Below are positions 1-64,000 of a stretch of 64,000 nucleotides of DNA, piece by piece (position 1 is the first letter of the stretch; each line of letters starts with the position of its first letter). The stretch is taken from contig JAYWIR010000029.1 of NCBI GenBank assembly GCA_036172245.1, forward strand, positions 124,001 to 188,000, in the 5' to 3' direction. The position numbers and the translations under genes were made by a program. The notes beneath the pieces were generated by a model. It did not search any database, was not told the origin of the DNA, and saw only the letters and a program-made list of their open reading frames with translations. This DNA is from Raillietiella orientalis (taxonomy: Eukaryota).

Positions 1-345
1 ATTATCTTGAGGAAAGCAATTTTCACCAACGGATCTGATTCCCGAGAGAGAATTTCTACTTCTACTGAAGCATTTATGTTAAACATTAAGATTTTGTTAT
101 AGTGTGGGGTGAGATTTCGTTATTTACAACAAGGAATGGTTTTAACAATCTGCCTAACAATGTACGGCTCACAGCGCAAATATTCTGTGATAATAATTGT
201 GCATCAGTTCATAGTATCCCTGACTTCCACAAGTACTATGGAGGTCAACAACTTTTGGGGCAAATAGACGACTGCACGGTACAGGCAGATGAACTAATGC
301 ATGACATGTTTTCATTTTTAGAGGTATTAATTGTATAATACAAAC

Positions 346-511
346 TCCATTTGGATCCATAAAGTACAGGGCATCCTCCATGATGCAACATCATATTGGA
401 TTCGCCTTTGGGGAGGAGATTGTACCAAAACACAGCGTCTCCCTTCCTAGGCCATGTGGCTACTCCGAGTAGACTGAAAGCCGTGGCACCTCCAGCTTCG
501 ACATCATTCAG
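346..511 (-). CDS. P4HA: P4HA coding exon 8 (distal His and 2-oxoglutarate-binding Lys); final exon lies beyond the window start
   Basis: Translation LNDVEAGGATAF...PRKGDAVFWYNL...HHGGCPVLYGSKW. TGTTTCAG acceptor, GTTTGT donor at 345. The eight exons total 1558 nt (519 codons + 1 nt). No xNKW terminal exon is visible in 1-345. Confidence 0.93.
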
Positions 512-563
512 CTGAAACAGAGATGAAAATAAATAGGGGGGCTTGTGCCTATAGACGTCTTAC

Positions 564-762
564 ATAGACCATGAAAGTAGCCAGGCGATCGGGGTGCTTC
601 AGAGGGGCATCGGGATGCAAGGTGTATGTACCTCCGACTCCATAGTTAGCAACTTGAAACAATTCGGAGGAGCGCTCCTCCAGAGTTTCCAAGCCAGTAG
701 CCAGGGAGATCCGCCTTGAAATGGTGTGAATCAAGGGATCTTCATTGTCTTCGAGCCAAGCC
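564..762 (-). CDS. P4HA: P4HA coding exon 7 (Fe-binding HxD)
   Basis: Translation AWLEDNEDPLIHTISRRISLATGL...ELFQVANYGVGGTYTLHPD...RLATFMVY. TTTCAG acceptor, GTAAG donor. Confidence 0.95.
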
Positions 763-1848
763 CTGAAACGCAGCTTCTCAAGTCGCAGTTCAGATTGGAG
801 ACTTCAAACTTTCTCCGAATCGCGCGCCCGAGTTTTCTAGAGTCGCATGAACGCTTCGCGCTGCTCCCCGAATACTAAGGTCCCTTGGGGTGGTTTTCGA
901 GGGTGCATTTTCCTTTCAAGTGCTGGCATCCAACTTCCTCGAGAACACAACAGGGAATGCTGCTGTCTCGCTTGTTTCCATGGTCGCTGGGGCTGCAGTC
1001 CACTTGCATCAAGGTCGCGGTAAGATCGCACATCATGGGAATCCCTCCAAAGATCTGATGATCGATCCGTTCGAATCAGTATGTCGGATGCTATTCGAAT
1101 GAGTAAGTCGCGACTGATAAGTCAGGAGCGAAGTACCGCCAACTCAGCAAGGGAGCGGAAGCAGGTTTCCGCTGCCTTCCAGAGTGGCTGAGTCACGATT
1201 CAGTTCTGGTCAGGAGAACTTGTCCTCCGCTCCTCGAATAAGAAAAGCTCCCGAAAAGATTACTCTTTAGGTGGCATCTCCGGAGACTCGAAGGAAAATG
1301 AGTGGAGACGTACAGGCGCCTTCCAGTTCTATCATCCCTGAACTCCCTTTTCTCAACTGCCCCTAAGGGGAGCTTCACCCACTTGGCGACCGGGAACGGC
1401 ACCAATGAGCGTACATGGTGGCCTCTCCACGATTCCAGGTCTGCTCTGACGTCAGAATTTTTCTCATTTCGGAATGACCACCAAGCCTCTTTACAGGAAT
1501 GGACCATGTCGTTCCTGTAGGTAAGGGAAGGTCAATATTTCTTCAAGGAACGTGTGACTACTCGATAGGATCGCCGTGCCTTTGCCGTGATTTCTCATCT
1601 TCCTCTTTCCCTACCGCAAGGGGAGATGGTTCAATAGGGTTTTCTTGCAAGGACTCTGGAACAGTCCAGAGCCATTGATGCTGTCATCCACAGGTCGAAA
1701 TTTGTCTGGCGACTATCCTGCTCTCCGGCTAAATCAGGAGTATCTGCACCTCCGTTGGTACCATCCGGATGGTGTGAGAGATGGGAGATCCTCTGCTCTT
1801 TCTCCCCCCTCCCCTCCTTCTCCGCTTTCCTCTTAAGCCCAGGCTTAC

Positions 1849-2096
1849 TGTTTGCTGGTCCTTTTCCATGACACGACGAAGTAGCCATATCTGTCGCTAT
1901 GGCCACTCCGGAAGAGGCGATGAGATGCCATCTTCTTGATGCGCTCCATTTCCTGCTCGTGAAGGAAATCGTGGAAAATGAGGATGTCGGGAGCGACGTG
2001 GACTTCTTCGACCTTCAGCGGAGCTAGAAAAAAGTACTCATGGCGCCGATAGCCGTAGCTGTACCAGCACCGTAGGTGGGAGTCGGCAGCCACACT
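1849..2096 (-). CDS. P4HA: P4HA coding exon 6
   Basis: Translation LRCWY...FFLAPLKVEEVHVAPDILIFHDFLHEQEMERIKKMA...RTSK is the start of the catalytic domain. CTTGCAG acceptor, GTAAG donor. Confidence 0.95.
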
Positions 2097-2150
2097 CTGC
2101 AAGAGAGGTCATGAAGTTTCCAGATTGAGGAAGAGGTGCCAACGTGCTAC

Positions 2151-2357
2151 CCTTATTTTGTCTCCCCTGCAGAGTCTCCGAAAGAGAAAGTTGGCCTCTT
2201 CCTCACGAACGGTGATGTCGTACAAAGGGATAGAACGGACGTCCGCTTTCGAGACGTTCTTATACTTTTCCTTCCGTAGGAGCTCCTCGTTGTAGGGAAT
2301 CGGGTTTGTCTCCCAGTTGGGACCTAAGGGACCTCGTTCCTCGAGGATCTTGTCATG
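2151..2357 (-). CDS. P4HA: P4HA coding exon 5
   Basis: TTTTTCTGTAG acceptor, 207 bp open frame HDKILEERGPLGPNW...FRRLCRGDKIR ending in the conserved LCRG motif. GT donor at 2150. Confidence 0.88.
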
Positions 2358-2619
2358 CTACAGAAAAAGGTAAATGGAGAAAAGGTAAGTGAAGGTTCTT
2401 GCTCCGTCGGGTCTAAAGGAGGGTGAGAAGGAATACCATCTCCTCTGTTGCAGACCAGGTGACCAGGATCTGACAGGAAGGAGAGAGGTTTCCGGCTTTC
2501 CTGGGATGCAGAACGTTCCTAATGAAATTCTCATCTCCAGGACAGCCGGATCTTCTCACTAAATTTCTCCAACCCTTCCTCCCAACCCTCCTTCCTTTTT
2601 TTTCTTTTCTTAAACTCAC

Positions 2620-2777
2620 GTATTTCAGCGCAGTATTCAGGAACGGCTCAACCTTTGAGGCTCCTTCTGTGTCGTTAGAAAGGAGAAAGAGTTTTTTCGC
2701 TTCCCGCAGGAGGTCCACCGACAGATGAAAGATATTCGTGTTGAAGGCATGCTTTCCTAGGAAACTTGCATCCAGGG
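2620..2777 (-). CDS. P4HA: P4HA coding exon 4
   Basis: TGTTGCAG acceptor. Translation (A)LDASFLGKHAFNTNIFHLSVDLLREAKKL...LNTALKY aligns with 'TAEDCFELGKVAY'. GTGAG donor. Phases are consistent. Confidence 0.85.
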
Positions 2778-4199
2778 CTGCAACAGAAACACCATCATCA
2801 GCAAGATATTGCTCTTCTTGGAGATTCCGAAGGAATCTCCAGAATGCCTGCGGTGCTGTTTCTTCCGAAAGGAAAGAGGAGAAGGCCTCGTTTCGTCTAT
2901 CTCTCCCTCCTTTTACTCCTCCTTATCCTTAGAAGCCCTTTCGAAGAAACTGCAAGACAGACTGTCTCCTGGGAAACAGCATCGACCCCGAGAAAGAGGA
3001 GAGAAGGAGATGACGAAAAGTGGGTTCGGACCTGCTTGTGGTCAGCCTCCCACGCCTTCATCCAGCAGTCGACAGCTGGAGAAGGGCACTGGAGCGATAA
3101 CCACGTGGAAGCTTCAAATGAAGATAAGAACTGATAGGGGAAGGGAGAATGACGCCTCTTGTTTGGTTGGAGCAGCAAGAGACAGATGGCGTATTAAGAG
3201 CTTCTCTTGAATGGTCCTGCAGGATTCGGATGGGGTTCTCCGAGAATCCCGGAACATTCTCTTGTCCACTCTCTCTGGAAAAAAGATCGGTTTGCTTAGA
3301 GAGGTGCCACCATCCGAGAAAGCGGGTGATTCCATGTGGCACCGGTATCTCGTATACGGTGCTTACTGCAATCGTTATGGAACTATCTGCTCCTACAGAA
3401 ACGGGGTGGAAAGGAAGCTGAACCCTGGAACTTGATGTTGGTACGAGATCACCGACATAACAAAGAGAACCCTCTGAAGGAGCGGTATCGATATCAGCTA
3501 AACATGGATACCATCCTCCTTCTCTCACCCTTAGTAAACGTAGCTCTTGCTGAACATTACCAGAAGCCAGGAGTTTCAGTACTAGCAGTCCCTCTACCAC
3601 CTTGATGCCTTTTTCGTCATTTGGGGACTTTCGGGAAAAAAATTCTGCTGGATCACAAATTATACCCCTTTGGAAACTGTTGAATGCTAGAACGGAATGG
3701 TACTTCGACTGAGGGACCGTTTCTGACTCCATAGTCTCGGACAAGCAGGCACCAGGAAGAGTCCTTTGGTGTGCTTGTGGGGACATCGCATAGCAAAATT
3801 AACATGAGGATACCTTCAAGCCCCTCCTTGATCGATGCTTCTGTGCTTATCCGTATGCCTATTCAGCACACTGAACCTCATCACACAGAGCTTCCTTCTT
3901 TCACCAAAGCCTTAAAGCACTGCTCATGAAGACCACTGTCTTAGGGCATGCCCTCTGTCTCCTTTTCCTTGAATTTGGTTCCATGGGGTAGGAAACCATG
4001 CGTTCCAAGCCAGTGGGTGTGGAAAGTCCACATTCTTTCTCTTCCTTCCTCTTTCGTTCCTTTATCTTGCGAAGGATCGCTGGAGAGTTCCTTCTTATGC
4101 AGAGGTGCCCTTGTGTTGAAAGCAGGAAGCATCGCAAAACAGATAGATAAAGTCCGATTCCAGGCATGCTATAGTATCCCTTTGCTCTTTTTCTTCCTT

Positions 4200-4727
4200 C
4201 TGAGACTCGAGATTTCCAGAGTAGACTTCTTAAGGTGTGCCGGGATAAAGAAGCCTCAAATCCAGAGTGAGAAAAACATCCTCCAGATTTTTGGAATCAG
4301 GGAAAGGGAAAGGAAAGCTTGCAGCTCAGTCAGACAGTCTCCTGGAAAAGGGATGAGATGTGGCGCAAGCAGTTTCGAAATTTTCACAATGGAGAAAAGG
4401 ACAAAGAGAGATAGAAAGACCGTTTGTGCTCTCTCCAGCCTGCAGGAGAGCACAGATGCCTTTGGCTTTCTCTTCCATTGGAGAATGCTTTCAGGATCTT
4501 TTGGATTTTTCACTGTAGCCCTAAAAGATGCTGATGATTTCTCTCCCGGAGTGGAAATACCAGACAATCTTCTCCCATCGGGAGGAGACTCTTCGTATTC
4601 ATTGCAGAAAGCACCGAGTAGGGTCTATTCCAGGGTACTCATTCCTTCCTGGAGGGAAGTTTGGTATCCCTCGCTTGAGTTCGCACATGCCAATCACATC
4701 CTTTGCGGCTTTTCGCTTCCCTTTTAG
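4200..4727 (+). mobile_element. Possible decayed LINE RT remnant in P4HA intron 3
   Basis: VRQS..FEIFTME..KDADD loosely follows the order of GVRQG..LF...ME..YADD. Confidence 0.3.
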
Positions 4728-4851
4728 AAAAGGGAAATAGGTATCTACGTGATCGTGGCGCTACTTTCCTTCCTTCTAAATGAGAACTGTAGTTCTTTTT
4801 CACCATTACCATTGAGAATCGGATAGGGGCCAATTTTAGAAGAGTTCTTAC

Positions 4852-5028
4852 CGGTCAGGGGGCCTGTAGCCTCATACACAGGACCTCCAAAGAACTGGAT
4901 TTTTCCATTCAGGAAGTCGGAGATGGGCATAGGGTAGGTGGCCAGCAGCCTGACAAGGGAGCTGGCTGCACCATACAAATCCTCATCTGTAGGAAACCGG
5001 TGGACCATCTCCGCAATGCGCCGAAGTT
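4852..5028 (-). CDS. P4HA: P4HA coding exon 3
   Basis: TTTTTGCAG acceptor. Translation LRRIAEMVHRFPTDEDLYGAASSLVRLLATY...GPLT matches the conserved FPxxEDxxGAAxALxRLQxTY motif. GTAAG donor. Confidence 0.93.
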
Positions 5029-5141
5029 CTGCAAAAAGAGGGAATGGCTTATGAGCGCGGTCACTGACAGAAGGAACGGTCTCGCCTCAGGAAATAAGTG
5101 GGTGAGAGGTTTCGTCTCTTCTGGCTCTAGTGCTAAGAGTT

Positions 5142-5700
5142 TCACAGCTTCAGAGAGCTTGGTTTCCTTTCAAAGAACATGCAGGAGTGAGAGAACGTGG
5201 CAAGAAGCTCTTGTGATATCCCTGGTACCAGCCATTCGCTCTGACCAACTACAACTCTTTCAAAGGGAAGATGAAGAGTAGGCCATGGTCTCTGTGCGCC
5301 AGCAGCCTCCCTTACGCCTTTCATTGACGCATGCTTACACAAGATGCTCCGAAGGCTTCTATGATGCTTCTGAGCATCATAGAAGAAACTCCTCTTAGCG
5401 TTTTCTGCTTCGTGTCGCAAGGGCATCGCGTTCTGTTTACTCAAGATCGATACTGCAGCTTTCACAGCTTCGGTTTTGTGTAAGCTGAAAATCAGTTCCG
5501 GACTTGCGAAGCTAAACTCGGAGAAGGAGTTTCCAGAACTGATGAGAAGCAGGTGGTCTGAGAACACGATAGGTACGTTTGCCGATATGCCTGACGTACG
5601 TATCGTGGCTGCCATAGACTGAGAGCGCAGGTTCACGTACAAGTTTTCAAATCTCTTCCTAAATCGATAGCGGTACCTCCCTTCATTCATAGGAAGAAAC
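5142..5700 (-). mobile_element. Decayed LINE APE-endonuclease C-terminal remnant in P4HA intron 2
   Basis: RFENLYVN...NVPIVFSDHLLLI resembles the SRIDRIYV...SDH end of LINE endonucleases. Confidence 0.45.
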
Positions 5701-6791
5701 TATCTAAAATCAAAGATTGCCTTCACATCTTCTGAAAAGCCTGGAAGCCGAGCTTCAATTCAAGACCCCCCTGAAAAAGTTCCTTAGCTTCTGAAGGAGA
5801 AAACACCAATTATGAAAGGTGTTCTCATTTCAGTTCTTTCTCTTCTTCAATGCCCTATGGGTAATGATGGCATCCGTTCATCATTTCCATTCTGCGAGTT
5901 GGTTCTTTCTGTTAAAATAGTACGGATCTAATGTGACATTTGAGGAGACGCTTTTGTTGTTTCCCGAAGGCATTCTCTGTGTAGGAAGAGCACTCTGGCC
6001 TTTAATGATACAGGATTGCTAGTTCTAACAGTGCTATGATTAGGATGTAAGTTTTTGGACCGGGAACATCACTGAATGATGTTCACTTGAAAGCTCAAAA
6101 AGGAAACGATTCATCCATTAAATAGTTTTATTGTTATTGTAGTTTCGAAAACATGTATCGCAACCATGGATGAGTTGAAGAGCAAAGAGTTAAAGAGGAG
6201 CGAATGAAGAACAAGAATTCTGACCCTCTAAAGCCTCAGAAGCTACCCCCAAGTCCTCATGAGGAACCTCGATTTCTGCAACCACTTCGTGAGTCGAGTC
6301 TAAAGGCTGGTGAATAATTTGGAAAAAGCACTTAAAAAATTTGCTTGTCGAAGTGGGACACTACTGGTTATTTTGCAAAGATAATGAAGTGGATAATAAA
6401 GATAATGAAGAGAAGAAGCTGTGGAATTCACGAAAAAGGCTTGTATCAGTACTTGGATGGAAACAGATCCATGAATCACCGATGACATTTATCAGGAAGG
6501 CAAGGGTTCATTGAAGGCTCACTGTTTCTACATCTGTCAACAACGATGCAAAGTTAAATTAAGCATGAACTAAGATAGAGCTGATCTAAGGAGTGGGCTA
6601 CAGTCAGCGCACGCAAATGGCGTAGTTCTTTGTGCCCGAGCGGAACACTACCTTCTATAAATGCCAAAATCCTTTCCGAGGCTGTGGTCGTTTTCGAAAG
6701 CAAAAAGTCCATTCATAACAAAAGACAATGGACGGAATGTCAAATCCCAGGGGAAGTTATTGCTCTCCATGAACAAGAGCCATGAACTCAA

Positions 6792-6833
6792 TATCAGTGG
6801 AATCTTCATTTACGTTATCAGTGGAATCTTCAT
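6792..6833. repeat. Short tandem duplication TATCAGTGGAATCTTCAT x2
   Basis: Read directly; period ~24 bp. Confidence 0.8.
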
Positions 6834-9800
6834 CTAAAGGATAAGCTGAACAGTAGTTCACAGATCCCACGCCTTTAAGAACACCAGCTGCAAACAGCTT
6901 CAGGGAAATAATCGGTGCGACGAATGTCATTCCCATCTTTCCATGACTTTGAATCTTTCATTGACTTCAGAAAGATACCGGCAGAAATTTGAGCGAAGGC
7001 TCAAAACTACAATTGTGGTTGAAGCTTTCAGAAACCTCGGATGCAAACAAAGATGCACAAATGTTAGGAAGCAACAAACTCTGCCACTGACTGTTGCCAA
7101 GACGGAGACCTCCTCCTTGGCAACAGTCAATGTCAGAGTTTGTGGCTTTCCTGATTAATAATTTTAAGGGTTGCTTTGTCTGCGACCCCCTCAGAGGTGC
7201 CTTGGAATGATTTTTCGAGCTCTGTTTGCTTAAAAGGAATCGTTTACTCCGGAAGGTCTCGACGCACTCGAACGACTCGAAAATGCATCACCCTGTTGCT
7301 CAAGGTGTTTTACCAAAGACCTCGTGCGGAGCATGTTGGCAACTTGCAGATGAACCTACGACGGAAAGTTTCATTCGTTTTTACTTGACCATTGCCTTGA
7401 AAGGAGAGATAGAGACAACACGCACTCGGCAACTCAAGGAGAAACATTGCGACAACATTGGTGTCCAAAGTTCACAGACTCTCAGCGGAAAGACGAAGAA
7501 AGAATAGCAATTTTCTACTGGCCTCTGGAAAGTTCAGGAGATCAGATAATTTACTTAATACGGAAGAAAATCTCCAGCTGACCAGAGTTGAGGCAGGGTT
7601 TTTTTTTCCCCGAGAGTTACCCGGAGCGAGGTGAAAACTTCCGAAGTGCCTTTTGGAAGTTCTCCAGATTGAGACACTGATTAAAGGACTTTGGAGATTC
7701 CTCCATAAGAGCGTAGTTGGGTCATGAACATAATTGCATTCGGGAGGCATTTCCTTCGAGTTGCTGCATAATGCGTCGATTGGACGCCTGACTCTTTATG
7801 TACAAGACATGCATTCGCGAACCTGATCCTTAGCCTATCACTGAGATGAGCTCACAGAGCATTTTCAGAGTGAAAACAGATATGACTACAGGAACAGTAT
7901 GATTAAAGCCTGTGTTTTCCGAGCTAGTGACCTCAAACTTGAAGCTTGGGAACTTTGTTCTGCGCTTACTCTTCCCAAGTTTCTTGTCACTTTTTCCATC
8001 TCCATACTCCGATGGTTTATAGAAGATCTTTACAAGGTCATCACGTATCGTCCTAACTCGATCGAGTCGAATTCAGTCGATTGCAACTTGCACGACTCTT
8101 GAGGCCCCGAAAACATCTTTTATCTGTTCCTCGAACTTTCCATTTCAAAAGGTCCTCTGCGACCTTTCTTGTTTCAGGAAACGATCGTAGAAACTTTCAC
8201 TTTCTCAACAAACTGTATCGAGAAAGCTTACGGTTCCTAACGATGCAAATGAAGCAAAAATGGATTCAAAGATGAAACCACTTTGCCTTCGTGACAGTCT
8301 TCATTCAGCTCGCTTTGCTGGCTGGAAATTCATTATCTCTGGCAGGATCTTAGTTCTCTCTCTTTATGTATTTCCCACGCTCAAACTCTAGATGGAGATC
8401 ATTTTACAAATTCTGGTACGTTCTCTCGTTCACTGAATTTCTGCTCTGCCGGCTGTACCTATCTACCGGGTCTCATTTTGAAGCGAATCAACCAGTTGGA
8501 AAAAATCGATACCCTTGCAGTTTGAGAATTTTCGAGATGAGCTGAATTCATTCTCCCCCGAATTAGGAAATAATCTTCCTCTTCCTCCTCCCACCCAAAT
8601 GGTATAACGCGGGTCCGTAATGTTCATGAAATCTGCCTCGAAGACCGAACAACTTTTAAAAATGAAACTCTTCCCACTGGGGCTATTGCTGAATCACACG
8701 AGAACTCCCAGACATGATCAAATATCCGAATGCTCACATAGGAGCAGTAATTTTCCGAGCAAACTTTCTGAATGGATATTTTTCCCGCTAAGAGATTTCA
8801 GAGGTGATTTCCCTAATAGTACTCAGAGCATTTGCCTTTCCTCGTAGCAGGATTACCAGTTTTAGGGAATTATGTGACAGAAATTGACTTTTTTTTTGCA
8901 TCCTTGTTGCATGAAGAGCGATGTGTATCATGCGAAAATCAATGAAAGGAAAGAATAGTAAATGGGTAGGCACAAAGAAAGAGGATATGATTCTCTGCAA
9001 TATCCCAACAGCATCTGGATTTTCATCAAGAAAAAACGAATATACAAACCAAGAAAAATTTGTTCCGCCACTGAAGCAATTACAAAAGCACGGAATTAGC
9101 CCTTATACTGGCAGATCAGTAAGTGGTACTTGATGACCTGAATGCCTCAGATAGTTGCGGACGCTCGGGAACATTAGTGTGCACGCATGGACACATGTAA
9201 CACGGAAAGTGGCTGCCAATCAGCGGATGAAGAAAGGATTTCGAATTTTCGAAACGGTATGCTGTCCGAACAGAGAAGCATGAATAAAGCAAGAAATTAA
9301 AGAAACATGGTCTCATGGAGTCCCGAAAGAACTGTGAACTGTCTTCAGGATGTTGAAACACCCGCGACCATGGGAACCGCGGAGTGACCTCACAAGCAAG
9401 GCGGCGGATTTTCAGTAATCCCTAAACTTTCGTTGTTCGAAACCCTTTCGAGATAGTTCTGATCGGAACAACGTCATCTAGAGTGCTGCATTTGACTTCG
9501 GAAGCATTCACGTGATTACTGGGAGATGATGGAGATTTGATTTTCTTTGCTTAGTTGGCATCGATGAACATGGGCAAGCAATCGATCGCTTGCTTACAGT
9601 AGCCGAATGGCCACTCCAGAGCCAGGAAAGCGGCAGTTGAGATTGGACGTGAATAGTCTTGAAATAAAGATCAGCTTTCGTTAAAATCCGAAAGGGATAA
9701 TATTCACGCTGGATTTCTTGCTCGAGGAGTGCACGTGAATTTTATCTTGAATGCAAAATAAATCGGAATGCCTCATAACTCTCCATTTCCGAGCAAGTAC

Positions 9801-10476
9801 TTCAGGACAACGAGCTGCTTTTTAGAGTTCAAGTTCTGTTCACTCACTATAATCAATAATTTCTACTAAACTGGAGTGAAAGGACTGACTTTCGAATTTC
9901 GAAAGCCTCCAGGGACCTGGAGTCAGTGCTCACGAAAAGCGCTTTTTACTCGAATGAGAGTTACTTTCACAGTGTATGCATATGTTGATGACTTCGGTCC
10001 TTGTGAATGGAGGTAGCTGACGATTAACTAAGGCGTTCGGAATGTTCTTTCGAGTCAATGAAATGCTGCAGCCTGCTGGAGATTCTAAACAGGACTTAGC
10101 TTCATACATAAAGATCTGTTATGTGTTACTGAGTTCATATGATCCCTAAGATCCTCCTAATTTCGATTGCTCATCCCTATGCAGGCGGATTTAGTAAAGG
10201 ATGCCTAATTTGCTAAATAGGACACTTCATCTTGGTCTCCTTTCTGGGGGTGGTTGAGGTTCCAGCCCCTGCTATCGCAAAAGAGAAAGCTGCTCGTGAA
10301 GCAGGTGACCCTATGAAACGCTTCAGTTTTGCCCAAAGCAGAACCGCCAAGAACACGGAAGAACTGCTCTCCCAAAGATTCTCACCGACACAAGAGAGCA
10401 GCATGGCTAAATATTCTCTCTTCTGGGACAATTCGCATTTCTCGAGATCGATAGCAATCATACGTCATATACGCAC

Positions 10477-10619
10477 GCGAGTTCTTTGATTGATTCAGCA
10501 TGCGTTCCACTGGAGACCATTGGATCCTCAAAGAACGGATGAGCTTGTAGGCATTAATAGGATTGGAGATGTAACTCCCTATCGTGGGTGCCCGTAAATC
10601 CTGTGTCTCGTCAAGGAAA
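10477..10619 (-). CDS. P4HA: P4HA coding exon 2
   Basis: TTTTCAG acceptor. Translation FLDETQDLRAPTIGSYISNPINAYKLIRSLRIQWSPVERML contains the hallmark NPINAY/FxLxxRL...W motif. GTGCGT donor, phase 1. Not in the ORF track. Confidence 0.92.
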
Positions 10620-12674
10620 CTGAAAACAGAACGGAATCATTATAAATTGTTCCCGATGAGATTGAAGCGTCAGTAATCGAGAAACCTGAAATCGGCTTGG
10701 GAAACAAAACGGGGGAGGAAGAGGATAATTCCGGGATATTTTCTTGTCATCCGTCAAGACCTGGGATTCTTACCCGAGAGTTTAAGGACGAAAATTAAGG
10801 ATGAAAAGAAAATTCCGGCAGCAGAAGTCTCGAGTGCCATCAGCATCATTAATGATGTCATCGGAACACTTGTCAATTCTCCTCACAACCTTATGACTAA
10901 AGTTTCCTTTCGAGAAACTTCTACTCGCCACGTTTCTGTCATTGAAGTTGTGAATTCAGGCAAGCATTCCGGAACATTGATATTCGTCGCACTCGCTTTC
11001 TGAGGAATAACAGGACTGCCAGAGACAACTGGATAGAGATGTAGAAGGACCCGTAAAAACTCTAGTCTGAAATGAGGCTGATGAAGAATTGGGATTGATT
11101 CGGAGAGTTTGCCTTCTGCGCTTTGAGCCCCTCGTCAGAATTCACCAAGCTGAGTGTTTCATCCTTCGTTCATTATGGAGTGTTTAGGCATTCTCAGAAA
11201 GTATCTCCAAGATTACATAATTAATAGTGATTCAAAAAACTGATTAGTGATCAAATGATCACTGTTTATTTAACTTAGCGTCATCACGACTGAATACTGC
11301 TATCATTTCTTTAAGGAGTTGATTATCGGACGAAGCAATCAAGACTTCAGTTGCAAATGGTTCAAGTGATCTGGAGACTGCACATGTTTCATCTTTAGTT
11401 TCATCTCATGAAAATCAACGGTGCCATTGCAGTCGTTTAAAGAGGAAAAAGATGGAGTTACTTCGATCAAAGCAGAGCAACAGATGCATCGGTGATTCAC
11501 AAGTGTCCAATAAAGTGGTGAAAGTGAGAGGGCGCGTTGAAAAATGCCACTGGAAACCAACTTCTCCCTTAGCTCCTGAACGTCACTTGGATAACCAGGA
11601 ATTAAAACCTTCGAGCCCCGTGGCCACCAGGATTCAAAGCCCGTCCATTTTGTTGTTTTGTCATGTTTTATGTTTTGGTTTCATTAGCATCTGGTAATGC
11701 TTTGGACACATTTTGAGAACAAGGCGGTCGGACATCCATGCTTTAATCAGATAATCTCATGTGGAACCATATATTCGTTCTTGGGACTTAGTTCTTCTCC
11801 AAAACAAGACGAAACAAAGAGACCCAGGAAGACAAGGACTCATATAGTCAGCTTTCTGTCCGCCTCATTTTTCAAGACTCCATTCCCTTTCTAGGAGCTT
11901 CTTTCCCCACAGCTCACTCAAGAACAAGCTCGGGAATACTGAGCAGATTTCCGCAACAAACTTCTGATCGCTGAGGTTCATATGAATTGTTCACATAACA
12001 CTACAGATGCCTTGCTCGTTCCATTTGGATTTTAGAGCATTTTTCTTCCCGTTCCCTTCATAACCACGAAAGTTCTGAAATCTTATCCAGCATATTCCAT
12101 GAAGGAAAAAAAAAATTGGATAAGCAGTATAACTCTGCTGCTCCAGCTGTTTGTAAAATACTGCAAAGTATATGAAATATTTCACATTCGCCATCATGTC
12201 AGCAGCATCCTCTTCGGAAACTGAAGAAGAAATCTGTTGTGACAACAATTCAAACCTTCGTCACTGAGGAAAGAATGCAGTTTTGTGTCCTTCAGTCCTT
12301 AGCACTATAAAACACTTAGAATGCGAATCTTGCTGCAAAGAAACTGAAACACAGAACAAAGAACTGCGGCAGATTTTGTCCCTCGAATGCTGATTGTAAA
12401 CACTGTACTGGGGTCTAGAGCTCCATAGTGTCATCAATAAATTCAATTTTCGTGCTTCAGAACCATCAGCATTATCAGCGGATAAAACGAGCGAAGGAAC
12501 TAGAAAGATAAGGGCGTAAAGAGGCACTAAAAACACTCAAAATCACACCGATGTATGCAGTCTGCTGACGTTTCATAAAGCAGACAACAGGGACAGAAAA
12601 AGACAAAGATTTTAAAAGAAAATGGCTACACCCGTTGCATGAGAATACCAACCACTTTCGAACAACAGCTCGCT

Positions 12675-14867
12675 GAAGAACGGGGGACCTTCGTCTCCCG
12701 CCCGCTCCCCCGGCGCGACCGTCGTCCCTTTTTCTTTTCGTCGTCGTTGTTGCTGTTGCTGTTTGTTGCGGTCTTTTTCAGCACCGTTTCTCCTCGCTCT
12801 TCGTCGTTCCCTTCCGCCTCCACCACGGCCGTCGCGCAACCATCCTCCCGCGGAGGCGCACCGTCCTCCGGAGCGTCCGCGAAAACGCGATCGGGAAGCA
12901 CGCAGAGACGAGGAAACGAAGCTCCGGACAGGAAGAAGAAGAAGAAGAAGAAGAAGAAGAAGAAGAAGGCAGCGGCACGCACGAACTGCAACGCGGGAGA
13001 CGGCGTCGTTCGGGCGTGAATCCGCTGGCGGCGAAGGGAGCGCTGCCGCCGCGTCCGCAACCAACACATCGGTCGATCGATGATGGGACGGACGATCGAC
13101 TGCAGCGGCCCCCGCTCCATTCTCTCCTCGGCCCGAATCTGGCCGCTCGCGAGCCCGGGCGGCGGCCCCTAGCGCGGGCCGACCCCAGGTTCGCCTTCTA
13201 CGAGACCCCGCGTCGAGCGGAGCACAAGCGCGACCGTTCGCACGCCAGGTGGACACGTTCCGCTGCCGTTGGCAAGCAGCGAGCGCGCGGGCACGGCCGT
13301 CTCCATCAGGCGGTCGTGCCTGCGCGCTCGCTGCTCCGGGCGCAGCCGAGCATCCTTCTTCCTCCCGCCCGCATCCGTTCCGAGGCCAGCGGAGCGGCGG
13401 CCACGGGACGGCGGCGCGGATCGGCCAGAGGCTGGCGGTCGGGGCGATCGGCTCTGCCGCCGCCTTTCCCGAGCCAGCCCACCGCAGCAGATGGGTGCGG
13501 TTTCGGCGCAGCCGGGACTCGGCGCGCTGCTCCGAAGACGTCTCTTGGAGCGGAGCGGAGAAGGGTCAGGGGAAGGGTAGGTTTCATGGTTTTCGGCGGC
13601 GCGTGACCCAGTCATCCGTGCCGTTCGCTCGTTGGTCGTCGGTCACACGACGAGAGCGAGTTCGGTTGTCGCGCGGCAGCCACCTGCGCGTCGGAAGCGC
13701 CGCCGCTTTCCGCTGGCGACAGCGTGCTGCGGCCTGCCATCTGCCGCCGCGTCCTCGGAGAGGCACGCGCGCGTTCTCTCTCTCCGGTCGGATGCGTTCT
13801 GGCAAGCCGCTCGGACGCCTTTTGCCTCCCCTCCCTCTTCCTCCGTTCGACGGAGGACCCTGTCGCGCCTCCTCGCTCCCTTTGGCTCGCTTGCGTGACG
13901 CTCGCGCGGCGCGGGTACGACGCGAGTTTGCCGGAAGCTCGGCCGCGGGCCAAAAAGTCGAGGAGAGGAGCCGACGACGACGGATGCTGCCATCTGGTCT
14001 TCGGCACGCGTGCGTGCGTTCGCTTCCTGGGCGACGACCGGGGCGGCTGTTTGCGGAGTCGGCACGACAACTTGTGTGAGCTGGAAGCCGCAGCAGGGTG
14101 CTGCGCGCAAGGGGATGCCGCGTTGTCCGGAGTCCGGTGCGGGCCACGGACGAGTCAGGGAGCGATGGGGACGAATGGAGCAGCCGAGGCGCGACGTGCG
14201 TGCGCCTCCGGGGGCCTCGCTGCGCTCCTGCTGCTTGTCCGTCGACGCGTGCACTCCCGGTCGAGCATGTGCCAGTCGAGCTTCCGCCGGGGGGCCGCTG
14301 CCACTCCGCAAGGCGGACGACGACGGACGCAGCCGGGATCGCGGATCGGATTGACGCTGACGGAGGGATTCGGACGAGAATTCGGAACCGGACGAGCGGC
14401 GCGAGGGGGGGACGCCTTCTTGCGGCAAACCGGCCGCGCATCGTCTGCGGTGCAGTGCGCAGGAAGAGGAGCAGGTGGAGGAGGCTCCAAAGTCCGTATC
14501 CGTTCCGTCGCTTCCCTTCTCGGTACAGCTCGTTCGGTGCGGAGCCGGCCGGGTCGTCGGTGCTCCGCGGGACGTGCGGAAGCGGGAAAAATCCTCTGGA
14601 TCGTCTGCGCGGCGCCTTCGCGCTTGCAGCTGGCGTTGCTCGGGATCGCGGCGGCGGCTGGGTGACGCCGAGAAAGGGAAGCAGAAGAACGCGCTTGGAG
14701 GTGGGAGGGGAAACACTGCTGCTCCGCGATTGCGGAGCATTTCTCGACCAGCCGTGTGCAGGCGCGATGTGGGAGCCTCCCTTCCGGACGGGAGATCGCG
14801 AAGGATGCAGCAACGTGCGGCGCCTGAGCTCCGAACTGGATCCGGAGAGCTGCACTCCCTAGGAAGA
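12675..14867. mobile_element. Non-autonomous GC-rich 2.2 kb element, copy 1 (in P4HA intron 1)
   Basis: Near-identical reverse complement of 22049-24259. Sharp rise in GC and CpG against the flanks. GAAGA at both ends. Internal (GAA)n tract at ~12932-12968. Confidence 0.85.
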
Positions 14868-15516
14868 TTCCTAGAGTCTCATAGAGAAGTCCTGACTGGA
14901 GGTGACTCAAGAAAGGATCCTCAGTTACAAGTGGATAACCGAGAGATGAGAGGAGGTGTGGGTGGATGGCAGCAGAAACGAATGCTGGGGATAGAAATTT
15001 CTTCCTTCCTGCCTCTCGCTGGAGATGCATCTGAGTGGATTCAGAGATCATGCGCATATGTGGGATTACGCCTGGATGATATCTGGAAGATGCCGGCTGG
15101 AGTCACGAAGGGAAGGGAGGAATTCCCATGATTGGATGAATGGAAGAGCATTGCGTTTCTCTGGGAGGCTTTGTGGTCTGCTTGGATCGAAAAACAGGAT
15201 CTCGAAGTGGATTTTGCCTCTTCGTGCGATTTGGACGGATGGGAGGACAGGATTCCTCCCTTTAGTGCCGCCTCGTAAGAGCGTTCTTAAAATGCTCTCA
15301 TCACGAGTGCAGATGCCAGCCTGCTCTGAAGCACTTGAAGGCGCATTGGACTTTTCCACAGGAAGAACGACTCCAAGAGGCTGGACGAAAAGGAAAAGCT
15401 CTGATTCTTATCAGACCGAGGGCACCCAAGTGCGGTGGGAAGTTGGAAGTGTCCGTGTATTTCCGTCACTTGTGAGGAACGTGCACTGAATTCTGAGATG
15501 CGGTACAGACACAGAG

Positions 15517-15524
<8 letters not shown>

Positions 15525-15558
<34 letters not shown>
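15525..15558. repeat. (AG)n microsatellite
   Basis: Read directly; one interruption. Confidence 0.95.
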
Positions 15559-16504
15559 CGAACGCTGTGATCAAAATCACTTTTTCTTTTGCATTTCGAG
15601 GGCTTTGATCCCCTCCCCCCTTTTTTTGCCTTTTTTCGGAATAGGATCGTTGGTATCGAATACGACGAGTCTCTTGGTTAAGTGAAAAAGAACCTCCTGC
15701 AGGCTCCGAGTGACTTCTGCACGGCATGCCCTGGGCAAACTGAGTGAAGGTCAAAAAAAAAAAAAAACTTCTCTTCCGTTCGTCTGAAAATTTCTTCGAA
15801 TGCATCATCCAGCTTCTCTATCCTTCTTTAGCGATTTGTCATGCAAAGCTCCTATTCCACTCTTCGATTCCCTAAAGGGATCGATCGATTACAAATTCTC
15901 TGTGCGGAAAAATGAGATCTCTTTCTTGCGAATTCGATGAACCCACGGTCACTGATAAAGCACACGAGAGACCGTTGCTCTGGCGACCTTGTTCATCTCC
16001 GCTCGCAGGACGTGTTGAGAGCGTGCATTCCCCCGCATGCTGCGTGCCTCTCTGTAACTCGAGAGCGGCGCAGATGTCGACAGCACCTTTCTGGGACGAT
16101 AACGGTCCGTCTCGGAGGAAGCACTTTTTTGTTCGTTGTGTTAAGCGAAGAAGCACCCGCAAGCCAACGAGGTAGGAAACGCATCAGCAATATACCTGAG
16201 TTACGCCATCTGTGGTTGCCTTCACAACAGCATATTGCAGCAAATGCATGAAGGAATGGCGTTATTGATATCTGGCGTGCGTTTCCTCCAAAGCAATGCG
16301 GGAAACATGACCGGCTGACTACTCGTTCCGTACGCGCGGGGAATGTAAGCGCGACCCACGCGTAGTGCCTGCGAACCCTGAATCACAGGAGGATCTTGCA
16401 GCTGCGGGAGAGGGAAATGCCTACTGTGGATACCGTGTCTCAGGAGGACACGAACACGCAAAAATGCATGCCCAGGTGAAAAATGATTCCCTTCAAGTTT
16501 TTAC

Positions 16505-16764
16505 CTTCGTATGACTCCCATTTCCTGAGCGATCAAACTGCCATTGCCAGGCAACATGTCGGAGTGCTCGTTAATGAAATCCTGCAGAGCTGCTGCTATG
16601 TTCTGCTGCAGGTTGTACAGCTGTTCCAGTTCTTCCATAGAGGAGAAAAGCTCAGAGTCCCTGCTTTCATTTATGGAGATGGTTCCTCGGATCGCCCACA
16701 GGAGCAGCCACACCAGCCTGAAGAGCCCTGTTCGGGAATTCCCCCACTCCTCACAAAACCACAT
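16505..16764 (-). CDS. P4HA: Prolyl 4-hydroxylase alpha subunit, coding exon 1 (signal peptide and N-terminal domain)
   Basis: ATG at 16764. Translation MWFCEEWGNSRTGLFRLVWLLLWAIRGT...ELFSSMEELEQLYNLQQNIAAALQDFI has a hydrophobic signal-like stretch followed by the P4HA N-terminal 'FxSxxxxxxL' pattern. GTAA donor at 16504 is phase 2 and matches exon 2. Confidence 0.85.
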
Positions 16765-18459
16765 GGGTCAATCCGGCAAACGAATGTTCACGCCGATGCA
16801 CTGATCTTGGCTTCACTTTGGGCAACTTTAAGCGGAGATGAGATGGCACACAGAAGACCGGAACTTTATCACCTTAATGCACCATAGAGAAACTCGAAAA
16901 CGGTGGTTCCCTTTTCTGTTTTTTTTTTTTTCTTTTTCGCTTCGAGAGATGTCCGCGCCTTCAGTCTTTCTTCGTATCTGCTTCGAGTTGACCCGTGAGC
17001 CTGTTCAGGTTATTGTTCGGATGCCAAGCTGGACCCGCTTTCCGCATCTGAAGCAGCAGCCGCTCGCGTTCGGAGGGGACGGAACGGAATTTACCCACTG
17101 GCTGGTCGCTCCTTAGGGCTGAAGGAAATTCAACCTGAACTTTTTCGTGCAGTTTTCTTCCCTTAGGAAGGAAGAGAAAGATGTGACAGAAAGATGCGCT
17201 CGAGATTCATTCCTACCCTGGAAGGTGTTTCGAGGAGTCTTCATTGCTTTTTAGAGGGGAGTAAAACTTCAGTTGCTTTCAGACGAGGGAGGGAAAAAAA
17301 AATCCATTCTATTCCAGTTCTCCACACTTTTCGGGAAGCTGGAAAGGGTTGGATCCGAATTCCTAGATGCGATATGGGAATCTATACATGGTGTTTCGAT
17401 TCACTGTTCTTTCATGGCTGCACAAGTGTAGGTCTTTTGATGTGGCTTTTCTCAACCACTGTTGCATATTTTATTATTGCTCCTGGGCTAGACCTCAACT
17501 TGTCACCGATTCTCAGACATCTGTTTGCATCCATCTTTCTGAAGACGCAAATTCTGTCTGCTTTTCTATTTTTTCGCTAGGGACCCTTCCGAACGCTGCA
17601 GAAATTTCCGAGCGCCACCGTGCGTGTGAGGACCAGCTCCGGAAAAGGGCCGCTCGACCCCAGAGTGCTTTCCCGTCGTGACAGGCTTGCAGTGGGCTGA
17701 CCAGCCAGGATGGCGTGTTTGAGCACTCTAGGCAAAATGCGCAAACGGGTGGTCTCTTCACGCTCCATCGTTTCGCCTTTTTGCTCAACGCCTCTCCGAC
17801 TCGATGGACACTTTCGAGAAACTCATGAGCTGCTGCCGGAGGAGGAAGGAGCTTCATGCTTTTCCTTAAGGGTTTGCCGTGTTCGTGCTGCCTCAGTGTT
17901 TCCCCGTTGAGAAGTTTCCTCAACTTTCCCATGGCAGATCAACTTTTGGATTCATAGACTGAAGGAATGAGAAATATGAGAGTGTTGTCAATCACTTTCG
18001 TCCAACCAGGGGACGTACTTTGTACAACCATATGGTTTGTGATGGCATCAAGTAAATCTTCCTGCTTGAAGAGTTCGGATTCATGAAGTCAGGGATTTCA
18101 GGGGTTCGTTGTTGTTGCTGGATTCTGTGGATCGTGGACCACGAAACTCATGAACTGGGATGTACGTGGGAAAGCCAGTGAGAGACAAATGCACTCAGAG
18201 TTGACAAAGGTTGACAAAGGAGTGTTCTCAACAGCTATATTGAGTTATTTCGAAACATAGTAGCATCCATTATTTCATATTTTCTCAAGGGAGTCCATGA
18301 GAAGTCAGAGTATTAGAGGATCAGTTCTTCAGAAGTCAGGGATCTTCAAGCACCTTAATGTTGTCTGATATTGCAAATGAAATCCTTGATAATATAGAAA
18401 GTATCTGTGTTGCTCCTACACACGATATGTTCACGTTCCTTCCTTTTAAATGCCATCGG

Positions 18460-19760
18460 TTCATCACCTGGTCACTCTGGGGAGTTTATTATAAAAATGG
18501 CAAACATACAAATAGTAGTGGTAGGACTGTCGGTCCTACCACGCTCAATGAACACGGAACCTACCGTGATGCCGGCACCCAGACCGGCGGGTTCCGCTTC
18601 CGCAACAGAGGGGAAGGGAATAAACTAAAGGAAAATAAAATAGAAATAAATAAATGAATCGAATACTTTCAGGGGTTCTCGAAAAGGGATCATTGTCCAT
18701 TGAGGGGTCTCCTCGGCATCCTTTCCAGGATGCACGCAAGTTCCTTCCAAATGATTCCCAGGTGGGGCCATATCGTGATGACCTTCAGGAAGAGTTTTGT
18801 CTAGTGGATGGTAACTCTTCCGTTCTGGTCACTCCTTGCAGTGCTCCAGGCTGCTACTTGCCGGAGAAGACAGTAAAAAAACTGCTCAGACGCTGCTGGT
18901 AGCAAAATGCAACACGCATGAAGATGAGTTTCCCTACGTCCCTGGAACTGTCCACTGGGATCCGTAGGGCCGTCGCGAAACGTCCCCAAAGGGGCAGTTT
19001 ACGAGCAAGTGCAAAAGGGTTTCGCTTTTCCTGCATCTGTTAGCTCGGATCCGCACTCCCTCTGGTCCAATTGTGCAGACATGCTTTGCATGGGAGACCC
19101 CAGTGCCGGAGGAACCGGCAACGCCGACTCCTGCCGCATCAAGGAGAGTGTGGAGGTGTCCATCAGTACCGTGAGCAATTAGAGTACGTTGTGGGGATGT
19201 CCAGATGCTCTGCCCAGTGGAGGCACTCTGGGTCGCTGCGTACGTGAGTTCCCAGCAACGGGAAAGCACTCAGGGGTGGAATGTTGCAGGTAACATTCCA
19301 CCTTGCCGTTGTGTCACTGCCAAGGACTTCCCTTAAAGAGGGAAAAGGAGGTTGATGAAGCCCAACTGGTATTCGATGCACTGTTGAGAATCTCTTGCAA
19401 CGAATGACGAGTGTTCCTGCCGTATTGCAGACAGGCGAAGTGTTACGCGCTCTTGTTGAACAGAACATGAGAACTGTTCCCTGAACCCAGGCACCATAGT
19501 TCTCGGGAAAGCAGGAGATCCAGATTCTCTTTCACCAAGGCAACCATCTCCCGAAGCTGATACTCGCCATTTGGCCAAGCTTCGGCGGCTGCCGACGAGG
19601 AAGGATGTCGGTCCTCCGCAGCCGACTGCTCTCTCGGCAAGATGTGTTGCGACGCCTTAAGACTTCTCCCTAATGCAGCAGTCGTTCGAGCGTCAGGAGG
19701 CCAACACCAGCATCCCGACTCTGCTAAGTGCCATCGGTTAAACAACCCGTAATACGAATT
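18460..19760 (-). mobile_element. 3' fragment of the same L1/Tx1-like LINE family
   Basis: C-terminal motif RCRKSETLLHLLVNC. T-rich 3'UTR. Terminal AATAAACTCCCCAGAGTGACCAGGTG. Confidence 0.7.
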
Positions 19761-20833
19761 TCAGCTTCCCCTCTGAACATAGTTGCAGTTTTGATCAAGC
19801 GTCCCCGTATTGAAGTTTATATAAAGTTTACATTGACACCCACTCCGCTGGCTGTTTGAGTCAGCACTTCACCAAATCCATCCAGCAGTGAGCAAACAAA
19901 GTAGGCGTTCCATTTGTTTCTTTCAGTCCTTCTTGTCTTCTTTTTCACCAAGTATTGGAAGTCCCAATTGCATTGCTGGCGATAGCTGGCTACATATATG
20001 CATGCAGAGTGACTGCCTTGCGTGACTTTTTTATAGTTTCGAATGTCTTTTCATTCTGCTCTTGACTGAATTTTCGAATCGGATCATCATTTTTATCAAT
20101 GGTCACTGTACAGTTGTAGCCTGCGCTTTTAAAGACTTTTAGAAACATTTAAGTACAGTCTCAACAGCTTGAATACACTTTAAAGGAGATCGGACCATCT
20201 TTAGCTCTAGGGCGAGGCAGCTAGTAAAACTGCCTTTAAATTCCCACCATTGTGCTCGACGAGCACACATATGGAGAGAGATACCATGGATCTTCTAAAG
20301 TGAACAATCCAACAGTTAGCTGCCTCCAACTATCCAGATCTGATTGCCTCCGTGCTCTTCCGGGAAACTGCATAAGTGGTGTGGAAAAAAATCATCGTAA
20401 ACTCATCCTTGCCACCGAAGTCAATCTAGGAGGGCACACCCCCCGTCACACCACTGGAAGTTTTGCACGGAGATGCAAAGGTAATCCATTGATCTTAAAA
20501 AAGAAAGGCATAACCTCGGATGCGTGACCATTGGCATTATCAAAATAGCGAACCAACGGTAACCATAGGAGGAGAGACTTTCCGTAGCAGAATCAGGTGG
20601 AAGTTTATCTACAGCGCTCCCAACATCCAACGAAACGAGGCATGGAAATCCTTAATCGATAAGAACCCACCATGTAATGCGTGGGATTGCACCAGACCTC
20701 CATCCATTTCCTCACCAAAAAGCAAATGCCTATGCCACGTTATATCTACTGCAAATTCATGTGTGCCTGAGGTTTTTCATCTCCTGTATACTTTCAATAC
20801 CAACAGTAAACAAATGAGAGATCGATCTTGCCG

Positions 20834-21369
20834 TCGGTGCCTGAATGGTATGTAACGCTGCCTCACGTCTCAAGTCGTTCTGAGAAATCCTTTCAGCTCG
20901 ACACCAGGAAGGAGACGGTGATCGACTGCATCAAGGAGATACAGACGATGGGAATTCCTGGACAACAACCAAGGGAATCCCACGCGAGATCCTCTTTGCG
21001 AGATGACACCGTCCTGAGGAAACTGGAACGGCGTCATGGTACACGCTGCTGCGCATCGGAAAGCGCACCGGCAGCGTGCCAGAAGACACGCGAAGGAAAA
21101 AAGGGAAAATACGCTTCCAGAGCGCTTCCTGGCTTTCACTCGCGGGAACCCGAGCGTCAGTTCTCGTGATTGCCCGTGGGAATCCCAGGCTGGCAAGAAC
21201 GGCGATGCTGTCAACGCTGAAGGAGGTGGAAGTTCCCAGGAACGAACCAGCTCAGCAGGCCGACGCTGTGTCGATGATCTCATGGTGAACGATGAGCCAG
21301 AACGTCAATTGGGTTTCGAACGACCGGACGCAGACGCACACTGCCGGATCTCCAGAAGAACGGGAGACC
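20834..21369 (+). repeat. ~540 bp dispersed direct repeat, copy 1 (probable decayed LINE ORF1 remnant)
   Basis: Highly similar to 46204-46762. The translation includes IPGQQPR followed by Cys/His remnants, resembling the Tx1-type ORF1 YPGQP/zinc-knuckle region. Confidence 0.7.
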
Positions 21370-22048
21370 AACCTTCAGAGCCAAGCAACACTAAATAAAG
21401 AAAGACCCTGTGTCTAGAGGATGGCTGAGGTTTGGAACTGAGTTCTGCTGCATTCGAAGACATTGCTTTGCTTTGCAACAGGACACGTACTCACTCAAAT
21501 CTCTGATTGCAAAATCAGCAATTCCCGTAGTGCGCCTCTGTGATCATAGCATGGGAGTTTTCCTCCTTCTCTTCTCCACAAATATCTGAGGAATGTTGAG
21601 GTCACGGTTCCCATCATTGCTCCAACATGCCTCTGGAAGTCTCGCAGTTTGCGTCTTTCACCTATTACATTCTCACGCACTGCTCAATCATTCCCGTGTT
21701 TCGATTCTGAATGATTCGACTTTCCTTCAGACATCGCCTTGCCTTCTACTGAGCTCTTTCTTTCCGGTTTGGTTCTTCCCAGCATGACGTTGTTTCTAAT
21801 GATTCGCCCCCAAAACAAAAAGAGAGGGCTGCCGACCCCACTTCCGTGTTGGCACCAACCAGTAGTAATGATCCGCGAATTGACAGTGGCGACATTATTC
21901 GTGTTGGAAGGTGTGTCTGCAGCTCCCTCTAGACGCTTTGATATCTGCTGTTCGCAATCACGATTAAACCTTGAAGCATCCCATGAGCGATTTGTGTTCC
22001 CCTCGCATAAAAGACCCGAAAACTCTGATGGTATCTATAAACATTGGC

Positions 22049-24259
22049 TCTTCCTAGGGAGTGCAGCTCTCCGGATCCAGTTCGGAGCTCAGGCGCCGCA
22101 CGTTGCTGCATCCTTCGCGATCTCCCGTCCGGAAGGGAGGCTCCCACATCGCGCCTGCACACGGCTGGTCGAGAAATGCTCCGCAATCGCGGAGCAGCAG
22201 TGTTTCCCCTCCCACCTCCAAGCGCGTTCTTCTGCTTCCCTTTCTCGGCGTCACCCAGCCGCCGCCGCGATCCCGAGCAACGCCAGCTGCAAGCGCGAAG
22301 GCGCCGCGCAGACGATCCAGAGGATTTTTCCCGCTTCCGCACGTCCCGCGGAGCACCGACGACCCGGCCGGCTCCGCACCGAACGAGCTGTACCGAGAAG
22401 GGAAGCGACGGAACGGATACGGACTTTGGAGCCTCCTCCACCTGCTCCTCTTCCTGCGCACTGCACCGCAGACGATGCGCGGCCGGTTTGCCGCAAGAAG
22501 GCGTCCCCCCCTCGCGCCGCTCGTCCGGTTCCGAATTCTCGTCCGAATCCCTCCGTCAGCGTCAATCCGATCCGCGATCCCGGCTGCGTCCGTCGTCGTC
22601 CGCCTTGCGGAGTGGCAGCGGCCCCCCGGCGGAAGCTCGACTGGCACATGCTCGACCGGGAGTGCACGCGTCGACGGACAAGCAGCAGGAGCGCAGCGAG
22701 GCCCCCGGAGGCGCACGCACGTCGCGCCTCGGCTGCTCCATTCGTCCCCATCGCTCCCTGACTCGTCCGTGGCCCGCACCGGACTCCGGACAACGCGGCA
22801 TCCCCTTGCGCGCAGCACCCTGCTGCGGCTTCCAGCTCACACAAGTTGTCGTGCCGACTCCGCAAACAGCCGCCCCGGTCGTCGCCCAGGAAGCGAACGC
22901 ACGCACGCGTGCCGAAGACCAGATGGCAGCATCCGTCGTCGTCGGCTCCTCTCCTCGACTTTTTGGCCCGCGGCCGAGCTTCCGGCAAACTCGCGTCGTA
23001 CCCGCGCCGCGCGAGCGTCACGCAAGCGAGCCAAAGGGAGCGAGGAGGCGCGACAGGGTCCTCCGTCGAACGGAGGAAGAGGGAGGGGAGGCAAAAGGCG
23101 TCCGAGCGGCTTGCCAGAACGCATCCGACCGGAGAGAGAGAACGCGCGCGTGCCTCTCCGAGGACGCGGCGGCAGATGGCAGGCCGCAGCACGCTGTCGC
23201 CAGCGGAAAGCGGCGGCGCTTCCGACGCGCAGGTGGCTGCCGCGCGACAACCGAACTCGCTCTCGTCGTGTGACCGACGACCAACGAGCGAACGGCACGG
23301 ATGACTGGGTCACGCGCCGCCGAAAACCATGAAACCTACCCTTCCCCTGACCCTTCTCCGCTCCGCTCCAAGAGACGTCTTCGGAGCAGCGCGCCGAGTC
23401 CCGGCTGCGCCGAAACCGCACCCATCTGCTGCGGTGGGCTGGCTCGGGAAAGGCGGCGGCAGAGCCGATCGCCCCGACCGCCAGCCTCTGGCCGATCCGC
23501 GCCGCCGTCCCGTGGCCGCCGCTCCGCTGGCCTCGGAACGGATGCGGGCGGGAGGAAGAAGGATGCTCGGCTGCGCCCGGAGCAGCGAGCGCGCAGGCAC
23601 GACCGCCTGATGGAGACGGCCGTGCCCGCGCGCTCGCTGCTTGCCAACGGCAGCGGAACGTGTCCACCTGGCGTGCGAACGGTCGCGCTTGTGCTCCGCT
23701 CGACGCGGGGTCTCGTAGAAGGCGAACCTGGGGTCGGCCCGCGCTAGGGGCCGCCGCCCGGGCTCGCGAGCGGCCAGATTCGGGCCGAGGAGAGAATGGA
23801 GCGGGGGCCGCTGCAGTCGATCGTCCGTCCCATCATCGATCGACCGATGTGTTGGTTGCGGACGCGGCGGCAGCGCTCCCTTCGCCGCCAGCGGATTCAC
23901 GCCCGAACGACGCCGTCTCCCGCGTTGCAGTTCGTGCGTGCCGCTGCCTTCTTCTTCTTCTTCTTCTTCTTCTTCTTCTTCCTGTCAGGAGCTTCGTTTC
24001 CTCGTCTCTGCGTGCTTCCCGATCGCGTTTTTGCGGACGCTCCGGAGGACGGTGCGCCTCCGCGGGAGGACGGTGCGCCTCCGCGGGAGGATGGTTGCGC
24101 GACGGCCGTGGTGGAGGCGGAAGGGAACGACGAAGAGCGAGGAGAAACGGTGCTGAAAAAGACCGCAACAAACAGCAACAGCAACAACGACGACGAAAAG
24201 AAAAAGGGACGACGGTCGCGCCGGGGGAGCGGGCGGGAGACGAAGGTCCCCCGTTCTTC
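22049..24259. mobile_element. Non-autonomous GC-rich 2.2 kb element, copy 2 (inverted, upstream of P4HA)
   Basis: The ORF set mirrors copy 1. Differences I could see: two substitutions, one fewer GAA unit and a 21 bp tandem duplication near 24047-24090. TCTTC at both ends. Confidence 0.85.
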
Positions 24260-27200
24260 CATGAGTTGTTCTTTCGCGTTGTTTGCCTGTGTCGGCGTTA
24301 GAGGAAAGAGTGTCGTGCTCGTTGGCGTCTGAGAGGGATTTTCCGGAATAGCTTCGTTTCGCTGCCCGATTGATCTTCTGTTTTTCCTGTGGGTAGTCGG
24401 TTTGACCGCACGCTGCCTCAGGGCAGCGGAAGCTCAGGACGCACAATTGCTTGAGACGTACGCAGCTAGGCGCGTCGAATTCGGGTGCTCTGCGACGCGC
24501 CTGAGCGGGCGGTGCTCGCAAAAGGGAGTGCAGGAGAGCAGAAAGGTAGTGTTCCCTGACCACGGCCCTTGGGACCGTTCACTGAAATCCAACTGGTTTT
24601 CTCACAGGAGCGGACGGAAGGTTAAGGTCGCTCGCATAGGGAGGGGAAAGGGCTTTTCTTTATGCATGCTTTTAGAGGGAAAGATCCCGGAAATGAGGGG
24701 CCTCCCTTTCGCCTTCCAAGCTTCCCGGATCTCTGCGAAGGCGTGATGTTTCACTTCATTGGTTGGGGAGGGAAAGGGGATCCAAGTGGAACAGAGGGAG
24801 GGCTTCATTCTGGATCTGCGAGGTGGAAGGGGATGGAGGAGAGCTCCTGACGGGATTCAGGAACTGAGGAGGGCTCCTCGGGGGGATTGAAAGCTGCTCA
24901 CCGCCCGCCTTCCTCTGGATACAGCAGCCGCCTCTCGTTGGGACCTTGCGATGCAGTCCACTCGCTCGTTGCTTTTTAGGGGTGGTGAAGCCTGCTGTCA
25001 ACTTCCGAGAGTCTGGAAGACGTTTCGTCCGTTAAGGAAAAGAAGGTCCTTCCTCATTCCTCGCTCCCCTTTCCCCCCTATCTGCTCGGCGCCTTCTGCA
25101 GCTGAGCAGGTATGTGGTGCGCCCCTCTTGAATCCGCTGGCGAGGAGACGACCTCCCACAGCGGAAAGATGGGAGATAAGGCTCGCAACGGGACTGCGAG
25201 CACACCCGCTTTCTCCAGGGAAGCACCACGCACGGGGTGGCCCGTTCCTCACGGAGGGCTTGAACAAACCGGGGAAGAGGCAAAAGAGGGAAGACGGTCC
25301 GAGAGATCGAATGGCAAGGCCTTTCGTTGTTTCCTTACTGATCCAGAGCCGCGGAGGAGGATTCCTCAAATCACGAGAGCGCCATCTCGAGGAAAAGGGT
25401 GAGAGGTCTGGTAGTCACAGAAAAGGGCTCGGTGTGCATCTTGACAGAAGTCCTTCTTCCAGTGAAATCATTTTCTGGGTAACGTAGTGTCGGAAGAAGA
25501 AGGAATGGACACGAAGCTCTTGGGAACGTCTTTTCTTAAAGAAACGAGTTTTTTTGGAGAAGAGGAGGAGGGAGGGAAAGAGGAGGGGAGGGGTCAAATC
25601 ATAAAGCCCTACGGTAAGCGCGTGTCTTTCCCACTTTCTCATGAGCGGAAGAACAATCGAAGATTCCATCAGCAAGTCATCTTGAAAGAGTCCTTGAAGA
25701 AGTCCACCTTGCCCGTGAAACGGAGACGCGATCAATAGCATCATTCTACGACGCGGCAACGGAAGCCATAGATCGAACTCCCGGGCAACGGATGCTTATT
25801 ATTTATCCTTGAGTTCCGTAGTCAGCCCTCTGGATGTCCTTTGCGCAAAGTTTTCTGTGTTCTTCCATTTTCTGAATTCCGAAGCATCGCAGGCTTCTTC
25901 CGTTTCCTTGATCTTCATTTTTCCCTCCACTTCGTTTTTCTTCCCGTCGGGAAGCTCCCTACCGCTTACTTCTTCTTCCTGTTCCTCCTCCAGAAAACCG
26001 AACCCTTTCCGGACACCGATGCATATTTTTGGTCCATTCCGTTGTTTCTGCTAGCCCCCTTTCTCGATGATGCAGTTTCGGGGCATTCGAACGACATGTT
26101 TCAGATCTTCGAGGGAAAGGAAGGGATGTAACGAAAAGCTGAAACTTGCTCTGGTTAGCCTGCCCCCAGCCTCTCTCTGCGTTCATCACAAAGAGCGTGA
26201 ATAGGAAGGATCTTGCAGATGTGTTTAAGGGAGAAAAGGCCTAAGCGTGTTAATCGGCAGGGGACTGCAGCGACCCATTCCCTCTTGTCTTTCCCAGGTT
26301 CTGGCAAAATCGCATTCCCCTGAAGAGTCGGAAACAGATTTCCTTATTCAGGAAAGGCGAAACCAACGTCTCCACAGTGGGACAAGAGGGAGTCCTGAAG
26401 CGAGAAGAGACGAGCGGGTTCACGGGATTTACTGCTCGAGGTCTCAGAACACTCGCTCCTTTGGGTTCGACAAGAAACTCGCGCTCTCTTGTGCCACTTC
26501 CTTCCATCTCGTTTTCGGTCCAGATTGTGTTCCCAGAGTCGCGCTTCTTCCAACTTGTCTCCAGCTCGGAGGCATGCACGCACATCATGGCCTGAGATTG
26601 TGGCCAATCCCGAGGATGTCTGCCTGCCGACAGCAAAATCTGTCTTGCAGATCTCTTTTCAATTCCTCCTCTGGATCATCCTTAAGGATCTGTTCAGTTT
26701 GAAGAAGCGTTATCTTCGTTGCTGAAGTCCTCAAAGGGTTAAAACTTTACGCACCCTTTGTGATCCAGTGAATAGAGATGCGCGTAGGAGCATTCCGCTG
26801 TAGGTGTTTTCTTAAGGACTGCTGCATTAAAGCAACAATCAGTCATATCCTAAAATTCTGGCCATGCCAGAATATCATCTTGGACATCCTGACATTGGGT
26901 ATGTTTGGAGGACTGCAATCTCAGTTCCAACAGTTGCCACTCTGTGCCAAATTGTGACTTCCGTAAGGTATACCTGAGTATCTAATCCTTCGGCGAAGCG
27001 CTGGCAGCGAAGAATTTCTCTCATTGCTGCCGCGCATCTGTCACATGATGGCGGGATTCTCTTTCTCCTCGAGTCAACCGCCTTCACTTTTGGAAGCCTA
27101 CCCTTGGATATCCTACCTCCTCAAGAACTGGAATGTTTGGCGGCAGGAGACATTCGAGTCTTGAGTTGCCACCTTGAAGATGAGCTCAGAAGAACTTCGT

Positions 27201-27379
27201 CGTCTGAGGAACTTTTCTCTGCAACCCGCTGGGAGCTTTCCATCGGGACTGGACGAAGTGGTCCAGTCTGTACATCACACCTCTTGCCGCAGAGCTGTCT
27301 GCCCTCAGGACAAACAATGACGGCGGGGTGAAAGTTCTGCATCATTGGAGGACTCACTAAACTCTTGGACGGCTCGAGG

Positions 27380-28875
27380 ACTAGAGAGTTGATGAACACC
27401 GCTACTCCTCTTTCCCGAGCAAAGGGACTGTTTTGGTGGTGCAAACTTTTCGAGTGTGCCCTCGGAACAATGTTGTGATTCCTCCTTTGTCCTCGAACAA
27501 ATCTGGGTTTCCGTTACACGGGAAACAGGATGTGCTGCTGTTTCTGTACTGAGGTTTTCAGTGCAACTATCGTAACACCTGTTTTCCGGGGGAGTTACGT
27601 CCCCGAACTGCTTAAAATAAGGAGCAATTGGATCGCTTCCTCCCCTACTATTAAACAGAGGCTCTCCATGACCTGTGGCGGAGGCTGGCTTCAGCACCCC
27701 TGCACCCCGAGGACATTGTTGTGAGCTTTCTGGGGAGATTCTTCGTGAGCGACAATATTTTGACTGGCGCGGTGGTTTCACACCCGGGTGCGCCGGGGTG
27801 TTTATTCTCTTAGAGGAATCGTTGGAGCCGATGGCCCACCAATTCCAATTGTTACACTAGAAAGAAGGGGAAGCCGGAGAGGTCCATCACGTCCACGAAG
27901 GCAAAGGGGGATGAAACAAAAATAGAAGATGAAAACAAACTATAACAAACAACAAAAAAACAAAAAGCAAAAATTAGTTGGGGGGAAGGGAAGGGATCAC
28001 ATTTCGTGGTGAGGCCTCTGTATCTGTTGAAGGATGCCTGAGAGCTCCTCCTTCTCCTTTTCCAAGTGGGACCATCTCAAAGCTATCTGCAGGAAGCGGA
28101 TGGCATGCAGGACAGCCCCCCTGTCGCTCTGGTCTCTCTCGGCGTCGCACTTCGCCGCGACGACACCGCGCACGCAGCGCAGCGCTGCTATTGCGGCTGC
28201 GGGCGTCATGGCTTCTCGCACGAAGAGGGGTCTCAAAGAGTCTCTGGGATCGTCCACTGGGTGCAGAAGAGTCGCAGCGAAACGTTTCCACAAGCCCCGG
28301 AGGGTGAGATACTGCACTATGAGGTGGGGAAAATCTTCCTTCTCTCCACACCTGGCACAGTTCGGCGATGCGCTTCCCCTCGTCTCGTTTAGTGATAACG
28401 GCGCGCGTTGCACGGGAGACCTCAGTGCAGTATCAGCATCGCCGATTGCGGACATTTGTGGAGAAGCAGCTTTCTGTCCATAAACACGGGAGCACCGTGA
28501 TTGCAATGAGATCGTGCATCCGCGCCATCGACACAACCCGCAATGTGCTGGAATCTCGGGAGCAGCAAAAGGGGAGCACCCACATGGCAGACACCTTGAT
28601 GAAGATGGCTCATCCGAAAGTCGTCAGGGAGAGCTTCACCATCGAGAGTCGGTTGCAGGAATGAACGAGCGGCTCATGCCAAAGACTCCTTGTTCCTTCC
28701 ACTTTTTATTTTGCTCATTCATTGTCCCTTCCCTCTCGCTCCGGACTTCAAAATCCAGCCTGAGTGCTGGTGAATCCTCCTGCTAGGCCTAATTTTTTTT
28801 TGCTTCTTGAAAATTGATTTCTTATATTGTTTGTTTGTTTATTTTAAATCAACACCACGGAGTTGCCACATTAAC
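27380..28875 (+). mobile_element. Older plus-strand LINE 3' fragment, split by the 27776-28480 insertion
   Basis: 27660-27770 matches ~39970-40080 (ctgtggcggaggctggc...ctgcacc..gaggac). 28490 onward matches ~40081 onward (attgcaa...tgcatccgc). Degenerate 3' motif near 28847. The 5' boundary is approximate. Confidence 0.65.
27776..28480 (-). mobile_element. 3' fragment of the same LINE family, nested inside a plus-strand copy
   Basis: CARCGEKEDFPHL..LRGLWKRFAATLLHP. Terminal AATAAACACCCCGGCGCACCCGGGTG. Confidence 0.8.
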
Positions 28876-29500
28876 ACGAGAAGATTCTGACTATCTTGAA
28901 GAAACGAATCATTATCTTCCCTTATCAACCTGCAGATGCTCTAGCGAGCCATTCATTGGTACAGAATGAAAATTTTGGCTTCTATCCCTCATATCTGTAG
29001 GGACTGGCGTCCCTACTTTTGTTCAGCCGCTTCAGAATGGAACTCCTCTCTTCCCCTTTGAGAAAAATGCATCTCCCTGATAGAAGACCATTAGAACTCC
29101 TGGCACCCAAAGACATTTAACATATGAAGTCAAGAAGAGTGTAACTCGTTCTAGCCCTGAAGAGCTGACTCTTCTGCAACATATAGAAGAGTTCCTCTCC
29201 CAGAGATGAATCAGGTCCAGAGGTAGTGGATCTGCGCAGCCAACAGGCCCTTGGTTTCGGATCCTATCTTGAGAAGAAGCGGAACGGCGGCAGTTCACCT
29301 CAGCACCTGAAGGTTTCACCAGTCTGCTCGGCGGATCTGATAGTTCCGAATACACAGACTTGGGGATATTGCAGCTCTCGGAAGATATGCTGCATCTTTT
29401 CCAAGAGGAATTGGTGGCCTTTACCTCTTGGCTCTTGTGTTTGGACTGTGCTTCCCTTCGGCTGCAAAGAACGCTCTCTTCTTTCATTGAGTATTCATGT

Positions 29501-30281
29501 GCAGCAGGCACTGCAACCACATGACTGGAGGGACAAGTTTACCTGGAGACTGCGAGACCTGGGGAACGGAAGCATGCATCTCGCGCCTCCTGCTGGACTG
29601 GGACGCTCTTCGCCCGGGTTGGAAGCGCTTAGCAAGGACACGGACGACGACGACACTCCTGAAGAGCTCGTGCGGTGCGATGTTTTTTCGTCCCATATGC
29701 GACTTCACCGCACGCTGCAGCCACCATCGGCCATCCTGATGATACGGCCGTCTCCGACAACGACGAGGCGGCCTTCCACTCACCCCAGGGGCGTCGGGAA
29801 AGGAGGACGGAAGGGAAGCTACGGCGCTCATCGGGAAAGGACCGAGGGTCGGGAACACTGGAGACCTGCCTAGAGAACCTTCCTAGCCCCCATCCCCGGT
29901 CGTACCCCTAATTTTTAGCGCCTCCTCCTTCTGGTCGCACCGGAACGCCCCTCCCTCCTGAACGAGAGTGCGTATCGCAATGGACCTCTCTCGGTTCGCT
30001 TTTTATTGAACACCCACTTTTAGCACGGGCGTTCATTTTCGGCAAAAAAACAAAAAAATGCTCTGGAGTGACCTTCTGATGCCGAACTTCCTGGCCATTC
30101 ATCGAAAATGAAGGGATGAAAGGTACAATAAGAAGGGATCTGTTTGCTCGAAGGGAAAGTTTCTGGGGACAGAGCCAGATGGAGGGAGAGAGGCCTGCGT
30201 TTCCCAAAATCAATGCGTAAATGGAGGGTGGAGCGGTCCAGGATCACGGTAATGAACATGACTGCCAGTTCCCGAGACAGG
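29501..30281. mobile_element. 781 bp non-coding repeat element, copy A
   Basis: Near-identical reverse complement of 43927-44707 (mirrored ORFs, coordinate sum 74208). CAGG near both ends. Confidence 0.8.
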
Positions 30282-30289
30282 CCTGAACT

Positions 30290-31100
30290 CGAGAAAGGGA
30301 ATCGACCCTATCTTCGATTCAAGCCACTCTGCTCACAATTTTCCTAGACTTCCACAAATTTGTATTCACATGCTGAACTGGACCATCTTGTTCGCTCTTC
30401 GCATACAGAGAATAGCGATTGTGAACTTTCCGGGATGATGGTCGCGTCCTTCTTCCAAAACCCGATACTCATTTCCACCACTTCTTCCATCGCCGGTGAT
30501 CGCACATAGGAAAGTCTGCATAGCTGAGTAAGAAAAGCAAGTCCTGACTGACCGGCAGTTTCAAAACATGCTTGGTTCCTGCATTTTGTTCTCTTGCCAG
30601 GTAACGAATTGCTTTTTGGAAGAAATGAAACTGCAACTTCCAAGTCAAAGTCTATGCAGGCGTGCCATGTTTTCCTCGTTGGTCTCCTTTGTTCTCCACT
30701 TGACTCTGCCTGTCATTCTTCCCTTCCGTCATGCTTGTGTTGAGATTTGGAAGCTTGCCTTTACATGGACAGATATCATGGACAGCAAGCAGATGCTGAG
30801 CGTGATAGTTTCATGCCACCCTCAGAGTTCCTAGAGACAGTTTTCTCCCATATAAAAAGCAAACACTGATGCTCTGCACTGTATCTTCGCCATGCCGTGC
30901 CTCACAGAGTCCAGATTGCTTTCTTCTCATCACTCTCATAATAGGTTTCTTTTCTGTGATCTTCAACCATGGATCCTTGCAATGGGCTGGCGGTTCCATT
31001 AGGGTTTTGATGCTTCTTCTTCTAATGTCAAACGAGCTGTCCACTATGGGAACCTTACTTCACCTGAAGGGACTTTTATTATTGTCGGGATGAATGCGAG
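30290..31100 (-). mobile_element. Possible decayed hAT transposase remnant
   Basis: Fragments TNEENMA and CEERTRWSS resemble the hAT motifs HTGENIA and TRWNS, in the expected order, across stops and frameshifts. Confidence 0.3.
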
Positions 31101-34100
31101 AACATTCGTTTCTATTCGATATTGCACCTACTTCCAGCCAGATATGAAACCCATTTTGCTTCCTTACTGGTAGTGGAATTCCCATAAAGTGCAGTTTTCA
31201 TCATCGAGTCAAGGGTTGTCTTTTGTCGTTAGACTCTTTATGCTTCCGTGCTATGATGTCATTATTTTATTCCTCTGTGGAAGTTCGAAGTCATTTTCCA
31301 TCCTCCTAAAAAAAAAACGTAGAAAAGAAAAAAAAAATCAGCATCAGGATCAAATGCTTGTTAATGATGACCTCATATTCCATCTCTTGCATTTCTCTCT
31401 CCAAGTCCTGGAGTGACTTTCGTGGTTTAATGAAACCTCACTATCAACATCTTAAACTTGTGAGATAAGTTTTTTTCCATACAGATTACAAAGCTGCATT
31501 GGAAACTTCGATGGCACTGCTGCTTTCATTCTTACGCATTCCAAATGTAAAAGACTACTCTCTACTTTCTATGTATTTTGAGAATGGAGGCTGAATCTCT
31601 TCCCTCTGAGTTCTATTCCCTACAATGAAATGCAAAACAGGCATCACCTCAAAGATTAGCCTGTGGTTGCAACTTATGGAAGTGAGAATCGAGGAAGCGG
31701 GACAGAAACATGCCTCACTGAATGGAATGCCGAGTGGAGGCTCAGCAAAGTCGCTGATGAAAGGAACAAAACGGGATGCTCAAGCAGCGGAGGTTTCATC
31801 TGTTTGAGTGAAATTCATCAGAAGTGGCTGGCTTCCGATACACAGGGGAAAAGTCGCAAGATGGAACCGAAAATCCGAAATCCGCAAAACCTCAATTTGG
31901 GATCTGCTGCCTGGTGGCCATGTCGCATTTGCGCGTTCCGCAAGAAGTCATGTCTGCCTCAGAGGATGTGTGCTAAAGACGTGTACACTTCTCCGTAGCT
32001 GGCTACAAGCTGGACTCTGCGGACCCGGAAAGCCGAAGGGCGACGGACTATTACGAAGAGATGAATGCGAAGACAGTGCCGATGATGCACGTCAGGTTAC
32101 GGGAACGAAGGGCTCGAAAATTCGGGCAACGTGGCTTCTCGGTTCCATGCTTTATGGATACTTCGCCGTACACTACGTGGGTACTCAGAGGGTACTCAGG
32201 ACGTGAGCGCTTGAACAGAAACTTCCTTGGGAATCCCTGCAAAATTTTCCAGTGCATGAAAAAACTCTTCCCCTGATGAGTTATGGCATGGTCCTCCGTA
32301 CCACAAGTCGCTTTACTCGCATCTGAGTCGCGTAACTCGCTCGAATCCCGAACGTGCGAGAGGTTCTCGTACTCTGGGAGACTTTCCCGGAACGGACCGG
32401 ATGGTGTTCCTGATAGAAATCAAATTGCTGCTCTATGAAGTCGACTAGAGGTCCATTTCGTGAGTGTGCAATAAAACAGCTAGTGAGAAGGGGAGTATGG
32501 AATGATGGGTGACACGTGCAAGATCTTGAGAAAATCAAAGATTCGAATCAGTTTCGCACCAGCTGGCCATCATTCCACAGCAGCATTGGTAACAAAATGA
32601 AAACATCTAGATGAAAGCTAAGCGATATTCAGATAAAGCAATAGCAGGTAAAGGAAGATAGTAATCCTAAAAACTTAAAGATCCCTCTATTTGCCGAAAG
32701 AGATTTATTCCGTGAGAAAGGAATGGGCAGCGAATCTCAGTTGATTTTCATAAAAGCTCAGTCTTCGTCTCCCAGAACTCAGCCCGCAGTGACGGCGATA
32801 GCCTCATCCCAGCAAATGGATGCTTCTTTCATCATCTCTGCGTAACGAGACCGCGTAGTGCAATCTCCTCAAAATTCAAGAACTGTCCGAAGTAGCCTGT
32901 CGAGATGGCAGCAGGATTTTACAATTACTTCATTGGAAAGTCAATCACCAAGAAGTTGAAAGGAAAACATGCGGGATGATACAAAGCTTTCTTGTTAGAG
33001 GGTATACGCACCTTCGTAGAATCCGGACGATTCTTCCTGCCCCTTAGCGTGCATAATTCAGGAATTCCCTTTCTGGAACTCTTTCGATTGAGGAACCTTT
33101 TCAAGAACCAGTGCGGCCCCCTAAATGCCATCGCTTAGAGATGATAGAGAACCTCTTCGTTCGAGTTTCACCGTTTGCAGCTGCAACCTCAGCTCGCCCG
33201 CTTCTGCAGTCGCTTTCAGATCCGAAGGCGGCTCGATCGAAGAAAACGGTGGCGTCTTTCCTCTGAAAGAGCAAGGAAGAAGCCAGAACGATTTTGATCG
33301 AAGCCCTCTGCTGCGCCTTTCTTCCCCATGGACCGTTTTCCGGAAGGCACAAACCACGCTCTCCAGAAGTGACCACGGCATAGCTGCGCTAGCAAAATTT
33401 TGGTCGCCTTGTTCCTCCGAGAGACCTCGGACAACCAGACGCATGAATCCAAGTAGACAAAACTGGTCCACTATAGTTTTTCCAGTTGTTACCTTAGGAA
33501 TCTTGTGTCTCTGGAAACTCTTCTGAAAGCTCTTGGAGCTCCACTAGGAAGCAGCGATCTGGAGAACGTTGGAAACAACCACCCGGTTCTGCAGGGTATA
33601 CCCATGGCATGAATGTGTCGCAGTTACCATTCCAGTGAGCAATGAATATTTCTCAAGAACCTGATCCCCTGAGTTTCGCTTAAAGCTTCTGGAAGGGTGG
33701 TGCGTATGCAAAGGAAGGTTCGTGAAAAGATTATGAGAATATCCTTCCTGGTTATTTCTCTTTAAAACCATCTAGAAGAAGAGAACCTTGGAAGGAGAGA
33801 AGAGGAAAAAGACCCTTTTGCCCCTTCTCATTTTCCCTCTTTAAATTTTACAATATTCCACTGAAGGAATAGCTTTCAAGGAAGCATCCTGAGCCCACTC
33901 AGAAACTTTCTTGGTTCCCCAATATGCCAGTCTCTATGGAATCCTGCAAAGTTCCTCCCACAATTCTCTACTCTTAAGCTCATCACTTTGCAAAGCTTGC
34001 AAAGTGACAAGCTTGCACAGCGCATGGATGCTGCTGCCTCTCTTCGCGCCTACTTTCCTTCACTTGAAGAAAAAAAAATTGGACAGACACTGCAGAGTGT

Positions 34101-36799
34101 CCTGTGGTTCTTTTCCTCCTCCCATCCTTAGAAAGCCCCTTGTGGTCATGGTTGAGAACTTTTCTTCTCTTGAGCGAGATACCTCAAAGAGGTGATCAGA
34201 GGGACAAGCTAGAAGTGCTTCTGGAGCCTGTCTTAAGGCACTCTCCTTTTTTCTTCTCTCCCTGCTGGATCTCATCGAGGTTGGCGTCGACCGCGCATCT
34301 GAAGTCAGGATTAGCACGGGCGTGAGCCTACCCTGATCCAGAGGCACTACATATGGTCTTAAAAGCACGGGAAAGAGGAGTGTCTCGAAATTATGAGGAG
34401 AAGCGAGAGTGTGCCTCTCTTTCTGGAGACCGGGAGAATTCCCTCGTTATGCTATGCATCTACCGAAGAGAAGGAAGCTCTTGAGGAGAGATATGAAAGC
34501 ACAGGAAAAAGATTGTCCAGGATGTGAGACACGAGCCCCTTTCGGAGATGTCTTGTAAGAAGATGAAAGTCTCCAATGCAAACGAGAGGTAGAATACATT
34601 CAGGAGGGTGAGCGTCGGTTTTTCTCGTTTATGCAGGCGCGAGAGACACATTGAATAAGGCGCAGAAGAAGGACTTTGCTCCCAAGGATGTTTCGTCTCG
34701 TATGGCCATCGAGCCATCGGAAAGTACTTCTCTTGTTTAAGATACCGAGAATACCATTGAGAGGAGCAGGAGATCTTGGCTTCCCACCTGCTTCTTCGAA
34801 TGCAAACTTCTAAGAAGCTGCCTTTGAGGTATCTCTGAGTGCTCCGAAAGAAGGCAAAGCTCAGGAGAACGAAACAGTGTCTCGCCGGGGACTTATTGGA
34901 GGTCGATAGATCTCAGAGGCGAATTTCTAATGAAACTTGCTAGACCATTGCGAACCTTACTAGAAAACCTCCTTATCCGGCCTTTTTCGAGAACGACCTT
35001 CTTTCCTTCCTTACCCCGCGCTTGCGGAGGAGGGACACACAAGATAGATAACGTTGTTAAAGGCTGGGAAAGAGAAGACCATGGGTAGAGTGCAGGGATA
35101 GACAAGAGGAGATTATCAAAAAACGTTCCAATATCCTTCTGGGATAGCTCTTTTCTTTCCTTCTTCCCGGACCCCAAAACAAGAACGATAACAGACCTAC
35201 AGAAGGGGTGATTACCAGGAAAAGAGGACTCTATTTCGCAAGGATAGACAGGGAGAAGAAGCAAACGAATCTGCCCATCTCCTGTCTTCTCCCGGGAAGT
35301 TCCTCTCCGGTGGAAGAGTCCGGCTGGCTTAGAAGAACGAGGAGTGACTGGAAATCTACGGGTTAACGGAAAAGAGCGGGAAGACAGGTTCAGAGCGCGA
35401 GTGGAAGCAGGATCTGCCTCCTGATAATACTCAGACTTGGGGACTGACTTCTCGCCCACAGCTTACGCGGCCAACTGCAGAGCCGAGGAGCAGGAAAAAA
35501 AAAAAAATGTAGACGACGAAAGGGGTCACGACTGCTCCTGCCGTGATGTGAGGGCTGGCGATCACACCCGTCAGTGGAGAGGTGACCAGCTGAATAGAAG
35601 GGCTTACCAGACCTGTCAAGCAATAAGAGAAAACGCGACTTACACATGAAATCACTCTCAAAGGACTCAGGACTGAAAAGTGGAGCTCCTCGGAATTCCC
35701 TGCAGAGACTTCGAAAGGAGAACTTCCTGTTTGATACCTCCCATCCTTCTCCTTCTCTGCAAGCACGCCGTTATCTTGCCGGTGATCACTGGGACTCTTC
35801 TCGAAATTAGAAACGTCACCATTTTCTTACGAAGAGGGTCCCCAGGAATGCAACAATTTGTTGAGTAATAGTGAAAACCCTTCCGCACGTGTTGCTGAAA
35901 TGCTACAGAGCCGCGAAAGAGATGGAAACGCATTGCCGAGCACTTCAGTTCCCGAGACCGCCCTCTAGGGACCTGATCACACGTATGTTTACATCTGAGG
36001 GTTTTTCAGTTGTTCCTTCTCTAGAGATTCTCTGCCCATGTGTGAGCAACGATGATGGCCAAAATGGAGAAAGGGTGTGGCCACCATCCCGGGAAATCGT
36101 TCATAATCTCTCTAGCTTGCATGCAGAGGGCGTTGAAATCGTCCAGTCTGAGATGTGAGTTTTCAGGGAACCACGGAAAACTGTGGGTAGCCTCATTCGA
36201 AACCGATGAACGCTCTCCCTCCCCCATACCGACCCTGCCCGAACCAGACCCTCGGGAATCAGTTCCGTGAAGGCAGTCCATCCCATCGCTATTTATTTAT
36301 TTATTAACCGACCCTCCTTCCCTTTCCTTCACTTCTCCTTAGTTCCGTCTCCTGAGAGCTTCGGGTCCTTTAGCTTCTGGCCAGCTCATCTCGGCCCCTT
36401 AGATATTGTGAACATTTCATATAAATTAATATCTTGAAATGTGTAGCCGGGAAGTAGAACCATTCCCCTGTGAGAGGTAGAATAGGGAAGAAGGTACGAA
36501 GGAGTGTTTCCGGCGCAAGCCGATTCCCTGAAGGCAGCGCAAATATCCTTTCAGGGATCAGGCACACTCACCTGAGGAACAAAGCGCTTTCCTTCCTTGC
36601 TAATAAATCCTGGGCAAAAGGCAAGCGTGAGATGGAGGGAAGGAGAGTGATTGAAGAAAAAAAGGTTGGAGCAATACTGGAAAGTGCTCAAGAACAGTCA
36701 GAGCCTCCATTGGTGCCTTTCCGGCTGCTGGCAACAGGCAACGCTGCTTCATGCACTAGGAAGAAGGGGGAAGGTGGTGATTGTGCCCTCAGGGAGAGG

Positions 36800-38819
36800 A
36801 GACCACTTCCACCCACCACGGTGCAAAAGGACCATGCTCATGAGAGAACGCCCAGAAAGAGCTCCTCGGAGAGAGCACGCTCAAGCTTTCTATCTTTCTT
36901 CCCTCGTCTACTTTGAGCTGGTGCTGAGACGTACAAGCTGATGCTGGCTGACCTGCCAAGCTCGTGCCCGGACACACCGACCGTTACCGCCTATATGGAC
37001 GACTTGCTTCTCCTTCTACTCATGTCCACACTGGAGTCCAGTCTCGAGGATTTCTACGAGTTGATTCGTCGGGGAGCAGGCTTACATGTGAACAGGAGCA
37101 AGAGCGTGGTCATTCCGGTGGGTGCTTAGTGAGAGGAGCAGTCCGCGAATCCGCCTGGGAATCCCCACGGGCTGTTACTTCAAGTACCTTGGAGTTCCGT
37201 TGTGCGTCTTCGGCGCTGCCGAATCGTGGTCAGGTTGCCTTTAAAAGGCAGAGTTGGTCTTGAGCCCCTTCCTTCGTGGCTAGTTTTGCTTGCCGGAATA
37301 GGCAGTCGTTTGGGATATCTTTGTGGTCACCCTACTCTGCCTCCTGTTTTTTGTTTGCCCATCCCCCTACGAGGGGAAGCAGCGGGCTCAGCGCCTGCTC
37401 AAGAGCGCTCTATGGGGATCGGCGAGGTCCAGGATTCGCCTCAAGGACTTGGAGGCTCAGCGACGGGATGTCGGCTTGGGCATCTTGATGCTGGAGCAAA
37501 TCGGGCTGCAAGTGCAGTTCCGAATATTGGTACTGTGTGCCAAGCTATGGACTTCTTCAATGTGTGCACTCATCCTCCTACTTAGATGAGCCGGCAGCGA
37601 AGGACTGCTCTCGTTGCTGCTGGGCACCCACTACAAGATGCGGGAATTCGGCTTTTCTCTGATGCAACTCGCCTTCCTAGTGGAAGCCCAGCTGTGGATC
37701 TCCTGCCACCCAATAAATACAACGCTTGGCAGCAGGAGCTGTGGAGTTCTGGGCCACATTTCACGGAATGGGCCCGGAAGATGCTTACCCCTTTGGGCAT
37801 CTGCTGTCACGACCCATGGAAGTGGTAATGCAGGACGCCGCGAAGTGGTCGAACCTGGCCACCACCCCCCTTTCCACAGCTCTGTCTGCCCTCAGGGCAA
37901 GAGAAGACAGGCCGAAATGGCAGTTTTCCTGCACCATAGCAGGAAGATCAAAACTCCTGGGCACCTGGAAGACGAGCGAGTTCGCGGACGGCGCCACTCC
38001 TCGTGCTATGGCGAAGGGGCTCCTCCGGTGGGGATAACTTGGTGTTACCCCCGAAGAACTAGTGGTTCTCCCCCATTGTGTTGACAGTTCACTGCTTCCA
38101 CTTGCTTGAAAACAAGCCGTGTTGCACTTCATTCACTGAGGTTTCCAATGTAACGAGCGTTGGCATCGTGTTTCCGGGGGGCTTGCGTCCGCGAACTGTG
38201 TTAGGTGTCCTGGACTGCGGTGTCCTCCGAAGACCCTGGCGGAGGCTGGCAACAGCACTCTCGCATCCGGAGGATATCGCAAGAGACTTGCTGCGACGAC
38301 TCTTCACGCCGAGCGGGCTGTCGACAAGCGCAAGGATTGCAACCATCGGTTGCATCCGCGCCATAGGTTCAGCCCATCAGGCGCTGGTGATCAACGGGCA
38401 GAGAGTAGAGGTCGTCGGCAAGGCAGCTTCCTACATCGGAGCGGCCGTCAGATGGCCTCATCTAACAGAAGATTCTGGAAGGGAGATTACCGACATGCAC
38501 CGCCGGTTTACACATGGTCTGCAGAGGCGAACTCGGTGATCCATGCCCCTACCTCCCTATATTTATTTATTTTTTATTTGTACTCGCGTTCCCATGGGCT
38601 CCGAAACTTTGCTGGTACTTTTTGTTCTTATCCCGTTGAGTATGGAGCCTCACCAAAGACCCTCTCCCTCCCGTTTTTGTTTTTGTTATCCCGTTGCAAA
38701 CTTCGTTTTCCCCGCCTGCGTGTCGGTGGCTTCACTTTTCTTCTGTTATTGTGTTGCTTGGGGATTGTGTCCCCGACCGATTTATGTAAATAAACGCCCC
38801 GGCGTGACCGGGTGATAAA
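36800..38819 (+). mobile_element. 5'-truncated, frameshifted L1/Tx1-like LINE (RT core to 3' end)
   Basis: TAYMDDLLL (RT YxDD motif), GAGLHVNRSKS, KYLG, and C-terminal DCGVLRRPWRRLATALSHPED. T-rich 3'UTR, terminal AATAAA plus CCCGG-N5-CCGGG. Confidence 0.85.
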
Positions 38820-40541
38820 TTTTAACATTCGCCTGCTGTCAGGTGCGGCGAGGAAAGAGGCCACCCCGGTCAGCGAGATGTGCGCTGCCATGCACGCGTC
38901 CAACTAGTTAGGCAGGGACACCGGGTTGGAGCTGAACGTGGACGTCTTCGACGACGAACACCTGCGCTCCCGCATGGGGAGACGAGATAGGCTGCCGTCC
39001 AAGCTCTCCGACCACTCCCGGATCGAACTAGTGCCTACCTGCAGGCTCGTCGGTACACCCGAACACCCGACGTTCGCCGTTTGGCTGAGTATAAAGCTGG
39101 GGCCGAGCGGCAGGCCCGGCAATCCGGGTCGCCCAGCCTGCTGGACGACGAAGACCGAGAGAACTCGGCCCCGGCAGAGGTAAGTAGCCTTGTGAGCGGT
39201 TATTATTCCTCCTTGTACACCAGGGTGCCTTAGGACCGGGAATTTTCCCGGCTTTTGCTTCCGGATGGCGCCCCGGCGATCGGGGAGGAGGAGAGAGCAC
39301 TCCTGGATGAGCCTTTCACGATCGGTGAAATCATCACCGCAATCGGGAAGCTCAAAAGGCGGAAGGCACCGAGGGAGGACGGCCTGCCCGTGGAGTTTTT
39401 TCAATGCTTCGTGGCGGAGCTGACCGCCCTGGTGCAGCGCTTAACGCGGCTGATCCGGGAGACAGGAGACGTTCCCGCCTCTTTCCGGTCGGCACGGATG
39501 CGTCTCCTTCCGAAAGGAGGGGACTTACGGAACCTAAGCAACTTGCGTCCGATCACGGTTCTGAACGCGGACGCCAAGTTGCTCGCGAAATTATGGTCGG
39601 AGCGACTGGAGCGGGTGGCGGAAAGCTTCATCAGCCCGGAGCAGACATACGCTGCTCCCGGGCGGAGCATGGACGCCAACCTCGAGGGCGCGAGTTGGCA
39701 GATGCTGCCAATCCACGGACAACTGCTGCGCGACTTGTTCGGTGATGCGAACTGTAGAGTGTTGCCTCCGAATTACTAGTGGTCCTGCCAAACTGCGTAA
39801 ACACATCAGTGTTTCCGCTCAGTTGGAAACAGGACGTGCTGCTCTTCGTACACTGGGGATTCCGGTACAACGAACGGTGGCACCGTGTTTCCAGAGGGGC
39901 TGTTTCCCTTAACTGCGGCAGATGCGGGTCGACGGAGTCGTTCCCGCACCTGCTTTAAGACTGCAGTGTCCTCCAGGAACTGTGGCGGAGGCTGGCATCA
40001 GCGCTCCTGCACCAGGAGGACGCCACTCGAGAAGTGCTGAGAAGGTTCTTCGCGCCTAAGAATCCTCTCAACGGGCGCTGTAATTGCAAGCATGGGTTGC
40101 ATCCGCACCATCGTCACAGCCCATGCTAGAGACCACCATGCAGCGAAGGAAGGCCACTACGATGGCAGCCGCCTACATCAGGGTGGCTGCAAGGTGGTCT
40201 CACCTGGAAGAAGAGACGAAGGAGGAGATCACCGGCATACAACGCCGGTTAACCCATTAACCATACAACCTCCATTTATTCATTTACTTATTTATTTTTC
40301 GTTCCCTATCCCTGTTCGCTCCGCAATTTTCTCGATGTTTTTTTGTTTTCACCTCAGTGCGTGAAGAGCGAATCTGAAGATCCCTGCCCTATCCCACCCA
40401 ATTTATTTTTATTGTCCCCTTGTCCTTTCTCCGTTCCGGAATGTACATTATCCCAGCCTGCGCGCCGGTGGACCCTCCTCTTTGTTTTTGTTGTCGTCGG
40501 TTAGGAATAAAATAAACGCCCCGGCTTAACCGGGTAACAAA
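38820..40541 (+). mobile_element. Internally deleted L1/Tx1-like LINE (EN remnant, RT N-terminus, Cys-His C-terminus, 3' end)
   Basis: ORF 39255-39779 reads DEPFTIGEI..KAPREDGLPVEFF..LLPKGGDLRNLSNLRPITVLNADAKLLAK..ISPEQ..PGRS, a classic L1-clade RT N-terminus. It is fused to CGRCGSTESFPHL and ends in the same 3' AATAAA plus hairpin. Confidence 0.9.
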
Positions 40542-42697
40542 TCTTCCTCCCCTCGCGGTGGTCTTCGAGATGACTTGCGCAACCGGAGGCACCAAGGAAG
40601 GGTTTCCTCTCCTTACTCTCCAGGGTTGAGAGATGATGAGGCTACGATCACGTGATGAAGAAGATGAGGCAGGATCTAGGCAGAAAGTCACGGTGGTAAG
40701 CCAGTGAGTTATACCCAGAAGCTTTCCCGCACTTGACGTCTCCGAAGACTAGCGGAAGAGAAGAGGTCTGCTCTCCCACAGCGAACACTCTCCCATTCTG
40801 TGCTCGACGAAGAGATGCCACTCCCGCATCCGGGAAGAATAGGAGCCGCAGCTGTCATCAACTGCAACTCCGATGATCAGTGTCTCAGAACTGCCCATGC
40901 ATTGTGATCATCTGGTCCTGGGGCTTCTGAAGCATCACATTCCCTAGGGGAGGAGGGGAGAAGAAAAGGAACGAACGATTTCCCAAAAAACAGAGAATGG
41001 CGTTCTTCGGCCAAGAAATGCTACTCGAGCAAGGACGGTTGGTAGCGAAGGCTTTGAAGGAGAGAGAAATTGGAGTCTGTCTCCGTCCCTCAAGGACTTC
41101 GCCTCCATTTAAAGAAAACGAGGGTTTTCCTTCTAGACAGTTGGTGAAGAGGGAGATGCGAAAGGATGCCATTGGTTCCGTTTTCTTTCTCAGATATTAG
41201 ATACTGGAACACGTTTCTCAAACGTGCTTTCGCAGATAGCATCACCTGGCAACCACTTTCTCATCCTGATTGGGAGATGATGAACTGAAAAGGAGTCCTT
41301 TACTAGTAAAGGACTACGATTTGCCAGTTTTTTTTTGCTCTTTTTCTATTTCTTCTTCGTCCACCTCTCTATTCTTTACTTCCTCTATCCTTCTTCATCT
41401 CTCTCTCTCTCTCTCTCCGTGCGTTCTCCCTCCCAACGATAATTCCAATCTCCTAACCGTGAGCAGATTGAAATCCGAAATATCCAGGCATGAAGGAATC
41501 CTCCATTCGACTGCCTCCTTTGGATGGCAGTGGTAGGCAGCTCCATGATGAGCGTGCGGGGTCCCCAGACTTGACGTCAGACTTCCACTTAACGTGAGAC
41601 ATCGAGCATCTGAGATCGCATAGCAGCCATTACTAGGGTAATCTCCATGAAAATATGGTCTACATTCCCGAGAAGAGAGAAGCACAAAAACAGACGGACG
41701 GAGAGCGTCATTTCATGCTGTTCCTCACGGAATGAGGAGCTTCTTGTAATCCTACCCGATGTTTGCATTCCTAACCTTTTGGGATTTCCTTGTCTTGTTT
41801 TCTCTTTCCTTTTTCTGTTTTTTCATTCTCTCGACGGTCTTTGCTCTTCCAATGCTTATCTCTGCCCCTTCCTTTTTTGCTTGGGAGCCTGCAGGCGACC
41901 ACGTCTATGCAGACGAAGCATTTTGCGGAGAATACAGTGTCGTGGTGTTCCGATAGAGAGCAGTGCCACCAGAAAAGAACCAAACACGTCACATGTTCTG
42001 TGTTCTTTTCGAGAGGATGCCCTTCCATGGCTCACAGCTCATTCAGTCATCACGTGTACGGTCCGGTGTACCAGCGAGTGTCTGGGAGCTTGTGCCTACC
42101 CACTCGGACCAATTCACGGACGCTCATCAACGTTTCCAGATCTCAGGGGGTTTGTTACAGCTGGAACTCTTTCGAGGGATGACTGATTCCGAAATCGTTT
42201 GCTGTTCCCGGTGTTGGCTCAACAGAGTCGTGACGCAAAATCCATCTGGAATTCAAAAAGACAGCTCCAGTAGACACTGCCAAAATAAGACAAGCGGGAT
42301 TTTTTGGGTGCTTCTGAACTTTCTCTTCGAGGGTCATGGACGTAGGATTCAAACCGAACAGAGACGATTTTGAGCAGCTAGAGTCCATAATAGCTGCGGC
42401 AGAATGCTGCAGTGAGGCCGATGCAGATCAAGAAAGCTCAGAAAGCTGAATGCTTTTTCCTTTATTAGTGTCGTTGCGCTTTGGACCCTACCTCTCCCTA
42501 CTTTTCTCACTTTTCTTCCCCTCTTTCTGCCTCTTTACCTTTGCCATATCGCTTTCGAGCTAAAAAGAGAGCTTTTGAACCATTTTAGTAACCTTAGGAT
42601 CGCTACTCAAAAGTTGCTGTCAAATTTGCATTATCCCCGCTTGCAGGGGCCTCGATCGTGATCGTCTCTAGCGACCCGGCGTTCCTGTTAGCGTTCC

Positions 42698-43500
42698 ATG
42701 ACGAACGAGAAGGCCGCAATGGCTGCTGCTGCTGAAAGTGGCGACGTCTGCTGTGAAGTGGAAAACCATCGTACAGCTTTAACTCAAGCTGGGGCTGCTG
42801 AACGGCGTGTCGGTGATCGTATGAAGTATATCATCGGCAGCAGCATCTTTGTGACTCCCACGGGGGTGCTGCTGCTGGTGGACTCCTCCAATGTTTCTCT
42901 GGTCGTGAGGACACTGTGCGACCCCTTATCCATGGCCGGCACCTACTGTTACGCTGAGCTAGACTGCGTGATGGTGCTCATTGACGCCGACTACGTGTAC
43001 ATCATGACGGCCTTTGGACCTTTCCCGGCCTTCATGAGGCTCTGGGTCACATGTATAATCGTACAACCTTGCATCAGGCGGCGGTCAACCTCATTTTCGG
43101 CATCTACGCCTTTTGCCTTTATATTCCAGGACTGCAAGCTCCTCATCCAAATAGTCTTCCTGATGGACATACTCCCCCACTGTGTTCGTAAGTTGCTGGT
43201 GTACTCGATGGGCGACCAGGAAACAGGATTTTTTCCTGTGCTCAAGGCTGTTGGAAGTTTTTATCATCCTAGTCACTGGCATCATATTGCTGCTGAAAAG
43301 TGGAGTCGAGCACTTCATTTTCGAGAATAAGGGAACCAGGATAACGAAAGTGGCACTGTCCTTCTATTCGGGACTATCCGCCTGTTTCGGATGGCACATG
43401 TTCGATTTCATCATGGGTGAGATGAACCATCCGGTGAGAGACCTGCCCCGGGCCATCGGTATCTCGTCATGGTGACCAACGTTGCATTCTTCACATTTCA
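42698..43500 (+). pseudogene. Intronless, frameshifted and truncated L-type amino acid transporter (SLC7/LAT, APC family) pseudogene
   Basis: IIGSSIFVTPTGVL...CYAELD...DYVYIMTAFGPFPAFMRLWV in one frame. After a frameshift near 43180 it continues RWATRKQDFF...ALSFYSGLSACFGWHMFDFIMGEMNHPVRDLPRAIGIS. Both parts are colinear with the N-terminal half of LAT1/y+LAT, and conserved Gly/Trp positions are substituted. Confidence 0.88.
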
Positions 43501-43926
43501 TGATCGGAAAAGCTCGGCCCTCACCGAAATTGTTTTGCAGTCTTCAAAACAACTTCGGAAACAACTTTAATGACGTGCAGACTGCACGTCATTAAAGAAA
43601 GGAGGGATACTGTTTAGCACGTCCATTGGATTAATAGGAGTGAAGATTTGATCTGCTTCCTTGCACAAGCATTCAGACAGCTCAACTCGCCCACTGAGGA
43701 GGAGCGCCGATGCATTTCGAAGATGGACGAAAAGTCTTCGTGCTCTTCAATAAAGACAGGACTTCCAAGTCGAGAAGACGTGGGAAGGCAATTGGAGCAT
43801 TTCGTCCAGAAGACGAATGCGTTGTTATGTGCATGCCTTTGATCCCACGTGATAAAAGTAAGGCGACAGAGGAATCCTGCCAACGTTTTGCTTCTGATTT
43901 TCCTTCATCATCATTTCGCGTTCCTT

Positions 43927-44707
43927 CCTGACTCGGGAACTGGCAGTCATGTTCATTACCGTGATCCTGGACCGCTCCACCCTCCATTTACGCATTGATT
44001 TTGGGAAACGCAGGCCTCTCTCCCTCCATCTGGCTCTGTCCCCAGAAACTTTCCCTTCGAGCAAACAGATCCCTTCTTATTGTACCTTTCATCCCTTCAT
44101 TTTCGATGAATGGCCAGGAAGTTCGGCATCAGAAGGTCACTCCAGAGCATTTTTTTGTTTTTTTGCCGAAAATGAACGCCCGTGCTAAAAGTGGGTGTTC
44201 AATAAAAAGCGAACCGAGAGAGGTCCATTGCGATACGCACTCTCGTTCAGGAGGGAGGGGCGTTCCGGTGCGACCAGAAGGAGGAGGCGCTAAAAATTAG
44301 GGGTACGACCGGGGATGGGGGCTAGGAAGGTTCTCTAGGCAGGTCTCCAGTGTTCCCGACCCTCGGTCCTTTCCCGATGAGCGCCGTAGCTTCCCTTCCG
44401 TCCTCCTTTCCCGACGCCCCTGGGGTGAGTGGAAGGCCGCCTCGTCGTTGTCGGAGACGGCCGTATCATCAGGATGGCCGATGGTGGCTGCAGCGTGCGG
44501 TGAAGTCGCATATGGGACGAAAAAACATCGCACCGCACGAGCTCTTCAGGAGTGTCGTCGTCGTCCGTGTCCTTGCTAAGCGCTTCCAACCCGGGCGAAG
44601 AGCGTCCCAGTCCAGCAGGAGGCGCGAGATGCATGCTTCCGTTCCCCAGGTCTCGCAGTCTCCAGGTAAACTTGTCCCTCCAGTCATGTGGTTACAGTGC
44701 CTGTTGC
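43927..44707. mobile_element. 781 bp non-coding repeat element, copy B (inverted)
   Basis: Reverse complement of 29501-30281 with only a few substitutions. Confidence 0.8.
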
Positions 44708-46203
44708 TTCATATCGATATTTGAGTTTGCAAAGTGGATAGAGATGATGAAACGAGGGCCTCGGTGAGATTCAGAGACGCTCTTATTGAATAAGATGAAA
44801 TTCGTTTCTGGTTTTGGGAAGAAAAACGACACACGCTGACTATTTCGAAAGGCAACACTGCAGCACCCTGAAAAAACAGTCTGTCGTACCTTTAACAAAT
44901 GCTGTTGCGGGATGGAGATGATTGTACATTGGAAGAGTGCGGTGCAGTATACGATGATGGGATCCTCAAGGCACTCTTTTGCCATTCTGAAGTGTTATTC
45001 AGGAAAAAAAAGCAGGAAAAAATTCAACCGGAGCCGAGCATCTCATACTACTCCCCATTGCTGTTGCTTTAAAGGGAAAGATACTTCATTATTTTTTCAG
45101 AGCACTTCATCCGCAAACGCCAGTTTCAAGAATGACTTTGTTTGTCGCTCTCGGGATGCAAGATGGAGACTGTAAAAAAAAGTTATTCAGAGGAATCTGC
45201 AGCAGCAGAAAGGGTCACGTAATCACTTTTCTAGATACATCTCTGCAGAGCTCTGTGAAATTGAACCTCGCACACTCGAACACGCAATTGATCTTTATAA
45301 ATCTTTAGAAAGGGGAGACGAAACTCAGCAGACAGTGCAGAGCATTTTCTGCTATTTTCTGAAGAGAGTCATGTCTTTAATGAATAAATTGAGGAGGCAC
45401 AAAGACAAATGTAGAATTCCCTTGGCTTCATCTCCATTCAGGTAGTCACCAGTCAAAGAGCATAAGAAAAATAAAACAAAAACATTCTCCTGATTCTATT
45501 GGAGAAAGACGAGAACATGTTTTCATTCATTACTTGATGAAAACTTCAGCGCTGCTTTTTTTTCAAAGCTGTACAATTTTGCTACGGAGGAAAAACATCC
45601 AAAAATTCAAGTTTGCAGTAGAAAAAAGAAAGAAAGCAAGAAAAAATTATTTTCCGTGGCAGGAAAATTTGGAAATGTTTACAGACGGGAGGGGAACCCG
45701 AAGAGCAATGGTCCGGTACATTTGTTCACCATATGACCCCAAAAAGCCATCCAAACAATCAGTGTAAAAATCACTGAGGTCATATGTGAGAGGGCAAAGA
45801 GAAATTCCCAGCGAGCCCCAACCAATGAGAATGCAGATAGAGAAATCCCAAAGTGAGAATCCAGATTGGGTGGCGTCGTTTCGTCGATAGCGGAACATCT
45901 TCCGATTTCGAAACTCTGTACAAAGCCGAATCCCCTATTTGCAGTCTTCCTTCACTCTTCGCCCAATTGCACCGCGTACCTCACTTACTCACGTACACCC
46001 TGTGGTGAACGTGATCCTGACAAGCACACATTCGCCTCCACCAGATAGGAATGATTTGAGAAAATTACTCTTTCCTTTGCTCGTCACGACCTTTAAAAGA
46101 TCTGCGCTCAGCATCATCATGCAATGTACTTTATAACATCCATCAGCAATAGTAGAAGGCCACGTGAGTATCTTAGAGACGAGCATTGCAATATCCTGCA
46201 GGA

Positions 46204-46762
46204 TCGGTGCCTGAAATGGTATGTAACGCTACCTCACATCTCAGGTCGTTCCGCGAAATCCTTTCAGCTCGACACCAGGAAGGAGACGGAGATCGACTGC
46301 ATCAAGGAGACACAGACGATGGGAATTCCTGGACAACAACCAAGGGAATCCCACGCGAGATCCTCTTTGCGAGATGACACCGTCCTGAGGAAACTGGAAC
46401 GGCGTCATGGTACACGCTGCTGCGCATCGGAAAGCGCACCGGCAGCGTGCCAGAAGACACGCGAAGGAAAAAAGGGAAAATACGCTTCCAGAGCGCTTCC
46501 TGGCTTTCACTCGCGGGAACCCGAGCGTCAGTTCTCGTGATTGCCCGTGGGAATCCCAGGCTGGCAAGAACGGCGATGCTGTCAGCGCTGAAGGAGGTGG
46601 AAGTTCCCAGGAACGAACCAGCTCAGCAGGCCGACCCTGGTCGATGATCTCATGGTGAACGATGAGCCAGAACGTCAATTGGGTGTACTGGCTGGGACGC
46701 GTTCCGAACGACCGGGCGCAGACGCACACTGCCGGATCTCCCCAGAGAAAGATCGGGAGACC
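46204..46762 (+). repeat. ~560 bp dispersed direct repeat, copy 2
   Basis: Highly similar to 20834-21369 with small indels. Directly followed by an endonuclease-like remnant. Confidence 0.7.
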
Positions 46763-46829
46763 GTGAATAAAGCAAGCAGGAGTCCTCCTTTCCTCATCTG
46801 GTTCCCTCATCTCAGCAAGCAGCGGCCAT

Positions 46830-47200
46830 CCCTGGAATATCCATCACACCTCGGGTTCGCTACCCCACTTGACCCATCCTGAACAAGGGAATGCAATTGT
46901 TGCGTCATCAATCCAGAACGAACCTGCCGCCTCTCGTGACTCACTCAAGCCAAGCTGGGGCGGAGTGGCAATAGGAAGATTGTTGCAGCGTTGAAAGTGG
47001 GTCCCCTTCCCTCCTTTCCCTCCTAACGACCTCGGTAAAGACATCGAGGATGAGAATCGTTTCCATACGCTCGCCGATCTGGCTTTCGAGAAACGAACAT
47101 CCCGGTCGCGTAATCCTCAAAAGACTTCTAAATTGGGAACGATGATTATTCCATACGCTCCAACCAATCTTCTCTTCGCATCGGCGTGGATTCACGGGAG
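46830..47200 (+). mobile_element. Decayed LINE APE-endonuclease N-terminal remnant
   Basis: Reading WNI...QNE...SWGGVAI...IIPYAPTN resembles the APE motifs WNxxG, QE, GVAI and NVYAP. Contains an internal stop. Confidence 0.4.
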
Positions 47201-49102
47201 AGTTTACCCGATGTCCTAAACGAATATCGATCTAGCAAAAAAAGAAAAACGACATTCCCATAAGCAGACAGAATTTTGTCATCTTCCACAAAGCAGCAAG
47301 CTCTAGCACTGTGAAACCCGACCGGTTTCCATCTGATGTCTGCTTCTGGGACAGAGCATGTTCCCGAATCGCATTCAGTAAGGTAACTAACCAGAGAGAT
47401 AAGCAGAAGATTTTGGAACAAAGCAGGCAGATTTTTTCCAGTTCTGAACCATTCACAAAAAAGATACGGCAATTCGCAAACTTCGCAGGAGCTTCTTGCT
47501 TCTCGGGTGCCAGCCAAGGAAGCAAGAAATCAACGAAGGAAGTTCTTCTAGCTGGCTTTCAGTGTTCAGTGTTTGAGCATTGGATGCGTTTCGCAGAAGG
47601 AGATGCCCACTGCCGCCAGATGTGCTCACGTCCTTCAAAACTCATGTACTCTCTTCCGGGCGAATTGCTGGTGTCCATTTAATAAAAGGGAAAAGAAAAA
47701 AAAAATGCACGAAACGGAAAAACTGCTTTGTTATTCTCGGCACGACATGAGCTTGTTTAGTAATCCAGTTTCCGTTTTTCTTCCCGTTTTTCCGACTTTG
47801 GTCTGCCCGCTTCAATGAGAAAAATTCCGGAATTAAGTCGCAGCTTCTTTAGGATTTTTCTCCTCTTTAGCAAGTGCATAGTTCCGATTATCTGAATCTA
47901 TAATTATTCTTCCCCTAACCTTCATCCTCAGATCAGTTTTCCAGATCTTTCCATCAAGAAATATTCATAGATTGAGATATCAAACGAAGAGACGAAAAAA
48001 TTCCGTGACATCAGCTTTCTTTGAACTGGTTTTGATTGGATTAGGGGACAAGGACTCCGGAGGTGGAATGTTGTTGCAGATAAAACACACATCTCCAGGG
48101 AAAGGTAGAAATCGTTCTAACGAGCCGAACTCTGATATTTCTTTCTCTCTGTGTGATTTGTTTCCTGTCACGTCACCTGACTTCGGGTGAAGCTGCAGAT
48201 GAAAAAGCACACGCACAGTATGCCTCCGACATGAAAAATTTCAAGGCACCTTTTATTTTCTGGAAGCTCTCAAATGAAGTTTGCGTTCACCATATTTAGA
48301 AAGTAGCTCTGAAAAAGAAATCATTTTTTTATGAAGCCTCCTGTAATTCTTTCTTGAAGTAATCAGCGGCTGAGTTTCCTCAAAGCAACACACTTTATCG
48401 TCCACAACTTCATAATACCTGTCTCGTCTCGAAGAGACCAATGATTTCGAATGTTTCGGGAGAACCGCAAACAATGATTAAGGATCTGATGAAACCAAAA
48501 GGGAGCCAAAATCTCTGTGAAACACAAGAAAGGATGAAAGAAGAGTCTTCATGGCAACTTACGAATGAAATGTCTCATGCTCAGTTCAAGCCTGCAAGGC
48601 CGAAGTCACTCACATTTAGATGTGGAAATTCTTCGATCACAGGAGCCTAGAGAATTAGGTTCCAGTGATCACTACGGCTAAAAACAAAACTGGTATCTTG
48701 GATGAATAAGAAGTATCTTCGTATCTGCAGTCGCAGATACAAAGTGACCTCAGCTGTATCTTCACAAGAAAGCAAAACCCACAGAAAGCTAAGTTGTTGA
48801 ACATCGATGTGACTTTGGGCGAATTTCATGTAGATTTCGAATGCAGACTCTTTTTGTTCGACGACCCATTCAAGAGACTCGGATTTTAAACAGAAATAGA
48901 TGTTTCAGAAAGGATTCTGCAGACAACTTTGTGAATTGCATCCCAGGGAAATTAAATCTTCAGTTTAGCGGGCTCTGCAAAGTACTTCTAAAAAAGAAAT
49001 GTTCAGCCTTTATGTACGAATTTCTCGCTAGCAGTATGGTAACCGATGTGCTTCTAAATGTATATAATGATTTCTGCTCACTATTTCCCCGATAACAGCT
49101 CA

Positions 49103-49870
49103 GTCCGCGTTGGCGGCCGTGTGGCTACGTTCTCCATGCTAGGTACCAAGCATTGCGAGTTCGAATCCCATCTGGAGAAGGATGGACACCGAGAAATGGG
49201 TGCACCATGGGTTTCGAGTCCTCCCCGCAGGACGACGCTGATTGGCCTCTAGGATCCGGGTGCGGTACTGGTGGAAGCCGGAAACCGGATGCCCCCCGTT
49301 GACTAGCCTCCAGGATTGGAAGTTGACCCTCCGGAGTCCTTCCAGGATTAAGAAGCCGGTTTCCTTCAGGGTTCACCTCCGGTTGCGAAAATGGGGCCTT
49401 ACCGGCTCTTGGAAGGGACCCTCCATCGTGTACTATGGAGCTCGTTGTTACTCCCCCCTCAGAGGTTGACTTACCAGAGTGTCAGAAGCGCGCTGCTTCT
49501 TTCGGGGATTGCCTTTCAGAGAAACATGAAAGTGTCCTTTCGGGGTTCTCTTCAGAGAAGTAATAAGGAGCGGTTCCCTTGCAGGTTCCCAGGTTCCTTT
49601 CGAAAAGAAATTCAGGAGAGGGTCCTTTTCGGGTTCCCTTCGGAGAAGAAATGAGGAGCAATCTCCACAAACCGGGGGATCCCTCTGGAGAGAGTAAAAG
49701 ACTACCTTCAGAGTTTCCTTCGGTGACAACCAGGGCGAGGATTTCCTGCCAAGGACCTGAGGAATAGAATCCTTCCTCTAGAGCATTCTCGATATATAGG
49801 GTGGTCCTTCCGGGGTTACCTCCCTAACTTGAAGAGTTACAGGCACCCTCGGGTGACGTGGATAGTGTTT
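49103..49870 (+). mobile_element. tRNA-derived SINE-like element with a degenerate tandem-repeat body
   Basis: A-box-like TGGCGGCCGTGTGG at 49111 and B-box GTTCGAATCCC at 49159-49169. Anticodon-like stem ATGCT/AGCAT, but no intact cloverleaf. GC-richer than its flanks. The 3' end is approximate. Confidence 0.5.
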
Positions 49871-52800
49871 AAAGAGCCTTGTGAGTCCCATCTAAGGAGG
49901 CCCTTGAGTGCTTAGACAACAGCTCACTTGACTTTGGCTGATCAGCAACGAGATTTTGCGGAAACCGATAAGAGTGAAAAACAGCTTTAGGCTGTCTTCG
50001 GTCAAAACAGCTAGCTTTGGCTGAATCCAGGAGGTTGTTTTTAAAGCAGTGAAATTTTGTTGGAACTTCTCGCAATTTTTGAAATCAGGATAGACAACTT
50101 CCAAAGTCTACTCCATTTCATTTTGGATACTCAGTTACCAGTAAACACATTACACCAATTTTCGCTACCGTTTTCTGTGTTGGTGCTTCTCTCAAACGAA
50201 TCTCTAAATTACTGTTTTCATGTTTATCCATCCAATGAGATAAAAAACTCGTTTCAATTAAAAGATACTATGATATTCAGGGAAAGGAGGAGGCCTACAC
50301 ATGACGATTCCCTCGAAAAACGGATCTCATTTATTAAACATTGCCGGGGAACTAGAATCCCTTTCAAATTTTCAAGCTCTTGTGGCGACCAAATCCTCTG
50401 ATAGTGTTTTGCTTGGATTTAAACTTGTTTCCTATTTTTTGTTCTCCTTTACTGACAATGCCCAATCTCACTTTTCGGTTTTTATATGCCATGCACTATT
50501 AAACTATCATGCTTTTGACTTTGTGACGTAACCCCAGTGCAAAGTAATCTCCTTGAATATTTCTTAGCCGATAAATTGCTAATTTTTGGTTACTGTAAAC
50601 CCAGATATTGTGTTCGTGATCACAGGCCGCACGTGGCTGATGCTTCTAGATGCTCTTTTGGAATAGACTGGCCATCTTAGGCATCTAAGAGTTGAGCACA
50701 ACATAAGCATTCAATGAATCTTCACAAAGCTCTGTTGTTAATTTTAGAATGCCTTTGCAGTTGGTTCCTAGAGTACTCAGAGGTATAGATTTTTGCTCTT
50801 AGGGTCATAATTATTCATGAATAATGCAGAGTTGGGCTTTCACTTGATTTGTCCTATCTGAAAATGTAAAATATTTCTCCATTAATTTAAGTGCTTCATC
50901 GTCTGAGAAATCTTTACCATGTGGAAGTATGTTTTGACCCTTATATGCACTCAATGCGCACACTTGAAAAATGAGTTTTCCACATTTGGTTTCTTCTGTA
51001 CTACCATCGCAGCATCCTCCATTTGCGAACAAACGGAAGAAAAGAAATCATCTACCTGATCTTGAGGTTTTTTTGAAGCTTCCAGCAGTTGTTAGTTATG
51101 GCTTGCTGAATGTGTTCTTTCGATGCTATCTATCTTTTTTCGTTTCCAGATCGTCTTCTTTGAAATGTTTCCACGAATACTTTATTTCCGTGTTTATCAT
51201 TTGTATTTTTTTGGAGCACTGTGGCATGCTGGAATGCATATCCAACTTATAATTCTGAGATTTTAGAGTGTAGATGTTTTCGCATTTGTGGTACAATGCG
51301 CTTTTCTAATATATCTTCTGTAGAAACTTGGAATTAGTCTGGTCCATAATTTTTAAATATTTATCAAGACGTGTAATCAAATCATGATTGTCACTTGCTC
51401 TTGAAATTGAAACCAATGGGATTTCATTCTCTTTAATCCGAGGAGATCAGTAAGCGGCTAATAACGGAAAAACATGCTCAGCGATTGTGTGTTCTTGTTG
51501 TGTGCTTTTTCTTCTCGTAAAGTGAAAACACCTTTAAGAATCGAGGAAAGATTGGCCAGCGAAGTTGTTTGCTTTCCGTTTAAATCATTTTCCCCCCAAA
51601 TTATTAGCTTTTCCATGTAAAGCATCTTTCTTACCCCCTAGAGCAAACATTAAACACGAATGTTTCTCTGAAGCGAACTTTGCTAGAAATAGGCAATCTA
51701 GATTAGTGCTAGATAATTAATGTGGAATGTTACAAGCTCGAACAACACGAGAAAATGAAGGCTTTTAAAAATACGCATCGCTTACTTCCAAGAATCTGAA
51801 GCGATTTACCTTATAGGTATACTAAAAACCACACTGATTCCGAATTATCTAGAATGATGCTTCTGTCCGTCAGATGTTTGGCTGCTGCGGTTCCAGAATG
51901 AGGAAAATCATGGAGACTTTTTTTGGTTATATCCAAACAGATTGCAGCCACTCCCACTGAACATGGGAAAATAATAACTGGTTTCTTTCCTGGTCATAAA
52001 AAGCTGCTGGTCCAAAGGTCGAGTTTTGATTAGGAAACATCAGTTGTATTTGCAATCATTTGTTCTGTCTATCATACATGTGCTCTTTCCGAAAAGTATG
52101 AACTTTCCTGGAATTCATGGCTATGCTCGGATTTCTTGCTCTTTGAAAACTGCCTTTAGCTTCTTGTGTGATGCTGGATGTCAAACTGAGTTTTCTTTCT
52201 CGAGTTTCTTTTTAGGAAGAAAATATTGTTTGTTCCTTCCTCTTTTTGCCGGTTTCTATAAGAAACTGTTGATTTACGAAAGCTGAAAAACTTTCAGTTT
52301 CTAAATCAATATTGTGACATTTTGGTACTATGAAATCATTAGATCCACCTGTGATGACTCTGGTGTTGTCTCAGATGAAATACTTTTAGCCGACCCGCTT
52401 TCAGATTACGATTTTTTGTTCGAATCTTGAACAGAGGTTTACACGCTCTTCTGTTTGTCAGGCGATCCTTCTTCACGTTTCCCGACGTGCTTGGGAGCAC
52501 AGAAACGTCAGAATAATCTCCAGCCGCCAAGATATCAAAACTTACCATTACTACCGAATAAAAAGGCTGCATTTGACATGATAACGGGTATTTCTTAAAG
52601 GGATCCAAGCACTTTCCCCTGCGTATTTTTCAATTAACTCACGAAGTGGAATTCCAAGCTCTCCTTCATAATATTAATGAAATCTATTTCGTTCATGGTA
52701 TACCTCGCTAAAAAATCAAATTATAACGAAGATAATGTATGGCTAAGCTATTGAAATCCTTGAATTTTACTAAGCTGATGGAGCACCGTAATTTATGCAC

Positions 52801-53363
52801 CACCTAAATTGATGTGCAGAGCATTATTATTTCCTCGATATTGCTGTGCCACCCCCAAAGATGAGGATGCTGGAAAAGCAGTGCGGAAACTGAAACCTCC
52901 AGAGTAAGAATTGACTGGAGCGTGTGAATCTTCCAAAATTAAGAGCATTCCACGTTTCTAGACTTTTCCTGTAACCACGCTTTGGTGGTATGGAAGTAAT
53001 GGATTATTCCTAAATAAATAGACCTTTCTCCAATCCTAGAGAGATTGCGTTCGTGTTCCGTCGATAAGACCTCCATCAGGTTTTCGTGCATCATGCACGT
53101 GAACTGCTTGTCTTCAGTTCACGTGCCTTTTTGCTATGTGCATCATGCCAAAGATTTTTTTCTGTAGAGTGCGTTCCCACCAAGCATTTTATTCAATGTA
53201 CATGAAAATGAGTGAGGAAACTTTCATAATTCGTCCATATTTTTGGCCTCCCAGCGATCTCACGCACAGGAAAAAAAAGTGTCCATTCATTAGCGAAGTA
53301 AAAAACGAATTTGTGTTATCTCTTTTCCTTTATTCTGCTGCAAGTCGTGGCATGTATCAATTC

Positions 53364-53383
53364 ATATATATATATATATATAT
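53364..53383. repeat. (AT)10 microsatellite
   Basis: Read directly. Confidence 0.9.
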
Positions 53384-55819
53384 GAATATATCATTATCTT
53401 AACTGAGCATCTTATCTCAACTCAGCTACTAGACACAGACATTCGTTGGAGCAGGGCTTCCATCTTTTTTCCCTTATTTATTGAATCGATACGCCAAATC
53501 TTTCCAGTTCAGTTCCAATAGTGAGTGTCCATTTACCTAGGTAAGAACACTTTTCAAAATGGCTCTGCTGGATTTTTCAATGAAGTAGTTGCAAAAGTGA
53601 TTCGTTTGTCGGCCAAGGTTTGCTGCAACTTCGATTGACGGTCCAAAGTTTTAGTGCCAAGAGTCACTGAAGGGAACAACCATGACGTTCATTTTCTATG
53701 CATTCGAAGATCATACGCTTATTTTCCTACTTTAAATACTTCTCATTTCTATGCGCTCCTTAAACTACAAAAACGAAATAAAGTTCAAGTTCGGAGACTT
53801 TAATGGCTTGGAACTTAGAGATCTGTTTTGAACTACTTAATCAGTGTTGAGTTTTTGCACCCATTAATCATACTGTTTTTCTCATCATTTCATACTTCAT
53901 TACCTTATAATAAGCATAGGATGCTGGAGCTGAGATTTACTATTGCAGATTACATTGAGATGCTGCAATTTATCATGAGCTGTTTGTTTTCGGCGATTTA
54001 ATGAATGCATAGGAATGTGAACACTTTCTTCTCATGTTTAAAGTTTTGCAGTTGAATACATTTCATAGCACGATTATTAATTGAAGGAATAACCACTCGT
54101 AAATAGAATTTCAATGAAAATAACGAAGTAAACAAACTGTAAATAATAAATCCTGTTGTTCACTTTATACTTTAACCATTCATGTTTTCTACTACTGTTT
54201 TATTTCCTTTGACTGCGCTTTTTTTCTTTTTGGCTTGCTTTTGCGTTCATCGATCACATCTCGTGCAGGAAAAAAGGCCAAGTCCTCTTACTGGCACCAC
54301 TGAGTAATTTTTATTCTTGAATCTAAAAGCCTTTCCTATGTGGAGCTGCGCATCCAAGATTTTCGAGTACACTGTCCTCTGGAGTGTGTCTTTTATGTGT
54401 GTGCTTTAACAGAAAAGTCCATTCCTTCTATCTGTTTCAGATGGATCAATAAATGAAGTTTCCTGTTAAATCCTTGTATGGAGTTTGATTCAAGTACGTA
54501 AGAAACCAATGCCACTTTCATATCTATTAAGCACTATTAGCTGCTCTCAAAGGAACATTAGTTTATTCTTTTACAACAGTACTTCGCAACATTTGGCTGT
54601 AAAGGAGTTCAATATTGAGAGTAGCCATAGAATTCTATGTGTGCTTCATTTGGGAAATGCATTTTCTTGAATTGTCAACTTGCCAAGTCATTGAGATCAT
54701 TCGTAGGATCTTAAAAAAAAATTCCATATGACTGCTAAGATCACTGATTCCTTGAACATGCGCTCTCGAGAGATATAGCCTTCTGCAGCCTCATAAAACA
54801 CTTCACACTTTTTCCAAATGTCTTTTATAGAAGTATCATTTGCATTACTACAAAAACATTTAGAAAAAGAAACATGGAATTCCAGGTTCGAACAAAAATC
54901 ATTGTCAACTTCAATTTTATGAAATTCTTGAGATGTCGTTGTCACTTTAACTTTTTTCCATTACGTATCTAAACAGAATTGACATTCACTGCAGCTCTGC
55001 TCACATGCTCGCCACCATTAATAGGCTTCAATGTTACCACCTTTTCGATGTTATCAAATGACTTTTGTACGTCGTCTGTTAATGAACGAGTTTCAATTCA
55101 TTGTTTCTTCTTTGATGCCACATTTCCATCTTTTGGTACAGAGCTCATTAGCATTGCACTTATAGCAACTGCTTCCAACTTATGATCAAGTTTTCACGCT
55201 TTTAAATTAATAAATGAATTTGGAGGGTTTGGAGTCGATACAATCGATGACGCCTTCGCTATGGAATGAATACACCTCCACTTATTTCGATGCGTTTCCA
55301 AGAGATGTGTAGGTCAATTATACAGACGTTGTGGTTAATCACTACAATTTTTTTTTCTTTCCAGAGTTGTCAAATATTTTTGCATTTTTGAACTCATCTT
55401 CAATTCCTTTTTGTCTTTCCAAAAGCAATTCTCGACTTATGCAGACTACTCCTTTAAATAATTCCCTCATTCTTTTGAATTTCAGGCATCTATGACTTCT
55501 GAATCTTTTCTTTCATTTATATTTATCTTCTTGGTCACTGACAGTAATTACTTGCACTCTCAGCACAATGCTGATTATATGAAAGACGAAAATGATCAAG
55601 AAGCTGCTGACAGGTTTAGCTTTCTCTGCAGTTGATGCACGGTACATGTAGATGGCATTGTGGTCTACTATTCGTTTCTCGATAGCATACAAACAGCAGT
55701 TTTAAGCAGCTGTTTGGTAGCAGCACGAACTTCGCTTCTTTATTAGATCCTATTAAGATTTTTTGTTTGTCTGTATTAGACGAGCGGTTTCCAGAAAAAG
55801 AGCATCACGGTTCCTTAGG

Positions 55820-56450
55820 ATTCACTTTTTTGCATTGTTTTCTTCCGTGAATTAATCTATTCCTACTTCAGATATCTCTCTAATCAAGAATGTCAACCCT
55901 CCTGTTAATTAGGTTTTCAATAGGGCAAAGGAATTGGAAAAAAGTTTCTTGGAAATTCATCTCTCTGAACACGCTGCTCAGCAATCTGAAGGAACTCCGT
56001 TGGAAGTGACGGCTACGTGCGTTTCGGTTGTCCTGAGAGAGGAGGTGAAATTCGACAAATCCATTCAATGGTCCCGAGGGGATTCTACAGCATGCATCTC
56101 AAGTTTCTCTCCTCCATGAAAGCTCTTGCTCATCACCTCGAGATTCAATTGTGTTCTCTCTCATGAACACTTTAAGTGTCCATGCACATCTGCGGAAGCA
56201 GCAATCTTGAAGCACCATTCCAATCTGTCGAGTGCGGTATTGCACATTTCCACGAGATACATTCCTCGAAAGGATCGCTGTAGTTTTGCTGAGAAAACGG
56301 AAGAATCTTTTAAGGATTTTTCCTGAGGGACCGGAGCCTCTGAATAGTAACCAATGTCCACGTGACGTGAACCTAATTCGTTCAGGGATTCCTGGATCAT
56401 GTAATGCTTGAGTGCTCCTCTGAAAACGCGGCAGAACATAATGTGACGTT
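55820..56450 (-). mobile_element. Possible decayed hAT transposase C-terminal remnant
   Basis: FRGMYLVEMCNTALDRLEWCF resembles the hAT 'Y..Y...D.....L..RF' segment. Heavily disrupted. Confidence 0.3.
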
Positions 56451-59400
56451 TTCATTGCATTCTGAAGTTTTCAGCAGACTTTGATGCAAATTTTTCCTGA
56501 CGAATCGTATAGTAGGATTAATAGATCTGGATTTTTTAGACCCTTCTGTAGGGGAGAAGTAAACTAGGGTTCATGAATATCACAGGCAGGCATTCAATAT
56601 TGCATGCTGTTACAGATTTGTCGGGATAGTTCCACTATTTCCTGGGAAAACACCTTTTTCAAAGAACGCGCACCTCGATTCCGAGATGTTCTTGGGGCCA
56701 TTAACATGGATTCTTTCGAAAATCATTCCTTTGAAAAATACACCGTGAACAAATCTGGATGTAATAGGCTGTTACGTCGCTTGAAAGAGACGAGAACCAA
56801 GTTGAAAAAAATCAATACTAATCATGGATAAAAAAATAGATTCAAGAGAACTGGCGCCATAACTTTATCCCAGTCATCTAAGATCCGAGGCAATTGTAAT
56901 TTTTCCATGTCCTCACAAGCGTTCTGTAGTTGAGAAACTGCAAGTCAGCACTAGACTCTTGGACACCACCCATTAACTAAGTTATTTCCAAACTGCTTCG
57001 ATTGGCAACTGAACTTCACGAGTTCTTCTTGAGATGGTTCATTCCTGACAGCATCATCTGTCTAGCAGGTTCTATTTCCATTAATAACTCCATTTATTCT
57101 TCTTTTTTTGTATTGGGAATTAAGCCACCACGTAATTGCAGCGTGAGTTTTTCAGAGCATCACAACATCCCAACAAGAACAGACATGCATCAATAGGTTT
57201 CTTTTTTTCGCAGTTTCGAAGGACAACATCTCACAGTTTAAAAAGATTATTTCTTTCTTCCGACATTTACCGCGTTTTTTCTGAGCACTGTTGACGCTTC
57301 TGTCTAAGTATATTGATACAAGCAAGCACCAGATCCTTGTCCAGGAGACCGTTTTGACAATGACGAGAGATGAAACCAAGAGAAACCGGAGAAGAACTAA
57401 GCAACGAAAGGACGGTACAATTTTCCATGCCCACATCTTGTGAGAGTTTCGTCTCCATAGCACGGCAAACCCAAGGCATCATCCGGGACGGCTGGCATCG
57501 ACTCCGCCAACAGAAAACGAGCTTCGAGAGATCCCCTCGAGATATCTCATAAATTTGCATGAATGTTGAGTGGAAGAGGATTCCGTTAGGGATCAAGCGC
57601 TTCTATTTTTACATGTTGATGAGCGCTCACCTTTATTTTGCTGGTATCAGAACTGAACGAATTACCAGATCTTCTCTGCTTTCGTTAATACTCTTCATCT
57701 ACAGTGGTTATCCCTTATTCTAGTCTTCCAAAAATGGCTCTACGAACACTACATGTCTCTATGGCTGCGTTTCTGGCAACATATAAATAACAGGATTGGA
57801 TCTCCGGATACTCACTTCGGTCTTCTTGCTACTCTTTTGTGTGTTTCCTGTTGCTAATGGCACTGTAAGTAGATGTTCGGAAAATTCCCTGTTTCTGTTG
57901 ACCCAGTTGCTTGAAATGCATTCCTGGGTGCTTAGGAGGCAAATTTAAAATATCCCTCTTAACAAGGATATCAAGGAACGCTCTTGAAGTTTTTTTTACT
58001 GTCTGTTCACCTCCGAGAGAAAATCGATCTTTTCAAAGATGAATATTCATTTCCCTTAATTGTGCATTTGTATATTGAAACGTGTGTCTCTTGCTGATGT
58101 TCTTATACAATTGACTTTTGTTATGGAGTGCTGACACTGTGTGGCACCGTTTCCAAAAACTCAAGAAGAAGAGTTGAAAGTTTCTTCGCGCGTACTATTT
58201 CGATGGGAAGGGAGTTGAGCTTCGAGAAAAAACAGCACGAGGACTGCATGCTCTGAAAGACTGGGCAACCGGAGGCGGGAAGCTTGATCGAGCAGTGCGT
58301 GGGAGGGTGTGACCGTTTCGTGGAGCGTGCACGGAAAAACCATTCCTCCTGAATCAACAGAATCAGATCACTCTGCGCGTCTCAGGTGTTTCTGATGCAG
58401 GCAGGAGTTCCTTCAATAGGAACGCGTTGTTTCAACTCCTGTTCCATTCAGCTGTTCCCATTACCCTGAGGATTTTTTTTCCTTTCTGTGTGTGTTTCCT
58501 ATAATATACCAGGCGCCTCCTCCTTATTAAACGGTTTGGTTTAACTTCGTTTGAACTAGCAAATTCCAATTTTGAATACTCGTGGGAGAGATCGACAGCA
58601 CAGAAACAAACAATTTTATTTTGTCATTGGCTCGTTCTATTCGCTTTATGCACTGACAGTCTAATGACAAAAATCCAATTAGTTGAAAGGAACCATGAAT
58701 TCATCTCATCGAATACTTTTTCTCTCCGGAAGAAGATGTCTTCTGTTATAGACGACGTGTTTTCCCTATGCGAACTTTGCACCTCGACTCACGCTCCATT
58801 CCTCCCTCCTATAGAAGAGCAAAGCCAATCTTGCAATAGTTTTGCAGCTTTTCAAACATTGTAATTTTCTCACATCTCGAAATGATGGGTGTCGAACGGG
58901 GTGCAGATCGTCGGCATTTTAAGTCAGTAGAAGCAGTTCTTCAGTACGAATTTTTCAGAAATGGGAATAAAGCTCCGTCCAAAAAACTTGAAAATCCGAG
59001 TTTGCAGCAGTTTTGTGTATCAACGTTTTTCCTGCGGTTCTGCTTCTTGTTCTTTTCGCTCCAGAAAACTTGCAGTGAACTCGAAGACGATATGGGGGAA
59101 TGTTTGCGCTTTCGGTGTTGAAGTGGTAGAAAAAAGCCTGTCGGAAACCGGTCATTAGGAAAATATCAATTGCATAGATTCGTCCAAGGGTCCAGTTGCG
59201 AACAAGGAGTAACATCTGGGACAAATCTGACGAAAACTTCCCCAAAGTCGAAGGCTGCATTCCGGACTGATATTATGTTTTATTGGTATAGAGTGATTAC
59301 AATGGTGGTTACAATTCTGAATCAGCTATTCAAGTTCATCAATTTTCTATTAAAAAAAGGAAGCCGATTCCGTAGGTGAGTCAGACCTTGATTGAATTCG

Positions 59401-62400
59401 TGTCTTGACTGGAAATATTTCCAGTTATCCGATGATTTCTTCTAGATAAATGGAAAAAATGCATGCAGATTAATAATTTTTTTTTTTTTGGGTGCGATGC
59501 TTTCTTGCTAAACAACTTTGAGTGGAGATCATTCTCATTCTCAGACTAAACACTTCCGATCTTCCTTCTTTCATAATTTTATTCCCTTTCGATCATTTGC
59601 AGCATCTGGTGCATGCTGTGTCACTTATCTGTTCGTAAGAATTTTGATACGAATCAGTTTCCTCTTTTCATCCAGTAAGCCTAGCGGAAACTTAATGCTC
59701 CTCTTTGGAATTTTTTCCATTCTCATTCGAGAATTGGAAAGAAATTCAAGTTCGAATTCGGGAGTTGATTTTCTTAGTTCCGATAAGTCCTTTCTTATGC
59801 AGTTTCCAGTGGGTTCGACATGGAGGTAAGCTGTATCATTGGATAGGATGGAAAATAGAGAATCTTCCTCGAAGATGAAAGTTTGTCTGCCAATCGTCAC
59901 CACTATGACTTAAACAGGATCATCCTCAGGCATCTTTTCCGGCTTGCATCTCCTTTAAGCTCTAAAGATCTCTTCGTTAGAGATTCTGAGACCGCATAAA
60001 ATGCATTGTTCGCTCCTCCTTTTCTTCCCTGACCACGAGTGTTTACATCATCTCACTGCCTGGGGACGAGTGGAGCTTCTCCGAAGCTCTATATTCCCTA
60101 GAATTGAGACAGAAATCCCTTTGCTTACCTGCGAGCCACTGGTCGTGGTTTCGTCCCCATGCTTCTCATCTGAGAAGCAGCTGAGTCGTTCTCCGTCATT
60201 CCCAGGGATGCTCCGAAGAGTTCCGGATCTTCGAGAAGACGTTCCCATCTCACTGAAGAACAGAAATCCTTTCAGTCTCGAAGCACTGGATAGAATTCGG
60301 ACCCTGCACATGAGAAAGGAGGATGCGATGAGGTGTGGAGTTTCCTGCTTTCTGGATGAAAGACTTCCTCCTCGATGATCTGCAATATGTGCTTTCCAGG
60401 AGAAAAATGTCACTTTGCTGTTATAGCTTTCGGGAGAGACAAGTCCAACTCTTCACCCTTCACGTCGAGGGGATGCGCCTCAGCATTTCCTCTACACATG
60501 ATCGCCTTCTCGCCTCTTGTATCGGAAGCATCCTTCTTTGAACCAGCGATAGGCGATTCTCGCGGCTGTTCCTTCCTTTTCAAAAAAATGAGACTATAGG
60601 TTTCCCTCTTGAAAAAGGGATCTATGAGTTCTGGCATGGACGGCGAGATGCAACGCCGTTTCTGGGAGAAAGGAGCCACTGCATCTAGCCTCTTCCTAGA
60701 TCTGCAGGTGCAAGTTCCAGGCACTAGGACCCGGGACATCACCTATTCGAAAGTGAGGAATCTCCAGAGAGTGTGAATCTCGGTCTACGGCAAGCTAAGG
60801 TTCGAAAGTGAGACGGGGAATTCTTGCGAAACGAAACGGAGATTGGCAAGGTGAAACACAGCTAGTGCGCTCGTGTACGCTCGCGCATCCAGCATTCTCA
60901 GTCAGCCGAGGCTCGGTTTGTCGGTTGCATCCTTCTTCTTCTCTTCTTCTCCTTCCTCTTTTTGTTTCCACTTCTTCCAGGTGCATTCCTCTATCTGTGA
61001 TTGGGTCCTAAGCCACATCATTCTTGAGAAAGCAATCTCGGCGGAGATCAACCCCGATACGTGATTCATCGCAATTCTGTTATTCAGATCCTCTCCTTCG
61101 ACGGCGCTCTCATGATCCGGAGATCTTTCGTCTCCATGGACCTCGCGTTACGAGATCCTCCTTCCCTTGCGTGCGAGAGCGAGCAGCCCAAGCAGCCCCG
61201 CTCTTCAGAAGGGGAAGTGGGAGGAGGTTCCGCTCTCGTGAAGCTGTCTCGGAGAGCAGAGCAGTCAGACTCCACTCGAGAAACGCATGAACTCTTAGTG
61301 TTCGGATCCGATGCCTTCGATTCCATCTGCTATTGCTCCTTTGCAGCTTCCGAATCATCGTTATCCGCAGTAGCTAACGATCGCTGCGATCCGCTAACGG
61401 ACCCAGCTGTGGTGGTGGACGCGGTGGCATGCGAGGCAGGCAGAGGAAGTACTCACCCTTCCCTCCTGTGATCTCCATGACTGGCGGTATCGTTATACCG
61501 CTGCCTTGCCCCACTCGAAGCGCTGCAGAGTCGAAACCTGCGCGGAGATGCAGTGAAAGGCTGGACGTGTTGGGGGAAGGCAAGGAAGAGGGGAAGCAAG
61601 AAAGCAGGGCACGAACATCGGCTTCAGTTCCTCATTTTCTCCCGCGACCGAGGAACTTGAAGCTGCAACATCATTTGGAATGAAGGGAAGCTGATACCAC
61701 AGCTCCCTCTTCCCAGTCCCTCGTGCGGATTGGTCTGGTTTCACTGAGAACCGAACTCCCCATGAGACTTTACCGTCGGGGTTCGCTTTCATGGTGATGG
61801 GGAGAGACGCATAGGGCGAAATAGCTCTTTCTCTCTCGGAGGAGTGTGCTCGTGAAGCCGCAGCCCACTCGAAGCAGCATCCCTAGCACCGTCACATGAA
61901 CGAGAATCCTCTCGCTCGCGCGACGTTTTCGAGTTCAAACCTGCCCCCGGCGGAACGTGGGTCCTCGAATCTGGAGAATCTAAGGAGTTCTTCATCGGAG
62001 AGAGAAGGGACTCTTTCCGAAGATGTTTGACTTTCAATCTTGTGGGATGCCCGGTCTCTATTCCATGTGTCTCTTTTTTGTTCACCATAGGTCCCATCCG
62101 CTGACTTCAACCGTCCTTTCGCGTTCAGATGGACTCCTAGCGACTCTTCCGGATTTTTTTCCTCGAAGGAAACCAGCTTCTACTTTCAGTCATTCAGAGA
62201 GGACTCTCGACAGTGAGGCTCGACCCTTAATGAGGCTCGACGGAACGATGAACGCTTGCTCGCCTGCGGTGTGTGAGTCCTTGTACCCGCCAGCATACAG
62301 GAATCTACAGCACACGGCTCATGAAGAGATGATGCGTATGCATATACGAATTTTCCGCCTCCTTGTTTCTTAGGGAAAGTCATCTCCAGCCAACGATTCA

Positions 62401-64000
62401 GATGCACATTGGATTTAGAATAGTTAACGAGAGTGAAAATGAGTTCTAGGATCTGATTCTAAGCAAGTGACACGGCCGTGACACCGAAGCATGGCAGACT
62501 GCAAACGTTTCTTTGCAAGCATGATGGTGGTTCCGATGCTTATCAGCGATGGAATATCGAATGAGCTTTTCGTTATCTCGACGAAAGTTGCAGTTTTTCG
62601 TTTGCATTTTTTTGGGGGGGAGCCTCTCGTTTCTCGTACGTTCTTCTCTTTGTTTCTTTGCACTGTGACGGGAAGGTGGTTAACAGCATCACCTATCAGA
62701 CAGAGTAAAGAATGTTCTGGAATAACCGAACAATGATATTCCACGCCGTATGGGATGAAGTATCGAAAGGAGAACACAGACAGTGAATTCTAAACCTCCT
62801 TGTTCCTCTTCTTGCAGTAGTTCCTGGCTCATTCTGCAAACGCGAGCTCTCCGGATTCATCCTAGAACAGGAGGCAAACACTTCATTGATGAATCCTCAG
62901 TCGAACCAGAAGTCATTAATTCCACTTCTTTCGAGCTCGACGTTGACAAGCAACTCTGGCAGTCGATACGAAAACCGGAAAAAATTTTCAGGCACCTTCA
63001 TGTGTCTCCCGGAAAAGTCCTCGAGAGTGAAGTTTCTCCCATGAGTTTTGGGATACATTGGTTCCTTTAAAGTGTTAGAGGCCATGGTCGTTCCTGCTAA
63101 ATGTGTAGAGGCTCTGCAGGTTTTGAGCACCACATGCACACACAGTTACAAGGAAAGCGTTTGGAAACAGTGGAGCCCTCGTGTCAGCATCTGTTATCTC
63201 AGCTCTGCGAGCTTCACAAAAATACTTGCACGCTCATGATGAGTGGACCTTCGGGTGAAAACCATTATCAAAGCGGGTGTCGAATCATCCTTGACTTCAC
63301 CAGAGTGTCCTCAGTATCACCTTTGCGTTTCCCGAGCACAACGACCTGAGTGGTGCGCGTTCTTACAAACAAATGACGCACTCACGAAGCCGTTCGGTCT
63401 AACAGTGAACTGCCCGCATAAATCTTTTCCATGTCTCCTCACTGAGTCTGCCGAAAAATCCGTGCGAAGCAATACATCAGCTCAAAGCGACCTCGCAATA
63501 CCATACATACCCAACTAACACAGCACAGCACGGACTTCATACGAGGATGCAGTGGTTTCTCCATGAAATGAAACCGTGATGAAACGCAGCATCTTCCGGT
63601 CCATGCAAAGGACAGTTGCTGTGGGAACTCCAGAATTCGATTTTCCACATTATCGACCTCAAGAGGACGAAGCGAACTGGCTTGTGAGCGCAGCATTGAA
63701 TTTCTGTCTTAAATTGTGCTCTAAATCTTGTTTTTCCCCTGCATGCTTAGCGTGCAACCTTCCCACCTATCTTCCTCCCTTTCATAATATTCTCGAGAGC
63801 CTCAGTATCCCGTTTCACATTTTCATTAAAATATTCATTTCACTGTGTAAAAATGCACAACACAACATTCGCCATAGCGAAACTTAAATGGTGGAATGTA
63901 AGCTTAATGATCGGCCGTACGGAAATCGGAGATGCAACGGGATCTCCGATGAAATATGAGGGACATTTCAGAATACGTTCTTTGCAAGCAAATTAAAGAC

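Follow-up and report, generated by a model that had tools for sequence, protein, structure and literature searches.

An inverted pair of 2.2-kb repeats with a one-sided flank match, possibly formed by out-and-back template switching

Two inverted, nearly identical copies of a GC-rich 2.2-kb repeat are present in the 64-kb stretch of Raillietiella orientalis DNA analyzed here (the window). GAAGA is present at both ends of each copy, and next to it, on the left side, the two copies share a short, partly identical block of flanking sequence. This left-flank match exceeds what is usual by chance and is unlikely to be accidental (P = 0.002 to 0.014 per flank, depending on the null model), with n = 2 and a block chosen post hoc. 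The reading that we tentatively prefer, with a probability of roughly 0.4, is that the pair (pair A) represents a template and a local inverted copy generated by out-and-back template switching of the FoSTeS/MMBIR kind. We infer the mechanism from the features described below, and likewise the direction, with copy 2 as the template and copy 1 as the new copy.

Structure and composition of the repeat pair

The features of pair A are as follows.

12675..14867, plus strand: copy 1 of the 2.2-kb repeat (GC 0.68, CpG observed/expected 1.27)
12675..12679, plus strand: left-junction GAAGA of copy 1, representing either microhomology at the junction or what looks like a duplication of 5 bp
13275..13335, no strand assigned: near-perfect hairpin of 61 nt within the repeat (-68.6 kcal/mol, z = -9.1)
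14863..14867, plus strand: right-junction GAAGA of copy 1, beyond which identity with copy 2 ends abruptly
22049..24259, minus strand: copy 2 of the 2.2-kb repeat, inverted, with one more 21-bp unit and one fewer GAA unit than copy 1
24260..24860, no strand assigned: outer flank of copy 2 (GC 0.50-0.62 in 60-nt steps; CpG observed/expected 1.23 over 24260-24459)

The inverted arms are separated by 7181 nt. The complete set of differences between them comprises two substitutions (12881 and 12926), one 21-nt tandem unit (at 12842), and one GAA unit (12932-12934). All of these are confined to no more than 260 nt from the left end, which is the proposed entry junction, and the 1933 nt from 12935 to 14867 are 100% identical. 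The probability that both substitutions would fall within the left-end 260 nt by chance is 0.013. Inward of the GAAGAs, the termini read ACGGGG...CCCTAG. Since GAAGA is the same in both copies, target duplication, element termini, and microhomology are indistinguishable as its origin.

The GC content of the repeat (0.68) compares with 0.42-0.54 across its boundaries, and the right boundary of both copies is marked by a sharp fall from about 0.65 to 0.42-0.45. On its outer side, copy 1 is flanked by sequence with a GC content of 0.38-0.45, whereas the sequence on the outer side of copy 2 is nearly continuous in composition with the repeat, which suggests that copy 2 may be the native template.

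Neither a third copy nor a fragment of the repeat was found within the 64-kb window, and both repeat termini were without a match in two metagenome scans of collections that hold no animal genomes. A 23-mer match to a Sphingomonas contig in a prokaryote genome scan was dismissed as chance, as the similarity is limited to those 23 bases. Within these 64 kb, pair A amounts to two copies with the same boundaries and no partner sharing their ends. A composite element with the 2.2-kb repeats as its inverted ends was rejected, because a direct duplication is absent outside and GAAGA is found at the inner ends too. Nested insertion into an older repeat was also rejected, because the flanking sequences occur only once in the window and are mutually unlike past 14 nt.

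The left-flank block

The similarity next to the left GAAGA involves two blocks.

12661..12674, plus strand: left-end flank block of copy 1, AACAACAGCTCGCT, identical to the copy 2 block at 9 of 14 positions
24260..24273, minus strand: left-end flank block of copy 2, AAGAACAACTCATG

The initial annotation had reported a shared one-sided motif beside GAAGA with 9 of 11 matching positions (-4 to -14), and we confirmed both its coordinates and its letters: the sequence is cgAAcAACAgCTCgctGAAGA at 12659-12679 and, after reverse complementation, gaAAgAACAaCTCatgGAAGA at 24255-24275. Over the 14-nt block, 9 positions are identical, and with GAAGA included the left junction reaches 14/19 (74%). The alignment agrees that the block lies outside the near-identical body, and the right flanks are as dissimilar as had been described (4/14 and 6/30 matches). 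Flanks further out than the edges have no residual similarity (P = 0.13 to 0.9). The pattern AANAACANCTCNNNGAAGA, with at most one mismatch, occurs at just these two sites in the window, where shuffles would lead to an expectation of 0.07.

The flank match was compared with several null models. When 330 other GAAGA sites of the window were paired at random (299,107 pairs), at least 9/14 matches occurred with P = 0.0033, and at least 9/11 at -4 to -14 with P = 0.0002. A scan statistic ranging over window lengths of 8-20 and offsets of 0-6 gave P = 0.0019 per flank and 0.0037 for either flank. Shuffling within the flanks, which keeps their own A/C-rich composition, gave 0.0055 for 9/14, or 0.014 when the 14-nt window was allowed to end anywhere 0-6 nt from the boundary.

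Given these values, it seems unlikely that the flank similarity is a coincidence between two A/C-rich sites, however the copies arose. The two-copy sample, the post hoc selection of the block, and the A/C-rich flanks all favor coincidence, and under the most lenient null the probability is 0.014 per flank, or about 0.03 for either flank. Against it, the stricter nulls give 0.002-0.004, and the edges of a neighboring repeat pair (pair B, described below) are likewise similar, at P values of about 1e-5 and 4e-4.

Evidence bearing on a mobile element

A rather doubtful explanation of the pair is a non-autonomous transposable element that inserts at GAAGA (duplicated or terminal) with a one-sided upstream preference for AAnAACAnCTCnnn. 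Such an element is consistent with near-perfect identity that ends at the same boundaries in both copies, each flanked by GAAGA, with the composition jump at these boundaries, with the flank match (P = 0.002 to 0.014), and with the near-identity itself, which suggests recent copying. Target-primed reverse transcription by a sequence-specific endonuclease would be compatible with the asymmetry, a site-specific recombinase less so. In target-primed reverse transcription, the recognized bases upstream of the first nick remain at the 5′ flank alone. A degenerate reverse-transcriptase fragment is also present in the window, evidence that this genome harbors retroelements. Both non-LTR and DNA transposons with specific targets have been described (PMC4640811 and PMC3706591).

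The absence of transposon hallmarks from the repeat argues against this explanation and for template switching. No terminal inverted repeats (TIRs), LTR, poly-A tail, or microsatellite tail was found in the repeat, its terminal folds, including a 3′ stem-loop, are not significant (z about 0), and no Rfam family reaches its gathering score. No Pfam family exceeded its curated cutoff in the 13 distinct long frames scanned (9 inside the repeat body and 4 crossing an end, with the minus-strand frame at 12612-13565 left out); one junction-spanning frame had low-complexity matches alone, far under the cutoff. Codon periodicity is absent except in the trinucleotide-repeat part. A 424-amino-acid frame has no relatives in 1.84 billion representatives, and a 317-amino-acid frame that exits the element into the flank has none among proteins of 174-555 residues. 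The 64 kb without a third copy or fragment, the crowding of copy differences at one end, and the two unrelated neighboring pairs with equally ragged edges, which a family-specific target code does not explain, also count against a transposon.

Specific element classes were considered and rejected. For a Helitron, CTAG follows a small right-end stem, but a 5′ TC preceded by a host A is lacking, as is a T after the CTAG, and the stem fold is not significant. The TG..CA ends of a solo LTR are absent, and a ribozyme or group II intron is without an Rfam match. A literature search on GAAGA as a target duplication returned nothing relevant.

It is very unlikely that the 2.2-kb unit is an animal mobile element choosing its sites by the asymmetric ~19-nt sequence AAnAACAnCTCnnnGAAGA, recognized either by a sequence-specific enzyme (recombinase or endonuclease) or by a trans guide from an unseen autonomous partner. 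The initial annotation had proposed a target consensus that might represent a recombinase half-site or guide-like base pairing. In the search within the element, the best complementary segment matches 9/14 positions per target, compared with a null mean of 9.6 (150 random 14-mers), and 12/19 and 11/19 with GAAGA added. No segment of the element resembles the flank motif beyond chance. Compared by eye, the putative recombinase arms within the repeat agree with the flank block at 4/14 positions right of the left GAAGA (reverse complement) and at 2/14 left of the right GAAGA, and inverted half-site symmetry is absent. These comparisons also weigh against a transposon that selects its target by this motif. 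The motif stands as real, one-sided, outside the body, and unlikely to be chance, while the half-site and guide are not supported by these comparisons, nor is a consensus over many insertions, as the 64-kb window holds no third copy. If a transposon were nevertheless responsible, the finding of an animal element with an asymmetric 19-nt target would hold real interest for targeted integration, and pair B would, if this site-choosing element were real, be a second one with the same geometry (core, 3-nt gap, and about 11 nt) and a different target.

Known systems resemble the repeat in part. Target-specific non-LTR retrotransposons (R2, Utopia, and Tx1-type), and the non-autonomous elements mobilized by them, share a defined insertion sequence, asymmetric recognition upstream of the nick, and identical 5′ ends in full-length copies. 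However, these elements are known to target multicopy genes or microsatellites, in contrast to the unique sequence of the two sites here, and the present repeat has no tail, significant 3′ stem-loop, or end-sharing partner in the window. Crypton-like tyrosine-recombinase elements lack terminal repeats and integrate by crossover at a short shared core. The repeat is similarly without TIRs, and GAAGA could be such a crossover core with the flank block as a recombinase arm; it differs in the absence of a recombinase gene and of half-site symmetry and in its poorly matching arms (4/14 and 2/14). Guide-directed systems (IS200/IS605 subterminal guides, IS110 bridge RNA, and group II intron EBS-IBS pairing) are prokaryotic or organellar. 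They also have a one-sided 10-20-nt target adjoining the insertion point, but the repeat contains no complementary segment beyond chance and no group II intron or other Rfam family.

Proposed template switching and the neighboring repeat pairs

Under out-and-back template switching, the site at 12675 would have read ...GCTCGCTGAAGATTCCTAG... before copy 1 arose, with the copy at 22049-24259 already there. A growing strand that had just finished ...AACAACAGCTCGCTGAAGA near 12679 would quit its template and pair with the similar ...AAGAACAACTCATGGAAGA on the opposite strand, about 9-12 kb off. It would then synthesize 2.2 kb to the next usable GAAGA and re-pair via those 5 bases at the exact place of departure. 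GAAGA would represent junction microhomology, and the 14-nt block would represent microhomeology at the priming junction. Such switching is expected to leave GAAGA flanking the new copy without a transposase and imperfect 14/19 similarity on the priming side alone.

Several features of pair A are consistent with this mechanism. The pair is inverted, 7.2 kb apart, and limited to two copies in 64 kb. On one side, a perfect 5-nt match ends a 19-nt block that is 74% identical; on the other it stands bare, and the differences cluster near the entry junction, followed by 1933 perfect nt (P = 0.013 for both substitutions). The near-continuity of the copy 2 outer flank with the repeat, set against the GC content of 0.38-0.45 outside copy 1, points in the same direction. 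Microhomeology at replicative join-points is reported to cover 7-14 bp at 70-90% identity and to occur at about 32% of join-points, with microhomology mostly at one end of the block (PMC6902434). Microhomeology is taken there as ≥5 bp at ≥70% identity, and the left junction block matches at 14/19 (74%). Templated insertions are described as inverted copies of nearby templates with flanking microhomology (PMC8421209), and copy 1 would likewise be an inverted copy of a nearby template, with microhomology at both junctions and microhomeology at the left one. Further similarities to the FoSTeS/MMBIR insertions of these two reports (PMC6902434 and PMC8421209) are the perfect short match that ends a 70-90% identical block, the distinction between a priming and an annealing side, and small errors near the junction.

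Other features count against template switching. As for native context, the outer flank of copy 2 stays GC- and CpG-rich and the flanks of copy 1 do not, but GC drops exactly at the right boundary in both copies; such a change is not expected of a native template at its exit point but is expected of an inserted foreign unit. The copied segment, itself a compositional island, is long at 2.2 kb compared with most templated insertions (PMC6902434 and PMC8421209), and its template is 9-12 kb away, whereas the events described in PMC8421209 are of read length with templates within 100 bp. The setting also differs from that of the known events, being an invertebrate-like genome as opposed to a human disease or cancer locus. 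In addition, a site-specific 5-bp target duplication would equally give GAAGA beside both copies, and the count of two copies holds for the 64-kb window.

Two further repeat pairs are found nearby.

29501-30292 and 43916-44707, inverted: pair B, 13.6 kb apart, with a core of 762 nt that is 100% identical
20834-21369 and 46204-46762: pair C, with a perfect center and mismatches and indels nearing both edges

The edges of pair B are ragged, with 12/14 matches at the left (P about 1e-5) and 11/16 at the right (P about 4e-4). CAGG occurs near both ends, and past one end a 3-nt mismatch is followed by GAACnCGAnA. Within the same 35 kb, pairs B and C both display an identical core, short and partly identical ragged edges, and a 4-5-nt direct repeat. 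The recurrence of these edges favors template switching in pair A, as it points to an imperfectly pairing copying mechanism over a family-specific target code.

Perfect cores with differences toward the edges in pairs A, B, and C could also result from an old inverted duplication or repeat pair whose interior was homogenized by gene conversion, with GC raised by bias and the 14-nt block left as an unconverted, diverged end. The inverted and closely spaced arms are in line with such a history, and so is a GC content that is raised exactly over the identical part of pair A and more weakly in pair B (0.56 versus 0.42-0.50). We nonetheless regard it as distinctly unlikely, since there is no gradient: at the left, identity of about 99% gives way to 64% and then to random levels within 14 nt, and at the right, 100% identity is followed immediately by random levels. 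The outlying flanks retain no similarity (P = 0.13 to 0.9), and the presence of GAAGA at the two ends would have to be coincidental, with odds of roughly 1 in 1000 multiplied by the positional freedom.

Amplification chimeras are typically inverted and have short junction homology. An artifact of this kind, or interiors equalized by collapse or polishing of the assembly, appears highly improbable. Read misassignment in polishing can yield perfect interiors with differences near unique flanks, as seen in all three pairs, but two clean junctions per copy require consistent read support, and the 36% mismatch over the 14-nt block far exceeds any true divergence that polishing erased elsewhere.

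If template switching is the correct explanation, pair A would be a clean natural case of a kilobase-scale out-and-back event in an invertebrate-like genome. It would imitate a transposon insertion, down to what look like a 5-bp target duplication and a target motif, and would thereby be a useful caution for repeat annotation; the mechanism itself is not new.

As a separate observation on pair C, within a wider alignment that scores under the null's 95th percentile, the 15-mer that ends repeat C (21355-21369) matches the left terminus of the 2.2-kb repeat at 14 of 15 positions (P = 0.004).

Anatomy and flanks of the inverted 2.2-kb repeat

The two copies of the 2.2-kb repeat (pair A) are opposite in orientation with 7181 nt between them, and both ends of each copy read GAAGA.

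12675-14867, plus: copy 1
22049-24259, minus: copy 2
12661-12674, and 24260-24273 minus: flank block, the 14 nt outside the left GAAGA of copies 1 and 2
12842 / 24042-24100: tandem repeat of a 21-bp unit, 2.8 units long in copy 2 and one unit shorter in copy 1
12932-12968 / 23948-23981: (GAA)n run, 12.3 vs 11.3 units, with the one-GAA difference at 12932-12934
13275-13335 and 23581-23641: internal hairpin of 61 nt, almost perfect (-68.6 kcal/mol, z = -9.1)

Base-by-base comparison revealed two substitutions between the copies (12881 and 12926), while the tandem unit and the GAA unit are the sole length differences, and the 1933 nt at 12935-14867 contain no difference at all. The repeat is 68% G+C with a CpG observed/expected ratio of 1.27, compared with 45-49% and 0.73-0.83 in the DNA around it. 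The GC content falls by ~0.2 precisely at the right boundary of each copy. In the outer flanks, GC and CpG stay high beside copy 2, but GC is down to 0.38-0.45 beside copy 1.

Re-reading of the sequence bore out the letters and coordinates of both flanks in the initial annotation, as well as its block of 9 matches in 11 nt and its unlike opposite flanks. The left flanks agree at 9 of 14 adjacent bases, all within the 11 nt at -4 to -14, with no alignment possible beyond the block; outside the right GAAGA, the agreement is 4/14 and 6/30. The 9/14 match has a P value of 0.0033 among random pairs of the window's other GAAGA sites (n = 330) and of 0.0055 when each flank is shuffled within its own A/C-rich composition, or 0.014 when the shuffle admits any 14-nt window ending 0 to 6 nt from the boundary. 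With a scan statistic that allows for the choice of length and offset, P is 0.0019 for a single flank and 0.0037 when a match at either one counts. The flank similarity, at two sites picked after looking, is thus probably not chance; a coincidental match, which the post hoc choice of only two sites would favor, is improbable.

Target-site and transposon readings

The initial annotation took the flank block for an extended one-sided target motif and suggested a recombinase half-site or guide-like targeting. The element holds no guide-like segment: its best complementary match to either flank 14-mer is 9/14 (null mean, 9.6, from 150 random 14-mers), and its best same-sense match is 9-10/14 (null mean, 9.9). 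The targets of copies 1 and 2 differ at 5 of 14 positions, and the bodies are virtually identical. A half-site predicts similar arms inside the element beside the core, but the arms found there agree with the flank block, by eye, at 4 and 2 of 14 positions. A guide or recombinase acting in trans is conceivable, but nothing supports it. The flank match itself stands; a target consensus is a possible but unsupported interpretation of it.

The GC drop at the right boundary of both copies is what insertion of a foreign unit would give, yet a site-preferring non-autonomous transposon is rather unlikely, as the usual marks were looked for in the 2.2-kb repeat and none was found. The repeat has no terminal inverted repeats; TG..CA ends, a poly-A tail, and a repeat tail are all absent from its ends, and no fold there is significant on either strand (z ~0). 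No Rfam family reaches its gathering score over the repeat, and the internal hairpin has only sub-threshold microRNA-family matches (best, 41.8 bits; gathering score, 78). Among 13 distinct long frames scanned with Pfam (9 inside the body and 4 running past an end; 12612-13565 minus left out), no family scored above its curated cut-off, and one junction-spanning frame has low-complexity matches only, far below it. Two long frames have no protein relatives in large libraries, codon periodicity is absent except over trinucleotide repeats, and the window contains no third copy or fragment.

Local repeat pairs and a proposed template switch

Self-comparison of the window identified two other local repeat pairs.

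29501-30292 and 43916-44707: pair B, inverted, 13.6 kb apart, 762-nt core at 100% identity
20834-21369 and 46204-46762: pair C, direct, 25 kb apart, centre perfect

The differences in pair B are confined to the terminal 14-16 nt, where the left edge matches at 12/14 and the right at 11/16 (P ~1e-5 and ~4e-4, respectively, among random pairs). CAGG lies near each end; on the right it is followed, after three mismatched positions, by GAACnCGAnA. Pairs A and B have a common one-sided layout, in which a perfect match of 4-5 nt is separated by a 3-nt gap from a partly identical stretch of ~11 nt. In pair C, mismatches and indels, including one of 17 nt, increase towards either edge. The three pairs are unrelated and, within 35 kb, have exactly two copies apiece and share ragged edges, which favors local copying or recombination over three transposon families with extended target codes.

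We tentatively suggest, with a probability of roughly 0.4, that pair A arose as a local inverted duplication copied from a template and that the flank block is microhomeology at its junction. Most of the features would follow together from an out-and-back template switch. A strand fresh from copying ...CTCGCTGAAGA would pair with a nearby look-alike, ...CTCATGGAAGA, on the opposite strand; synthesis would run on and drop off past another GAAGA, and these five bases would re-pair with the departure spot. The annealing would account for the inversion, for a 3' GAAGA without mismatch, and for the restriction of the upstream block, 74% identical, to the priming side, and the re-pairing would leave GAAGA on both sides and the acceptor sequence without loss. 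Copy 2 would be the template, since its outer flank, and not that of copy 1, is GC- and CpG-rich.

One study reports microhomeology of 7-14 bp and 70-90% identity at about one-third of replicative join-points, with microhomology mostly at one end of it (PMC6902434), and another describes templated insertions as inverted copies of nearby templates with microhomology on their flanks (PMC8421209). It counts against a template switch that, compared with most catalogued templated insertions, the pair A copy is large and its template distant. Early synthesis after a template switch is error-prone, and the clustering of differences fits this: all in pair A lie <=260 nt from the proposed entry junction (P = 0.013 for the two substitutions).

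The GC drop at the right boundary of both copies speaks against a template switch, as it is unexpected of a native template. Long-term biased gene conversion enriching the arms in GC would produce such a drop, although the corresponding reading, that the flank block is the end of an old, still converting repeat which conversion has not reached, is itself doubtful. An assembly or amplification artefact is highly improbable.

Other features of the window

248-5086, minus: collagen prolyl 4-hydroxylase alpha subunit exons (Pfam P4Ha_N, 5e-8; 2OG-FeII_Oxy_3)
39234-39776: degenerate fragment of a reverse transcriptase (RVT_1 below cut-off, E = 3e-4)

The best solved relative of the prolyl 4-hydroxylase exons is P4HA2 (9e-19). 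Old repeats of 65-86% identity surround the reverse-transcriptase fragment (27254-27714, 37841-38515, and 39759-40257) and, together with it, are probably decayed LINE-like copies. CpG depletion across the window is only mild. The prolyl 4-hydroxylase exons, the reverse-transcriptase fragment, and this mild depletion together give the window the look of DNA from an invertebrate animal. The terminal 15 nt of repeat C (21355-21369; GAAGAACGGGAGACC), preceded by ATCTC plus 2 nt, agree with the opening 15 nt of the 2.2-kb repeat at 14 of 15 positions (P = 0.004), with no significance in a wider local alignment. An 80-nt local palindrome at 7069-7148 is 85% identical to its reverse complement.

Follow-up and report, generated by a model that had tools for sequence, protein, structure and literature searches.

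A GC-rich, non-coding sequence of 2.2 kb is present twice, in opposite orientations, in the window of Raillietiella orientalis DNA (the whole stretch of 64,000 nt that was analysed), and both copies are bounded by the same direct repeat, the pentamer GAAGA. The sequence looks like a young mobile element, an impression based on two copies only. We tentatively read it as a discrete non-autonomous insertion unit that would integrate at GAAGA, using either a staggered cut of 5 bp or a crossover core of that length, an interpretation to which we give slightly less than an even chance. The promoter and first exon of a prolyl 4-hydroxylase alpha (collagen-hydroxylase; P4HA-like) gene lie between the two copies. 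The features of the locus are as follows.

10493..10630, minus strand: exon 2 of the P4HA-like gene (Pfam P4Ha_N and profile)
12675..14867, plus strand: copy 1, 2193 bp including both GAAGA pentamers; situated within P4HA-like intron 1, antisense to the gene
12675..12679, plus strand: GAAGA, 5' junction of copy 1
12932..12968, plus strand: (GAA)12 microsatellite in copy 1 (11 units in copy 2, at 23948-23981)
13275..13335, plus strand: internal hairpin of 61 nt (stem 28 bp, loop 5 nt), which recurs unchanged in copy 2 at 23581-23641
14863..14867, plus strand: GAAGA, 3' junction of copy 1
14868..22048, no strand: spacer between the inverted copies, 7181 bp, with the P4HA-like promoter region and exon 1
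16505..16764, minus strand: exon 1 of the P4HA-like gene (ATG, hydrophobic signal-like stretch, ELFSS...L N-terminal helix, GTAAAA donor)
22049..24259, minus strand: copy 2, 2211 bp, in reverse complement to copy 1 and 5.3 kb upstream of the P4HA-like start codon
22049..22053, minus strand: GAAGA, 3' junction of copy 2 (TCTTC on the plus strand)
24042..24100, minus strand: tandem repeat of a 21-bp unit, 2.8 copies long in copy 2 and shorter by one unit at the corresponding place in copy 1
24255..24259, minus strand: GAAGA, 5' junction of copy 2 (TCTTC on the plus strand)

The two copies form a nearly identical inverted repeat

A blastn comparison of the window with itself aligned 12675-14867 with 24259-22049 at 98.8% identity over 2214 columns, and a repeat-pair search identified an arm pair of 1933 nt (12935-14867 and 22049-23981) that is 100% identical. 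The copies form an inverted repeat with a spacer of 7181 bp (7.18 kb). A MAFFT alignment reduced the differences between them to two substitutions (G/A at 12881/24032 and G/T at 12926/23987), one GAA unit and one 21-bp tandem unit, the latter being found in copy 2 (24071-24091) and missing from copy 1. Every one of these differences sits within ~260 bp of the 5' end of the element, and the chance that both substitutions fall within the first 260 of 2190 bp is ~0.014. A simple picture of two fresh insertions leaves this clustering of the substitutions unexplained. As the 2.2-kb arms flank exon 1 as an inverted repeat that is perfectly identical over 1933 bp, gene conversion between the copies would be possible. 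The opposite-strand placement of copy 2 was absent from the original prediction and was added by the follow-up.

Apart from copies 1 and 2, the 64-kb window yielded neither another copy nor a decayed one, nor a shared terminus, and no other site in it matches either element terminus at up to 3 mismatches. The window also carries two other young dispersed repeat pairs, of 99.6% and 97.7% identity, showing that recently copied repeats exist in this genome.

GAAGA flanks both copies at compositional boundaries

Both copies read GAAGA-ACGGGGGAC...CACTCCCTAG-GAAGA, and the unit between the pentamers (ACGGGG...CCCTAG) is 2.19 kb long. If the preceding G is included, copy 2 has a 6-bp direct repeat (GGAAGA). 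The same 5-mer stands at both ends of a copy-length segment at 74 of 61807 window positions (0.0012), and the 64000-nt window contains 172 + 197 GAAGA sites on its two strands compared to 62.5 expected per strand. Chance does not account for the shared pentamer. As GAAGA occupies ~172 of 64000 positions per strand, it is unlikely that a 5-bp target-site duplication at random targets landed on GAAGA twice. Local alignments of the 60-, 300- and 1000-bp flanks scored no better than dinucleotide shuffles (109, 191, 92, 185, 134 and 10 of 200 shuffles, respectively, matched the observed score). At the element termini, no inverted pair of at least 14 nt was found to touch the ends, TG..CA ends are absent from both copies even within the 5-bp boundary ambiguity, and neither copy has an A-tail. 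The original prediction that both copies are GAAGA-bounded (at 4/4 junctions), that identity stops outside the pentamers and that TG..CA ends, TIRs and an A-tail are lacking is therefore confirmed, as is its estimate of about two substitutions and two repeat-length indels between the copies.

The element also differs from its surroundings in composition. Copy 1 has a GC content of 0.68 and a CpG o/e of 1.27, compared to 0.45-0.49 and 0.73-0.83 in the flanks, and 4-mer log-odds drop from +0.4 to +0.6 inside the element to -0.25 to -1.1 outside at all four junctions. Maximum-likelihood compositional change points, obtained with a model trained on the centre of the element only, are offset from the four homology junctions by +6, -14, +17 and -6 bp. 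The weakest step (change-point score 91.7 compared to 165-230) is at the outer flank of copy 2 (24260-25259), which is mildly GC-rich. As a copy in its native context is not expected to end at such a boundary, this suggests that both copies are insertions and that the unit looks foreign at both sites.

Copy 1 lies in the first intron of a P4HA-like gene

The N-terminal exons of the host gene were identified with a profile of 26 homologue N-termini, used to search the whole window as 2018 six-frame segments. Exon 2 matches this profile (E = 1.3e-8, positions 74-114) and Pfam P4Ha_N (E 6.1e-6, 26.5 bits, cut-off 25.3). Exon 1 matches the profile (E = 1.9e-5, profile positions 10-52) and has no match in Pfam. 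The positions of the two exons place copy 1 inside intron 1, and this placement fits a simple insertion into an intron. Among the spacer ORFs of at least 45 aa, no protein family scored above cut-off and none besides P4HA-like was detected.

The gene structure also bears on whether the second copy, or its position, was made by the assembler, with the 1933-bp identity resulting from polishing with multi-mapped reads. The 100% identity over 1933 bp, the restriction of all differences to the repeat-rich 5' 260 bp and the presence of three near-identical repeat pairs within one 64-kb window would agree with such an artefact, which we nevertheless consider very unlikely. The window contains no N, and exons 1 and 2 of one gene flank copy 1 in the correct order and on the same strand, indicating that this junction pair is not a mis-join. 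The copies differ by a 21-bp unit, a GAA unit and two bases, indicating that they were assembled from distinct reads, and all four junctions are base-clean with a common pentamer, which neither collapse nor mis-joining predicts.

In bacteria, replicative intramolecular transposition produces inverted copies flanking an inverted segment. The inverted, nearly identical 2.2-kb arms might similarly be parts of a single block of 11.6 kb (12675-24259), which would be a long-TIR or composite transposon, a DIRS-like element or the product of an intramolecular replicative transposition that inverted the spacer. DIRS-like elements are described as carrying inverted terminal repeats in the cited part of PMC13465315. 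This explanation is hardly credible. No target-site duplication surrounds the block, as the outer pentamers adjoin CTCGCT to the left and CATGAG to the right, and neither an RT nor a recombinase or transposase is encoded in the spacer. The orientation of exon 1 in the spacer matches that of exon 2, so that the spacer is host DNA and not inverted relative to the gene. Moreover, the pentamer is also found at the inner arm ends, where a single TIR element does not need it. As specific candidates, a TIR DNA transposon of 11.6 kb was rejected because there is no direct repeat outside the arms and no transposase, and a DIRS-like retroelement because the 7.2-kb spacer between the inverted arms lacks RT/YR and holds host exon 1.

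The element is non-coding and no mobilising enzyme was found in the window

Open frames of up to 424 aa occur across all six frames of the element, so the original statement that it has no recognisable ORF holds for coding signal and not for open frames as such. None of nine element ORFs matched a Pfam family, no codon-phase GC signal was detected in the element, and the length of the longest ORF was reached by 14.7% of 300 shuffles, meaning that it is not longer than chance. The element is non-protein-coding, and its earlier description as a discrete, non-coding and young unit was upheld. Searches for RNA genes gave no Rfam family at gathering score, no tRNA gene, no tRNA or Pol III-type head on the element and no rRNA gene anywhere in the window to which an rDNA spacer-derived fragment might be joined. 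No homologue of the element was found in the sequence collections searched. The internal hairpin, with a stem that is 89% complementary, folds at -42.2 kcal/mol compared to -27.3 ± 2.5 for shuffles (z -5.97; 0/200 shuffles as good) and gave only sub-threshold matches to miRNA models.

No recombinase, transposase, HUH protein or intact RT was found among the 143 window ORFs of at least 100 aa or among 79 + 119 shorter ORFs in the 14.8-42.5 kb region, and no RT or endonuclease with the 3' end of the element was found in the window.

Comparison with known mobile elements

The element resembles Cryptons, which lack TIRs and LTRs and for which short terminal direct repeats (4-6 bp), the same in every copy, are described; in the cited parts of PMC3212892 and PMC13465315, these repeats are interpreted as recombination cores or as microhomology with the target, and non-autonomous Cryptons are reported to exist in animals. 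The element has GAAGA at 4/4 junctions (n = 2 copies) and neither TIR nor LTR. In contrast to Cryptons, it is represented by two copies only, no tyrosine recombinase of an autonomous partner was found among the 143 + 79 + 119 ORFs of the 64-kb window, and inverted binding arms of 11-13 bp are not apparent next to its putative core. The claim that identical short terminal direct repeats are a Crypton trait applies to fungal and oomycete Cryptons, whereas the animal Cryptons (CryptonA/I) are reported to be without terminal repeats in the cited part of PMC3212892.

Koshi non-LTR retrotransposons, reported in the part of PMC3812793 consulted to target TTC microsatellites, or possible non-autonomous riders of these, share a GAA-type target preference with the element, which carries an internal (GAA)12. 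However, the flanks of the element are a single GAAGA and no microsatellite, and it has no 3' A-tail or repeat tail and no Pol III-type head.

Helitrons are characterised by 5'-TC...CTRR-3' ends, insertion between A and T without flanking duplication and a 3' hairpin. The 3' end of the element (CTAG) agrees with CTRR and is preceded, at a distance of 11 nt, by a short imperfect stem, and TIRs are lacking. A Helitron was rejected because the 5' end is ACGG (or GAAGA) and not TC, the flanks are G/T/G and not A..T, and the pentamers are direct repeats; the 3'-terminal fold is no better than that of shuffles (z -0.10, 88/200). An LTR retrotransposon or solo LTR was rejected given the lack of TG..CA, the identical 'TSD' in both copies and the inverted orientation of the copies, and a SINE or LINE-dependent retroposon given 0 tRNA genes, 0 Rfam families at gathering score and the absence of a tail.

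Insertion at GAAGA or a single local copying event

If the unit is a young non-autonomous element whose integration uses a specific 5-bp sequence, two modes could be envisaged. A GAAGA-preferring endonuclease or integrase might make a 5-bp staggered cut, in which case the pentamer would be a target-site duplication. Alternatively, strand exchange might take place in a 5-bp core common to element and target, as proposed for Cryptons, and one pentamer would then belong to the element. With either mode, the enzyme would have to be supplied in trans, as none was found in the element or elsewhere in the window. The unit has been inserted into two unrelated sequences, in each case at a GAAGA that is now found on either side. 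Against this interpretation, only two copies were examined and their inverted arrangement at 7.18 kb is unexpected for two independent insertions of a low-copy family. The absence of other copies and of a mobilising enzyme from the window, the lack of homologues in the collections searched, the reported lack of terminal repeats in animal Cryptons, the weaker compositional step at the outer flank of copy 2 and the clustering of the substitutions also weigh against it.

We know of no case of a germ-line, kilobase-long templated insertion with TSD-like junctions. Such an event would nevertheless account for the arrangement of the copies, and we regard it as a serious, though somewhat unlikely, alternative: one copy would be a one-off local copy of an older GAAGA-flanked insertion, made by replication template switching or templated insertion (FoSTeS/MMBIR-type) or by re-integration of a microhomology-derived DNA circle, with the pentamers serving as microhomology at both switches and no recombinase or repeat family being needed. 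Near-identical inverted copies just 7.18 kb apart are what a single local event gives, and the window has two copies only. As GAAGA is common in the window, a matching pentamer at a nearby target would be easy to find. In the cited part of PMC2621351, the hallmarks of MMBIR are microhomology of 2-5 bp at the junctions and segments inverted by switching to an inverted template, and fork-stalling sites are said to include structures of the type seen in the element, which holds a strong hairpin and (GAA)12; the pair shows 5-bp junction microhomology, an inverted copy within kilobases of its template, and a hairpin and triplet repeat in the copied segment.

Microhomology, proximity and inversion are thus present, whereas a native donor context was not seen and compositional change points were found at 4/4 junctions. 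Unlike in FoSTeS/MMBIR, one pentamer stands at both junctions with the target otherwise intact, mimicking a target-site duplication; both switches must have used the same pentamer and the return must have hit the point of departure. Both copies end at compositional boundaries and neither looks like an arbitrary native piece, so that the donor must still be a discrete GAAGA-flanked insertion, and the pentamer coincidence at the donor is not removed. The original proposal of a sequence-specific non-autonomous element is therefore supported in that the unit is discrete and shares its pentamer, but an inverted pair 7 kb apart would also result from a single local microhomology-mediated copying.

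Implications

A more far-reaching version of the insertion model, which we consider unlikely, is that the unit represents an undescribed animal family that is site-specific at GAAGA and uses Crypton-like chemistry, with a circular intermediate and with a recombinase that acts on a core of 5 bp, and that the inverted pair at P4HA exon 1 forms a recombination-prone, switch-like cassette. If true, this family would have the terminal direct repeats which animal Cryptons reportedly lack. If copies throughout the genome are all GAAGA-ended, the element would be a sequence-specific animal element without TIRs or LTRs and with termini of the fungal/oomycete Crypton type, a combination that Kojima and Jurka did not find in animal Cryptons according to the cited part of PMC3212892, and this would also provide a handle for finding its recombinase. 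If there are no copies beyond these two, the pair would be an unremarkable local duplication that carries a neat signature of microhomology. Whatever the mechanism, recombination between the copies could flip the promoter/exon-1 segment; this would invert exon 1 and disable the gene, making the locus a candidate structural polymorphism.

An Inverted Pair of a Discrete 2.2-kb Unit

Self-comparison of the window aligned 12675-14867 (copy 1, plus strand, 2193 bp) with 24259-22049 (copy 2, minus strand, 2211 bp) at 98.8% identity over 2214 columns. In a repeat search the same pair appeared as inverted arms (12935-14867 and 22049-23981) that are 100% complementary over 1933 nt, the remainder consisting of two shorter stretches at 98%. 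Together the copies form an inverted repeat with arms of 2.2 kb and a spacer of 7181 bp (14868-22048), and GAAGA is found on either side of each copy, at all four junctions. Both analyses confirmed the coordinates and end sequences of the original prediction, to which the opposite strand of the second copy is an addition. At copy 2 the terminal repeat can also be read as 6 bp (GGAAGA).

In a global alignment that included the flanks, the two versions of the unit differed in four respects only: copy 2 has an additional 21-nt tandem unit, there is a G/A substitution (12881 in copy 1, 24032 in copy 2) and a G/T substitution (12926 and 23987, respectively), and the GAA repeat differs by one unit. 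Every difference falls within ~260 bp of the 5' end of the element, on the outer side of each arm. The two substitutions both belong to these outer 260 bp, where they adjoin the two tandem repeats; such clustering has a chance probability of about 0.014. Gene conversion between the arms may have homogenized their inner 1.9 kb, or the vicinity of the repeats may be mutable.

Outside the pentamers the flanks of the two copies are unrelated. When 60-, 300- and 1000-bp flanks were compared, the observed similarity was matched or beaten by 109, 191, 92, 185, 134 and 10 of 200 dinucleotide shuffles. Anchored identity between the flanks was 7/12 and 9/15 upstream and 4/12 downstream, which is too weak and too post hoc for us to claim a target similarity extending beyond GAAGA.

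To compare the element with its surroundings, one k-mer model was trained on the element centre only and a second on distant window sequence. Relative to the four points where homology ends, the maximum-likelihood compositional change points were offset by +6, -14, +17 and -6 bp, and the 200-bp log-odds fell at every junction. The weakest step is on the outer side of copy 2, where the flank (24260-25259) is mildly GC-rich. Since a copy in its native context is not expected to end at a compositional change, both copies appear to have been inserted as the same discrete, sharp-ended unit.

No further or decayed copies were detected in the 64-kb window (nhmmer, E ≤ 10; sensitive blastn, E ≤ 1). 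An exact scan with the 20-21 nt termini gave no match in metagenome, prokaryote-genome or viral contigs, and plasmid and phage records searched by blastn with the element yielded none either; these sequence searches lend no support to an origin from bacteria or phages.

Position of the Copies Relative to the P4HA Gene

Pfam searches identified P4Ha_N and 2OG-FeII_Oxy_3 domains on the minus strand of the window, which together represent a collagen-type prolyl 4-hydroxylase alpha gene (P4HA); it is this gene that marks the window as animal DNA. At E ≤ 0.001 the C-terminal exon retrieved 2484 relatives, the top-ranking one being 52% identical; a protein search with a P4HA exon among longer proteins gave none out of 287 candidates. 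Pfam alone confirmed exon 2 and did not confirm exon 1. From 26 full-length relatives, a profile of the N-terminal 130 residues was built and run against the complete six-frame set of 2018 window segments. Its two matches, both on the minus strand, were 10385-10636 at profile positions 74-114 (E 1.3e-8) and 16504-16767 at positions 10-52 (E 1.9e-5). These two pieces are collinear, and the next best segment had an E value of 1.3. In exon 1 the ATG is followed by a hydrophobic, signal-like stretch.

Mapped parts of the P4HA gene
347-16764, minus strand: gene extent, from the mapped exons
347-511, 561-758, 1836-2357, 2563-2793 and 4784-5026, minus strand: exons mapped by tblastn with relatives
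10493-10630, minus strand: exon 2, from Pfam and the profile
16505-16764, minus strand: exon 1, from the profile, with the ATG at 16764 and a GTAAAA donor near 16505

Because exon 1 and exon 2 flank it, copy 1 is located within intron 1, contributing 2.2 kb of the approximately 5.9 kb of this intron. Copy 2 is located 5.3 kb upstream of the ATG, so that the promoter and exon 1 of P4HA are bracketed by the inverted pair.

The collinearity of exon 1 and exon 2 across copy 1 argues that this copy is correctly assembled, and we consider it improbable that the pair is an assembly artefact. It also means that the spacer is not inverted relative to the P4HA gene, which speaks against an origin by replicative inversion. 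The same orientation argues against the pair and spacer being a single 11.6-kb element, a long-TIR or DIRS-like unit, a reading that we regard as very improbable.

Composition and Internal Anatomy of the Unit

The element has a G+C content of 68% and a CpG observed/expected ratio of 1.27, compared to 45-49% and 0.73-0.83 in its surroundings. Open frames of 169-424 amino acids are present in all six frames, and the length of the longest was reached by 14.7% of 300 shuffles. TGA/TCA is two-fold depleted (15 observed against about 36 expected), which accounts for long open frames in every frame. Counted over 13000-14860 against dinucleotide shuffles, TGA occurs 9 times (19.5 expected) and TCA 6 times (16.5 expected). 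None of nine long ORFs matched a Pfam family (one listed match, E 0.15), a protein-database search with the 424-amino acid ORF gave none among 8000 scored candidates at E ≤ 0.001, and a codon-phase G+C pattern was absent. With no family match, no codon-phase signal and an openness explained by the TGA/TCA depletion, a coding reading was rejected; the element has no coding capacity.

No Rfam family reached its gathering score in the element, and the window contains no tRNA genes. Near the 5' end are a (GAA)12 tract and the 21-bp tandem unit. The ends carry no terminal inverted repeat, TG..CA or A-tail, and folds of the two ends were no better than those of shuffles. The element also contains a strong internal hairpin:
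13275-13335 (23581-23641 in copy 2): near-perfect hairpin of 61 nt with a 28-bp stem

Its folding energy is -42.2 kcal/mol (z -5.97), a value equalled by none of 200 shuffles, and it folds better on the forward strand of the element because of three G-T pairs there. Interpretation as a miRNA was rejected, as matches were sub-threshold only (the best scored 46.5 bits, where the gathering score is 78). One 22-nt hairpin arm occurs exactly in three metagenome contigs; these contigs are 67-70% GC and the alignment ends with the 22-mer, and the matches were dismissed as chance.

Other Features of the Window

Two further young repeat pairs were observed, neither of which has GAAGA ends. A 781-bp repeat forms an inverted pair (29501-30281 and 43927-44707; 99.6% identical, 13.6 kb apart) with no evident TSD. 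A repeat of ~540 bp forms a direct pair (20834-21369 and 46204-46762) that is ~97.7% identical and differs by an 18-bp indel; the first of these copies is situated in the spacer that separates the element copies. Decayed RVT_1 fragments on the plus strand (36917-37126, E 0.0049; 39234-39776, E 0.0003), both under the Pfam cut-off, sit in a stretch of 54-58% GC, and 38213-38377 is weakly similar to 39959-40124. An open frame at 42692-43327 (plus strand) has weak AA_permease_2 similarity (E 0.0049, under the cut-off) and may be a decayed SLC7-like exon. GC content falls to 0.355-0.38 in an AT-rich block at 50001-56000, where AT skew is negative; elsewhere the window has 45-50% GC.

GAAGA and the Possible Mode of Integration

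The same 5-mer occurs at the start and end of a 2193-bp segment at 74 of 61807 window positions (0.0012), and segments of random length between 500 and 5000 bp also give 0.0012. GAAGA occurs 172 times and TCTTC 197 times in the window, against 62.5 under a uniform expectation, an excess of about threefold. For each insertion, a 5-bp duplication at a random target would hit GAAGA in the right orientation with a probability of roughly 0.003. The observation is thus real and the pentamer shared by the copies non-random, which requires a mechanism; this could be a preference for the target, a core for crossover, or microhomology. A literature search for GAAGA as a transposable-element target site returned no relevant paper by title.

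The element was compared with known kinds of mobile DNA. It fails the tested hallmarks of LTR elements or solo LTRs, DIRS elements, TIR transposons and SINE-like retroposons, and a Helitron reading was likewise rejected on tested hallmarks. Its terminal anatomy is shared with fungal and oomycete Cryptons, whose terminal direct repeats of 4-6 bp are read as recombination substrates or as microhomology with the target (PMC3212892, PMC13465315). Animal Cryptons, in contrast to the GAAGA-ended element, are reported without terminal repeats (PMC3212892). No recombinase partner was found within the window: none of its 143 ORFs of at least 100 amino acids, nor of the shorter ORFs examined from 14.8 to 42.5 kb (79 + 119), encodes a recombinase, transposase or HUH protein. 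Koshi elements, described as LINEs specific for GAA/TTC microsatellites (PMC3812793), are a second possible functional parallel; the element differs in having a single flanking pentamer and no tail.

In the main rival explanation, one of the two copies was inserted earlier, and the other was made from it once, nearby and in inverted orientation, through microhomology, either by template switching or by re-integration of a circle. The proximity of the copies and their inverted orientation fit this explanation, and microhomology of 2-5 bp and inverted segments are given among the hallmarks of MMBIR (PMC2621351). One pentamer would however have to serve both junctions, and the donor's own pentamer pair would still be unexplained. 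We consider such a local copy possible but rather unlikely.

The original prediction, a sequence-specific element mobilized in trans, probably via a circle recombining at GAAGA, is plausible, though based on two adjacent copies in inverted orientation. Our leading reading, which we hold tentatively, is that the element is a young non-autonomous mobile unit using GAAGA in its integration. The pentamer could have been duplicated by a 5-bp staggered cut at a target that the unit prefers; alternatively, crossover could take place within it as a core of 5 bp, as has been proposed for Cryptons. The data establish a discrete unit with sharp ends, a non-random pentamer and no coding capacity, located in the intron and upstream of P4HA; its mobility in trans, the chemistry of integration and any circular intermediate are inferred.
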